Shown here one piece after another: positions 1 through 64,000 of a stretch of DNA of 64,000 nt. The notes under the pieces are model-generated. The model made no database searches. It saw nothing but the letters and a program-made list of their open reading frames with translations, and was not told where the DNA came from. The translations under genes and the position numbers were made by a program. Source of the DNA: Takakia lepidozioides (taxonomy: Eukaryota; Plantae; Bryophyta); NCBI GenBank assembly GCA_030704615.1, contig CM060731.1:75082001-75146000 (forward strand), in the 5' to 3' direction. Position 1 is the stretch's first letter, and each line of letters begins with the position of its first letter.

Positions 1-135
1 TGAGAGCACCTTCTTCTCAACACGTTTCAGCCTGTTTTGTCCTCTTATCCTATGTTGAGTTCTGCAAGATAGTCATCTGGTGGATCTATGGTTGCTTGGA
101 GTGATTTTGACATATTACTGCCAATGTGGCAATAG

Positions 136-3059
136 GCAATTATCCACAAACAGAAAGCAAAGATGAGGAGAGGCTTTGGAAAGAATATTTTTCGGACCCA
201 AGTCAATGGTGGGACAATCGAGGCAAAAAGGTGAATGATTTTAGAGAGACAAGATGCATTGCAGCACATTTTAAATGTCTTGAAGCAATTCAGCATAGGA
301 ACTAGACTTCGATAAGTAGGGTTGGGGTATTTGCTAGAAAAAAAATAGGTTGCCATTGTCAGCTGCTAGCAGCAAGGGGAGGATCTATGCATTATTGGTT
401 CCGAGGCTCAGATAGCTGAAGGAGCAGGGATGGAGTGTGGGTCCAGATTTCTCCAAGAGGGCCAGAGTTTAAGCACAAGATTACCTGTGAATCCCTGTGG
501 ATTGATAGCTACAAGAAACCTGCATGGGTAGATGGTCAACTGGAAGCAACAGCAGTGGCACAGTTGATAAAATCAGGCACCTTCACCATGACCACAGCTT
601 CCAAAAGAGGACCAAGAGAGGGAATCCATAATACCCCTTCTGGCACTTCTGGGCATGTGAGGATGCTATGTGAGGCAGGGCGACTGAAAGAGGCTCTACA
701 GATTCTAAATCAAGGAGGCATTTCAGCAGATTCAGACACTCATGTCTGTCTCTTGCTTAAGTGCATCAAGATGAAAAGCCTGGAAGCCGGAAAGCAGGTG
801 CATGCTCACATTATCCGAAGCAGGGTCAGGCCAACCGTTTTCCTACACAACACCCTTGTCAACATGTATGTTAAGTGTGGAAGCATTGTGGATGCACACA
901 AAGTGTTCCACAAAATGCCTGAACGTGGTTTGATCTCGTGGAATATTATGATGGCAGGATTTAACAAGCATGGGTGTGGTAAGAATGTTTTGGAGACATA
1001 TGAGCAAATGTTAGGGGAAGGTGTGCAGCCCAACCACATTACGTTTGTTTGTGTTTGCAATGCATGTGCAAGCCTGGCAGCCCTGGAAAAGGGCAAAGAG
1101 GTCCATGGTGACATCATCAAAGCGGGAATTGTACCAGATGTCATTCTCAGCAACACCCTTGTGGACATGTATGCCAAAGGCGGGAGCATGGAGGATGCAA
1201 AGGGAGTGTTTGATACTATGGCCGAACGAGATGTGGTGTCCTGGAACACGATGATTGCAGGATATGCACAGCATGGCTGCGGGATGGAGGCTTTGGAGAC
1301 ATATGAGCAAATGTTGCGGCAAGGGATGAAGCTGGACCAGGTTACATTCGTTTCTGTTTGCAAGGCGTGTGCGAGCCTGGCAACCCTAGAAAAGGGCAAA
1401 GAGATCCATGCTGACATCATCAAAGCGGGAGTTGTACCAGATATCATTCTGAATACTGCCTTGGTGGATATGTATGCCAAATGCGGCAGCATCGAGGATG
1501 CGAAGGCGGTTTTCAACAACATGGCTGAACGAAATGTTGTATCCTGGAGTGCGATGATCACAGGGTATGCCCAACATGGGTGTGGCATGGAGGCTTTGGA
1601 GATGTATGAGCAAATGGCGCGGAAAGGGGTAAAGCCGGACCGGGTCACGTTCGTTTGCGTATGCACTGCGTGCGCGAGCCTGGCAGCTCTGCAGAAGGGC
1701 AAAGAGGTCCATAGTGACATCATCAAAGCGGGAATTGTACCAGATGTCTTTCTGAACACTGCCTTGGTGGACATGTATGCCAAATGTGGGAGCATCGAGG
1801 ATGCAAAGGGAGTTTTCAACACAATGGCGGAACGAAATGTGGTGTCCTGGAACGCGATGATTGCAGGATATGCCCAGCATGGGTTCGGGATGGAGGCTTT
1901 GGAGACATATGAGCAAATGGTGCAGCAAGGGGTAATTCCAGACCGGATCACGTTCGTTTGCGTTTGCAATGCTTGTGCTAGCCTGTCAGCGCTGGAAAAG
2001 GGCAAAGCGGTTCATGGTGACATCATCAAAGCAGGAATTGTACCAGATGTCATCCTGAACACTGCCCTGGTGGACATGTATGCTAAATGCGGGAGCATTG
2101 AGGATGCAAAGGGAGTGTTCAACAATATGGCTGAACGAAATGTGGTGTCCTGGAATGCGATGATTGCAGGATATGCCCAGCATGGTTGTCATAGGGAGGC
2201 CCTGCAACTATTTGAAGGAATGCAAACGGAAGGCTTGAACAGTATCACCTTGATATGTGTTCTCTCTGCATGCAGCCACGTTGGCCTACTGGATGAAGGA
2301 AGAAGCTACTTTGATTCCCTGAGTCAAGATCATGGCGTCACTCCAACAGGAAAGCACTTTGGCTGCATGGTGGACCTTCTTGGACGTGCAGGGCAATTGG
2401 ATGAGGCAGAGGACCTCATTAATAAAATGCCAATGAAACCAGATCCTGTGGTGTGGAAGGCCTTGCTTGGTGCCTGCAGAATCCATGGCAATGTGGAGAT
2501 GGCTGAACGCGCAGCAACATCTGTTCTCAAGTGGAATGAACAGGATGCCGCGACTTACGTGTTGCTATCAAACATCTATGCCGCAGCTGGCAGGTGGGAC
2601 GATACTGCAAAGGTGAGGAAAATGATGAAGGCCAGAGGGGTTAGAAAGGAGCCAGGTCGCTGCCGCATTGAGATTGGCAACAAGGTGCACACCTTTGTTG
2701 TAGATGACAAATTGCATCCCAGAATTGAGGAAATCCATACTGAGCTGAGAAGATTGTCTGGGCAGATGGAGGAGGCAGGGTATGTACCTGACACACGCTT
2801 TGTATTGCATGATGTGGGGGAAGACCAAAAGGAATTTTCTCTTTGCCTCCACAGTGAGAGGCTGGCTATTGGCTTCGGGCTGATCAGCACGGCCCCTGGG
2901 ACCCCTCTCCATGTCATCAAGAATCTTCGGGTGTGTGGTGACTGCCACACGGCCACCAAGTTCATATCAAAGATTGTTGGCCGAGCAATTGTGGTACGGG
3001 ATGCGAACCGCTTTCACCACTTTGAAGATGGGGTCTGTTCTTGTGGGGATTACTGGTGA
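136..3059 (+). CDS. PPR-DYW gene A (5'-partial): PDF motif + PLS-class PPR array + E1/E2 + DYW deaminase; exons 136-230 and 447-3059, earlier exons lie before the window
   Basis: ORF 435-3059 has L-S, four P-L-S triplets, P2-L2-S2, E1, E2 and a DYW domain (HSERLA, CGDC, ...SCGDYW*). Exon 136-230 (ag|gc...aag|gt) encodes RLWKEYFSDPSQWWDNRGKK and splices in frame to ISPRGPEFKHKITCESLWIDSYKKPAWV at cag|447. Confidence 0.9.
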
Positions 3060-3169
3060 AACAATGCTTTATGAAAAGGTCCAAGTGTCTTACTTCATTC
3101 ATGATGTGCATAGCTACTTCGTCCATCCACCATTCTAAGAGTATTGGCTATGATGTTGTTGAGGCATTT

Positions 3170-4900
3170 GAAGATCCACCTCCAGAGGTTACAAATTGCT
3201 GGAAAGAGGGGGAAAAGACTTGGCAGTTGGAATATTTAACATCTTCAGAGCTTGTGGATGCTGATTGGTTTGGCGCTAGTTGATTCCTCCACACATTTGA
3301 GCATCACAGTCTCAGTAGTTTCACAAGGATCTGCTTCATGCATGTGATCTTGATTGTTGTCATCATGATCTTCAATTTGGTCTTCTGGAGTTGGATGGGA
3401 CTTGAATAAAGATCGAACAAGTTTGGCTCCATAGCTGCAATCTGGAAGTCACTATTGAATGCCCTGTCCAGTCTTCTTCCAACCTTTCTTCACAGTCTCG
3501 TTCATACATGTGATGTGGTTCCATGCCCTGTACAACCAACATGTTTGAAGGGTCTTTGAATGACCACATCTGCTGGCTGCAAGACGCTGGTATAATTAGC
3601 AGGGACGTACAATAGACATATTTGAGGATATTCCTTCACCATGTCTCTAAACTCAACACTGGTATGCACTGACAGCAATCGATGAGCCATATCATCTTCT
3701 GTCCACTGGGTAGGCCAAGTTCTTTGCATTGTGATTCGTAATCTGGCAATAAGATCATGTTCACAAACTGTTTACGAGTCTGTATGGTAGACCAATGATT
3801 TTGGGAATTGGTGAAATGAAAACCAGCGGCTAGACATTCATTTTGACCAAGAGTTGCAGGTGGAAGTGAATGAGTTGTGGTTCCATTGAAAATCACTTGT
3901 AATGGTAGACATTTTCCTGTAGCTGATGAAATAACTGCAGCGTTATGCCTTTTGTCATCACATGAATGTGCTTAGAACCCTTGGTCTCCCATGTCCTTTC
4001 ACCTCCTGCAGGAACGATGTGCACCCCTGTTTGGTCCGTGTTCACAACTTACTCAGGTGGAATGTTGTATGATTTAACCAGGTATGCTACCCTTTGGGCC
4101 ATCAAGGTCCCTTGCGCCTCCCAATCAGCTGGTAGCTTTGAAGCAGCGGTGGTGGAAACCCGGTATGACCAATTAAGATAAGTTCGTAAAAAAATCCGCA
4201 TCCACCGAAGGCTCACTCGAAACTTGCGAGAACCACCTTCATTCAATAGTTGAGGTGCTCGAAGCTCGATGATGCCTTGAACAATGGGTTGCACCAATGG
4301 CGCTGTCAACGGTTGACCCTCAGCGCTTAAGAATGCCCACGGTCTCCTCTTTAAGTTCAGGGTGTCTCTCCATAATCGTACATGATTTTTGGCCAACAAT
4401 GAGGCCGTTCCCCTTTCGATCCCTTGTCTAAATTTTTCCTTCGGTACGCCTTTCGGTGTGAACCATTTCGCAAGTGAACCATGTGAAAGTTTGTCATAAG
4501 GGCTCGTCATGACGCCGAGAGCTTCGTGGTAAGAACGAAGATAATGTAGCTGCACTTAAGCTACGATGACGCCTTACAGTAGCGTAGATCGAAGGCCATA
4601 AATCCGCTGAGAACCAATTCGTATAAGTCCCTCTTTTTTTTCGTTTCTTTCAAGAGCTTGCTCCTTCGTCCTCCTCTTATTTGATTTTCATTACAAACAG
4701 AGTTGCTTTTGGGTCTGACCGTGAACGCCCAACATGCAGCTTCGGTGCTCCTTGGCTCTTTCGTTTCACTGAAATCGTATCTCCTCGGCCAAAGCTTCCG
4801 ACATCCTTCGCTTTGTCACCTCATCCTCCTCTTTCGTGATGCGCTGAAACATCGATGTGATCATTAGATTGCTTCTCAACCATGTTGGTTCTTGCATGCA
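3170..4900 (-). mobile_element. Degenerate pogo/Tigger-like (DDE_1, Tc1/mariner superfamily) transposase relic; boundaries approximate
   Basis: Minus-strand fragments VNTDQTGVHIVP..TWETKG, LPLQVIFNG, HWST, WLIDC/SVH and YVPANYTSVLQPADVVIQRPFKH match the DDE_1 pattern. They are broken by frameshifts, and no TIRs were recognised. Confidence 0.7.
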
Positions 4901-5669
4901 ATCACAACAACAACATGCAGTTAGTCCCAGTAGTATGCAAAAAGTGACGCTACAGAACTAAACGCCTCAATTGGAAATCAACACACCTGAATTGAACGAG
5001 TCTGAAAGCAGACGGTGATCTTTGCAACCCCCTTGTATTCTCTCCGCTCATAGCTACAATCTTAACTTGGAGTTAATCAATTCTCTGTGAAATCAATGTG
5101 CCCCAATCAACTGCCGCAGTCAAAATCTAATGAATCAAGACATGATCGACGAAATTTAATGAAAAGTACCCAAGGTGTCCAATTTCAGAAAAATCGGATG
5201 AAGCTTGGATGAAAAAAATTATAGTTGTCATTAAGCCTGCCAAACCTGAGGACCTGCATGTATTTAATGATCCCGGGGTCTGACGAAATAGAGCGACCTC
5301 TTTGGTACTAGGGGGGTTGCTTAGTATTGGGTGTTTAGAGTTGGTATGGTTAGTATTAGGAATAAATAAGATGATGAATGATTCTGGTGACACATGTGCA
5401 ACAATGCGCGCCCAATGGAGTGCTTCACTAACAGAAGTGAAGCAATGGTGTGCAAACCCTCGCCCTTGCCATTGGTGGGACCGTGCAACCCCCAAGTATC
5501 CAAAGTGCTGATCAATGTTGTGTAAACTCGAGTAAGTAGATAAACCCAATGGGCATGTGAGAGGGTTAAGAGTAGTATGAATGAGTGAGTGCAGCTCCGT
5601 GGTAAGTAAGTCTAGAAGGAGCGCGGGGAGGGTCGAGTGGGAGTGTGCAAGTGAAAGTTTGTAGGGACG

Positions 5670-6722
5670 CTGCTACTTCCAATTGACCATCTACCAATGC
5701 AGGTTTCTTGTAGCTATTGATCCAGAGGAAATCGTAAGTAATCTTGAGTTTGACATATGTCCCTCTTGGATGAATTTGGACCCACACTCTATCCCTGCTC
5801 TTCAGCTGTCCCTGCCTCTGCACAAATCATGCATACATCCTCGCGTTGCTGCTAGCAGCTGACATTGCCAGCGTAGAGTTCTTCCAGCAAACACCCCAAC
5901 CCTACTTATCACACTAGTTCCAATGTTGAATTGTGTCTGGTTCTCTCTATGATCCAACATACATTCACCTTTTTGCCTTGATTGTCCCACCATTGACTGA
6001 GGTCGGAAAAGTATTCATTCCAAAGCTTCTCCTCATCTCCGTTATCTGTTTTTGGGTACTTTCCTGCTGCCACATGTCAAAATCACTCCAAAAACCCAAT
6101 GAGCTAACTTACAGAATTCAACATGCAAAATCAGGGACGAGTCCAATGAGAGGGCAAAAACAGGCTGAAATAGGTTGAAGAAGAAGCCTCACCACATTGT
6201 CCTCAACTGTCATGACCCATGGAGGATTCAACCAACCATCAACCCAAGAGGACATCTTGTGTGTGGTGCTTGTGTCTGTACTCAGGTTGTGTCGGATTGG
6301 ACTGTGAGAACCACCACGGTGCAGCTGAGCAGCCATAGATTGAAACGCAACCTCCTAAGACCAAGCTTACCCTCCCAAGTACCTTGTAAACACCAAGGAA
6401 AAATCGTGATACTAACAGGAGGAGCCAAGAGCCCCATTTGCAAGATGTACAAACTGCTTCACATAGTACATTAAGAAACAGCCACACGTCCCACCATCGT
6501 GAAGGATCTTTAAAAAACTAATGCCAGCTCTGCTCCGTGCTCCAAGGTACACTTTGTACCCGAAAATCCGACAGTCTCAACATTATGACAACCTCCTTCA
6601 CGGAGGGGTGCTAGGGAGCTTTCAACAACATTCATGCAAGTCGCTTTGGGCTCCATTGGACTCTACACAATGAGGAACACACCGACATGTCCAAACTTAC
6701 ACAGATGCTAAACCAGCTTATG
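5670..6722 (-). pseudogene. Inverted partial duplicate of the 5' PDF-motif exons (E4 to start of E7) of the PPR-DYW genes, without a PPR array
   Basis: Reverse complement gives WH*FFKDPSRWWD, SNPTQPEYRHKH.../WVDGWLNPPWV, the WWDNQGKK exon and IHPRG..VKLKITYDFLWINSYKKPALVDGQLE, with stops and frameshifts. Confidence 0.8.
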
Positions 6723-7009
6723 TTTGCAGTCTGGAGATTTTAGAGTGGTCTCTGAAAACCAGGAGCAGCTAAGCATCTCCGGTCTTGTTACAAATTTCAA
6801 TCTGCCGATTATAAAACGTAATGTGTCCATCATAATGTGTACAGACCTGACCTAGTTTTGTTGTCTGAATTTATCGTGACGTAATGGGGGTGGGTTTGAG
6901 TGGATGATGGGGACCCTCACAGCTGCTGTTGCAATCGATTCTTGCATCGGGGTTGCGAGTACACAGACCAAAACACATTCTTCTGCCAATTTCTCACTCA
7001 CCGGCGGAG

Positions 7010-8531
7010 ATGGCAGCGTCTTCCGGTGTTCTCCTGACCGCACAACCCGACTCCATACCCCAGTCCCTTTCCACTCGCTTCAGTCATGCGGGAGTTCTTG
7101 CGTCATGCAGCGGATTGAGGGGCTCGGCTGTGGAGCCGAAAACGGCATCCCCTTGGCAATGCGCACAGGATGGAATCCCTTGCATGTAGTTGCAATGGCG
7201 TCTTGCCAACCTTCAGGGGTGCCATTCAAATTAGGTGTGACACGAAACACTTTGCGGTTTTCTTCTTGTGTTGGCCGTGTTGTATGCACCGTAGGATCCA
7301 GACGTGGAATTGTCTGTTGAGAAATCTAGCAGAATCAAGAATGCACAAGTGATGCTAGACAAGGCGGATAATTGGTATATCTCGCACGTAGGTCAACGCT
7401 GGAGCATGGAACAGCGGTGGCAGGAGTTCTGTGAAGATCCTTCACAATGGTGGGACTGCAGTGTTGACAAGGTGAGCTTTCTCCATGGAGGATGTATGTC
7501 TGAGGGAGGAACTCTGGTATGATAGTACTGGGTGGATTGGATTGTACCCTTAGTTGTTGAGTGAAGTTCAAATCTCGCTTTGCGCTGCACTATCTTGTTT
7601 ACTATCTTGTTCTTTCTAAGAAGGGAATGCCTAAGGAGGGAATTGAAGTAGGATGCGCAAGGTCTTTCCCTGGACTTTGGAAGGTACTTCGGAAGGTTGA
7701 GACTGTGGCTGCTCAGCTGCTCCTTGGTTGTTTCCACAGACCACTCCAAAATCTCCAGACTACACTCATAATCAGCGCACACAAGAGGGATTGTGGATAG
7801 AGGGTTGGTTCAATCCTCCTTGGGTGAAAGATAAATTCATTGCCATGCCACAAGATCGAGAACAATCTGGTGATGGTGGAAGGATATGGGACTGTGGTTC
7901 TGGTTCTGGTTTGGATGGTGGTGCTCCTTCGAAGCTTGAAAGTGAGTGTGACTGATAGCGACCTGATTAGAGGGGCAGTCTTGTCATGCACGACTTGTTT
8001 CGCATCTGTGTAAGTTTGGACGTGTTGTTATGGTCCTCATGGTGTAGACTCTAATGGAGCCCACAGTGACCTGCAAGAATGTTGTTGAAAGCTAGCACCC
8101 TTCCATAAAGGAGCGATCAAAGTGTTGATGCTGTCTGAGTTTCGGGCATGAAGGTCTACCCTGGAGCATGGAGCATCTCTGGCATTAGTTTTTTAAAGAT
8201 TCTTCACAACAGTGGGACAACCCGATGTGGCTTTCTTAATATACCATGTGAAGAAGTATGTCCATTCTGCAAAAGTGGGCTCTTTGTTTCAGTGTCATGA
8301 TTTGTTCTGTTTCCTATGTTTACAAGGTACTCGGATGGGTTCGCTTGGTCTTAGAAGGCCATGTTTAAATTTCTCCAGCTGCACTGTGGTGGTTCTCACA
8401 GACCAATCCGAGAACACCTGACTACAGACACAAGCAATGCAAACAAGAGGTCCTTTGGGTTGATGGTTGGTTGAATCCTTCGTGGGTGAAAGAAAAACTA
8501 GGTGCTTTCATGGCACAATGTCAAGGACAAT
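7010..8531 (+). pseudogene. Partly decayed 5' exons of gene B: E1 7010-7234 (transit peptide, 1-nt deletion), E2 7392-7471, E3 7740-7941, E4 from 8154 (TAG at 8186), E5 8402-~8531 (truncated)
   Basis: E2 = GQRWSMEQRWQEFCEDPSQWWDCSVDK|gtgag; E3 = TTPKSPDYTHNQRTQEGLWIEGWFNPPWVKDK...|gtgagt; E5 = TNPRTPDYRHKQCKQEVLWVDGWLNPSWVKEKL. Homologous to 22155-23031 and 28604-30069. Confidence 0.75.
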
Positions 8532-8551
8532 GCTAGCAACAAGGAGGATCT

Positions 8552-11500
8552 ATGCATTACTGGTGCCGAGGCAGAATAGCAGAAGGAGCAGGGATGGAGT
8601 GTGGGGTCCAGTTCCATCTGAGAGGGCCAGATTTCAAGCACAAGATTACCCATCAATCCCTGTGGATCGATAGCTATAAGAAACCTGCGTGGGTAGATGG
8701 TCAATTGGATGTGGCGGCGGCGGCACATTTGTTAAAGTCAGGCACCTCCACCATGAACACAGCTTCCATGACCACAGCTTCCAAAAGAGGACCAAGAGAG
8801 GGAATCCATGATACCCCTTCTGGCACTTCTGGGCATGTAAGGATGCTATGTGAGGCAGGGCAACTGAAAGAGGCTCTACAGATTCTAACCCAAGGAGGCA
8901 TTTCGGCAGATTCAGATACTTATGTCTGTCTCTTGCGTAAGTGCATCAAGATGAAAAGCCTGGAAACAGGAAAGCAGGTGCACACTCACATTATCCAAAG
9001 GGGACTCAAGCCAAACGTTTTCCTACACAACAACCTTGTCAACATGTATGTCAAGTGCGGGAGCATTATGGATGCACATGAAGTGTTCAACAAAATGCCC
9101 AAACGCAGTTTGATCACGTGGAATATTATGATGGCAGGATTTAACAAGCATGGGTGTGGTAAGAATGCCTTGGAGACATATGAGCAAATGATAGGGGAAG
9201 GTGTGAAGCCCAACCACATCACGTTTGTTTGTGTTTGCAATGCATGTGCAAGCCTGGCAGCCCTGGAAAAGGGCAAAGTGGTCCATGGTGACATCATCAA
9301 AGCGGTAATTGTACCAGATGTCATTTTGAACACCGCCCTGGTGGACATGTATGCGAAATGTGGCAGCATTGAGGATGCAAGGGGAGTGTTTAACAATATG
9401 ACTGAACGAAATGTGGTGTCCTGGAACACGCTGATCACAGGATATTCCCAGCATGGGTTCGGGATGGAGGCTTTGGAGACGTATGACCAAATGATGCGGG
9501 AAGGGTTGAAGCCCGACCGGGTCACATTCGTCTGCATTTGCAATGCATGCGCAAGCCTGGCAGCCCTGGAAAGGGGCAAAGAGGTCCATGGTGACATCAT
9601 CAAAGCGGGGATTGTACCAGATGTCATTCTAAACAATACCCTGTTGGACATGTATGCCAAAGGCGGGAGCATCGCGGATGCAAAGGGAGTGTTCGACAAT
9701 ATGGCCGAACGAAATGTGGTGTCCTGGAGTGCGATGATCACAGGATATGCCCAGCATGGGTGCGGGATGGAGGCTTTGGAAACGTATGAGCAAATGATCC
9801 GGGAAGGGGTGAAGCCCCACCGGGTCACGTTTGTTTGCATCTGCAATGCGTGCGCGAGCCTGGCAGCCCTGGAGAAGGGGAAAGAGGTCCATGGTGATAT
9901 CATCAAAGCAGGAATTGTACCAGATGTAATTCTAAATACTGCTCTGGTGGACATGTATGCCAAATGTGGCAGCATTAAGGATGCGAAGGGAGTGTTCGAC
10001 AATATGGCTGAACGAAATGTGGTGTCCTGGAGCGCAATGATAGCAGGATATGCCCAGCATGGGTTCGGGATGGAGGCTTTGGAGACATATGAGCAAATGA
10101 TGCGGGAAGGGGTAAAGCCAGACCGGGTCACGTTTGTTTGCGTTTGCAATGCGTGTGCGAGCCTGGCAGACCTGGAAACGGGCAAAGAGGTCCATGGTGA
10201 CATCATCAAAGCGGGAATTGTACCAGACGTCATTCTGAACAATACCCTGGTGGACATGTATGCCAAAGGCGGGAGCATCGAGGATGCAAAGGGAGTGTTC
10301 GCCGACATGGCCGAACGAGATGTGGTTTCCTGGAATGCGATGATAGCAGGATATGCCCAGCAAGGGTCTGGGATGGAGGCTTTGGAGATGTATAAGAAAA
10401 TGATGCGGGAAGGGGTGAAGCCCAACCGGGCCACATTTGTTTGTGCTAGCAATGCGTGCGCAAGCCTGGCAGCCCTGGAAAAGGGCAAAGAGGTCCATGG
10501 TGACATCATCAAAGCGGGAGTTGTACCAGATGTTATTCTGAGCACTGCCCTGGTGGACATGTATGCCAAATGCGGGAGTATTGAGAATGCAAAGGGAGTG
10601 TTTGACAACATGGCTGAACGAGATGTGGTGTCCTGGAACGCGATGATTGCAGGATACGCCCAGCATGGTTGTGGGATGGAGGCTTTGCAGACATACGAGC
10701 AAATGAGGGGGGAATGGGTGAAGCCCAACCGGATTACGTTCATTTGTGTTTGCAATGCGTGTGCAAGCCTGGCAGCCCTGGAGAAGGGCCAACAGGTTCA
10801 TGGTGACATCATCAAAGCAGGAATTGTACCAGATGTCATTCTGAATAGTGCCCTGGTGGACATGTATGCCAAATGCGGCAGCATTGAGGATGCCAAGGTA
10901 TTATTCAACAACATGGCTGAACGAAATGTGATTTCCTGGAGCGCAATGATCTCAGGATATGCCCAGCATGGTTGTCATAGGCAAGCACTGCAGCTATTTG
11001 AAGTAATGCAAAAGGAAGGCTTTAGCCCAGGGAGTATCACCTTTATATGTGTTCTCTCTGCATGCGGCCACGTTGGCCTACTGGATGAAGGAAGATGCTA
11101 CTTTGATTCCCTGAGTCAAGATCATGGTATCGCTCCGACAGTAAAGCACTTTGGCTGCATGGTTGACCTGCTTGGACGTGCGGGGCAATTGGATGAGGCA
11201 GAGGACCTCATTAATAAAATGCCAATGAAACCAGATGCTGTGGTGTGGAAGGCCTTGCTTAGTGCCTGCAGAATCCATGGCAATGTGGAGATGGCTGAAC
11301 GTGCGGCAACATCTATTCTCAAGTGGGATGAACAGAATGCCGCAACTTATGTGTTGCTATCAAACATCTATGCCGCAGCTGGCAGGTGGGCTGATACTGC
11401 AAGGGTGAGAAAAATGATGAAGGCCAGAGGGGTTAGAAAGGAGCCAGGTCGCTGCTGCATTGAGATTGGCAACAGGGTGCACACCTTTGTTGTAGATGAC

Positions 11501-11851
11501 AAATTGCATCCGAAAATTGAGGAAATCCATGCTGAGCTGAGAAGATTGTCTGGGCAGATGAAGGAGGCTGGGTATGTGCCTGACAGGCGCTTTGTATTGC
11601 AAAATGTTAGGGAGGAGCAAAAGGAATTTTTTCTTTGCCACCACAGTGAGAAGCTGGCCATTGGTTTCGGGCTGATCAGCACGGCCCCTGGGACGTGTCT
11701 CCGTCTGATCAAGAATCTTCGGGTGTGTGGTGACTGCCACACGGCCACTAAGTTCATCTCAAAGATTGTTGGCCGAGCAATTGTGGTACGGGACGCTATC
11801 CGTTTTCACCATTTTGAAGATGGGTTTTGTTCTTGTGGGGATTACTGGTGA
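8552..11851 (+). CDS. PPR-DYW gene B: half PDF motif + PLS PPR array (six P-L-S triplets) + E1/E2 + DYW; true start uncertain (ATG 8552/8594, or splicing into acceptor at 8612)
   Basis: 1099-aa open frame with GPDFKHKITHQSLWIDSYKKPAWV, 101-aa PLS triplets, HSEKLA, CGDC and SCGDYW*. Confidence 0.9.
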   Translation: MHYWCRGRIAEGAGMECGVQFHLRGPDFKHKITHQSLWIDSYKKPAWVDGQLDVAAAAHLLKSGTSTMNTASMTTASKRGPREGIHDTPSGTSGHVRMLCEAGQLKEALQILTQGGISADSDTYVCLLRKCIKMKSLETGKQVHTHIIQRGLKPNVFLHNNLVNMYVKCGSIMDAHEVFNKMPKRSLITWNIMMAGFNKHGCGKNALETYEQMIGEGVKPNHITFVCVCNACASLAALEKGKVVHGDIIKAVIVPDVILNTALVDMYAKCGSIEDARGVFNNMTERNVVSWNTLITGYSQHGFGMEALETYDQMMREGLKPDRVTFVCICNACASLAALERGKEVHGDIIKAGIVPDVILNNTLLDMYAKGGSIADAKGVFDNMAERNVVSWSAMITGYAQHGCGMEALETYEQMIREGVKPHRVTFVCICNACASLAALEKGKEVHGDIIKAGIVPDVILNTALVDMYAKCGSIKDAKGVFDNMAERNVVSWSAMIAGYAQHGFGMEALETYEQMMREGVKPDRVTFVCVCNACASLADLETGKEVHGDIIKAGIVPDVILNNTLVDMYAKGGSIEDAKGVFADMAERDVVSWNAMIAGYAQQGSGMEALEMYKKMMREGVKPNRATFVCASNACASLAALEKGKEVHGDIIKAGVVPDVILSTALVDMYAKCGSIENAKGVFDNMAERDVVSWNAMIAGYAQHGCGMEALQTYEQMRGEWVKPNRITFICVCNACASLAALEKGQQVHGDIIKAGIVPDVILNSALVDMYAKCGSIEDAKVLFNNMAERNVISWSAMISGYAQHGCHRQALQLFEVMQKEGFSPGSITFICVLSACGHVGLLDEGRCYFDSLSQDHGIAPTVKHFGCMVDLLGRAGQLDEAEDLINKMPMKPDAVVWKALLSACRIHGNVEMAERAATSILKWDEQNAATYVLLSNIYAAAGRWADTARVRKMMKARGVRKEPGRCCIEIGNRVHTFVVDDKLHPKIEEIHAELRRLSGQMKEAGYVPDRRFVLQNVREEQKEFFLCHHSEKLAIGFGLISTAPGTCLRLIKNLRVCGDCHTATKFISKIVGRAIVVRDAIRFHHFEDGFCSCGDYW

Positions 11852-12109
11852 AATGATGTTTTTTCCTGGAAAGGTTCCAGTGTCTGGTTTCATTCATGAT
11901 CTGCATAGCTACTTCGTTCACCCACCATTGATCCTGAGAATATTGGCACTGTTGAACACAGTTGCCTACGGTTCAAGACCGAATTTTGGAGCATGTATGG
12001 AACAGTTGTAGTTCCATGCAGGGATTGGCTTCCTCAATCACTTGTTGAGCTGCTGATGTGAAGCAAGCCAAAAGCTGTCCTGAACCACTTTTAAGAAGGT
12101 GAACCCACG

Positions 12110-12290
12110 TTTGGATGCCAACCACTTTCACCACTTTCGCAGATGGGGTTTGTTCTTTGTGGGGACTACTGGTGAAATATTTTCTTCTGGAAAAGGTGCA
12201 AGTGTATTGCTTCATGATGTGCGTTTCTACTTCATTCATCCACCATTGATCCTGAGAATATTGTTTATGATGCACGGTTGAGGTATTTCA
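12110..12290 (+). pseudogene. Orphan duplicated DYW C-terminal tip plus 3' flank
   Basis: gatgccaaccactttcaccacttt..gatggggtttgttc..tgtggggactactggtgaaat repeats the end of the DYW exon (DANHFHHF...DYW*) with indels. Confidence 0.75.
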
Positions 12291-13280
12291 TGTGGCATAT
12301 AAATCTTCCAAGAGCTCATAGGTGGAAAGTCAGCCCATAATTGCTCGTGACTGGAGCAGATAACTATTGAAGGGGGAATTCTGACTGACTCTGGTGATAA
12401 GGGTAGAAATGAGAGTGCTGTTCTGATTGTGGTGTGGATGGTGGGGCATCTTTGAAGCTTGAAGATGAAAGTGAATACAATTTTTTTGAATGGGCATGAT
12501 TCTTTGAGCTTCCGTGTGCATTAATTTTTAAAATTTGGACATGTTTATATGTTTCTCATGGTACCCCTTCAAAGAGAGCGCCTTGACTAACTTTAATGAA
12601 GGTTGTCAAAAGCTAGCGTATATCTCTCCAAGATCTAATCCCATGGCAGTCAGGTTAGTTTGCACAGTGATTGTATTTGGGTATTCTGTTATTGCTTGAT
12701 TCTGCAAGAGTTGGATTCGCAAGACTCCCTCACCATGACATCAGTTTGTGCATGTTGGAGTTCAAGATTGGGTTACCAAGTACAGTATTTAGAGCTCAGC
12801 CGGAGGTACATCATAGGACTCAAGGACCAAACAAGAACTGCGCTGGAGCAAATTTTACAAGCTTTTCTAACTTTGCAAGTGCATGGCACGGCAGGAAACA
12901 TGACAACTCTGCATTTGCAGGTCTGGGGGAAAACCATGTCAGTTACTTCCATCTTAATTTTTTTGTATATACGTCCATTGCTTGGTCATGAGGCAGTCAG
13001 CAGGCAAGCCTTCCCTAGATCTCCAGAGCAAATGACTAGTGTCTGTGACAAATGTATGTGTATTCCAACACTCCAACTTTTACTCGGCTATACTGCAGCT
13101 CCGCAACATGAGAATGGACTCACATCACCCGTCAACCCATTTGTAGCACAGGAACTACTTAGAGAATCTTGATGCAAATAAACGGTTTGTGTACTAATCT
13201 GGCAAGCCAAGGTGTCCAGTGTCCTCCTTCATGTGTATCCACCTCGCAAGACTCTTTCAAAGACCTGTAATAGTTTGCAA

Positions 13281-15049
13281 GGAGAAGCTGTGGAAGAAAT
13301 ATTTTTTGGACCCCAGTCAATGGTGGGTCAATCAAGGCAAAAAGGTGAATGCCAGTTAAATTACAGAGAGAAGCAGACAATTAAATGTGTCGCAAAACTT
13401 TCTTGGACTCTCTCTCTCCCCTGCACATTTTGAAAGTCTTGCATAGGAACTAGTCTGTGATAAGTAGGGTTGGGGTGTTTGCTAGAAAAAATTAGGTTGT
13501 GATTGTCAGCTCCTAGCAGCAAGGGAAGGGTCTATGCATTATTGGTGTTGAAGCAGGTATAGCTGAAGGAGCAGGGATACAGTGTGGGTCCAGTTTCATC
13601 CAAGAGGACCAGATTTCAAGCACAAGATCACCTCTGAATCCCTGTGGATTGATAACTATAGGAATCCTGCATGGGTGGATGGTCAATTGGAAGCAGCTGC
13701 AGCAGCACAGTTGACAAAATCAGGCATCTCCAGCATGACCACAGCTTCCAAAAGAGGACCAAGATCTGGCACTTTTGTACCTGTGAGCTATGTGAGGCAG
13801 GGCAACTGAAAGATGCTCTACAGATTTTAAACCAAGGAGGCATTTTTGCAGATTCAGATACTTATGTCTGTCTCTTACATACGTGCATCAAGATGAAAAG
13901 CCTGGAAGCCACAAAAGCAGGTTCATGCTCACATTATCCAACGGGGATTCAAGCCAATTTTCCTACACAACCACCTTGTCAACATGTATGTCAAGTGTGG
14001 GGACATTATGGATGCACACCTAGTATTCAACACAATGCCTGAACATGGTTTGATCACGTGGAATATTATGATTGCATGATTTAACAAGCATGGGTGTGGT
14101 AAGAATGCCTTGGAGACATATGAGCAAATGCTATGGGAATGTGTGAGACCAGACAGGGTCACATTCATTTGTGTTTGCAGTACATGTGCGAGCCTGGCAG
14201 CCCTGGAAAAGGGCAAAGAAGTCCATGGCGACATCATCAAAGCGGGAATTGTACCAGATGTCATTCTGAACACGGCCCTGGTGGACATGTATGCCAAATG
14301 TGGCAGCATCGAGGATGCAAGGGGAGTGTTTGACAATATGACTGAATGAAATGTGGTGTCCTGGAATGTGATGATTGCAGGATATACCCAGCATGGGTGT
14401 GGGATGGAGGCTTTGGAGACATATGAGCAAATGATGTGGGAAGGGGTGACGCCGGACCGTGTCACATTCGTTTGCGTTTGCAATGCGTGTGCAAGCCTGG
14501 GGGCTGTGGAAAAGGGCAAAGAGGTCCATGGAGACATCATCAAAGCAGGAATTGTACCAGATGTCATTGTGAACAATACCCTTGTGGACATGTATGCCAA
14601 AGGCGGTAGCATGGAGGATGCAAAGGGAGTGTTTGACGATATGGCCAAACGAAAGGTGGTGTCCTGGACCGCGATGATTTCAGGATATGCCCAACATGGG
14701 TTTGGGGTGGAGGCTTTGGAGACGTATGGGCAAATGATGCGAGAACGGGTGAAGCCCAACCGGGTTACATTCGTTTGCGTTTGCAACGCGTGTGCAAGCC
14801 TGGCAGCCCTGGACAAGTGCAGAGAGGTCCATGGTGACATCATCAAAGCGGGAATTGTACCGGATGTCATTCTGAACAATACCCTGGTGGACATGTATGC
14901 CAAAGGCGGGAGCATCGAGGATGCAAAAGGAGTGTTTGACAACATGGTTGAACGAGATGTGGTGTCCTGGAACGCGATGATTGCAGGATACGGCCAGCAT
15001 GGATGTGGGATGGAGGCTTTGGAAATGTATGAGCAAATGATTTGGGAAG
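13281..15049 (+). pseudogene. PPR-DYW pseudogene C, 5' part (E6 remnant 13281-13344, E7 from 13594)
   Basis: KLWKKYFLDPSQWWVNQGKK|gt, FHPRGPDFKHKITSESLWIDNYRNPAWV, then PLS repeats with frameshifts and in-frame TGA stops (about 14077 and 14347). Ends abruptly inside a P motif at 15049. Confidence 0.85.
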
Positions 15050-16835
15050 ACCCAGAATTAGGACAACACTCTGAGTTCCATCCACTGTCACCAAAATCAG
15101 TCAAAAAACACCCTTTCAGTCAAGTGCAATTATGGGCTGACTTCCCACCTATGCCGGGTAGACCCCATGATGGTCAATACTCCCAGGAAATGGTGGATGG
15201 TCTGAGTAGCTACACAGATCAATGAATGAAGCAAGACACTCACATCTTTCCAAGAAAACATCCTTTCACCAGTAATCACCACAAGAACAAATCCCATCTT
15301 CAAAGTGGTGAAAGTGGTTAGCGGGGAGTACAACAATTGCTCGGCCAACAATCTTTGAGATGAATATGGTGACCCTTGGGCCAACGGCAGAGGCTACCCT
15401 AGAGGTCGCACTTGGGCCTCGACATAGGAGATATCAAGGGAAAGGTCTCCGGTTCAAATCAGGTCGTAGATTCCGTGTTAAAAAAATGATATATTGATTG
15501 GACACTTGTGCCAACGACAAAGGCTACCCTGGACGTCATACTTGGGCCTAGACATAGGAGACTCACTTGAATGCATAGGAGATTGCACTTGGGCTTACAT
15601 GACCCTGGACACTTGGGCCAACGGCACAGGCTACCCTACTTTCAATTGAAGAGGGAGAGGTATGAAATCCACCACTACAAAATGACAAGGTGTCCACTTT
15701 TCATTTTGCGGTTATTGAGGATAACTGATCTGAGGGATCTGATGGCAAGATGGAGGGCCCGGAGACAAGTTGTGATGAAGGTGTGGGGCAGGTCGAGCTT
15801 TGTGTATCAATAAATAGCAGAACACCCCACACAGCCGAAGATTCTTGATCAGACGAAGACACGTCCCAGGGGCCGTGCTGATAAGCCCAAAACCAATGGT
15901 CAGCTTCTCACTGTGGTGGCAAAGAAAAAATTCCTTTTGCTCCTCCCCCACATCATGCAATACAAAGCGCGTGTCAGGCACATACCCTGCCTCCTTCATC
16001 TGCCCAGACAATCTTCTCAACTCAGCATGGATTTCCTCAATTCTGGGATGCATTTTGTCATCAACAACAAAGGTGTGCACCCTGTTGCCAATCTCAATGC
16101 AGCAGCGATCTGGCTCCTTTCTAACCCCTCTCACCTTCATCATTTTTCTCACCCTTGCAGTATCGTCCCACATGTTAGCTGCGGCATAGATGTTTGACAG
16201 CAACACATAAGTTGCAGCATCCTGTTCATCCCACTTGAGAATAGATGTTGCCGCACGTTCAGCCATCTCCGCATTGCCATGGATTCTGCAGGCACCAAGC
16301 AAGGCCTTCCATACCACAGAATCTGGTTCCATTGGCGTTTTATTAATGAGGTCCTCTGCCTCATCCAATCGCCCCGCACGTCCAAGCAGGTCCACCATGC
16401 AGCCAAAGTGCTTTACTGTCGGAGTGACACCATGGTCTTGATTGAGGGAATCAAAGTAGCGTCTTCCTTCATCCAGCAGGCCAACATGGCTGCAAGCAGA
16501 GAGAACACATATAAAGGTGATACTGTCTGGCTTCAAGCCTTCCTCTTTCATTTCTTCAAATAGTTGGAGGGCCTCTCGATGTAACCATGCTGGGCATATC
16601 CTGCGATCAATGCACTCCGCGAAATCACGTTTTGTTCAGCCATATTGTCGAACAATCCCTTGGCATCCTCGATGCTGCCGCATTTGGCATACATGTCCAC
16701 CAGGGCAGTATTCAGAATGACATCCGGTACAATTCCCGCTTTGATGATGTCACGATGGATCTTTTTTCCCTTTCCCAGGGCTGTTAGGCTCGCACACGCA
16801 TTGCAAGCACAAACAAACGTGACCCGGTCCGGCTT
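15050..16835 (-). pseudogene. PPR-DYW pseudogene C, inverted 3' part (last L-S, P2-L2-S2, E1/E2, DYW, 3' flank)
   Basis: Minus ORFs 16548-16913 and 15712-16551 give KPDRVTF...HSEKLT...NLRLCG. The DYW tip (...CSCGDYW*, stop at 15266-15268) resumes after an insertion. Confidence 0.85.
15372..15825. repeat. About 450-bp insertion with internal direct repeats, interrupting the DYW CxxC motif of pseudogene C
   Basis: Three copies of cttgggccaacggcagaggctaccct-like sequence (about 15375, 15502, 15611) and two of cttgggcct.gacataggaga (15411, 15541). Confidence 0.6.
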
Positions 16836-17240
16836 GGAGCTTCTCCAAGGCTTGAAGATGACAGTGAATACGAATTTTAATGAGCTTGATGAGAGGGGCA
16901 GCCATGTGCACAAGTTTGTTCAGCATCTTAAATTTGGACATGTTTGTTTGTTTCTCGTGATGTGGCTTTGGATGGAGCCCTCGACGAACTTGCATGAATA
17001 TTGTCAAAAGCTAGCCTTAACCCACCAAGATCCAATCCCATGGTGGCTGCTTGAAAGTTCATATAGTGATTGTAAGGGTATTTGGGTATGTTGTTATTGA
17101 TTGATGCGGCTTGACTGCCTCACACTATAACATCGGTTTGTGCATGTTGGAGTCAAGGTTGGGGGTAATTACTTGAGCTGCCAATCTCAAACAAGCCGAA
17201 AAACTGCTCCTCCTTGTGGATCTACTGGTTTTTCTCTTCA

Positions 17241-17263
17241 TCTCTCTCTCTCTCTCTCTCTCT
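17241..17263. repeat. (TC)n microsatellite
   Basis: tctctctctctctctctctctct. Confidence 0.9.
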
Positions 17264-17451
17264 GGTCCAGCTTGTAATTTTAGTTTTTGTTCCTGCAGGT
17301 TCTGAAGTATTTGTTGATGCATAGTCCTCCAGAACAAGCTCTGATCCTGTTGCCTCGCTGCTGGCAAGTGTGAATGGATTTGAGTGTCTCATCACGTGTG
17401 GAAGTGTCTGCATATTGGGCAGAAAAGGGGGTTCAAATCCCCCTCACTTCT

Positions 17452-19999
17452 TGGCAGGATTTACCAAGCATGGGTGTGGTAGGAATACTTTGGAGACCTA
17501 TGAGCAAATGTTGCGCGAAGGGGTGAAGCCCAACCACATCACATTTGCTTGTGTTTGCAATGCGTGTGCAAGCCTGGGAGCTCTGGAAAAGGGGAAAGAG
17601 GTCCTTGCTGACATCGTGAAAGCTGGAATTGTACCAGATGTCATTCTGAACATTGCCCTGGTGGAAATTTATGTCAAATGTGCGTGCATCGAGGATCCCA
17701 AGGGAGTGCTCGAAAGTATGGCTGAACGAGATGTGGTGTCGTGGAGTGTGATGATTGCAGGCTATGCACAGCAAGGGTGCGGGATGGAGGCTTTGGAGAC
17801 CTATGAGCAAGTGATGTGCGAAGGGGTGAAGCCCAACCACATAAGTTTGTTTCTGTTTGCAATGCGTGTGCAAGCCTGGGAGCTCTGGAAAAGAGGAAAG
17901 AGGTCCATGGTGACATCGTCAACGCTGGAATTGTATCAGATGTCATTCTGAACACTGCCCTGGTGGAAATGTATGTCAAATGTGCGTGCATCGAGGATCC
18001 CAAGGGAGTGCTCGAAAGTATGGCTGAACGAGATGTGGTGTCGTGGAGTGCGATGATTGCAGGCTATGCACAGCAAGGGTGCGGGATGGAGGCTTTGGAG
18101 ACCTATGAGCAAGTGATGTGCGAAGGGGTGAAGCCCAACCACATAACGTTTGTTTTTGTTTGCAATGCGTGTGCAAGCCTGGGAGCTCTGGAAAAGGGGA
18201 AAGAGGTCCATGGTGACATCGTCAAAGCTGGAATTGTACCAGATGTCATCCTGAACACTGCCCTGGTCAACATGTATGCACGGGATGGAGGCTTTGGAGA
18301 CCTATGAGCAAATGATGTGCGAAGGGGGGAGGGGATTCCACGCCTGGATTGCCCTTGCATTCAGATGCTGCCCTCCGCAAGCCTGGCACCCTGGAAAAGG
18401 GCAAGAGGTGCATGGGTGCATTACCAAATCTGCGAAGGGAGGGTTCGACACTATGGCCAAACGTGATGTGGTGTCGTGGAACATGATGCTTGCAGGGTAT
18501 GCACAACAGGGGCCCAGGAGGAGGCTTTGGATACCTATGAGCAAATGATGGGGGAAGGGGTGAAGCCCGACCACATCAGGTTTGTGCGTTTGCAGTGTGT
18601 GTGCAAGCCTGGCAGCCCTGGAAAAGGGCAAAGGGTTTATGGTTGCATCGCCAAAGCTGGAATTCTACCAGATGTGGTTCTGAATAATACCCTCGTGGAC
18701 ACGTATGCCAAATGTGGGTGCATCGAGGATGTGGAGGGAGTGTTCGACCATATGGCCAACCGAGTGTGGTAGGCTTGGACTGCCATGATTGCAGGATATG
18801 CACAGCAGGGGCGCGGGATGGAGGCTATGGAGACCTACAAGCAAATGATGTGGGAAGGGGTGAAGCCTGTTGTCAAGCTGGAATTGTACCAGATGTCATT
18901 CCGAACAGTGCCCTGGTGGATATGTATGCCAAATGTGGTGCATTGAAGACGCGAAGGGAGTGTTCGACAATATGGCTAAACGAAATGTGGTGTCTTGGAG
19001 TGCCATGACAGCAGCATGGGTGTGGGATGGAGGCTATGGAGACCTATGAGCAAATGATGCGGGAAAGGGGTGAAGCCAAATCACATCATGTTCTTGTGCA
19101 TTTGCAATGTGTGTGCGAGCCTGGCAGCCCTGGAAAAGGGCAAAGAGGTCCATGATGGTAACATCATCAAAGCTGGTATCGTACCAAATGTCATTCTAAA
19201 CACAACCCTGGTGGACATGTATGCGAAATGTGGTGCATCGAGGATGCGAAGGGAGCGGTCGACAATATGACTGAACGAGATGTGGTGTCCTGGAACGCGA
19301 TGATTGCTGGATATGCCCAGCATGGTTGTCATATGGAGGCCCTACAACTATTTGGCTATTTTGAATAATGCAGAGGGAAGGCTTCAAGTTGGACAGTATC
19401 ACCTTTATATGTGTTCTCTCTGCATGCAGCCACACTGGCCTACTGGATGAAAAAGACGCTACTGGGATTCCCTGAGTCAAGATCATGGTGTCACTCTGAC
19501 AGTAAGTGCACTTTGGCTGCATGGTGGACCTTCTTGGACGTGCCAGACAACTGGATGACCAGTGGACCTGATTAATAAAATGCCATCAATCCAGATGCTG
19601 TGGTGTGGAAGGCCTTGCTTGGTGCCTGCAGAATCCATGGCAATGTGGAGATGGCTGAATGTGCGGCAACATCTATCCTCCCGTCGGATGAACAGGATGC
19701 CGCGACTTATGTGTTGCTATCAAATATCTATGCTGCAGCTGCCAGGTGGGATCCATCTGAGCAGCAGAACGTTCTCCCTGCATTTTCCCAGCGCCTAACA
19801 ACAAGCTGTATGTCCCATCACATTTCACATGAGCTTGTTCTTCCTTGTACGACAATTTGACACTTAGAATAGTTTATATAGCTATCGGGACATTAAATTA
19901 AGAATCCAAACTATTTGAAATCTACACCAATTGGCCATATAAACAAATGGTCAGAGGGGTTAGAAAGGAGCCAGGTCACGGCTGTATGCTGTATTGAGG
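17452..19999 (+). pseudogene. PPR pseudogene D: 5'-truncated, heavily frameshifted PLS array, E domain interrupted, DYW lost
   Basis: Recognisable P/L/S motifs in shifting frames, VWKALLGACRIHGNVEMAE and YAAAARWD. An insertion at about 19753-19950 is followed by only RGVRKEPG. Confidence 0.85.
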
Positions 20000-22154
20000 T
20001 ATTTTTATCAAGACATTCATTTTTTATCAAGATAATAAAGCTAAATGTTGAGAAACTAAAGGATGGCCAACAGTCAGTACCTAAGTTGGTTAGTAAACTG
20101 AGTGCCACCCAGATGATTCTGGGGCAAAACATGCTACTTGAGGGGTGTGGTATACTCTTCTATCCCTTCCATTGGGCGGTGCCCCATTTTTACGCCTTCA
20201 TGGTGGGGTTATTGTGAAAGAGGTTATTTTCTCCTCACTATCAAGGGGCCTGATTTGTGAGCTGTCGCTCCCAGGTGTTTCCCTTTAAAAAAAATTAAAA
20301 AAAAATGGATGAGCAACGGATAAACAACCGGATTTTGATCCTGATGAAACAAATGCGTTCACCTCTACCTCACTTTTAGGGCATAGATAGAGGTAGCTAC
20401 ATCAAACAGTGAAATTTGGAAATCCACCTTATTTTGTGAAAATTGAACGGTAGTTCTTAGAATTCGTCGCTAGTAGTGTGGAGCAACACAAAGCCCTAAT
20501 ATTTAGATAAATAATTATTTATTTCAAGTGGTTGTAGAAAGTAGTGGGTAGTGTGGTGGTAAAGGGCAACTTGTGATGAACGTGAATTTTTTGTGTTCAA
20601 ATCCTAGAAGGTGATATTGTGGTTGTAATGTGTGTTAATTATAAATATATATTTTGTTTGAGGAAGGTTGGAGTTAGCCAGTTGATCCCGGTCAGTCCGC
20701 TCGTCAATCGCCAATCTTATGGTGAGTCCGCCAGTATGAGTCAGTCTTTGGAGTCAATCCCTTGCCAATCGCCAGTCTGCTGGTCAGTCCGCTCGCAAGT
20801 TGGAGTCAGTCTGCTGGAGGAATCGGTCGGTCGCGAGTCTGTTAGAAGGTCCGCCGCCGTTAAAGAACTAAGACTTGGAAAAAATTCAAAATATCAAGGG
20901 GGGGTGGGTTCATGAGCTCACCCATGGGCCGTACCGGTGGCGCATTGAACTCGCTATTATTAAATAATGAGAGGCATGGAAACTTCTATGTGGATCCAAG
21001 GTACATACAAAAATAAAAAAAATAAAAACAATTACAACTTGAAAATCATATATTCCTCAATTAAAAAATTTGCATCATTTTCATGTAATTATACAATCCT
21101 CAAATACAATGGCAATATTATGAAGACATGAACCATGATTATAACCTTCAAATGTCTCACATTTTATGTCGTATAGAAACAAGAATACACCACTCATCAA
21201 CCGATGTGCACAAATTCATAAATTCATCAAAGTATTCATATGTTTCAATCCACAACCATATGGGTTAATAATGTATGACATACACATGAACTTATATTCT
21301 TTCAATACAACATCATGTCATGGCTCAGAATTCATAGCAGAAATTACCTCCAGTAACATTTCCCTCATATAACATCTGTCTTATTGAACAATTTATGCAG
21401 AAAAAAGATGAAATTTCAAGTTTATTATGGATGAAAGTAGATTTCGCTACCTATTCTCGAAGAGGAGCCATACGCGTATTATCTAGCTGCGTATTATCTA
21501 TGAACCGATTTTTCATTCCGAGAGCCTTAATATACGTCCAGGAAGGCATGCTTTACATTGGAGAGCCCTAAAATTATCATCCATGAAGGCTATAATTATG
21601 AACAAATGTGACCCTGTAAGTCTACAAATGGTATACCGTATAAAGATGCCGCCAATCAGAACGCACAAAATAAATAGGGTTGCTAATTACTTCCTCACAT
21701 CTACGTCCCAGGAACGATTTTGACCGTTCAAAAACGTCAGATCCGTCCTCTCCCTCTCGTAAATTAAGTTCTTACATTACTCCTACTGTTTTCCTTGACA
21801 GTGACTCTTATCACGCTGCTGTTGCAATCGTTTCTTGCATCGGGGCGGTGAGTACACGGACCAAGTGCACTACTTGAGTCAGGTTCCGTGTCTGCCATGG
21901 TTGTGGCAAGCACCCCTAGCTTACTGACTCCAAGGACATTGACCCGCAGAATGAGAAGCATGAAGCCGCAACCAACGATGATGATGATGTGGAGCAGCGG
22001 GTGGGAGCTTTGCTTGCAAATTTCGGGAGCAGATGAGACTGCAGAGCGGAAAAGAAGGCTCTGCTCGGAAGCCTCCATCTCACCCTAGCTCCCAAAGGTC
22101 TGGACCTCTGGACCAAAAACATATGTCCTGCCAATGTCTCACTCACTGGCGGGG

Positions 22155-25100
22155 ATGGCAACGTCTTCCGGCGTCCTCCTGACAGCGCACGCCGACTCCA
22201 TACCCCAGGCCCTGTCCACTCGCATCTGTTATGCGGGAGGCCTCGCGGCATGCAGTGGATTGAGGGGCTCGGCTGTTGAGCTGAAAGCGGCATCCCCCTT
22301 GGCAATGCACAGTGGACGGAATCCCTTGCATGTAGTTGCAATGGCGCCTCGCCAACCTTCAGGGTTGCCAGTCAAATTAGGTGATCACACGAAACACTTT
22401 GTGGTTTCCCTTTTTGGGTTCGCTGTGTTGTATGCCCCGAAGGATCCAGACTTGGAATTGTCTTTTGAGCAATTCAGCATAAACGAATGTACTCTGGGCA
22501 AAGAAGAAAGCACAAGGGATAGCTAGTCAAGGGCGATATTTGGTATATCTCGCACGAAGGTCAATGCTGGAGCATGGAACACCGCTGGCAATTCTATAAA
22601 GATTCTTCACAATGGTGGGACTACAGCAGCGACGAGGTGAGCTTTCTTCATGTGAAGGAGTGTGAGGGAGTTTGATTGTACTCTTATGTTGAATGACGTT
22701 GGAATCTCGCTTTGCTCAAAATCTCCTTTTACTGTGAATATCGTAGTTTGTTTCTTCCTGATCAGGGAATGAAAGTAGGATGCGCAAGGTTCCCCCTGGA
22801 GTTTGCAAGCTACTTGGGACTTTTAAGGTAGGGGGAAGGTCTTGGTCATAGCAAGTTGTGTTTAAGTCTATTCGGTTGCGCTGTGGTGGTTCTCACAGAC
22901 CAATTCGAGATCACCTCACTACAGACATAAGCAACACAAACAAGAGGTCCTTTGGGTTGGTGGTTGGTTGAAGCCCCGGTGGGTGAATAAAGAGCTACGC
23001 GCTTTCATGACACAACGTCAGGTGCAATATGGTGAGGTCACCTTCTTTAACACGTTTCAGCCTGTTTCGTCCTCTTATCAGAATCGGCCCTATTTTTCAT
23101 GTTGTCTTCTGCAAGTTAGTTAGTTGAGTCAATCTATGGTGGTTTGGAGTGATTTTGATGTGTTACTGGCAATGTGGCAACAGGCAATTATCCACAAACT
23201 GAAAACAGAGAGGAGGAGAAGCTTTGGAAGGAATGTTTTTTGGACCCCTGTCAATGGTGGGACAATCGAGGCCAAAAGGTGAATGCCTGTTGAATTACAG
23301 AGTATAGCAGTCAACCAGATGTGTTTCAAAGTGTTCTTGGAAAATGTCATTCTCTCTCACCATCACATTTTGAAAGTCTTGGGAGTATTCAGCATAGGAA
23401 CTAGTCTTTGATAAGTAGGGTTGGGTGTTGCTAGAAAAATTCTAGGCTGTCATTGTCAGCTGCTAGCCGAAAGGGGAAGATCTATGCATTATTGGTGCTG
23501 AGGCAGGGATAGCTGAAGGGATGGAGTGTGGGTCCAGATTCATCTGAAAGGCCCAGATTTCAAGCACGAGAATAGTAATGAATCCCTGTGGATTGATAGC
23601 TTCAAGAAACCTGCATGGGTAGATGGTCAACTGGAAGCAGCAGCAGCAGCGGCACACTTGATAAAATCAGGCGCCTCCACCATGACCACAGCTTCCAAAA
23701 GAGGACCAAGAGAGGGACTCTCTAATACCTCTTCTGGCACTTCTGAGCATGTGAGGATGCTATGTGAGGCAGGGCAAGTGAAAGAGGCTCTACAGATTTT
23801 AAACCAAGGAGGCGTGTCAGCAAATTCAGATACTTATGTCTGTCTCTTGCGTAAGTGCATCAAGATGAAAAACCTGGAAGCAGGAAAGCAGGTGCATGCT
23901 CACATTACCCAAAGTGGATACAAGCCCAACGTTTTCCTACACAACACTTTTGTCAACATGTATGTTAAGTGCGGGAGCATTGTGGATGCATACCAAGTGT
24001 TCAACAAAATGCCTAAACACGGTTTGATTACGTGGAATATTATGATGGCAGGATTCAACAAGCATGGGTGTGGTAAGAATGTTTTGGAGACATATGAGCA
24101 AATGATTAGGCATCGTGTGAAGCCCAACCACATCACGTTCATTTGTGTTTGCAATGCATGCGCAAGCCTGGCAGCTCTGGAAAAGGGCAAAGAGATCCAT
24201 GGGGACATCATCAAAGCGAGAATTGAACCAGATGTCATTTTGAACACTGCTCTGGTGGACATGTATGCCAAATGTGGCAGCATCCAGGATGCAAAGGGAG
24301 TGTTCGACTGTATGGCTGAACGAAATGTGGTGTCCTGGAACGCGATGATCACAGGATATGCCCAGCATGGGTGTGGGATGGAGGCTTTGGAGATGTATGA
24401 GCAGATGATGCAGGAAGGGGTGAAGCCCAACCAGGTCACGTACACTTGTGTTTGTAATGCGTGCGCGAGCCTGGCAGCCCTGGAAAAAGGCAAAGAGGTC
24501 CATGGGGACATCATTAAAGTGGGAATCGTACCAGATGTCATTCTGAACAATACCCTTGTGGACATGTATGCCAAAGGCGGGAGCATTGAGGATGCAAAGA
24601 GAGTGTTCGACAATATGGCTGAACGAAGTGTGGTGTCCTGGAACGCGATGATTACAGGATATGCGCAGCATGGGTGTGGGATGGAGGCTTTGGAGACGTA
24701 TGAGCAAATGACGAGGGAAGGGGTGAAGCCCAACCTGGTCACATTTGTTTGCGTTTGCAATGCGTGCGCGAGCCTGGCAGCCCTGGAAAAGGGCAAAGAA
24801 ATCCATAATGACATTATCAAAGCGGGAATTGTACCAGATGTCTTTCTTAATACTGCCCTGGTGGATATGTATGCCAAATGTGGCAGCATCGAGAATGCAA
24901 AGGGAGTGTTCGACAATATGGCTGAACAAAATGTGGTGTCCTGGAATGCGATGATCGCAGGATATGCCCAGCATGGGTGCGGGATGGAGGCTTTGGAGAC
25001 CTATGAGCAAATGATAAGGGAAGGTGTGAAGCCAGACCGGGTCACGTTCGTTTGCGTTTGCAGTGCATGCGCAAGCCTGGCAGCCCTGGAAAAGGGGAAA

Positions 25101-26159
25101 ATGGTCCATGGTGACATCATCAAAGCAGGAATTGTGCCAGATGTCATTCTGAACAATACTCTGGTGGACATGTATGCCAAAGGCGGGAGCATCAAGGATG
25201 CCAAGGGAGTGTTTGATGTTATGGGCGAACGAGATGTGGTGTCGTGGAGCGTGATGATTGCAGGATATGGCCAGCATGGTTTTCATAGGGAGGCTCTGCA
25301 ACTATTTGAAGGAATGCAAAAGAAAGGCTTTAAGCCAGGTAGTATCACCTTCATATGTGTCCTCTCTGCATGCAGCCATCTCGGCCTACTGGATGAAGGA
25401 AGACGCTACTTTGATTCCCTGAGTCAAGATCATGGTGTCACTCCGACAGTTAAGCACTTTGGCTGCATGGTGGACCTTCTTGGACGGGCGGGGCGATTGG
25501 ATGAGGCCGAGGACCTCATCAATAAAATGCCAATCAAACCAGATGCTGTTGTGTGGAAGGCCTTGCTTGGTGCCTGCAGAATCCATGGCAATGTGGAGAT
25601 GGCTGAACGTGCGGCAACATCTATTCTCAAGTGGGATGAACAGGATGCTGCGACCTATGTGTTGCTATCAAACATCTATGCCGCAGCTGGCAGGTGGGAG
25701 GATACTGCACGGGTGAGAAAAATGATGAAGGTGAGAGGGGTTAGAAAGGAGCCAGGTCGCTGCTGCATTGAGGTTGGCAACAGGGTGCACACCTTTGTTG
25801 TAGATGACAAATTGCATCCGAAAATTGAGGAAATCCATGCTGAGCTGAGACGATTGTCTGGGCAGATGAAGGAGGCTGGGTATGTGCCTGATACGCGCTT
25901 TGCATTGCATTATGTGGGGGAGAAGCAAAAGGAATTTTCTCTTTGCCACCACAGTGAGAAGCTGGCCATAGGTTTTGGGCTGATCAGCACGGCCCCTGGG
26001 ACATGTCTGCGTCTGATCAAGAATCTTCGGGTATGTGGTGACTGCCACACTGCCACCAAGTTCATCTCAAAGATTGTTATGCGAGCAATTGTGGTACGGG
26101 ACGCTAATCGCTTTCACCACTTTGAAGATGGGGTTTGTTCTTGTGGGGATTACTGGTGA
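22155..26159 (+). CDS. PPR-DYW gene E, intact model: transit peptide + 2 OSB-type PDF motifs + PLS PPR (four triplets) + E1/E2 + DYW. Exons 22155-22380, 22560-22636, 22899-23031, 23184-23278, 23538-26159 (1050 aa)
   Basis: All four introns are GT..AG with compatible phases (1,0,1,0). Exon lengths sum to 3153 nt = 1051 codons with no internal stop. The N-terminus MATSSGVLL...RNPLHVVAMAP is Ser/Ala-rich and transit-peptide-like. HSEKLA, CGDC and DYW* are intact. Confidence 0.85.
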
Positions 26160-27056
26160 AATGATTTTTTCCCTGGAAAGGTGGAAGTGTCTTGCTTCAT
26201 TTATGATCTGCATAGCTACTTGGTTCATCGACCATTGATCCCTGAGAATATTGGCTACGATGTACTGTTGAGGTATTTCCTCTTGTATATCTCAACCTTC
26301 GAAGAGCCCATAGTGGGGTCTATGCAGCACAGGTGGAAAGTTAGCCCATAATTGATGGACTATGAGTGAAAGGGGGACTTCGACCGACTCAGGTGATAGT
26401 GGAAGGAAATCAAAGTGCTGTTCTGATTGTGGTGTGGATGGTGGGGGCTTCTTCGAAGATTGAAGATGAAAGTGAATACAATTTGGAATGAGCTTGATTA
26501 GAGGGGCGGCCTTTTGCACAAGTTTGTTCAGCATCCGAAATTTGGACGTGTTTGTATGTTTCTCATGGTGCCGCTTCATATAGAGCCCTTGACTAACTTG
26601 CGTGAATATTGTCAAAAGCTAGCCTTAACCCACCAAGATCTAATCCGTGGCGGCTGCAAGGAAGTTCCCACAGTGATTGTAGTTGTATTTGGGTATTCTT
26701 TTATTGATTGATGTTGCATGAATTGGATTTGCATGACTCCTCATATATCAGTTTGTTCATGTTGGAATTCAAGGTCGGGGACTTTCACCCACAGTTGCCT
26801 ACAGTTTGGGACCGAATTTGGGAGGATGTATGAAACAATTGTAGAGTGTTGAACAAATTGTCTATAGTTCCATGCAGGGATCAGGGATACTGCCAGCATC
26901 CGTGGAAGTAGGTGCTGATTGCTGGAAGACCAGTGTCCTCAATAGCTGGTTGAGCTGCTGATCTCAAACAAGCCAAAAGCTTTGCTAAACACCCACTTTT
27001 AAGAAGTGTGAACCCCTGTTTTCCTTTTTTCAGGAAGGAAAACAAGAGAGACAACA

Positions 27057-27240
27057 GGGCTATGGCCTGGTGGTAAGCCACTCATTATTGACCTGTGGGT
27101 CTGGGGTTCAAACCCTGGTCATCTTTCTCTCTGCCTTGGGGCTGGCGCTCTGCCCCTGTAATGCCTCCATGGCTCACAAAGGAGGTTTATTTCCCCCCTC
27201 ATGGCTCAGTTGCTGGGGCTGAAAAAAGAGAAGAAAAGAA
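27057..27240 (+). mobile_element. Candidate tRNA-derived SINE
   Basis: A-box-like tggcctggtgg (27063-27073), B-box-like ggttcaaacc (27105-27114) at tRNA-like spacing, and an A/G-rich tail at 27221-27240. No clear TSD. Confidence 0.5.
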
Positions 27241-27429
27241 ATCCTGACTGGATTTATGGGGATTATGAATGTGTTGATTGTACAGGTACTAAGCTCTGCA
27301 TTCAGAGCTCAGCTGGAGAAACTTCATAGGAAGAAAGTACCAAACAAAACCCACCCAAAAAGCAAGCTTTTCCTTACTAGTGATGCTAGCAAATCCAACT
27401 TTGACCGGGTAAATAACAGATTCAATGCA

Positions 27430-27464
27430 GTTTCAAGTTTCAAGTTTCAAGTTTCAAGTTTCAA
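27430..27464. repeat. (GTTTCAA)5 tandem repeat
   Basis: gtttcaagtttcaagtttcaagtttcaagtttcaa. Confidence 0.85.
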
Positions 27465-27598
27465 CCCAGTGTCGCTTAGGGACAACAATGGCACATGACG
27501 CTATATAAAGAAGGAGACAAGAAAGAGGCGGGTACTGTAACTATATCATACAATACAGAAAACTGTCATGCAGATCGTCTCCTGTCTTGGTGACATTA

Positions 27599-28250
27599 GA
27601 GTTATCCGTAAAGGGTCCCAAACTCGGCATGAGAACGCCGAGTTTGGCCAAAACTCGGCATGAAACTCAAAACACGGGATCAGGCGGTACGACTAGAAAA
27701 AAACACGGGACCAAACTGCCAGGACCATGAAAATGGGGGTGAAAGGAGTTTGGTGCCGGGTTTTGTTTGTCGTCGAGCCCAAGAGAGTCAGAGCTCACGA
27801 GCTTGCGCCATAGCAAGCTTCTGGAGGAAGGTCGCGCATCGTTGGAGCACGTTTTTGTCCATTTGGGTGTGCTCGTTTGCAGATTGGAGTGCGCGCGGTG
27901 GGGAATCGTGGCCAGCAGCTGGTGTTTTCTTTCTTTTCAGACTCGTGCATTCTGGTCCTCAGGTGGGCTTTGGTGACTTCTTCTCTCAGCTGCAGGTTGT
28001 TTCGTTTACAGGGTTTGGGGGCAACTTTGTGTTAACCTATGGCGGACTGCGAGGATGAATTGGACTACACTAACACTCAATCGTCAGAGGAAGCAGCCGT
28101 TGCCCTCATCCCAAGTTTACGATTTGGTGCCCAATTTTCTGACTTCGTGCCCAGTTTTCTGCACTTTACGGATTAACTCAAACTCAGGATGAAACCCGTA
28201 ACTCGGGTCCAAACAGGGCACCAAACTCGGGATTACTTTACGGATAACTC
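27599..28250. mobile_element. MITE / non-autonomous DNA transposon, 652 bp, 15-bp TIRs, TA target duplication
   Basis: ta|GAGTTATCCGTAAAG ... CTTTACGGATAACTC|ta are perfect inverted termini. Subterminal aaactcgg motifs recur at both ends, including the hairpin ccaaactcggc/gccgagtttgg. Confidence 0.8.
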
Positions 28251-28603
28251 TATTGAGCCTGAGTTTGTAAATCCCAACTCAGGCGTTGATAGGCAATGCT
28301 TCATGAATGTGCTTCTGTCAAATCCAGAGTGATCCCTTCCGAAGGAAACTCCAGTTCCCTTACCAATGTCGAAATCACATGCGGGAAGATCATGAAGAAG
28401 TTTTGACTCATCATCATCACGCGCAAGCTTACATTCATAAATTTCAAATTTGAGGAAACCTTCCACCCTCAATCGGCTTTACAGGAGTGGGTATGAACGT
28501 TTGCCCAATTTGTACCCAAGAGCTCCGTCCGAAAGTTTGTTTGGGTGGAGCTTGGCCGCTGGCTCTCTACTTCATGGACTGTCGAGCTGCCTCTTTCTCA
28601 GGG

Positions 28604-30069
28604 ATGGCAGTGGCTTCCGGGGTTCTCATCACCCCGCATTGCGGACTGCGTGCACCAGGCCCTGTCCACTCGCTTCAGTCTCGCGTCATGCAGCGGACTG
28701 TGGGGTTGGGCTGCGGAGCTGAAAGTGGCATCCCCCTTGGCAATGCGCACAGGACGGAATCCCTTGCATGTAGTTGCAATGGCGCCTCGGCAACCTTCAG
28801 GATTGCCATTCACATTAGGTGATAACACGAAACAGTTTGTTGTTTTCCTTCTTGGATTCGCTGGGCTGTATGCAACGTAGGATTTTGGCTTTTTGAGCAA
28901 TTCAGCACAAACAAATGTACTCCAGGCAAAGATAATTGGTATATGTTGCACGTAGGTCAACTCCGGATCATGGAACCTGAGCGGTAGCAGGAGTTCTGTG
29001 CAAACTCTTCACAATGGTGGGACTGCAGCCTTGACAAGGTGAGGTTTCTTCATGTGGGATGTGAGAGAGTTTGGTGGTATGATCAGATTGTGGGGACTGG
29101 ATTTTACCCGTGGTTGTCGAGTGAAGTTGGAATCTCGCTTCGCTCTGCAAACCTGCTTTTACTGTCAATATCATAGGTTGTTGTTCCTAAGCAGGGGATG
29201 AAAGTAGAATGCACAACGTCTTTCCCTAGATTTTGCAAGGTACATGGGAGGGTTGATGCTCAGCGGCTCCCTGGTCGTTTCCATAGAAATCTCCAGACTA
29301 TAGACATAAACAGCGCACACAAGAGGGCTTGTCGATGGAGGGTTGGTTGCGTCCTCCTTGGGTGAAAGAAAAACTAACTGCCATGCCACAAGATCGAGAA
29401 CAGTCTTGTGATGGTGGAAAGAATCAGAGTGTGGTTTTGATTCTAGTGTCGATGATGGAACTCCTTCTAAGCTTGCAGGTGAAAATGAGTACGGCTCTCT
29501 GATTAGAGTAGCAGCCTTGTCATGCACAAGCTTGTTTGGCATCTGTGTAAGTTTGAACGTGTTGGTATGTTCCTCATTGTGCAGAGTCCAATGGAGCCCA
29601 CAGTGACTTGCATGATGTTGTTGAAAGCTCCACAAGCACACCTCCATAAAGGAACCCACCAAAGTGTTGATGCTGTCGGAATTTGGGGCACGAAGGGCTA
29701 ATGTGGAACTTGGAGCAGTGCTGGCATGAGGTTTTTAAAGATCCTTCACAATGGTCGGACAACCACTATGGCAAGGTTTGGCTTTCTTCAATATACAACA
29801 TGTCCTTTCTGCAAAGTGGGCTCTTCCTATCAGTATTTGTTCCTTTCCCTAGTGTTTACAAGGTACTTGGGAGGGTCAGCTTGGTCTTAGGAGGCTGTGT
29901 TTAAATCCTTCCAGCTGCACGCTTGTGGTTCTCACAGACCAATCCGAAATCACCCTACCATAGACACAAGCAACCCAAACAAGAGGTCCTTTGGGTTGAT
30001 GGTTGGTTAAATTCTCCGTGGGTGAAGAAAGAGCTACGAGCTTTCATGACACAAGGTCAAGGCATTGTG
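28604..30069 (+). pseudogene. Decayed 5' exons E1-E5 of gene F (28604-28818, 28956-29038, 29287-29478, 29696-29775, 29938-30069)
   Basis: Homologous to the gene B and E exons. E1 is frameshifted, E2 has TAG at 28985, E3 and E5 each lose 1 nt, and E4 (WNLEQCWHEVFKDPSQWSDNHYGK) is open. Confidence 0.75.
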
Positions 30070-30222
30070 GTGAGGGTGCCTTCTTTCACACATGTTGGCC
30101 TGTTTTGTCCTCTTATCAGAATCGTCCCTATTTTTTCATGTTGAGTTCTGCAAGTTAGCTCGTCGAATAGACCTATGGTGGTTAGGAGTGATTTTGACAT
30201 GTTACTGCCAATGTGGCAACAG

Positions 30223-33200
30223 GCAATTACCCAAAAACAGAAAATAAAGACATGGAGAAGCTTTGGATGGAATATTTTCTGGACCCCATTCAATGGTGGG
30301 ACAATGGAGGCAAAAAGGTGAATGCCTGTTAAATTACAGAGAGAAGCAAACAAAGAGATGCATTGCATAGCTTTCTTGAAAATTGTGACCTCCCCAGCAC
30401 ATTTTGAAAGTCTTGGAAATTCAGCATAGGAACTAGAGTGATAAGTAGGGTTGGGGTGTTTACTTGGAAAATTCAGGTCTTCATTGTTAGCTGCTAGCAG
30501 CAAGGGGAGGGTCTATTCATTGTTGGTGCTGAGGCAGGGATAGCTGAAGGAGCAGGATGGAGTGTGGGTACAGATTCATCGGAGAGGGCCAGATTTCAAG
30601 CACAAGATTACTTTTGAATCCTTGTGGATTGATAGCTATAAGAAACCTGCAAGGGTAGATGGTCAACTGAAAGCAGCAGGGGCGGGGCAGTTGATAAATT
30701 CGGGCACCTCCACCATCACCACAGCTGCCAAAAGAGGACCAAGATCTGGCACTTCTGCGCGTGTGAGGATGCTATGTGAGGCAGGGCAACTGAAAGAGGC
30801 TCTACAGATTTTAAACCAAGGAGGCATTTCAGCAGATTCAGATACTTATGTCTGTCTCTTGCATACGTGCATCAAGATGAAAAGCGTGGAAGCTGGAAAG
30901 CAGGTGCATGCTCATGTTATCCAGAGGAGATTCAAGCCAAATGTTTTTCTACACAACACCCTTGTCAACATGTATGTTAAGTGCGGGAGCATTGTGGATG
31001 CACACCAAGTGTTCAACAAAATGCCTGAACGCAGTTTGATCACGTGGAATATTATGATGGCAGGATTTAACAAGCATGGGTGTGGTAAGAATGTTTTGGA
31101 GACATATGAGCAAATGGTAGGGGAAGGTGTGAAGCCCAACCACATCACGTTTGTTTGCATTTGCAATGCATGTGCGAGCCTGGAAGCTCTGGAAAAGGGA
31201 AAAGAAGTCCATTGTGACATCATCAAAGCGGGAATTGTACCAGATGTCATTCTCAACAATACCTTGGTGGACATGTATGCGAAATGTGGCAGCATCGAGG
31301 ATGCAAAGCGAGTTTTCGACAATATGGCTGAACGAACTGTGGTGTCCTGGAGTGCAATGATTGCAGGATATACCCAGCATGGGTGCGGGATGGACGCTTT
31401 GGAGTCCTATGAGCAAATGATGCGGGAAGGGGTGAAGCCCAACCGGGTCACGTTCATTTGTGTTTGCAATGCGTGTGCAAGCCTGGCAGCCCTGGAAAAG
31501 GGCAAAGAGGTCCATTGTGACATCATCAAAGCGGGAATTGTACCAGATGTCATTCTGAATAATGCCCTCGTGGACATGTATGCCAAATGCGGCAGTATTG
31601 AGCATGCAAAGGGAGTGTTCAACAATATGGCTGAACAAACTGTGGTGTCCTGGAGTGCGATGATTGCAGGCTATGCCAAGCATGGGTGCGGCATGGAGGC
31701 TTTGGAGACGTATCAGAAAATGATGCAGCAAGGAGTGAAGCCCAACCGGGTCACGTTCATTTGTGTGTGCAATGCATGCGCGAGCCTGGCAGCCCTGGAT
31801 AAGGGCAAAGAGATCCATGATGACATCATCAAAGCGGCAATTGTACCAGATGTCATTCTCAACAATACCCTGGTGAACATGTATGCCAAATGCGGGAGCA
31901 TCGATGATGCAAAGGGAGTGTTTGATGATATGGCTGGACGAGATGTGGTGTCCTGGAACGCGATGGTTGCAGGATATGCCCAGCATGGGTGCGGGATGGA
32001 GGCTTTGAAGACGTATGGGCAAATGATGCGGGAAGGGGTGAAGCCCAACCAGGTCACGTTCGTTTGCGTTTGCAATGCGTGCGCGAGCCTGGCAGCTCTG
32101 GAAGAGGGCAAAGAGGTCCATGGTGACATCATCAAATCAGGAATTGTACCAGATGTCATTCTGAGTACTGCCCTGGTGGACATGTATGCCAAATGTGGCA
32201 GCATCGAGGATGCAAAGGGAGTGTTTGACAATATGGCTGAACAAAATGTGGTGTCCTGGAGTGCGATGATCACAGGCTATGCCCAGCATGGGTGCGGGAT
32301 GGAGGCTTTGGAGACCTATGAGCAAATGGTAAGGGAAGGGGTGAAGCCGGATCGGGTCACATTCATTTGCATTTGCAATGCATGCGCGAGCCTGGCAGCC
32401 CTGGAAAAGGGCAAAGGTATCCATCGTGACATCATCAAAGCAGGAATCATACCAGATGTTATTCTGAACAATGCCCTGGTGGACATGTATTCCAAATGCG
32501 GGAGCATCAAGGATGCAAAGGGAGTGTTTGATGACATGGCCGGACGAGATGTGGTGTCCTGGAGCGCGATGATTGCAGGATATGGCCAGCATGGTTGTCA
32601 TAGGGAGGCCCTGCAACTATTTGAAGGAATGCAAAAGCAGGGCTTGAAGCCGGACAGTATCACCTTTACATGTGTTCTCTCTGCATGCAGCCACGTTGGC
32701 CTACTGGATGAAGGAAGACGCTACTTTGATTCCCTGAGTCAAGATCATGGTGTCACTCCGACAGTTAAGCACTTTGGCTGCATGGTGGACCTTCTTGGAC
32801 GTGCAGGGCGATTGGATGAGGCCGAGGACCTCATTAATAAAATGCCAATCAAACCAGATGCTGTTGTGTGGAAGGCCTTGCTTGGTGCCTGCAGAATCCA
32901 TGGCAATGTGGAGATGGCTGAACGTGCGGCAACATCTGTTCTCAGGTGGGATGAACAGGATGCTGCAACCTATGTGTTGCTATCAAACATCTATGCCGCA
33001 GCTGGCAGGTGGGAGGATACTGCACAGGTGAGAAAAATGATGAAGGTGAGAGGGGTTAGAAAGGAGCCAGGTCGCTGCTGCATTGAGGTTGGCAACAGGG
33101 TGCACACCTTTGTTGTAGATGACAAATTGCATCCGAAAATTGAGGAAATCCATGCTGAGCTGAGACGATTGTCTGGGCAGATGAAGGAGGCTGGGTATGT

Positions 33201-33474
33201 GCCTGACACACGCTTTGTATTGCATGATGTGGGGGAGGAGCAAAAACAATTTTCTCTTTGCCACCACAGTGAGAAGCTGGCCATAGGTTTTGGGCTGATC
33301 AGCACGGCCCCTGGGACACGCCTGCGTCTGATCAAGAATCTTCGGGTGTGTGGTGACTGCCACACCGCCACCAAGTTCATCGCAAAGATTGTTGGCCGAG
33401 CAATTGTGGTACGGGACGCTAACCGCTTTCACCACTTTGAAGATGGGGTTTGTTCTTGTGGGGATTACTGGTGA
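30223..33474 (+). CDS. PPR-DYW gene F: PDF motif + PLS PPR (five triplets) + E1/E2 + DYW; exons 30223-30317 and 30574-33474, start uncertain
   Basis: MEKLWMEYFLDPIQWWDNGGKK|gt...cag|IHRRGPDFKHKITFESLWIDSYKKP, then an open 970-aa frame with HSEKLA, CGDC and DYW*. Confidence 0.9.
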
Positions 33475-34656
33475 AACGATTATTTCCCTGAAAGGTGGAA
33501 GTGTCTTGATTCATTCATGATCTGCATAGCTACTTCGTCCATCCACCATCGATGCTGAGAATATTGGCTATGATGTACTATTGAGGCATTTCTTCTTGCC
33601 TATCAACCTTCCAAGAGCCCATAGTGGGATCTACCCAGCATAGGTGGAAAGTCAGCCCATTATTGCTAACTAGTGAAGGGGGAGGGATTTTGACTGATTC
33701 TGGTGATCGTGGAAGAAATCAGAGTGCTGTTCTGATTATGGTGTGGATGGTGGGGCTTCTGCGAAGCTTGAAGATGAAAGTAAATACAATTCAGAATGAG
33801 CTCGATTAGAGGTCCAGCCGTGTGCCCAAGTTTGCTCAGCCTCTGAATTTTGGACATGTTTGTATGTTGCTCATGGTGATCTAATCCGATGGTGGTCGCA
33901 AGGAAGTTCAGATAGTGATTGTAGTTGTATTTCGGTATTCGATGCTGCTTGAGTTGGTTTTGCATGACTCCCTCACACTGTACCATCACATGTTGGAGTT
34001 CAAGGTTGGGGACTCTTCCATTCATTCCACCACTCTGGAACATAATTGCCTTCGGTCTGAGACCGAATTTTGGAGCGTGTATGAAACAATTGTAGAGTAT
34101 TGAAGACATTGTTTAGAGGTCTATGCAGGTATCAGCAATACTGCTAGTGTCTGTGGAAGTAGGTGCTGATTTCTGGCATGACTCCCATCGTTCTCAATAG
34201 CAGCTTTGAGCTGATCTCAAACAGCCCAATAGCTCTCCTAAATACCCACTTTAGCTACATTGAGATCCAGTGGTTCTTCAGTACAGGAGGGCTCATCAAA
34301 ATCATCGAAATATCGAGAATCTCGTTTGCACTCATCACGAAAGAAAATATCCCTAACAGCTTAAATGTTGGTCTCTGTTGGCATTAGCATTGTATGCAAG
34401 TTCATTCCTTTCCGCAAAAACATAGCCGATGCATAAAACTTAGTGGATTTGAGTATTGATAACAAGCAGCCCGTAAATGTACCTGTCAATTGTTTGCCAG
34501 AGTGTTGGTGAAGGTGATAGATAAACGTCATCTCAAAAATATTGGAGGGTGTTAAACTCACCCGGTTCTTCAGCTCTGCACTACCATATAACACATACTT
34601 ATTTCCCTTCTTCCATATCATTTGTTGTGACGATGTGCCCAAAATACTTGAAATGT

Positions 34657-34983
34657 TGTCAAGTTATTTTACCACTAGTGTGAAACTAGCTAGGAAATAG
34701 CTAGCTTTTACATATTGACATTTGGGATTGGCCCAAGTGTCAATCCAGGGGTCAAGACAGTTTTAGGCCCTGGAGTGGTTATCTTCACGGCAAGCGCGGA
34801 AGGCTCATCTTTCTCGAGTTGAGCCTCACCGCGCCTAGCTATGGCGCCGTAGTGTGTATTCCCCATGGCGTGGGGTGCACTTGGCTTGACTTGTATTTGA
34901 GTGATGAGGTTATATATGCATGAGTTTATGCTTCAGCTTTGTGAGCTCGCATAAGCTTGTGCTTGTATTCTTCTTCTTTATCA
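34657..34983 (+). repeat. Terminal repeat A1 of the outer element
   Basis: Matches 51877-52204 with about six substitutions and one indel, counted by eye. Confidence 0.9.
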
Positions 34984-36429
34984 CTCGATAAAGATGAGCT
35001 CCTATATGTGAGTGTCAGATACGAGTTAGTTGTAGCACTTGTGGTTTTTGCTTGAGAATGAGAGAAACCAGGTTGTTATGCAAGGAGCACCGTGGAGCTC
35101 TTGGTTGTTAGAAGCGGAGGCGATGTGGGTTACGAGGTGATAGACCTTGACATTCGATCTTCAGCTTCAGAGATGAAAGCACCATGCTGCATGTAATTCC
35201 AGAGCGCCTTGATGGTTTCAGATTGTGTACATGCATGAGCAAGCACGATGGGGAAGAGGACCAGTCAAGAGCAGGTTATAGTGGCTTTGGTGGCAAAGCT
35301 GAGAACTGGACTAGGGAATGCAAGCTTTCATTGTGTAAAGGATTGCGAAAGGGCTGATTTGGCTTGGGGCAAATCAGTGCACTTTGTGGAGTATGTTGAG
35401 ATTGGGTTTCAATCTCGAGCTTCAGCATTGAGAGGGCTCTTGTCATGGCAAGAGCAGGGCTGGAACAGGAGCTAAGAGGTGCGGCAAGGCCATGGAATGT
35501 GCACCTAGGGTTTCAGAGCTTGGAAGAAGAGCTCTTGCACCACAAGAGGAGTGTCTTGTGGTTGGAAATGTAAGCCTTAGGGTTTCAAGAGCTTGGCAAA
35601 GGCTGTGGAGTGCTTAGTCTTGTCTTAGAGAGCATCAAGGAGCCAAGGAGCCAAGATAGGGCGCTGATACCTCTTGTGTGAAGAGGTTGCATGTGTGGAG
35701 CATGTATTCAGCTCATTGAAGCTTCCATCTTCAAGCATGGAGGGCAAGTAAGGAAGAAGGAAGGGCTGACTTCCCTTATGTGAGGGCAATGCATGTGTGG
35801 AGCATGCTTTCAGCCTGTTGAAGACTTGTACTTTTAGGTTTGGGAGTGCAAGAAATGAAGCAAATGAGCTGATTCTCTTATGGTGAGAGTGGGGCATGTG
35901 TGGAGCATGCCTTCAGCCCATTGAGGCTCTTGTTTTCAAGCTTTAGAGAGCTAGAACGGAAGGTCTAGGGCTGGTTTCCACTTGGAGTGAAATAAATGCA
36001 CTTGTAGGACCTATGTGAATTGGGGTTTCAACTTCAAGCTTGAAGGGAGCACAACTCTTGAAGCAGCAGGTGCAGGGGCTGGATTAGGTGCGAAGGGCAT
36101 GTTGTGGTCAAGAAAAGCACGTGAATGAGTGCCTACAAGGGCTGGAAGTCAGCCATGTTTGGTTAGTCGTCATAGGGATCAATGACGTTGTTTTGTGATT
36201 TAAAAGGAAGCTTGTGCACTTAGTTTCGGCTGCAAACATCTTCCTTTGGAATTAGAGCTACTATTGGTGGTGTGTGGGGGGCCATAAAGAGCAAGAATAC
36301 ATTGTTGATTTCCTCACAGCCGCCATAGCTCGGTGTAAAGAAGCCTAGAGTCCAAGAGACACAAACCCTAGCTTGGCGTGGCTAAACCCCTTGGAGAAAT
36401 GGCTAAACTGCCATGAGTGGCCATAGATG

Positions 36430-36970
36430 GGGCTGTGACAGGCTGTGCCGTGTGGCTTGTGCCCTGTGGCCTGTGGGGCTGTGACGGGATGTGACAGGCT
36501 GTGATGGGTTGTGGCGGGCTGTGACAGGCTGTGCCCTGTGGCCTGTGGAGCCGTGACGGGCTGTGAGGGCTGTGACAGGTTGTGCCCTGTGGCCTGTGGG
36601 GCTGTGACGGGCTGTGACATGCTGTGATCTGTGGCCTGTGGGGCTGTGAGGGGCTGTGATAGGCTGTGACATGTGGCCTTGGGGGCTGTGACAGGCTGTG
36701 ACATGTGGCCTTTGGGGCTGTGACGGGCTGTGACATGTGGCCTTTGGGGCTGTGACGGGCTGTGACAGGCTGTGGCCTGTGGGGCTGTGACCTGTGACCT
36801 GTGTAGGGCTGTGACGGGCTGTGATCTGTGGCCTGTGGGGCTATGATCCCTGTGACCTGTGTAGGGCTGTGACAGGCTGTGACAGGCTGTGATAGGCTGT
36901 GACTTGTGGCCTTTGGGGCTGTTATGGGCTGTGGGGCTGTGGCCTGTGTGGGGCTGTGACGGCTATGACC
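36430..36970. repeat. Low-complexity tandem array of ggctgtga(c)/gtggcct/gggg units in the retrotransposon leader
   Basis: Dozens of gtgacgggct / gtgacaggct / gtggcctgtgggg units. Confidence 0.85.
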
Positions 36971-37726
36971 AGTGATCTATGTGGGCCTGTGTTGGTCTGT
37001 GGTGGCCCGTGTTGACCTGTGGACGGCCTGTGCTGACTCGTGGAGGCACTGGTGGACTGCCTAAGGACTGACATGTGGTCTTTAAGGCCGAATTTTGAAG
37101 CTCGTGGAGGGCGGTTTGAGGAGTATCTTATTCCCATGGTCATACAAGTGAGGGAAGAAATGAGAGGAAGAGTGTGGGATGAGGGCATACTGGGGTTAGG
37201 CATTGCTTTAGCTTCTCTTCCTCGTAGTTTTCCACCCTCTCATTAGGCCAAGACCTTTCCGTAGGTGGAGGCAAGAGTCAGTCCGGGTTTGGGCTGGGGT
37301 GTCCTTGCAGGAGCAACACCGTGGAGTTGTTTTTGGTGTGGGGGAGTTGTCGTTTTGATTTCTTGTGTTTGGATCCCCTCCATACCTGCATGCTTGACTG
37401 TACGTCATGTTAGTTTTGTATGGGCGCTTGTTTTTAAAGGTGATTGGTCCGGATTTGATCACCGGTCAGTCCTAGAACATGCTGTCGATGGTGAGGCTGA
37501 GGTGATGACCAGTCAGACCATCATTGTTTTTCCTGTGATAAGGTTGGAGGTGATGACCAGCCAACCGTAGGAGTGCTTGCGGTGGATGCAGGTGCAGGTG
37601 AAGGCTATGTTAGGAACCCAGTATTCCAAACCATAAGCCGCAACAGGTTCTCTACCCAGTTACCTTGTGGAGAGGGGGTTAGGGACATGTTCATGACCGG
37701 TTGAGTGACAGTTTGTCAACACGGAG

Positions 37727-39076
37727 GTGCCACTAGTTGTTGGGGACAGTGCCGGTTCGAGCACTAGCGATACTAGTGGATACACGAGACGAGGTGTGCG
37801 GTTTAGGCCACCTTCACCTCCTGTGTCTTCTACGGAAGGTTCTGATTCGGATTGTGAATCAGGAGGACTCAAACCGGCGGTGCAAGTTGTTTCCTTGCCA
37901 TTGTTGTGGGACACAATGGAGGAGATGTATCGAGCTACCAAGAGGCCACGAAGGTACTCTGGGGCGGTGAGCACCATCGAGTTGGATGACTTTATCCAAG
38001 AGTTTGATAGTTGGTGTGATTTGCAGCAAATGCGCAATCCACAACTATTTACGCCTTTCATGGCATGGAAGGGGTTGTTTCAGCACCTTGAGGGGCCGCC
38101 TATGGATGATTACCATGAGTTCAGGCGGGGGCATGAGGTTGAGATCGAGGAGTGGAGAATGTACTGGTCACCCGACTATGTCTCCATCACTAGGGGCACT
38201 AGAGCCACGAGGGCAGTGACTACACCTGCCGTTGCACCAGCAGCTTCAGCAAGCAGTAGTGGGACTAGTGGGACTGGTGGTACCGTAGCTACGACGTCCG
38301 CCCAAGCCACTACTGCACCAGCACCAGTACCCGTGCCTGCCTTCAACCCTGTTGTGGAGTTCTTCGAAGAGTTGAGAGGGAACTACCAAGGGGTGAGGAC
38401 AGAGAAGTTGCGGAGCTTCCAAGAGTTCCAATGGAAGCCTACAGAGAGCTTGAGGGAGGTTTTCACTCGCATGAGGCGCTTGATAAATGTAACCCAAGGG
38501 GTTACGGAATCTCAGGCAGTCCAATTCTGGTATGGGATATTGGACAATGAGCTGAGGAGAAGGGTGCGGGATGCAACTCTCCTAAAAGCGGCCCAACCCA
38601 CTTTAGCAAATGTGTTTCTGCTGGCAGAGCGGATAGAGCTCAACATGGTGGAGGAACGAGTGGTCATGGTAGGATTTGCTAAGGAGACACCACGGGGTAG
38701 TGGTGCTCCTAGCCAACCACTATCTCAACATGCTCAAGGCAACAAGGGGACCCAGGTGAAGCCCAGGGAAGGACAGAGAGGACCTCAGATGCAGGGGTCT
38801 CTCCCTTCATTTGCAGGCCAACAACGGGTAGAGGTGGTGTGTTGGACATGTGGAGGACCCCATGTCAAGAAGGATTGCCCAGAGGGAGGCAAAGGGCCGA
38901 CATATGCACAACCTACACAGTTGCAGTGTGGGCATTGTGGCAAGCACGGGCATGGAGAGGCCCAGTGTTATGGTTTGCATCCTGAGTTGCGCCCAGGCCA
39001 GTTCCAAGGAACGATAGTGGCCGGGGGCAAGGTGGGGCAGCCCAGAGAGGACGAGGTGGCCAGGCACGAGGTGTAG
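37727..39076 (+). pseudogene. Gag of outer retrotransposon
   Basis: 449-aa ORF with a retrotransposon-gag-like core (FQWKPTESLREVFTRM) and zinc knuckles CWTCGGPHVKKDC and CGHCGKHGHGEAQC. Confidence 0.8.
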
Positions 39077-39417
39077 GCCGAGGGCAAGCTCAACATGGCC
39101 AAAGACGCGGAGGTCAGGGTGTTGACCAAGGCATGGCCAACCGGCTTCAGCAACTAGAGCAGAGGCTTGTTGCCATGGCTACAACTTAGGTGGTACCGGC
39201 TCCAAGACCGGATGGTCCACCTCCTGCTCCTGAGGGAGGAGATATGGGAGGCATGGGATTCATGTGCGGAGCAGCACTACCACTAGTGTAGGTGGAGTCT
39301 GCTGCAGCCGTGACTCGAGGAGCAGCACGAGTTCTTGAGCCACGAGTTGCAGAGGTGGAGTTGGATCCATAGCCTGGGGAGGCAAGCCGTCAGACTAGGC
39401 TTCCTCAGTCATTCACA

Positions 39418-40464
39418 TTGGCGGAGACAGTGTCGACGCCATCCATGGCACCTAGTTCTCGCCCGACTGTTACCGAGGCGGAGGTTACTATGCCATTGGG
39501 GAGAGCTACACGGGCAGCACCACTACCTAGTGTTGCCAAGGCTACGGCAGCTAGTGTGTTGCTGGGAGCGGCCACATCTGTGTGTCAAGCTCCATTGTTC
39601 TCGGCTACCATGATTGCGACGCCGGGGGTAAGACCAGCTGAGGTGTTCAGGCTGGCAGCTATACTCTGTGAGAGTGGTGAGGTTACTTCATCTTCTGTGG
39701 AGATAGTGGGAGGTGTAGTGCCGGAGGGATCCTCGGATTTGAGGATCAAGACTGCCACGGTGGCGCCATGGCAAGCTATAGTTGCCAGGTTGATGGAGTT
39801 GTCAGCTAGGCCAGCCATTGAGCGCACCATAGTGACACCTAGAGTTGTCGTGTTAGACAACCAGGATGACATTTTCTGTTTGAGTGGACCGGCATGCAAG
39901 AGGTACCGGCCACTGCGGGTCTTGTTGGACTCGGGAGCTCAGCCATTGATGCTGGGTAGAGCTGCTATTGTAAGCTTGGGCCTCACGGAGGCGGATATAG
40001 AGCCTTGTCCTTTCCAGATACAGACGTCTCTGGGAGGATCGGAGCATGCTCGGGGCATGACACGGGCTATCAGACTACAACCGGATCACCCTTTAGATGG
40101 CTCAGTGATGCGAGCCAAGGCCATTGTGACAGACGCAATCTTGTACGATGTCCTGGTTGGTGGGGCAGTGTTGTACCCTATGGGCTTCACCCTGGATTTT
40201 TGGGAGGAGTCAGCTTCCTATAGGCCTGGATGGCAGTCAAGGGAGGACCGACGTGTGCAGCTCCCTATGACGTTCATAGGAGAAGTTGCGGTTGCCCAGC
40301 GGGGCAAGATGCCGATACTAGCAGCATTCACAGCTGCAGTGACTTGGCCTGGAGAGTTGCTAGAGGGCAACGCTCATTCAAAGGTTGACACACCTCCAAG
40401 AGAACAGGATGACATGTATGCTATGACGGAGTTGTCTGCCATGGTTGCTCAGACTCCATTGTAG
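39418..40464 (+). pseudogene. Aspartic protease region of outer retrotransposon
   Basis: VLLDSGAQPLML ... YDVLVG. Confidence 0.75.
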
Positions 40465-40695
40465 GGCACGAGCAAGGATTTGCAGCGGGCTGCTGATCGA
40501 CGGGTGCAACAAGCCTGGGTGGAGGTTTTTGTACCATCAAGAGAGGAGGAGAGTGCGGGGATTGCACCAAGACCACCTCAGTTGTCACCATTGGATACCA
40601 CACCTATTGTGTGGCAGTATCCGGATGAAGGCATTTGTCTTCTGGACTTGTTTGGCGGGATCAACACCAGATTGGCTGCTGTGTTACAAGCAGGT

Positions 40696-41422
40696 TGTCG
40701 CGCACCTCACTTCGGTAAGCTCCCCTTCAAGTCATAGTTACTCGCTTTGATGCGCGCGCCTGACTCCCAACCTGGCCGCCGGGCCAACTTGGAGCTTCGG
40801 CTGCTCACCGGGACATAACGGTCCCCCTTCGCTCTCCCACTAAACCCTCCACCTGTTTGGGCCTAGTGGAATTCCCTTTGATAGATGGCAGTCCGGAACA
40901 GCTCCCCACTCTTTGGTCGCTTTCCGGCTCGCTCGCTTACTCACTAGTTTTTGGTCACCAACGGGCTTGCACTGTTCTCGGGGTCACTACTCCCCTTATA
41001 TATACTTTTGTAGCTGTCCGCGGGGGTTTCACAACCAGCCATGCCATTTTATGGCGAACCACCACGAAAACCCTCGACTCCCGGTGATGAGTCGCGGTGA
41101 GTCTTGGCCCACTCACCACGGCCCCTATGGACCGTGATGAGTCCCAAGACTCCCCACGACTCCCACCACGAGTCTCCGCCCCCATGGTGAGTCGTATGCC
41201 ACCCCCACTAAGTCCCGCTAAGCTACCACCACCCCTTGTGGAGCCACCCCCACCGCAACCCGGTGTGCGGGGCTCCACCTAGTGAGCGCCTCCGCTTCCC
41301 TGAGTGCCTTGGGCACTCAAGGGTGCTTCAGCCCCCCATACCTATCGCTGCCGCTGCCCCCACCACAGGGGCAGCCCCTCATGTGTCCCGACCCCCTGCC
41401 CTCAAGGCAAAGGGCCGCGACA
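40696..41422 (-). repeat. 3' LTR of nested chromovirus
   Basis: tgtcgcgc...ccgcgaca; differs from 46408-47129 by only a few substitutions and indels. Confidence 0.95.
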
Positions 41423-42347
41423 CACACCCCTACCAACAGGGAGTCGATGTCCTCATCGACTTGTCCATTTTGTAGAAACGAACATCCAAGTTGTGGCGTC
41501 CCACATCAAGGAGTTTGTTTCCGTACCATGGCGTCCCATGGCAAAGAACCAAACCCCACACTTGACTCTACTCTCCACTAGCTAGTTTGGCCGACTTCCT
41601 CCAAGTCCCGGCCAAGGGTGGAGCCTCTCCAGCTCCTCCCAGTGCACTCTTCTTGGCCTACTTCAAGGCCAAGGAACGATCATCCCCGAGGATCGAATCG
41701 CCTTACTGCAACATTGCTTGTGACCGCTCATGATGCCGCTTTTGGCATCACCTTGAGCAAGGGTTCCCTAGAACCCTCTTTGACTAGGAAGATAACCTTG
41801 AACCAACCGTGCGCCCCAATCACTACAATTGGGTCCGCCTTGGAATGCTGGCCTGAGGTACGGGAACACGCCGAAGCCGCACTACGACTTTGTCCCGAGG
41901 CTACACGATTATAGTACGTGAACGGAAGCACGTAGCTTCCGCATTAGCCCGCACTACAAGGCAACCCCCTCGGTAGCGCAGTTATAGTACGCGCACGCGC
42001 CAGATGCGCACTAGCACGTGACCTCCCAAAGAAGGCGCAAGTTTCCTTGCCCCTTGGATGGGGGTCACCCGATTTTGACACTACGCAAACACACGATTAA
42101 CCCAATTTACCTCTCCCACTTTTATAAGCTAGCATGCATTCTATACACTAGCCAAGCATACCATGCATCACCATTCCAAACAAAATAGGACGCACAACAT
42201 TTGGAAGCCATTTCATTTATAGCACATTTTGTACAATACAAGTTTTTGCAATCGGATTCCTAAGCTAGCTAAGCCGGGCTAAGCATGCATTTCCTCCCCC
42301 ACGCTCCAAGGTTGATGTCCCCATCAACGCTTCTTCCGCTTTTGAGA

Positions 42348-45300
42348 TCACCCTTCGAAAGCTGCAACCGCCTCGGATGCGTTTCCCATTTCTGAGGCAC
42401 GCACCCAAGATGCCTCCACATGATGATAGCCCTTCCATTTGACGAGATACTTCGTTTCTCGGTTCTTGAACCTCCTCGACTTAAGTATTGCCTCCACCTC
42501 GTATTCAGGTTCATTTTCATGATCCAACAGCATAGGTGGCGGACGCAACACTAGATGCCGATTCGGACGCGCTTCATCTTTGAAGTAAGGCTTCAAAAGG
42601 AGACATGGAATACTGGGTGCACCTTGCTGTTTGCCGGCAGCTCCAATTCATACACATCCTCATTCATAACCTTCCGAATGCGAAAGGGTCCCGCATACGG
42701 AGGTACGAACTTCGGACTCACTTCCGGAGGTAGTCGGAAATTCTTGATGTTCAACCAAACCTCCGTGCCTGCCTCAAACTTCACTTCCCTCCGCTCCGAT
42801 TCGCCTGCCTTTTGTACCGTTTCCTAGCTTTGGCAATGTTGTACTTTGCGAGCTTCAACAAACGCTCGCGTTCTTCCAGTACCGCCGCTACTGCCGGTTC
42901 CTCAACGTCCTGGGCGGCCCAACTTGTCGGCACCAGAGGTGCTTTTCCATAGACCAATACGAAAGGGGAAACTCCCGTTGCGGAGTGTTCTGTGTTATTA
43001 TAACAGAACTCTGCCGCGTCTAAGTGTTCCACCCAGTCTGTTTGGTCTGCCGACACGTAATTCCGCAAGATCTGCTTCACTACGGAATTCACTCTTTCTG
43101 TTTGGCCGTCGGTCGTAGGTCGGAAGGCAGTGCTCATCTTCAGCCTCGTCCCCATCTTCTTCCAAAGTGTCCTCCAAAATTTACTCGTAAACTTTGGATC
43201 GCGGTCCGAGACAATATCCTTCGGGACTCCATGATGCTTTAAGACGTGGGCAAAGTAAAGTCGCCCTGTCTCCTGCGCCGCTGCTTTCTACTTAAAGCAT
43301 CGGCCACCACGTTGTCTCGTCGCGGTTTGTACTGGATATCCACGTTGAACACCGCCAAAGTATCTTGCCACCTAAGTTGTTTTGGGGACAACTTGGGTTG
43401 CGTGGCAAAATACTTCACCGTGGCATTGTCCGTGAACACCTTCACTGGGTTGGAACCAACATAGTGGCGCCAAAGCTCAAGACAGTGCACCACCACCTTC
43501 ATCTCTTTCTCGTACGTCGGCCACCGTCGCTCCACTTCATTCAGTTTCTTACTTTCGTAAGCCACTGGACGTCCATCTTGCATCAGTACACCCCCAATCG
43601 CGAAGTCCGACGCATCTGTATGAATCTCAAATGGACGATCGAACTCCGGGATTTTCAAGACTGGAGCTTCCGCCATCCGCTGCTTCAATTCAGCAAAACC
43701 TTGGCCACAAAATGTGTTCCATACCCAGACTTTGGATTTATACAGAAGGTCCGACAGCGGCCCCGCGATCTTGGCGAAATTTCTCACATACTTCCGGTAA
43801 TAGGAGGCGAGTCCTAGGAAGGATCGCACTCCCGGGACCGAAGTCGGAGGCTCCCAGTCCAAGATCGCCCTCACCTTTCTGTCATCCATTTTGATCCCAT
43901 CCTGTGTAATCACATGCCCCAGGAACTCCACTTTTTGTGACCCCGAATTTGCACTTTGAAGCTTTGGCATACAGCTTCCCTTCCCGCAATTTCTGGAACA
44001 CCCTTTTGAGGTGCTCCAGGTGCTCCTCCTTTGTTTTCGAATATACCAAGATGTCGTCGATGTACACGATCACAAAGTCATCCAACCACTCCTGGAAAAG
44101 GCTGTTCATCAGCGTGCTAAATGTTGCTGGTGCATTGGTGAGCCCAAAAGGCATCACCAAGAACTCATATGAACCATACCTTGTCCTGCACGCGGTCTTC
44201 TCCTCATCTCCTTCCGCCACCCGAATTTGATGATAGCCGGAGCGCAAGTCGATCCGGCTGAAATACTTCGCTCCTGCCAATCGATCGAAGAGGTCGTCGA
44301 TCCTTGGCAAAGGGTACCGGTTTTTTATAGTCACCTTATTCAGAGCCCTATAATCGACACACATCCGCAGCGTCCCATCCTTCTTGTCTGCAAATAGCAC
44401 CGGGGCTCCGTAAGGTGACTTACTCGGCCGGATGTACCCCTTTGACATTAGATCCTTAAGTTGAGTCTTTAGCTCGACCAACTCCCTGTGGCTCAACCGG
44501 TAGGGTGCCTTGGCAGGCGGTTCCGATCCCGGTATCACCTCAATCTTGTGGTCAACTCCTCTTCACGGTGGCAAGCCGCTTGGTAAATCCTCCGGCATCA
44601 CATCCTGGTATTTCTCCAAGATCCCCTTGATCCAATCTGGGCTCAGCTCCCCATCGCCTTCTCCCTTCACTTCTCTAATGTAAAGCAAAAACTAGGGCTC
44701 GTGTGCCTCCTCCATGACCCACTCCCTTGCTGACAGAAGGTTTATTCGCCCTCCCACGGATTTGGGCGTTTCCGACACTCATAAAACCTCGTCACCATTC
44801 CCACATGGCAGCGTGACTACTCTCTTGCGGCCATCTATGACCGCTCCGGATTTGCTCAAAAAGGTCATCCCCAAATGAGATCCACTCCATCGATCTCGCA
44901 GATGGTGAAGTTCTCACGTCCCTCCCAACTCCCCAGTTGAAGAGGAACATCAAACGCCAACCTTGTCGCCAACTGTGGTTCTCCTTTGGCAGAACGCATC
45001 TCAATAGAGGCCCCCACGTCACTTGTCGGGAGTCCCAACTTTCGCGCCGCCGCCGGCGTCATGAAGGAGTGCGACGCTCTTGTGTCCACCAACAACGACA
45101 CGTTAGTTCTGGATATTATCCCATCCACGAACAATAACTGACTCCCTTTACGCAGGGCGCCAGTTTCCTGATACAACTCACAAGAATAGTTGCATACCTT
45201 GCAAGTCCTGGCGACCACCGCTTCCACCAAGCGACTGATGGTATCTTCCAACAGCTCCGTGGTTGCCCGAGTCATGTTCAATTGTCGAGGTTTTGTACAC

Positions 45301-46354
45301 TTCTTGGCCATGTGCCCGGGCTCCCCGCAATTGAAACACACTCCATCAAAGGTCGCCTTCTGTCCGCCATAAGCCGCTCCACCCGCTTTTTCTTTCGAAG
45401 TACCGGGTGCCGCCTTGACGTGTGAAGGCCCTCCCTTCGATTTCCACGTGCCATTGTCGCCGCGTGGCCTATCCCACTTCTTTTCCGGTCGGAAGGAGTC
45501 ACCTTCCCGTCGGGTCTTCTTGTGGTTCAGCTCCGTACGGCCTTGTCTCTCACCCTTAGGGACATCCGAGATCAGCCCTCTCAATTGCCTCGTTCAAAGT
45601 CTTGGGTGGCTTCTCCTCCAACTTCCGCCTGGCCCATGGGGCCAGTCCCGCCACAAAGTTGAAGACCATTTCTGGTTCTGCCATGTCCGCGACTTCGAGC
45701 AACAGCACATTGAAAGCCTGGACATACCCCCGAATGTCATCTGTTTGCTTCAAATTCCTCATCTTGTCCCGGGCAAGCCAGGACGCGTTGAGGGGCACAA
45801 ACTGTCTCTTCATCAATTCCTTGAACCACTCCAGTTCAAGGTTTCCGGGCTTGGGCCTCGGTCGTGAAGGCATTTCTGCCACCATTGTTGAGCATAGCCC
45901 CTCAAATAGGTGGAAGCCACTTCCACCCGATCCTCGTCACTCAACTTGGCCGCCCGGAAGTACTGCTCTAGCTCCAGGAGCCAGGTGTTGAGTGCCTTCC
46001 GATTTCGGACGCCCTGGAAGATATCGGGTTCCTTAGGCTTCACCTTAAACTTTGCCTTAGTGGAAGTGGCATTAGCCGCCTTCAACACGTCTTTCAACGT
46101 CCCGCCAAACTGCGCCAACAACCCTTCCCAAAAAGTTGCCGGCATGGGAGGCATCTGTTGGTCTGTCGGAGCTCTCAGGGATTCCTCGGGCTCCGACTCC
46201 TCGGATTCCTCCCGCTCTTGAGCGGCCTCGTTCTCAGAAACCTGCGTCGCTTCCTCAAACGGCCGCTTTGGTGACACGTCGCCCCCATCCGGCTCACCAG
46301 GATCATCATCTTTTGGGCCGTTCCGCTTTCGCTTCGGCTTGCCCGACCCCATGA
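42348..46354 (-). pseudogene. gag-pol of nested chromovirus (frameshifted, integrase N-terminus deleted)
   Basis: CFNCGEPGHMAKKC knuckle; LLVDTRASHSF protease; [10 protein letters not shown] and [11 protein letters not shown]; HTDASDFAIG...DALSR RNase H; TDGQTERVN and YAGPFRI integrase; YEVEAIL..YLVKWKGY...SW chromodomain. Confidence 0.9.
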
Positions 46355-46392
46355 TGAGGCCAATCCCAAGGACAATCGCGTACTGAACTCTA

Positions 46393-46405
46393 GGCTCTGA
46401 TACCA
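46393..46405 (-). promoter_or_regulatory. Primer-binding site complementary to initiator tRNA-Met
   Basis: Minus strand tggtatcagagcc, 2 nt after the 5' LTR. Confidence 0.9.
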
Positions 46406-46407
46406 AG

Positions 46408-47129
46408 TGTCGCGCACCTCACTTCGGTAAGCTCCCCTTCAAGTCATAGTTACTCGCTTTGATGCGCGCGCCTGACTCCCAACCTGGCCGCCGGGCCAAC
46501 TTGGAGCTTCGGCTGCTCACCGGGACATAACGGTCCCCTTCGCTCTCCCACTAAACCCTCCACCTGTTTGGGCCTAGTGGAATTCCCTTTGATAGATGGC
46601 AGTCCGGAACAGCTCCCCACTCTTTGGTCGCTTTCCGGCTCGCTCGCTTACTCACTAGTTTTTGGTCACCAACGGGCTTGCACCGTTCTCGGGGTCACTA
46701 CTCCCCTTATATATACTTTTGTAGCTGTCCGCGGGGGTTTCACAACCAGCCATGCCATTTTATGGCGAACCACCACGAAAACCCTCGACTCCCGGTGATG
46801 AGTCGCGGTGAGTCTTGGCCCACTCACCACGGCCCCTATGGACCGTGATGAGTCCCAAGACTCCCCACGACTCCCACCACGAGGTCTCCGCCCCCATGGT
46901 GAGTCATATGCCACCCCCACTAAGTCCCGCTAAGCTACCACCACCCCTTGTGGAGCCACCCCTACCGCAACCCGGTGTGCGGGGCTCCACCTAGTGAGCG
47001 CCTCCGCTTCCCTGAGTGCCTTGGGCACTCAAGGGTGCTTCAGCCCCCCATACCTATCGCTGCCGCTGCCCCCACCACAGGGGCAGCCCTTGTCCCGACC
47101 CCCTGCCCTCAAGGCAAAGGGCCGCGACA
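46408..47129 (-). repeat. 5' LTR of nested chromovirus
   Basis: Near-identical to 40696-41422. Confidence 0.95.
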
Positions 47130-48472
47130 CAGGTGTACGAGTTTGACGTTACATGTATGTGGAGAGGGATGAGACTGCACGACGCGTTTCATTTCGCCAT
47201 GTTGCTCAGTTGGTGGAGCAGTACCCTGAGTTGTTGCCGGTGTCTGCAGTTTGTGGATATCAGCAGGCCTTGCCAGCAGACATTTCGTTGCTGGGGGCGC
47301 AGGATTTTGGAGTGGGTTGGCTCCATTGATCTGGTAGTGGCAGGTTGGCCCTGCGAAGGGCATTCATCAGCCGGGCATGGCAATGGATTACGAGACTCGA
47401 GGTCGGGTCTGTTTTGGGAGATGGTGCGGGTTTTGCGCCACTTGCAGCTTCATCAAGCTGTATCTCCAGCATATATCTTGGAGAATGTGCCACTGATGGG
47501 CGATTCTCGGGCCAGGATGATGGCCAGTGTGCATCAAGTCCGGTCGTAGCTTGGGTCAGCAGTGTTGCTAGATGCAGCTACAGTGGGGTCACGGGCTCAT
47601 TGTCCACGGCTATGGTGGACTAATTTGATGTCACCTGCACTGCTCAAGCGTGCATTTGATGGGGTGCAGCGGCCAGCACACCTCACAGTGGATAGCATTT
47701 TGGACACAGGGAGGCAGTCTCAGCGTGTGAGACACGATAACCGTTCACCTTTGGCAGTGGTCAACAAGGTGCGTCAACCACAAGCAGCATTACCTCCACT
47801 GCTCAGCTTCCCAGGATCGCATGCTTTCCGGGATAGTGGACCTGGCCTCCTATGGGATGTTCAGTTGTAGTAGTTAGTGGAGCCTAATGCTGACGAGCGT
47901 GAGCGGGCAATGGGTTTTACCACTGGTACCACGGCGGTGCTGTCTCTTTCTAAGGCATCACGTCGTCAGGTGTTGGGGCAAGCAATGGATCTCAATTGCT
48001 TGACCTGGATTATCAGCTTGGCTATGGCTGAGCAACGCAGAGTGCGGAGTACACTTCCCTCGATGGTCTCTCTGCCTACCGAGATGGTACAGGCAGTGAG
48101 TGGGGGCGAGCATGAGAGGACCACGGGGTATAGGCATCCATGACACATGTGGGAGGTGCTCGAGGTTCAGAGGGAGTTGGCAGCCAAGGTGGCGGTGATG
48201 GATGAGGTTGGGGATTTTTCTCGGGTTGAGGAAGTCCTCAAGGATGAGATGATGGGGCAGGATGAGGCATTGTCATTGACTGAGCAGGTAGGGAGTACTG
48301 CTCAAGAGGTTGCAACATAACAACCACTGGACGCGTCCTCTACCTCTAAGCCCACTGGACTTAAGGTTGCAGTTACGGATGACAATTGGGAGCCTGACCC
48401 ATTGTCACCGGAGGAGAGAGACGACGTATACGGCGGTTCCTGAGGGCTTACAAGAATTGCTTTGCCTTCAGT

Positions 48473-49812
48473 TTGAAGGACTTGGGAGCACTGAAGGGTC
48501 AAGAGATTCATATTGAGTTGACCACTGACACGCCAATCTTTCGGAGATCCTATAGATACAGTGACATGGAGAGGTCTTTGATTCAGATGAGGACTCAAGA
48601 TCTCTGGGAGGCTGGTTTGGTGGAGCTATCTGGTGGAGAGTATGCTTCAGCCACAGTGATGCCAACCAAGAATGATATCTATGGCAATTGGACGGAGAGA
48701 CGTATGTGCGGTGATTACCGGCCTGTAAATCGTCAGACCAAGTCCGATAAGTATGCCATGCCAACACCATAGGAGATCTTTGATGCCATCGGGCATGCTA
48801 AGGTCTTTAACACTTTGGATTTACGATCCGGATATCACCAGTTGCCGATCAAGGAGGCGGACAAGCAGAAGACGACATTCTGGGGGATCAATGAGCACGG
48901 CAAGGATTGCCTATACCAGTGGCGGTTCTTACCATTTGGGCTTAAGAACGCTCCTGCAGAGTTTCAGAGAGTCATGGATAGGATTCTAGCAGGGGTGGAC
49001 TTTGCTCGGTGCTACATAGATGACATCATCATCTTTAGTGCTACGGTGGAGGAGCATGAGAGGCACCTTCAGGTGGTATTGGAGCGCTTGAGAGCGCACG
49101 GATTGAAGTTGCATCCAGGGAAGTGCAAGTTTTTCCAGAACCAGATTGAGTATCTGGGTCACATGATATATCCTGGAGGATTGGGGGTATAACAGACTAA
49201 GATAGAGGCCATTGCACAAATTCCACGCCCCACGGATGTGAGCCGAGTTCGAGCTTTCATGGGGTTGACAAACTATTATAGACGGTTTGTCAAGGGATTT
49301 AGTGCCATTGCAAAGGCTCTAACCAAGCTGACCAAGAGTGGCAGTGGGAAGATGAGCAGGAACAAGCTTTTCAAGAGCTCAAGGCAAAGTTGACCTCGGC
49401 GCCTATCCTGAGACGACTTATCAGGGGGCGTCCCTTTTAGCTGTATACGGATTGAAGCATGCTGGGGCTTGGAGCGGTGCTCACATAGGTGGATGATGAG
49501 GGAAGAGAGTTCGTAGTGGCTTATGCTAGCCGCTCGAACAACGCTGCAGAGGCTAAGTATAGCTCATATGAGGGAGAGTGCTCAGCTGCAGTGTGGGCCG
49601 TGGCACACTTCAAGTGCTATCTATACATCAATCTCTTCACCCTTGTCACGGATCACCCACCACTCAAGTGGTTGATGGAATCAGACAAGCTTACGGGGAA
49701 GCTTGCACGGTGGGCACTCATAGTCCAGGAGTATGACTTTCAAGTTGTGCATCGACCGGGTTTGGTCAATTGGGATGAGGATGGATTGAGTCGCAATCCG
49801 TGCATGAGCTAG
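48473..49812 (+). pseudogene. Reverse transcriptase and RNase H of outer retrotransposon
   Basis: [40 protein letters not shown]; VVAYASRS, LVTDH, DGLSR; several stops. Confidence 0.9.
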
Positions 49813-50012
49813 TAGGATGACACTGGAGCTCGGTGGCATGGTGAGACAGACGAGGAGATGGTACTGGGATGACATGCATCTGCCTTTTTGTGTATCTTGG
49901 CATCGGGAGGTCAGGTTGGACCTACAATAGGAATGACTGTAGACGGAGTGTCTGAGGACCCTGAGGCTAGTGATGAGTCAGGTGGTACCGAGATATACAT
50001 GAGGATTCGGCT

Positions 50013-51146
50013 GTGTTGGACTACCTCCGTACTGGAGACACGACAACCACTGTGACTGCCAAGGAGAGGGATCGGATCCTGCAACGAACCAAGAGGTTCA
50101 AGTGGGAGGGGATACATCTGCTCCGAGTATGGGAGGATGGTCGGGTGAGGATTGTGCATCACCCCACACAGCGTGCACGGTTAGTGCGGCATGCCCATGA
50201 GGAGTTGGGGCATTTTGGAGTGCGACGCACTCACAGTTTACTTCAAGGGCAGTATTGGTGGCGTGGTATGCATACAGAGGTGCAACAGTTTGTGGCTAGG
50301 TGCATGGTGCGTGACAGTGTGCGTGCTTCATTCAACGCCCCTACACCACAGTTGCATCCTTTACTAATCACGGGATTGGGCTACAAGTGGAGTCTTGACT
50401 TCGCAGGACCGTTGCCACTGACTATGCGCCACCATAGATATGTGTTGGTGATGGTGGAGCACTTCTCCAAGTGGATTGAGTTGGTTCCATTGCCTGACAA
50501 GGCTAGTGAGGGGGCTACGTATGCATTCTTGGATCGTGTGCTTAGCCGATTCGGTGCTCCAGCTGAGATACTCACGGACCAAGGGAAAGAGTTCTTGGGG
50601 GAGTTTCAGGCTTTGTGTGATAAAGCCTTGATAGACCACCGCACCACTTCTCGGGATCATCCTGAGGCCGATGGCTTGGCAGAGAGAGTTGTTCAGACGG
50701 TAAAGAGGGGTTTGCGCAAGTATGGCTTGCAGAATGGACACCTAGGAGATTGGGATCTTCAGGTGCCTTGGTTAGCCCTGGGCTACAGGTTCAGCAAACA
50801 AGCATCACTTGCCTCATTCTCACCATATTCCCTTCTCTTTGGCCGAGAGCCGGATTTGCCTGCAGCCATTCATATGGACACTGCTCAAGTCCTTAACCTT
50901 GACGATCCGGACGTGTGGGTACGTGCATGTGATCAGCGTGCAGAGTTGTTCAAGAAAGTCATGCCCATGGCTTTTGAGAACCTTACCATTGCACAGCACC
51001 GTGATACGTTGAGGTATGTCATTATACGTGGTGGAGGATATCGTCCTGGGGTTCAGAGGTTTAGCCCGGGTGACTATGTTTATTTGCAGCAGACTACTCA
51101 TACGACCCTAGATGTCACTGCAGGGCGTGTTATTCTGAGGGTTTGA
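50013..51146 (+). pseudogene. DDE integrase of outer retrotransposon
   Basis: HEELGHFG..YWWRGM, SLDFAGPLP, ILTDQGKEF, HPEADGLAERVVQTVK. Confidence 0.9.
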
Positions 51147-51293
51147 GAGGTGTTGCCCTCAGGAGTCCTGATCTTGGAGGGTCGGGATGACATGACTTGG
51201 AAAGACCATGTGCGTAATTGTGCGCCATGTCACCTTCCCAACGTCGATGACAGAGTTGACCCAAACTTGGCAGTGGTACGTGCAGGTTTGAGG

Positions 51294-51417
51294 TGCATGC
51301 TCTGTGTGTCTACCAGAGGGGCAACTACCATGCTGGTGTGTGATCGATGCTCAAGAAGTTGGCTTGACACCACCTCTTGAGAGGGTTCCTGATGGAGATT
51401 GGTTATGTCCACACTGC
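51294..51417 (+). pseudogene. PHD finger at the C-terminus of the outer pol (small internal deletion)
   Basis: CMLC....MLVCDRCSRSW / LTPPLERVPDGDWLCPHC; the central HxxC is missing at a frameshift. Confidence 0.75.
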
Positions 51418-51686
51418 TTGGGATAGTGGCAGTGGACATGACTAGAGGCAGCTAACAAGACATGGGAGGCCAAGCTCATAGGAGTCAATATACGAGATCC
51501 CAGGCTCAAGTTCATAGGTTGCGAGACGGCGACTAATGATGGGGCAACTCTTGCACCCGGCCTCTTGATCTATCGAGTTTGAGTGTAGTAGGGACAGTGG
51601 TGGAGGACTTCGTGAGGCTATGGTCACTATCACATCTTGTGGCTACCTGGACTTAGAGGGACCTAAGCACCAGCTAGGGGGGCGAT

Positions 51687-52381
51687 TGTGTGGACTAGTG
51701 ATTGCCATAGTGGGCAGCATACTGGCAGCCTAGTGATTGACTAGTTGTAGCCTATTGGTTGGACTAGTGGCTGGACTAGTGGTGGATTAGTGGTATACTA
51801 GTGTGTGGTGTGCATATGTGTTGTGTGGTTTTGGACAGCGATGTAGTTGTGTAGCGATATGTATGCGCACGACAGCTGTCAAGTTATTTTACCACTAGTG
51901 TGAAACTAGCTAGGAAATAGCTAGCTTTTACATATTGACATTTGGGGATTGGCCCAAGTGTCAATCCAGGGATCAAGGCAGTTTTAGGCCCTGGAGTGAT
52001 TATCTTCACGGCAAGCGCGGGAGGCTCATCTTTCTCGAGTTGAGCCTCACCGCGCCTAGCTATGGCGCCGTAGTGTGGATTCCCCATGGCGTGGGGTGCA
52101 CTTGGCTTGACTTGTATTTGAGTGATGAGGTTATATATGCATGAGTTTATGCTTCAGCTTTGTGAGCTCGCATGAGCTTGTGCTTGTATTCTTCTTCTTT
52201 ATCATTGTATGGACTAGTGATTGCCATAGTGGGCAGCATAATGGCAGCCTAGTGACTGACTAGTTGTAGCCTAGTGGTTGGACTAGTGGTGGACTAGTGG
52301 TATACTAGTGTGTGGTGTGCACATGTGTTGTGTGGTTTTGGACAGCGATGTAGTTGTGTAGCGATATGTATGCGCACGACA
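51687..52381 (+). repeat. 3' repeat block B1 (51687-51874) - A2 (51877-52204) - B2 (52206-52381), preceded by a PPT-like agggggg
   Basis: tgt(g/a)tggactagtgattgcc...tgcgcacgaca occurs twice, flanking the second copy of repeat A. Confidence 0.9.
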
Positions 52382-55300
52382 ATGCGATTGACCATAATCG
52401 TTTAGACATACCCTTCCAAATATGTAGCCGCACATGCTCTCTAAAAGGTTATGGTCAATCATATTTCAAGTTTTTTAGTCACAACGCATGACATGGAAGA
52501 AGGGAAAAAAATATATGCGGTATATAGTGCAGAGTTGAAGAACCGGGTGTGTTTAACACCCCAAATATTTTTGAGATGTCGTTGGGACTAGAGGTCCTCA
52601 TTCGCATTCCCCTGATTGGTAGAAGATCTGAGCAGGTCTTCAAGTGGGATGGGAATGGCCAGTGGGTTCCGACTCTTATTAACATCTCCGACACATCGAT
52701 CTTTAACAAAACATGGCTATCCAAAGTGCCCAGGACGAACAAGCACTCTTGGCAGTTTTCTCCATCTGGAGTAACATATTCCTACGTGCATTTCATTCTT
52801 ACTCACGGATATTTTATTTTAGCAACATTGTTGTGATTATATAGTGGTGGTGCATTTAAAGGTTTTATTTCAATTGCTTATTTTGTTTTGGCGAAATTAG
52901 CTTCTGCATAACATGATAGATTTCTGATACTAATACTTGTGCATAAGAGTGGGCAATCCCTGTAAACGGATGTCTTGCATTCTCCTTCGGAAATGATGTT
53001 GAAGGATCTTTAACCTCAGCTGCAAATGAGGTCTTTGGCCATCAATCACTCGTAATCAATATTAGCTTCAGTATACTTGTTCTGTGGTGGTGCTGCTCAA
53101 TTCCTTTTCCTTCAAAATTCAGGTTTATGGCTATGTACCAATGTATATGTCTGCAGTATGCTTACTAACAGGCATTGACTCTCCGTTGTCTTCATAAGAT
53201 ATAGGTTACAGATCAGGAAGAGGTTTATAACTGCTGAGTTCCATTGTTTGTTTGTCAACTGATCTTGCAAATGTGTTACCTCTTGTAACGTTGAGATCTC
53301 TCAAACAACAAGGCTTCCTTCGGGTGCTTAATACCGATGGAAAGCCCTCGATGAGTATGGTGCATCGAGATGGTCTCATAATTTTTGGACCTATGATGTG
53401 GGAGATATTGAATTCCAGACATTTTTTGTCACAAACAATTCATGAAAAATAGAAAATTGGTTCTTTTTGGGAATATTGGCCCTTCATTTGTCTTTTGGTG
53501 TTATAAGTGTAAATATGTATATATTTACTGAAACGATGGTACAATATTTGCTCATGCGGCACAAGCCACACTAGTGAAAATAAAATAAAGATTTATAAAG
53601 TTACGTATTACAAAAGTTTTCATCTTAAAAAATAAAAGTTCAATTGAACGATGATTCTAAAGATATTTCATAGAAAGAGTTTGTTGCACATCAACATTTA
53701 TGATTTCTTAATGAGCTTAAAAAAAAGATGTGATTGCGCAACTAGAAGTGAATAATTTTTGTTAACAAAATTATATCAAAATTATTCACAGATAGCATGA
53801 AATTTTTACATCTAATGCATCCGACAACCATGACTATATAAATATTACGATAATTAAAATAAATATGTATGGTCACTAGCAAACGTGCATCATGAGGAAA
53901 TATGACACATACGATATAATTTTTTTATCATGTTAATAAATAAACCTATAATCCTATAATATTTTATAATAAAACTTATAAAATTGTATCATGTATTTTG
54001 AGGAAATTATACAAATCTTGATATCTTCATAAAACTATAATTGATAAATTAATAAGTTGTAACAGTTGTCTTTTGTTAGAGTGAACTCCTAACCAACAGT
54101 CTTTACAACCTATTTGTACAAAAGATGACCTAGTTCGTCCAATTGTGTTGTTGGAGACAAATATGGTGGACAAGGGCATATAGGGCAATTAGGAGGTTTC
54201 TTATAATCATAGGTGTAGCTTGATTCTCCTCTAAATAAGGTCTTTGTTGGCCAGTCAGGGATGATGGGTGGTGGATCCACCCACTTCTTCGGAAAGTGGT
54301 GATAATAAGTTGTTTCTTGGGGATTTGCATGCCTGTGTATATCCAATATACAACCTTTGTTAATGAATTTTGTAAGCAAACAAAGACACATGATGCAATG
54401 GTTAGGGCATATGGTTGTCTTGCAAATACTAGTTGTTGAACCATTCTATGGGACTAAGTAGGAGGTGAAATGTCAAAGGAAATTCAATTGATGTTAAGAT
54501 ATAGTAACATTCTTTTCCCTGTGGGGATTTTCAGCATGATACTCATATACACAAAAATCGTTGTAGAGTTCTTATATTACCAACCTGAAGACTTTTATTG
54601 GGTCTACTGGAGGGGGATGTATTGGTTTTTTCGTATATTTATCCTTCATTTCTGAAGTCCCGGTCTTAAATCCTTCGTCGAAAGGGAGGATCTTCTTGGA
54701 AGGGTCATGTTGAGGCCACACTGGCCAAGTTAGGCAGTTGTGTGTCCCACAAGTGCAAAGTTTGCACACACACAACTTTGTACGACTCTATGTCCATCAA
54801 GGTGTTGAGAGCAAAAATTGATACCAAGGTCAGTCTAATGGCGACAAATTATCACAAATAAAAACTGCATGAATGATATTTTATATGTAAAATCTGCTCA
54901 CATCATCTCTCATATATGTATATATACCCCAACCCTCATCATTTTTTGACCGAATATAACATGCAGATGAGAGATGACGTTGTCCGAAGCCAGTGTACTG
55001 CCCCCTTTGTATAATTTTGTTGGGTTTAGTGGATATTGCAAAGTTTATTTCTCGACTATCCCCCGTTTTCATTAAATCTCTCTTAATTACACGATTATTT
55101 CAATTTGCTGACACAGGCTGAAACTACTTGGTAGAAGGAAAGCAAGTGAATTAGAAAGTTGGATAACTTTAGTTGATGAAAAAACCTTAACTTGACAATA
55201 CATAAACTAAAATTGAGAAGGGGAAAAAAAAAGCTATAATCCTTCCATTTGTGCTCATAAGATGGGTTAAAGTGCAAGATTTTGCGTTGACTAGCTTTTC

Positions 55301-55847
55301 TGTTCTGCTGTTTCAAGGGCCTATTTGCCCCCTTGCTCACATCCGCGGTGTCTCACCTCATTCTCTTGAGTGCGCCTTATGGTGAGCTTCAGGGTTTTTA
55401 TTTATTTTCCCTCCAATAATTCATAATAGAGTTTCCAGGGCCACCGTTTCATTTAAAGAAAAAGGAAAGAAGAAAAAAAGTGTGATCATTCCATATCCAT
55501 ATTGCAAGGTTTTGGGTTTCGAACTTACAACAAATTGCTTCTTCTCACCCCCAGCAAAAGACATATTTCTTTCCAACTGAACGGTGCTTTTCTCCTCAGC
55601 TGGGAACTTATTTTTTTGATACTCTTCTCACAACAAGCAGGTCTCCAATTCCGGTTCTAGCCTTTCACACTGGAGACCCACTATGTTACTACATATTCTC
55701 CCGCAATCCATCCTTATCAAATGAAATATGCCAACAAAATCACTCTGATTTTTTTTTTCATTGTATAATTTCAAAATTTGACCTGTCGCCTAGTGCAACT
55801 CCGAATTTATCCCTGAGTCCTCGGTCGAACATTGTTTCGGGAATTTC

Positions 55848-55981
55848 AATTATTAATGCGATAAACTCACCTGTTGACCCACAAGCTCCATCGAATAATC
55901 CATTAGCGCTGATGTTTCTAGAATTCTAATTATTAATGCGATAAACTCACCTGTTGACCCGCCAGCTCCATGGAGTAATCC
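55848..55981. repeat. Tandem duplication with 80-bp period upstream of the phosphorylase gene
   Basis: aattattaatgcgataaactcacctgttgaccc.c.agctccat.ga.taatcc occurs at 55848 and 55928. Confidence 0.8.
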
Positions 55982-56473
55982 AATAGCCCTGAATCCTAGG
56001 TTATTGGTTCCACGCTCTTCTATATATCAAGGTACGATATTAGGTGTGCCCCTGGGATTAGTTGGCTTGCATATGTTACAAAATATAAATAAGTAAATAA
56101 ATAAATAAATAAAATTTAGTCAAGGCTGCATCACCCATCCATTTCATACAAATTGATGGTTGAGATTCTATCTACCTTTTCGTGTTCCTGCCTCTTCAAA
56201 GATACCTTTACCTCTTTACTTTTGCCTCTTAAGTTACCTCTTGGAATCTTAAAAGTGCCTCTTCAGATAATTCATTGCCCTGCAAATTCTTCGTCAAATG
56301 GATAAGGCAGTGTGAGCACAACAGGAGGTCTTGGGCTCAAATCCACGTCGGCCTTGTGTGTAGCACACACAAACCGCACGTGGGGAAAGTATTCACGCAC
56401 GCGCCGTCTCGCAGACTTGCTCTGATCGTCTCTTCGAATGCGGGAGAGAGAGGGTGGAGGGAGCAGTGCGGGG

Positions 56474-59400
56474 ATGGCGCTGGCGATGGCTGCAGCAGTA
56501 GCGCAGGGAGTCGGAGCTTCGTTTTTGTCGTTCCAGCACTGGGAGGTTTCTCGTAAGGCATCGTGGAGGGGCGGCATCGCAGGAACGCGGTTGAGGACTA
56601 GTTTGGAAGGGAGCGATCGGAGTCTTGTTGCCACGGGAGCATCTTGCATTCGCTGCGTTGCGAGCGAGCCCAGGGCGAAGACAATTTCTAATGACGAATG
56701 TGTGGTTTCCTACTGTTTCCCTGGATTCGTCTCTTCTGGCTCTGGCTGTGTGTATGGTGCTGTGGTGGAGAGAAGCTCCTTCTTTGTCCTTCCTTCTTTT
56801 GCTTAGGGGCTCATGGCATTGCTTTCTGTACGACATTCCTCACTCCACCGCCTGACCTCTTAAGGATATCCTCCCGCATTTTGCATTTCGTTCCTGGTAC
56901 TGAATTACTTTAGTAATCGATGATCACACTCCTGACCAGCTGATCCAGACCAGCTGATTCCGATTAAGACAGCTGATCCAGACCAGCTGGTGTTAGTCCA
57001 CCAGATTAACTTAGGATGCCGTGTTTTGGAGGGCATTTAGCTGGTTTTAAGGGTCGAAGTGTCTCCATAGACTACACGATACTAAAGTAATTTCACTATT
57101 TCTGTGCTCGTAGTTTACTTTTCATAACAATGAAATCACATTTCTTCTGTTGTCTATGGTATCATGCAGTACCAGTTGTTCCCGCAGATGCACATCCATC
57201 CTCTGAAGATGCTACAGCCATCGCCTCAAATATCAAGTACCATGCTGAGTACACACCCTCTTTCTCCCCATACAAATTTGAGGTGAAACAAGCCTATGTG
57301 GCCACAGCTGAGAGTGTGAGAGACACTTTGATCCACAGATGGAATGAAACCTTCCAGCACTTCCAGAACACAAATTCCAAGACAATCCATTATCTATCCA
57401 TGGAGTTTCTTCAGGTTGGTTGATACTTCTCATCTGCGTGATCGTCTGTGAGTATAAGAAGTGGTTAGCAGTTTTTTGAGCCCTGAGCATATAGTCTAAA
57501 GTGCCTTAATTGAAGACTTGTGTGGTTTTTGGCTGTTTCTTTGCTGTTCCATGAGGGTGATCAATCGTGTCCGAAACTGTGGTTACACAAACCAGTATGA
57601 ATTGGCAATATTGCTTTTCCGCCAGGGAAAATTTTAAAGTTTATTGCAATGCCTTTCTGATGCACTTGTGTTGCAGTGTAGAGCAGTAGGCAGAGTTTGT
57701 TGCAGCAACTATTGCTTGGCTGTGGCAGCTCTATGACTCTGGTGCAGAGTTAAAGTGGATGGGGGCCAGGCTTTAAGTCCCAGCCCTCCTGCTGGCCACA
57801 TAGTTCCCACCAATACCATTTTTTTTGTTGTTCAAGAGGACAGATTTATACAAGCACATTTCATAAATTTTGCATACAGGTTGCCATCTACATGATGAAC
57901 ACTCTTTGGAGACAGCAGCATCAATCTGATTGTTCTCGGTCACTTGCATAAAATAAGTGTTACAATTACCAGCAAGCACGTTGATAACAATGAATGATGT
58001 GCATAATTTTTTGCTGGTTTATATAGGGCAGGGCCCTATTGAACGCTATTGGAAATCTAGAGCTGAAGGATGCATATTCCCAGGCCCTGCAGAAATTGGG
58101 GCATGATCTCGAGGAAGTGGCTGAGCAGGTATCACTGTGCTCATGTTTATTCCTGTTGATTGGCATTCACTGCTGGACTTCTTTCAGAGACATTCTTGGC
58201 TATATATTAGAATGAGAATTTCGGGTTGCCATGCTTGTTTTGGCCACGTAAATTGATGAATGGGAAATTTGACGCTTTCATTTGGTTTGTTCTTTTCTGT
58301 TGCGTCCTTGTTGTCATAGTAATACCCCATTTTTATATGCATGATCCTTGGTTTGGCAAGAAGTCGATTTGTAGGTCAGATATCTTTGTTAGTGTCTGAA
58401 TGCCTATGGCTCTGACTGGACAATTGTCTCTTTACATTGTTCTAATTTTGTTAGCAGGAGCCGGATGCGGCTCTTGGGAATGGAGGGTTAGGAAGGTTGG
58501 CATCATGTTTTTTGGATTCACTGGCTACACTCAATTATCCCGCTTGGGGATATGGATTACGCTACAAGTATGGCCTTTTCCATCAAAACATCACAAAAGA
58601 AGGCCAGAAGGAGGAGGTGGAGAAGTGGCTTGAGGTAATACTTTTTAGCATCCCAAAATATGTAACTCTCGATTGTGTTGATAGGTCATGGTTCATAAAA
58701 GCCGTATTCATGTATCAAGCTGAATGTGTAAATTGGGACTGGTTGTGCTAAGAGCTAGAAAGTCCTGGGGCTGTTGCAGATGGGTTATCCCTGGGAGATT
58801 CCAAGGCATGACATCTCGTATCCAGTCAGATTCTTTGGCAAGGTCATTGAAAATTATGATGGAAAGAAAGAGTGGGTGGGTGGAGAAAATGTGAGAGCGT
58901 TTGCGTATGATGTGCCCATTCCTGGCTTTCGGACCAAGAATGTAATCAGCTTGCGACTGTGGTCTACAAAAGCGTTGGCTGAGGACTTTAATCTTGATGC
59001 TTTCAATGCTGGGGAACATGAAAAGGCTGCTCTTGCACATGCTAATGCTGAAAAGGTAACAATTTGTGCTCTCTCTCTCTTGGAACACCATGAGGTGCAT
59101 CATACAATTTTTTCCTCTCCCGCTCCATGTCTACGGTCTTGTACATGACTGGTAAACAAGGTTTGGGTGTGTCTGAGCTGCCAAGTGATAACCTTGCCTT
59201 TGCTCTAGGGCTGGCAGGTGCATGGGCTACAGACTTCTTCTAGGTAGTGAGGAGGAGCTGGCTTTTCTTAATTGAAGTATTGGAGGGATTTGCTGGTGGG
59301 TCAGATTTGTTACGTATTGTATCCAGGTGATGCCACGCTCGAAGGGAAAATGTTGCGTCTGAAGCAGCAGTACACACTGTGCTCAGCGTCCCTACAAGAT

Positions 59401-62400
59401 ATCATCTCCCGCTTCAAAGAGCAGTCAGGTGGTCAGGTCGAGTGGGTCAAGTTTCCGACGAAAGTGGCCATCCAGATGAATGATACGCACCCGACTCTTT
59501 CAGTGCCGGAGCTGCTGCGCATCCTTCTGGATATTGAGGGTCTTCCATGGGAGCAGGCTTGGAAAATTACGCAGTCGTGAGCTCTCTTTCTTTCTTTTCC
59601 ATATCACTGTCTGTTGCCTGTCTACTGAAGTGGTTGTGTTCTGACAATGTCGTTGTTTGTCTCCACCACAGACTGCCACTTACATTTGTAGATTGCTCTT
59701 GATTTACTGTAAGGTCCAATTTCAACCCAGTTGGCAAGTCTTATGACAATGTTAGGATTGGACATCTCTTGAATGGTCCTCTCCATTAGTGAGCACATTG
59801 TGAGTACGCTCTGTGACTACACTTGAGCCTACTATTTATGCGGTAATATATTCAGAACTTGGTCAATGCACTCAAACAATTGGTTGCTAGAGTACCCTGT
59901 GATGGGCTTCAATCTACATAGCGGGGTTGGGTGTTGGCAGGACGGTGGCGTACACAAACCACACAGTTCTTCCAGAAGCATTGGAGAAGTGGCCATTGGA
60001 ACTTTTTCAAAAGCTGCTGCCACGTCACATTGAGATCATCGAGAAGATAGATGAGCAGGTACTCAATGCCATGACATCTGCAATGTGCCTCCTGGCCACA
60101 TGGGCTTTCTCTTTCCCAGCTGGACTGTCCTTTTGAATAAATTGGTTCTGGGCTGATTTGCTCCAGAAAGCTCTTAACTCTAGCATCCAATTGAGGCCCC
60201 AAAAGTCAATTCCCGAGGAGGGCCACATCTTCTGCCTTGGCCTTGTGCTTCTTTCTTGAACTGAGCAAATAGAGGGCAGTGATTGTCTGTTTTGCTGTCA
60301 AAGGCCTCTCATTGAGCAAAGTACCCGCGACGATAAAGGGTTCCAATCTGATCCTCATAGATCTGACATTGGACAGTTAACTCCACTACTTGACAGGCTT
60401 TCCCATGAAATGGCCCCCTTGCTATCCCCGCTCTCCCTTTTCTGCAATGGGAAACTGGGTTCAAATTGGGAACAGGTCTCTGTGTTTATTTCTATCTGTC
60501 TGACTTTCTTACTGTTGATAGTTTGCAACTAGAAATGCGTGGGGAACTGAACCTGAGCTTTTTGTTAGGCCCTCCTAAATTAACATTTAATTCCATACTA
60601 GGCATTGCAACACAATTTCTGCAGTTCTCCGGTAACAATTTTCACATGGACCTCCTACACTAACTTGCCCTAGCACCTAGATTGCTACAAAGAAATAGCT
60701 GATATGCACTTGGGAGATCCATTGGCTATATCTCTGGATTGCTGGTTGGACTTCCAATTGTGAGGAAACATGGGTGTTGCTAAGTCGTGAGGCAACTTGG
60801 TAATCAATGACACGTGCCCTGAAGTGAGGTCGCACTGTCTGTGCCAACCACGATTGATGTTCCCATGAAAACACAGATTGCAGTAGCATTTGGCCAGATT
60901 TGGCCAGTAGGTGAGAGAAAGAGTGTGTGGAACTCTCTGTAGAATCGAATTGTTGCCCTATTATTCATAAATGCGTTGAGTTCTTTGACAGTAACTAATA
61001 CCTCAACAAATTTCTTGCTACAGTGAAGGCTTGTACCAAATGGATCCAAGTGTCCCACCCCGTATCTCCATTAAAGCTCCTGATGTGGCATGTAACTTTG
61101 GTGTACAATGGCATCTTTAGTCGGTTCCACCAAATGTATGTGATACACAAAAACTGGCATATGTTTCAGTTGTCTTTAGGGTCCACAGGTTACATGTTTG
61201 TGTGGAGGCTCGGTATGTGGCGGGTTTTGCATACATATTCAGCTTTGGGACATTTGTGAGGTTGATGCACATCTCTGAACTGATAGTGTTTGCTTGTGTG
61301 CTGTCACAGTTTATCAATCTACTTGCTAGCAAGATCGATGACAACAAGTTGGAGGAGAAGATAGAAAGTATGAGAATACTAGAGAATGTTGAGCTTCCTG
61401 CTTCATTACAATCGCTACTCCCGGAGAAGGCCGACGATGAAAACCAGTCGACCAAAGCCAATGATGCAGAGGGCAACGAGGAGGAAGGTAAAGACGAGGA
61501 GGTGGAGGAGGCCAAGGAAGTCATCGTCCCTCAGAAGCCACCAGCAATGGTTCGAATGGCCAACTTGTGTGTGATTGCTGGCCATAAAGTTAATGGAGTG
61601 GCGGCCATTCACAGTGAGATAGTAAAAGATGAAGTCTTTAACGATTTCTACAAGGTGTGCTAATCCTGCCTAGTTCACTATTAGCAGTTCTTAAGAATTG
61701 CCTGTCCCCCTTTTCCTCCCTCAACTTGCCCTTCTCACATTATAATGACTGATAGTTCAATCACAGTACATGTGTTGAGTCTATGGATGGATGGTAAGTA
61801 GCAGTACAGCATCCCCTAGTATGATGTCAATACCAGTCATTAAATAAACACTCAACTCTCTGTTACTGGATTGTGGTGGGCTCTGTATGAGCGCATGAGG
61901 CACTTGGTCTTCAGTCGTCCTTTTGTGTTTTTCATCTTGTTTGTCCCATGGGCTCTTCTCATCTCTCTCCTCTCTCTCGAAAAGGGAAAGATACCTGAGC
62001 AGAATTTATGTTACTTCAATAGCTCATGATTCTCTCCGCAAAGCCTAGAAAAGCCACAGAAGGGCGAAGTCACAGATTGGCCTGGCATGGACGATTAATG
62101 TTTTTTCTCGTCTGTTTTCTCTTTTCCTTTGTATTGGAAGCCCTCTGAGCTGCCTATAAACATAACAATTCTCTTTTCTTTCTCTTTTGTTTGTTTTGAA
62201 AATGGAGAACCAAAGTTTATGAACTAGCTAGCCCTCATAGCACGACACTACCACCAAGGCAGACTATTGAGTCTGGGAAGCCTTAATTGACCTAGCTCAC
62301 TCAACCCACCAGTGACTCTTTTTCTCTCTCTGCCATGGCCTGTTGGAGAACAACACTTCTCTTGTATCTCTCATCCATCTATTATAATCTGAAAAACTTT

Positions 62401-62941
62401 TTCTCTGTGCTACTGTCTGAAAGTTGGAATTGCGTGTAGTTATGGCCAGAGAAATTTCAGAACAAAACAAATGGGGTGACACCCAGACGCTGGCTTTCTT
62501 TCTGCAATCCTGAACTGAGCCGGGTCATCACCAAGTGGCTAGGTTCTGAAGATTGGGTACTCCATACAGAGCAACTAGCTGGGCTTCGCAAGGTATCCTT
62601 CTCTCCATACCCTTCAGTGTGTCAACATTGTTTCTTGGAGGAACATTTCATTAGACCTCAGATTCAAAATACAGGCTTGCTGTCACAACATGCTCTTAGA
62701 AATTTTGATACGGGATAGTACTTATATCCATGAAATTTCAGGATTAGACATTTGAGGGAAAAATCGAATGCTGTATTTTCCTGATCTCATTCATTTGGCT
62801 CAAGCGGTGCAGTTTGCAGACAATAGCGAATTGCATAAGGATTGGGTGGAAGCCAAGAAAGCAAGGAAAGAGAGACTGGCAGCATACATTGAGGACAAAA
62901 CTGGTTATGTTATCAGCCCCAATGCTTTGTTTGACATTCAG
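56474..62941 (+). CDS. PHS1: Plastidial alpha-1,4-glucan (starch) phosphorylase, 3'-partial. Exons 56474-56699, 57170-57414, 58027-58128, 58458-58634, 58780-59055, 59305-59576, 59941-60058, 61310-61654, 62440-62592, 62813-62941; continues beyond the window
   Basis: [88 protein letters not shown]. It has an N-terminal transit peptide and an acidic insertion before VRMANL, typical of the plastid (Pho1/L-type) isoform. All introns are GT-AG. Confidence 0.93.
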
Positions 62942-64000
62942 GTCTGTCCTATCTGTGTTCTCTCCTCTGACTGGACTGTGTACCTAAATGTATGATGGTT
63001 GACCTGTCTTTGTTGGGGATTTCATGATCTTCCATGGTTGTGATTCAGGGTTCTTTGGGAAAGTTTGTTGTGGATTGTTTTTTCCTTCTCTCACACAAGA
63101 AGTGTGAACCATCATTTGCTGCTGCATTTCTTCCGTCTCTTTCCTTATGTCTTTTCCAATCTGGCAGCCAGTGACCTGGTGATATGTAACCCTTTTCGAT
63201 TGGGTAACAATCTTATTATGGAACATCTTCAGCCCTCACAGCCAGTATCAACTTCAGTTGAGTTCCAAATCACGATGTGGGCAACACAACTTCTAGTTGA
63301 GTTGCACTATGCGGTGGTAAAGCATGCTAACGAGAAATTAGCAGCTTTGTTTCAATAGAAGATAGTATCCAGGGCTCTCTTCTGAAGCTTGTGTAGGACC
63401 TAAGACCCCACATCACTAGAAGTCCACAGGCATTTAGAAAGCCTGTTCAACTAGAGTTGGGCCGGATATAATGGATGAGGCATATGGTAATTGAATCTTG
63501 TATCCAGTTCCTCAGATGAGAATCCTAGATTTGTTAGAATTCTGGTTATGGGCTACAACGCCCACTTTTGAGACATCTGACATGTAATTAAACATAGTAA
63601 TTAACGTTAGTTGTTAATTAGCATAATTTTGATACCTACTTGAATAGATCTAATTCTTGGTTCATTACTGTTTACAGTGAAACGTTCTATTGGACCTTTA
63701 ACACGATGTACAACACCACTTAGTGAATCTCCAACTGAATTATGTTAGTCTTTTGAGTTGTTTATGAAGAAATTAAGAACTATTCTATGTTCTCGAATGT
63801 TTCCGTGTTTCAAGCCTTTGGTCAAAGCAGATTGTTGAAGTTTGTGAGTGTGACGCTTGTAGAGCTTTTTCAGCCCCTCTGGTGAGTTAGGTCCTGCACA
63901 AACATGAATATGCATCTCTACATTGGGATATCTTTGAAGTTTGACGATCTCAAACATCAGGTCTTGTAAGCTACACCCATAGCTGGTCAATCACTTTATA

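Follow-up and report, generated by a model that had tools for sequence, protein, structure and literature searches.

A high-copy, split-repeat Ty3/gypsy retrotransposon of a land plant carries a selected DNMT3-like methyltransferase that may methylate the element's own cDNA

The window, the whole 64,000-nucleotide stretch of DNA analysed here, contains a decayed copy of a high-copy Ty3/gypsy retrotransposon with split repeats, which encodes a DNMT3-like cytosine methyltransferase (MTase) of a kind maintained by selection. In our preferred reading, to which we assign a probability of roughly 0.5, this enzyme methylates the element's own cDNA inside the particle. The element (34657-52381) comprises 11.3 kb of its own sequence, with a 6.4-kb chromovirus sitting inside it (Table 1). 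Pfam matches together with relatives gave the domain order gag, protease (PR), MTase, reverse transcriptase (RT), RNase H (RH), integrase (IN) and PHD finger. The gag region had no match in the Pfam search, and loose ends of contigs at 39009 coincide with its frameshift. The PHD finger, which forms the frameshifted C-terminus of the integrase, was scored by Pfam in the relative P0363 and not in the window copy. Pfam returned no family in any of the six frames of the 5′ region (34984-37916) or in three frames of the 3′ region.

Table 1. Features of the element and of the insertion nested in it, in window coordinates
Feature	Position	Strand	Basis or remark
Left target-site duplication, ATGT	34653..34656	+	Sequence; right copy ATGC at 52382-52385, 3/4 bases alike
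Repeat A1, 5′ end of element, begins TG	34657..34983	+	Self-blast, 321/327 alike to A2
Degenerate short tandem repeat in long 5′ non-coding region	36417..37001	.	
gag, two CCHC-like knuckles, frameshift near 39009	37916..39007	+	57% identity to the N-terminus of Marchantia P0003
Aspartic protease (LLDSG)	39850..40254	+	Asp_protease_2 17.4 bits, below cut-off; 55% to P0003
MTase, motif I part, LLDLFGGINTRLAAVLQAG	40630..40695	+	82-91% identity to P0003, P0005, P0006
Nested chromovirus-type Ty3/gypsy element, decayed, with chromodomain	40696..47129	-	Pfam Chromo 46.5 bits
MTase, motifs II-X, four stops, one frameshift	47135..48032	+	Pfam DNA_methylase 42.8 bits
In-frame stop followed by CAA CCA, predicted readthrough site	48318..48326	+	Window copy TAA; about 99% of contig depth TAG
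RT (YIDD) and RNase H, with stops and frameshifts	48476..49797	+	RVT_1 114 bits, RT_RNaseH 109 bits
DDE integrase with H2C2 zinc finger; D, D, E of the rve core intact	50001..51420	+	Integrase_H2C2 and rve, 53.8 bits each
Repeat B1, ends ..GACA, plus 2-bp spacer GC	51685..51876	+	Sequence
Repeat A2	51877..52204	+	Self-blast
Repeat B2, 3′ end of element, ends CA	52205..52381	+	Self-blast

The earlier note had called the element a Gypsy retrotransposon. Its domains and their order (gag-PR-RT-RH-IN with a DDE integrase) are indeed those of Ty3/gypsy, as are its TG..CA termini and a target duplication within the 4-5 bp of that group, but it is not an ordinary LTR element, its repeats being split. 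Self-blast showed the ends to be arranged as A-body-B-A-B, an arrangement that recurs together with Gypsy domains in L043, L053, L054, L059, L066 and L095. The canonical LTR form was not found: there are no two full identical LTRs and no TGG primer site after A1, where no tRNA primer-binding site was seen. The target duplication is 4 bp long and was exact in five of six full-length relatives, with three of the four bases agreeing in the window copy. Repeat B1, the spacer GC and A2 form a palindromic junction, CA-GC-TG, which was found at all 11 downstream A repeats and at none of the 24 upstream ones (at least two pairs of the latter represent the same insertion). As no upstream A repeat was preceded by a B end, only the outer ends have ever integrated. 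The same count (0/24) led us to reject a symmetric circle, its two junctions equal, as the intermediate, because permuted insertions would result from it. An element of the tyrosine-recombinase type (DIRS/PAT/Ngaro) was rejected as well, since an rve integrase is present and no recombinase family was found by Pfam.

The MTase domain is split by the nested element, which has LTRs of 727 and 722 bp (717 of 721 aligned bases identical), TG..CA termini and the primer site TGGTATCAGAGC, and is flanked by the 5-bp duplication CAGGT at 40691-40695 and 47130-47134. The proposal that excision at this duplication rejoins the MTase held for the coordinates, the duplication and the motifs. All four runs had contigs in which 40690 is joined to 47130 and the nested element is absent, indicating that other copies in the host are free of it; about 99% of the contig depth carries another letter at two adjacent stops. 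The segment 47135-48032 contains VRV*RYMYVERD, GWPC, ENV, AHCPRLWWTNL, ERERAMGF and RRQVLGQAMD, the motifs previously quoted for a C5-MTase between protease and RT, and Pfam confirmed the flanking order, albeit with the protease below its cut-off. The suggested search with the DNA_methylase profile, run on the part from 47301, scored well above the cut-off of 22 bits (E 6e-11). Compared with a profile built from natural relatives, the whole domain, with X placed at each break, spanned the full 327 positions and scored 401 bits. The copy is dead, as had been stated, with stops and frameshifts in both the MTase and RT. Its decay goes beyond the earlier description and includes a frameshift near 47307-47312, stops at 47547 and 47868-47873, and decay at the first Arg of HRxR as well as at the Gly that follows motif I.

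Among solved structures, the best relatives of the family profile were DNMT3A (75.7 bits) and DNMT3B (65), followed by plant DRM-type enzymes (46-39), M.HhaI (36) and DNMT2 (29), and the DNMT3A match was colinear from motif I through motif X. A model of P0102, a relative 69% identical to the window copy, had a pLDDT of 90.5; Foldseek placed DNMT3A/B on top (E 7e-19), and the Z score was 29 with DNMT3A/B against 25.4 with a bacterial CpG enzyme and 24 with M.HhaI. The circular permutation of plant DRM, in which motifs VI-X precede I-V, was not found, profile positions 1-134 matching the C-terminal part of DRM. Profile scores and predicted fold support the view, first put forward from the motifs, that the window domain is DNMT3-type and has the canonical, non-permuted order. 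Catalytic motifs are widely retained among 284 distinct full-length domains (G[WF][PE]C in 250, EN[VTI] in 233, HRxR in 256). The predicted fold, motif order and catalytic residues resemble those of mammalian DNMT3A/DNMT3B (PDB 6F57, 6BRR, 6KDA), whereas identity is about 22-26%, PWWP and ADD are absent, the segment past motif II is longer and the domain is encoded by a retrotransposon.

The domain is family-wide: dozens of relatives, drawn from several genera, carry it at the equivalent place, and the contigs without the insertion likewise fit the expectation that other members carry it. Relatives were found in Marchantia, Calypogeia, Sphagnum and Closterium; in volvocine and other chlorophyte relatives the domain lies between RNase H and integrase, inside Pol. 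The suggested land-plant lineage is borne out by the host and by land-plant relatives, but the family is not confined there, given its Closterium and chlorophyte members. The relatives form 528 clusters at 50% identity (E up to 1e-30), and many of the copies annotated in Marchantia polymorpha have their Gag-PR-MTase frame complete. Summed contig depth in run X1 was about 2e5-1e6 on the element and 92-267 on its flanks, a contrast that indicates a very abundant family and nothing finer on copy number. Forty integrase matches were RT-RH-IN proteins, seen without their upstream DNA, and viral contigs yielded phage-type MTases only (15 loci, 22-53% over short stretches), which were used as outgroups.

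To gauge selection we compared dN/dS, as the earlier note had advised. Against five close loci the ratio was 0.09-0.11 for the MTase and 0.07-0.10 for RT, with dS to the window near saturation (about 2-3). In the unsaturated pair L045/L047 it was 0.12 for the MTase, 0.07 for RT and 0.62 for the linker, so that informative pairs place the MTase at 0.09-0.12; close dead copies gave 0.75 (L018/L028) and 0.30 (L053/L066). By this measure the MTase is under purifying selection, like RT. Distances in RT and MTase correlate (r 0.67, 92 elements, 0/999 permutations), which points to one old capture. The trees are quick, provisionally rooted LG+G4 trees with SH-aLRT only, a sample of 24 of the 83 second-architecture proteins and flagged long branches; outgroups of the MTase tree are phage only.

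The window shows several signs of a land-plant host, namely PLS-E-DYW PPR genes, a phosphorylase exon and tree position. The CpG value at codon junctions is 0.30 in the element and 0.79 in the nested element, 0.34-0.37 in host PPR genes and 0.39 in the MTase-free gypsy RT of L076. We tested whether low CpG could be a trace left by the enzyme that the element encodes and found it not to be diagnostic: the PPR genes and the L076 RT are about as low, so the loss does not point to that enzyme.

Although the MTase does lie between protease and RT, it is set apart from RT by a conserved stop. In all four runs 48320 was G, and no variant of at least 5% was seen at 48318-48319 or 48321-48326. The stop was present in 30 of the 31 close loci that have the downstream motif, and seven Marchantia proteins terminate 92 residues past motif X. 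Its context in the window family, and TAG CAG TTA in L045 and L047, conform to CAR YYA, the leaky context of the TMV type (type I, UAG-CAR-YYA; PMC2754532, available in part). Judging by its conservation, the TAG-CAA-CCA stop probably puts the output of the enzyme well above that of the copying proteins. Instead, splicing or separate initiation could supply the message for RT-RH-IN, and the stop would then simply close ORF1. The Sphagnum-like subfamily has CAA CCC ATG rather than the full motif, and this ATG, six bases past the stop, allows reinitiation; introns bridge the region in the Marchantia and Sphagnum gene models P0011 and P0031; and no stable RNA structure was found 3′ of the stop (z +1.36). 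We regard this alternative as serious and yet unlikely, because the frame is kept over the stop in all three stop-bearing subfamilies, with CAR always next, and because the full CAR YYA occurs in the window family and L045/L047, where no ATG directly follows. One more distant subfamily (L053 type) is without the stop, its linker being fully open in 12 of 28 loci and carrying scattered stops elsewhere. MTase, RT and RNase H share one uninterrupted ORF in the L053 type and in P0356, and not in the window family. Since one subfamily dispenses with the stop and the chlorophyte domain lies inside Pol, Gag-level dosage is evidently not needed lineage-wide.

In the reading that we prefer, ribosomes would mostly halt at the stop and yield Gag-PR-MTase, a minority reading through to RT-RH-IN. 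With Gag-PR-MTase as the main product, the enzyme would be packaged at the Gag level and then released by the protease. The internal B-GC-A junction would act as the template for rebuilding both ends without a tRNA primer, and the DDE integrase would trim the two-base spacer before joining the outer TG..CA ends to the target. On arrival the cDNA would already be methylated, most likely at CG, and might in this way resemble host chromatin, or methylation might tune the element's promoter. A histone tail at the target would be recognised by the PHD finger. An active enzyme might alternatively target host chromatin, either carried along in the integration complex and methylating DNA around the insertion site, or acting on other copies in trans and so limiting the spread of the family. 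Both options were raised by de Mendoza et al. 2018 (PMC5890265, available in part), and they would suit an integrase that ends across the family in a PHD finger, likely a chromatin reader, as well as the chlorophyte relatives, in which the MTase directly precedes the integrase. However, the target duplications AAGG, CATA, GGTC, CCAA, ATCC and ATGY show no CG preference, and in the window family the stop parts the MTase from the integrase and groups it with Gag; we judge a host target rather improbable.

We also doubt, somewhat firmly, that the domain is retained for RNA binding or modification, or for a structural role in the particle that aids split-repeat strand transfers, rather than for DNA methylation. 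Gag-level dosage would fit such a role, MTases recur in split-repeat elements (SymbioDIRS-Dnmt3), and the Klebsormidium Gypsy domain showed no activity in yeast, a result inconclusive to its authors because DNMT3B failed too (PMC5890265, in the portion available). Nevertheless, most of the 284 domains keep the motifs with the catalytic Cys, Glu and Arg, and DNA-methylating DNMT3A/B outscore RNA-methylating DNMT2 by far. That a single element once picked up a functionless piece of a host DNMT3, as the broken window copy might suggest, is hardly credible in view of the shared position across genera, the low dN/dS, the 528 clusters and the correlation of RT and MTase (r 0.67).

Cytosine methylation is the main means by which plants silence retrotransposons. 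As the host silences by methylation, a selected DNMT3 borne by the element raises the question of what the element gains. A broader reading, which we offer tentatively and as plausible rather than probable, is that these elements form one ancient green-lineage branch of Ty3/gypsy that captured DNMT3 once and combines split repeats with a DDE integrase; its land-plant members would rely on a leaky stop to load particles with the MTase at the Gag level. That branch would span chlorophytes, charophytes, liverworts, peat mosses and the window's land plant. If this is true, seed-free plants would have in these high-copy elements a mobile source of de novo cytosine methylation that has gone unrecognised, LTR finders having missed it on account of the split ends. 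How an element with split ends and target duplications replicates is a puzzle that places it between the LTR and DIRS types, and its copies may lead to overcounting of DNMT genes where bryophyte genomes are annotated. Retrotransposon-borne DNMTs have so far come from algae, which are difficult experimental organisms; Marchantia polymorpha is a genetic model with many annotated copies whose Gag-PR-MTase frame is complete, so that activity, sequence context, readthrough and cDNA methylation become testable.

As in the TMV-type signal, UAG in these elements precedes CAA CCA or CAG TTA, and the replication enzymes encoded further on are in the same frame; readthrough is predicted here from conservation alone, and the stop follows an MTase rather than ending a replicase or Gag. 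Rice gypsy RIRE2 elements are readthrough candidates as well (PMC2754532). The available parts of the literature placed no Gypsy-DNMT3 in land plants or chlorophytes and described no such stop, although supplements may list land-plant copies; the wording 'streptophytes' occurs in PMC12344493 and bioRxiv 10.64898/2026.05.21.726589. The non-chromovirus clades Phygy and Selgy carry no mention of a PHD finger or MTase in the available part of PMC6317226, and nothing on this family was found in the corresponding parts of PMC9033089, PMC11982613, PMC8616336, PMC9985172, PMC6317226 and PMC7192593. SymbioDIRS-Dnmt3 of Symbiodinium, a retrotransposon DNMT3 that methylates CG de novo in yeast (PMC5890265), shares the Dnmt3-type domain and the A-coding-B-A-B repeats with the window element, but integrates by a tyrosine recombinase, whereas the window element encodes a DDE integrase and is flanked by target duplications. 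Closest by description is KnitGypsy-Dnmt3 of Klebsormidium nitens, with Ty3/gypsy domains, an intronless, non-rearranged Dnmt3-type domain under purifying selection and DIRS-like A-coding-B-A-B repeats (PMC5890265), all of which the window element shares. No K. nitens protein appeared by name among the relatives recovered, the nearest named charophyte relatives being from Closterium. Its ends being as in KnitGypsy-Dnmt3, the window element is a variant of an already described kind. It differs, again by description, in its land-plant host and very high copy number, and, where KnitGypsy-Dnmt3 has the domain within its Pol ORF alongside RT and RNase H, the MTase is here in frame with RT but with a conserved stop between them. 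To that kind of element our analysis adds the conserved stop, the correlated divergence of RT and MTase, and the 4-bp duplications with the CA-GC-TG junction, which we did not find described for KnitGypsy-Dnmt3 in the available part of PMC5890265.

The methyltransferase (MTase) of the decayed Ty3/gypsy host element proved to be a family-wide component rather than a one-off capture, because insertion-free copies were found in the sequencing runs and relatives share the domain after the protease. Insertion-free contigs joining position 40690 to 47130 were present in all four runs (at most three samples), in which about 99% of the depth had another letter at the two stops adjoining the insertion. 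Depth on the host element was thousands of times that on the flanks, which shows abundance and gives no copy number. In the same runs, the nested chromovirus family was about as abundant as its host.

Searching proteins yielded 65 longer relatives, with numerous models from Marchantia polymorpha among them, as well as Calypogeia fissa and two species of Sphagnum; in the relatives from these three genera the MTase lies 3′ of the protease. The window MTase, with stops read through, was 70% identical to both a Marchantia (P0003) and a Calypogeia (P0005) protein. Marchantia paleacea and Closterium were further named relatives. We took the DNA context of the family from 80 metagenome loci, whose nearest subfamily we call Sphagnum-like because the S. 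troendelagicum protein P0117 is 90% identical to locus L018. A profile search gave 528 clusters at 50% identity (E up to 1e-30). Among the best 150 of these, the MTase stood after RNase H or before the integrase in 97 (second arrangement; named hosts Scenedesmus, Pleodorina, Tetrabaena, Volvox and Monoraphidium) and after the protease or before the reverse transcriptase (RT) in 10 (first arrangement); 43 had no other marker. Two family proteins under bacterial names in NCBI metagenome bins (P0094 and P0447; Obscuribacterales, Spirochaetia) are likely mis-binned fragments of eukaryotic elements. Several copies on the Marchantia V sex chromosome are annotated as genes (P0068, P0069, P0070, P0073).

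Features of the window (forward-strand positions within the window)
Feature	Position	Strand	Remarks
PPR cluster	420-33474		tandem, intronless PLS-E-DYW PPR genes
Inverted repeat (85%)	34524-34631 and 52478-52583		flanks host element
Host element	34657-52381		11.3 kb without insertion
Nested chromovirus	40696-47129	-	6,434 bp; TG..CA ends; TGGTATCAGAGC primer site
In-frame stop	48318-48320		between MTase and RT; followed by CAA CCA
Alpha-glucan phosphorylase gene exon(s)	61121-61663		Pfam Phosphorylase, 50.4 bits

The earlier note had described a dead copy with a C5 MTase interrupted by an insertion at CAGGT, and our analysis bears this out. CAGGT is present on either side of the nested element, which splits the MTase after motif I; its LTRs are the same at 717 of 721 aligned bases, and it contains a chromodomain (Pfam Chromo, 46.5 bits). 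The MTase part downstream of the insertion scored 42.8 bits in the proposed Pfam DNA_methylase check (cut-off, 22 bits). With four stops and one frameshift, the MTase is more decayed than first described, and all remaining parts of the host element in the window also carry stops or frameshifts. CpG o/e is kept at 0.90 in the nested chromovirus, as against a depleted 0.45-0.52 in the rest of the window.

The proposed non-permuted, DNMT3-like type was also supported, the family profile being colinear with DNMT3A from motif I to X. Against solved structures, the profile scored best with DNMT3A (75.7 bits), and DNMT3C and DNMT3B came next (69-65). Lower scores went to DRM-type chains (46-39), M.HhaI (36) and DNMT2 (29); the start of the profile aligns to the C-terminal part of the DRM chains. 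The predicted structure of a relative (P0102; pLDDT 90.5) was closest to DNMT3A/B (Foldseek E 7e-19; Z 29, rmsd 2.5 over 273 residues), with bacterial enzymes at Z 25.4 and below. The catalytic Cys, EN and HRxR motifs were found in 250, 233 and 256, respectively, of 284 distinct full-length domains.

The stop between the MTase and RT is conserved. Its third base was G in all four runs (99% of the depth in run X1), and its first two bases and the next six showed no variation of 5% or more in any run; the family sequence is therefore TAG CAA CCA. The downstream motif was found in 31 of 35 close loci, where the stop site reads TAG in 23, TAA in 7 and TAC in 1, with CAA CCC ATG following the stop in most. 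L045 and L047 have TAG CAG TTA. Proteins end 92 residues past motif X in seven Marchantia cases and 94 in Calypogeia P0005. A more distant subfamily is without the stop, 12 of its 28 linkers being fully open. UAG followed by CAR YYA is the TMV readthrough signal, according to PMC2754532. Most of the product would then be Gag-PR-MTase, ending at the stop, and readthrough would less often give a product that also includes RT-RH-IN; alternatively, RT could be made by reinitiation or splicing.

Our main reading, to which we give a probability of about one half, is that an excess of MTase would be packaged and, once released by the protease, would methylate freshly made double-stranded cDNA ahead of its integration. 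The methylated sites would probably be CG, by analogy with the SymbioDIRS domain, which methylates CG in yeast (PMC5890265). Alternatively, the MTase might methylate the target or other copies, or have a non-DNA or structural role. The CpG loss in the host element does not decide the mechanism, because host genes show equal loss.

For the window copy versus five close loci, with dS near saturation, dN/dS was 0.09-0.11 for the MTase, 0.07-0.10 for RT and 0.11-0.13 for the integrase. The open, unsaturated pair L045/L047 gave 0.12 (MTase), 0.07 (RT) and 0.62 (linker), and dead-copy pairs 0.30 and 0.75 (MTase) and 0.18 and 0.70 (RT). The window copy clusters with the Marchantia, Calypogeia and Sphagnum-like rows in both trees (support 96 for RT and 100 for the MTase). 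Elements of the second arrangement likewise fall into a single group in each tree (99 for RT and 98 for the MTase). RT and MTase distances correlate across 92 elements (r 0.67; 0 of 999 permutations) and in the 12 elements of the first arrangement (0.92). These trees and this correlation fit a single capture, after which the domain would have changed its place inside the polyprotein.

The host element encodes gag, protease, MTase, RT, RNase H, DDE integrase and a PHD finger, the last frameshifted in the window copy and scored in a relative (P0363). In place of two LTRs, its termini are split repeats: the element starts with repeat A (327 bp), and B1, GC, A2 and B2 lie 3′ of the coding region. 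No primer-binding site was seen 3′ of A1, and the non-coding parts matched no Pfam family and no recombinase. The element lies between ATGT and ATGC, and the other arm of the flanking inverted repeat supports a 4-bp duplication; the element seems to have landed in a short foldback or MITE-like sequence. In the neighboring PPR cluster four frames are open (879, 1104, 880 and 976 codons), and there are also broken copies and one inverted copy. The 303-bp repeats of the cluster correspond to P-L-S triplets that are 84-90% alike, both inside a gene and from one gene to another, which suggests that they expanded internally not long ago. The tandem PLS-E-DYW PPR genes and the phosphorylase exon identify the host as a land plant.

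Six full-length relatives share the A-body-B-A-B layout, five with exact 4-bp duplications (AAGG, CATA, GGTC, CCAA, ATCC); no matching duplication was found for L059. All 11 downstream A repeats are preceded by ..ACA plus two bases (GC 4, AC 4, GT 1, AT 1, TC 1); most non-GC spacers derive from GC by C-to-T or G-to-A change. Such a B-type end preceded none of 24 upstream A repeats. Retroviral integrases trim two bases from DNA ends, and the CA-GC-TG junction looks like two such ends joined via the trimmed bases. CA-NN-TG junction-like motifs also occur 3′ of the integrase at L091:7581, L067:66 and 6622 (two tandem copies) and L045:8652; L091 and L067 have the RH-MTase-IN arrangement, which hints at split ends in the algal branch too.

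In DIRS-1, as described in PMC7192593, ends are rebuilt on an internal end-junction copy as template. The internal B-GC-A junction likely serves comparably in the host element, where the rebuilt product would instead be inserted by the DDE integrase, and only via the outer ends. From Klebsormidium nitens, de Mendoza et al. (PMC5890265) described Gypsy elements (KnitGypsy-Dnmt3) that combine a Dnmt3 domain with DIRS-like repeats, and regarded them as acquired in that lineage; neither Marchantia nor Sphagnum has a row in their 96-genome table. In the literature as available to us, we found no report of Gypsy-DNMT3 elements in land plants or chlorophytes (later papers say 'streptophytes') or of the conserved MTase-RT stop. 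The host element resembles KnitGypsy-Dnmt3 in parts and ends; unlike it, the host element resides in a land plant, has a stop predicted to shift the MTase into the Gag product, and belongs to a family spread more widely across the green lineage than the Klebsormidium element as described.
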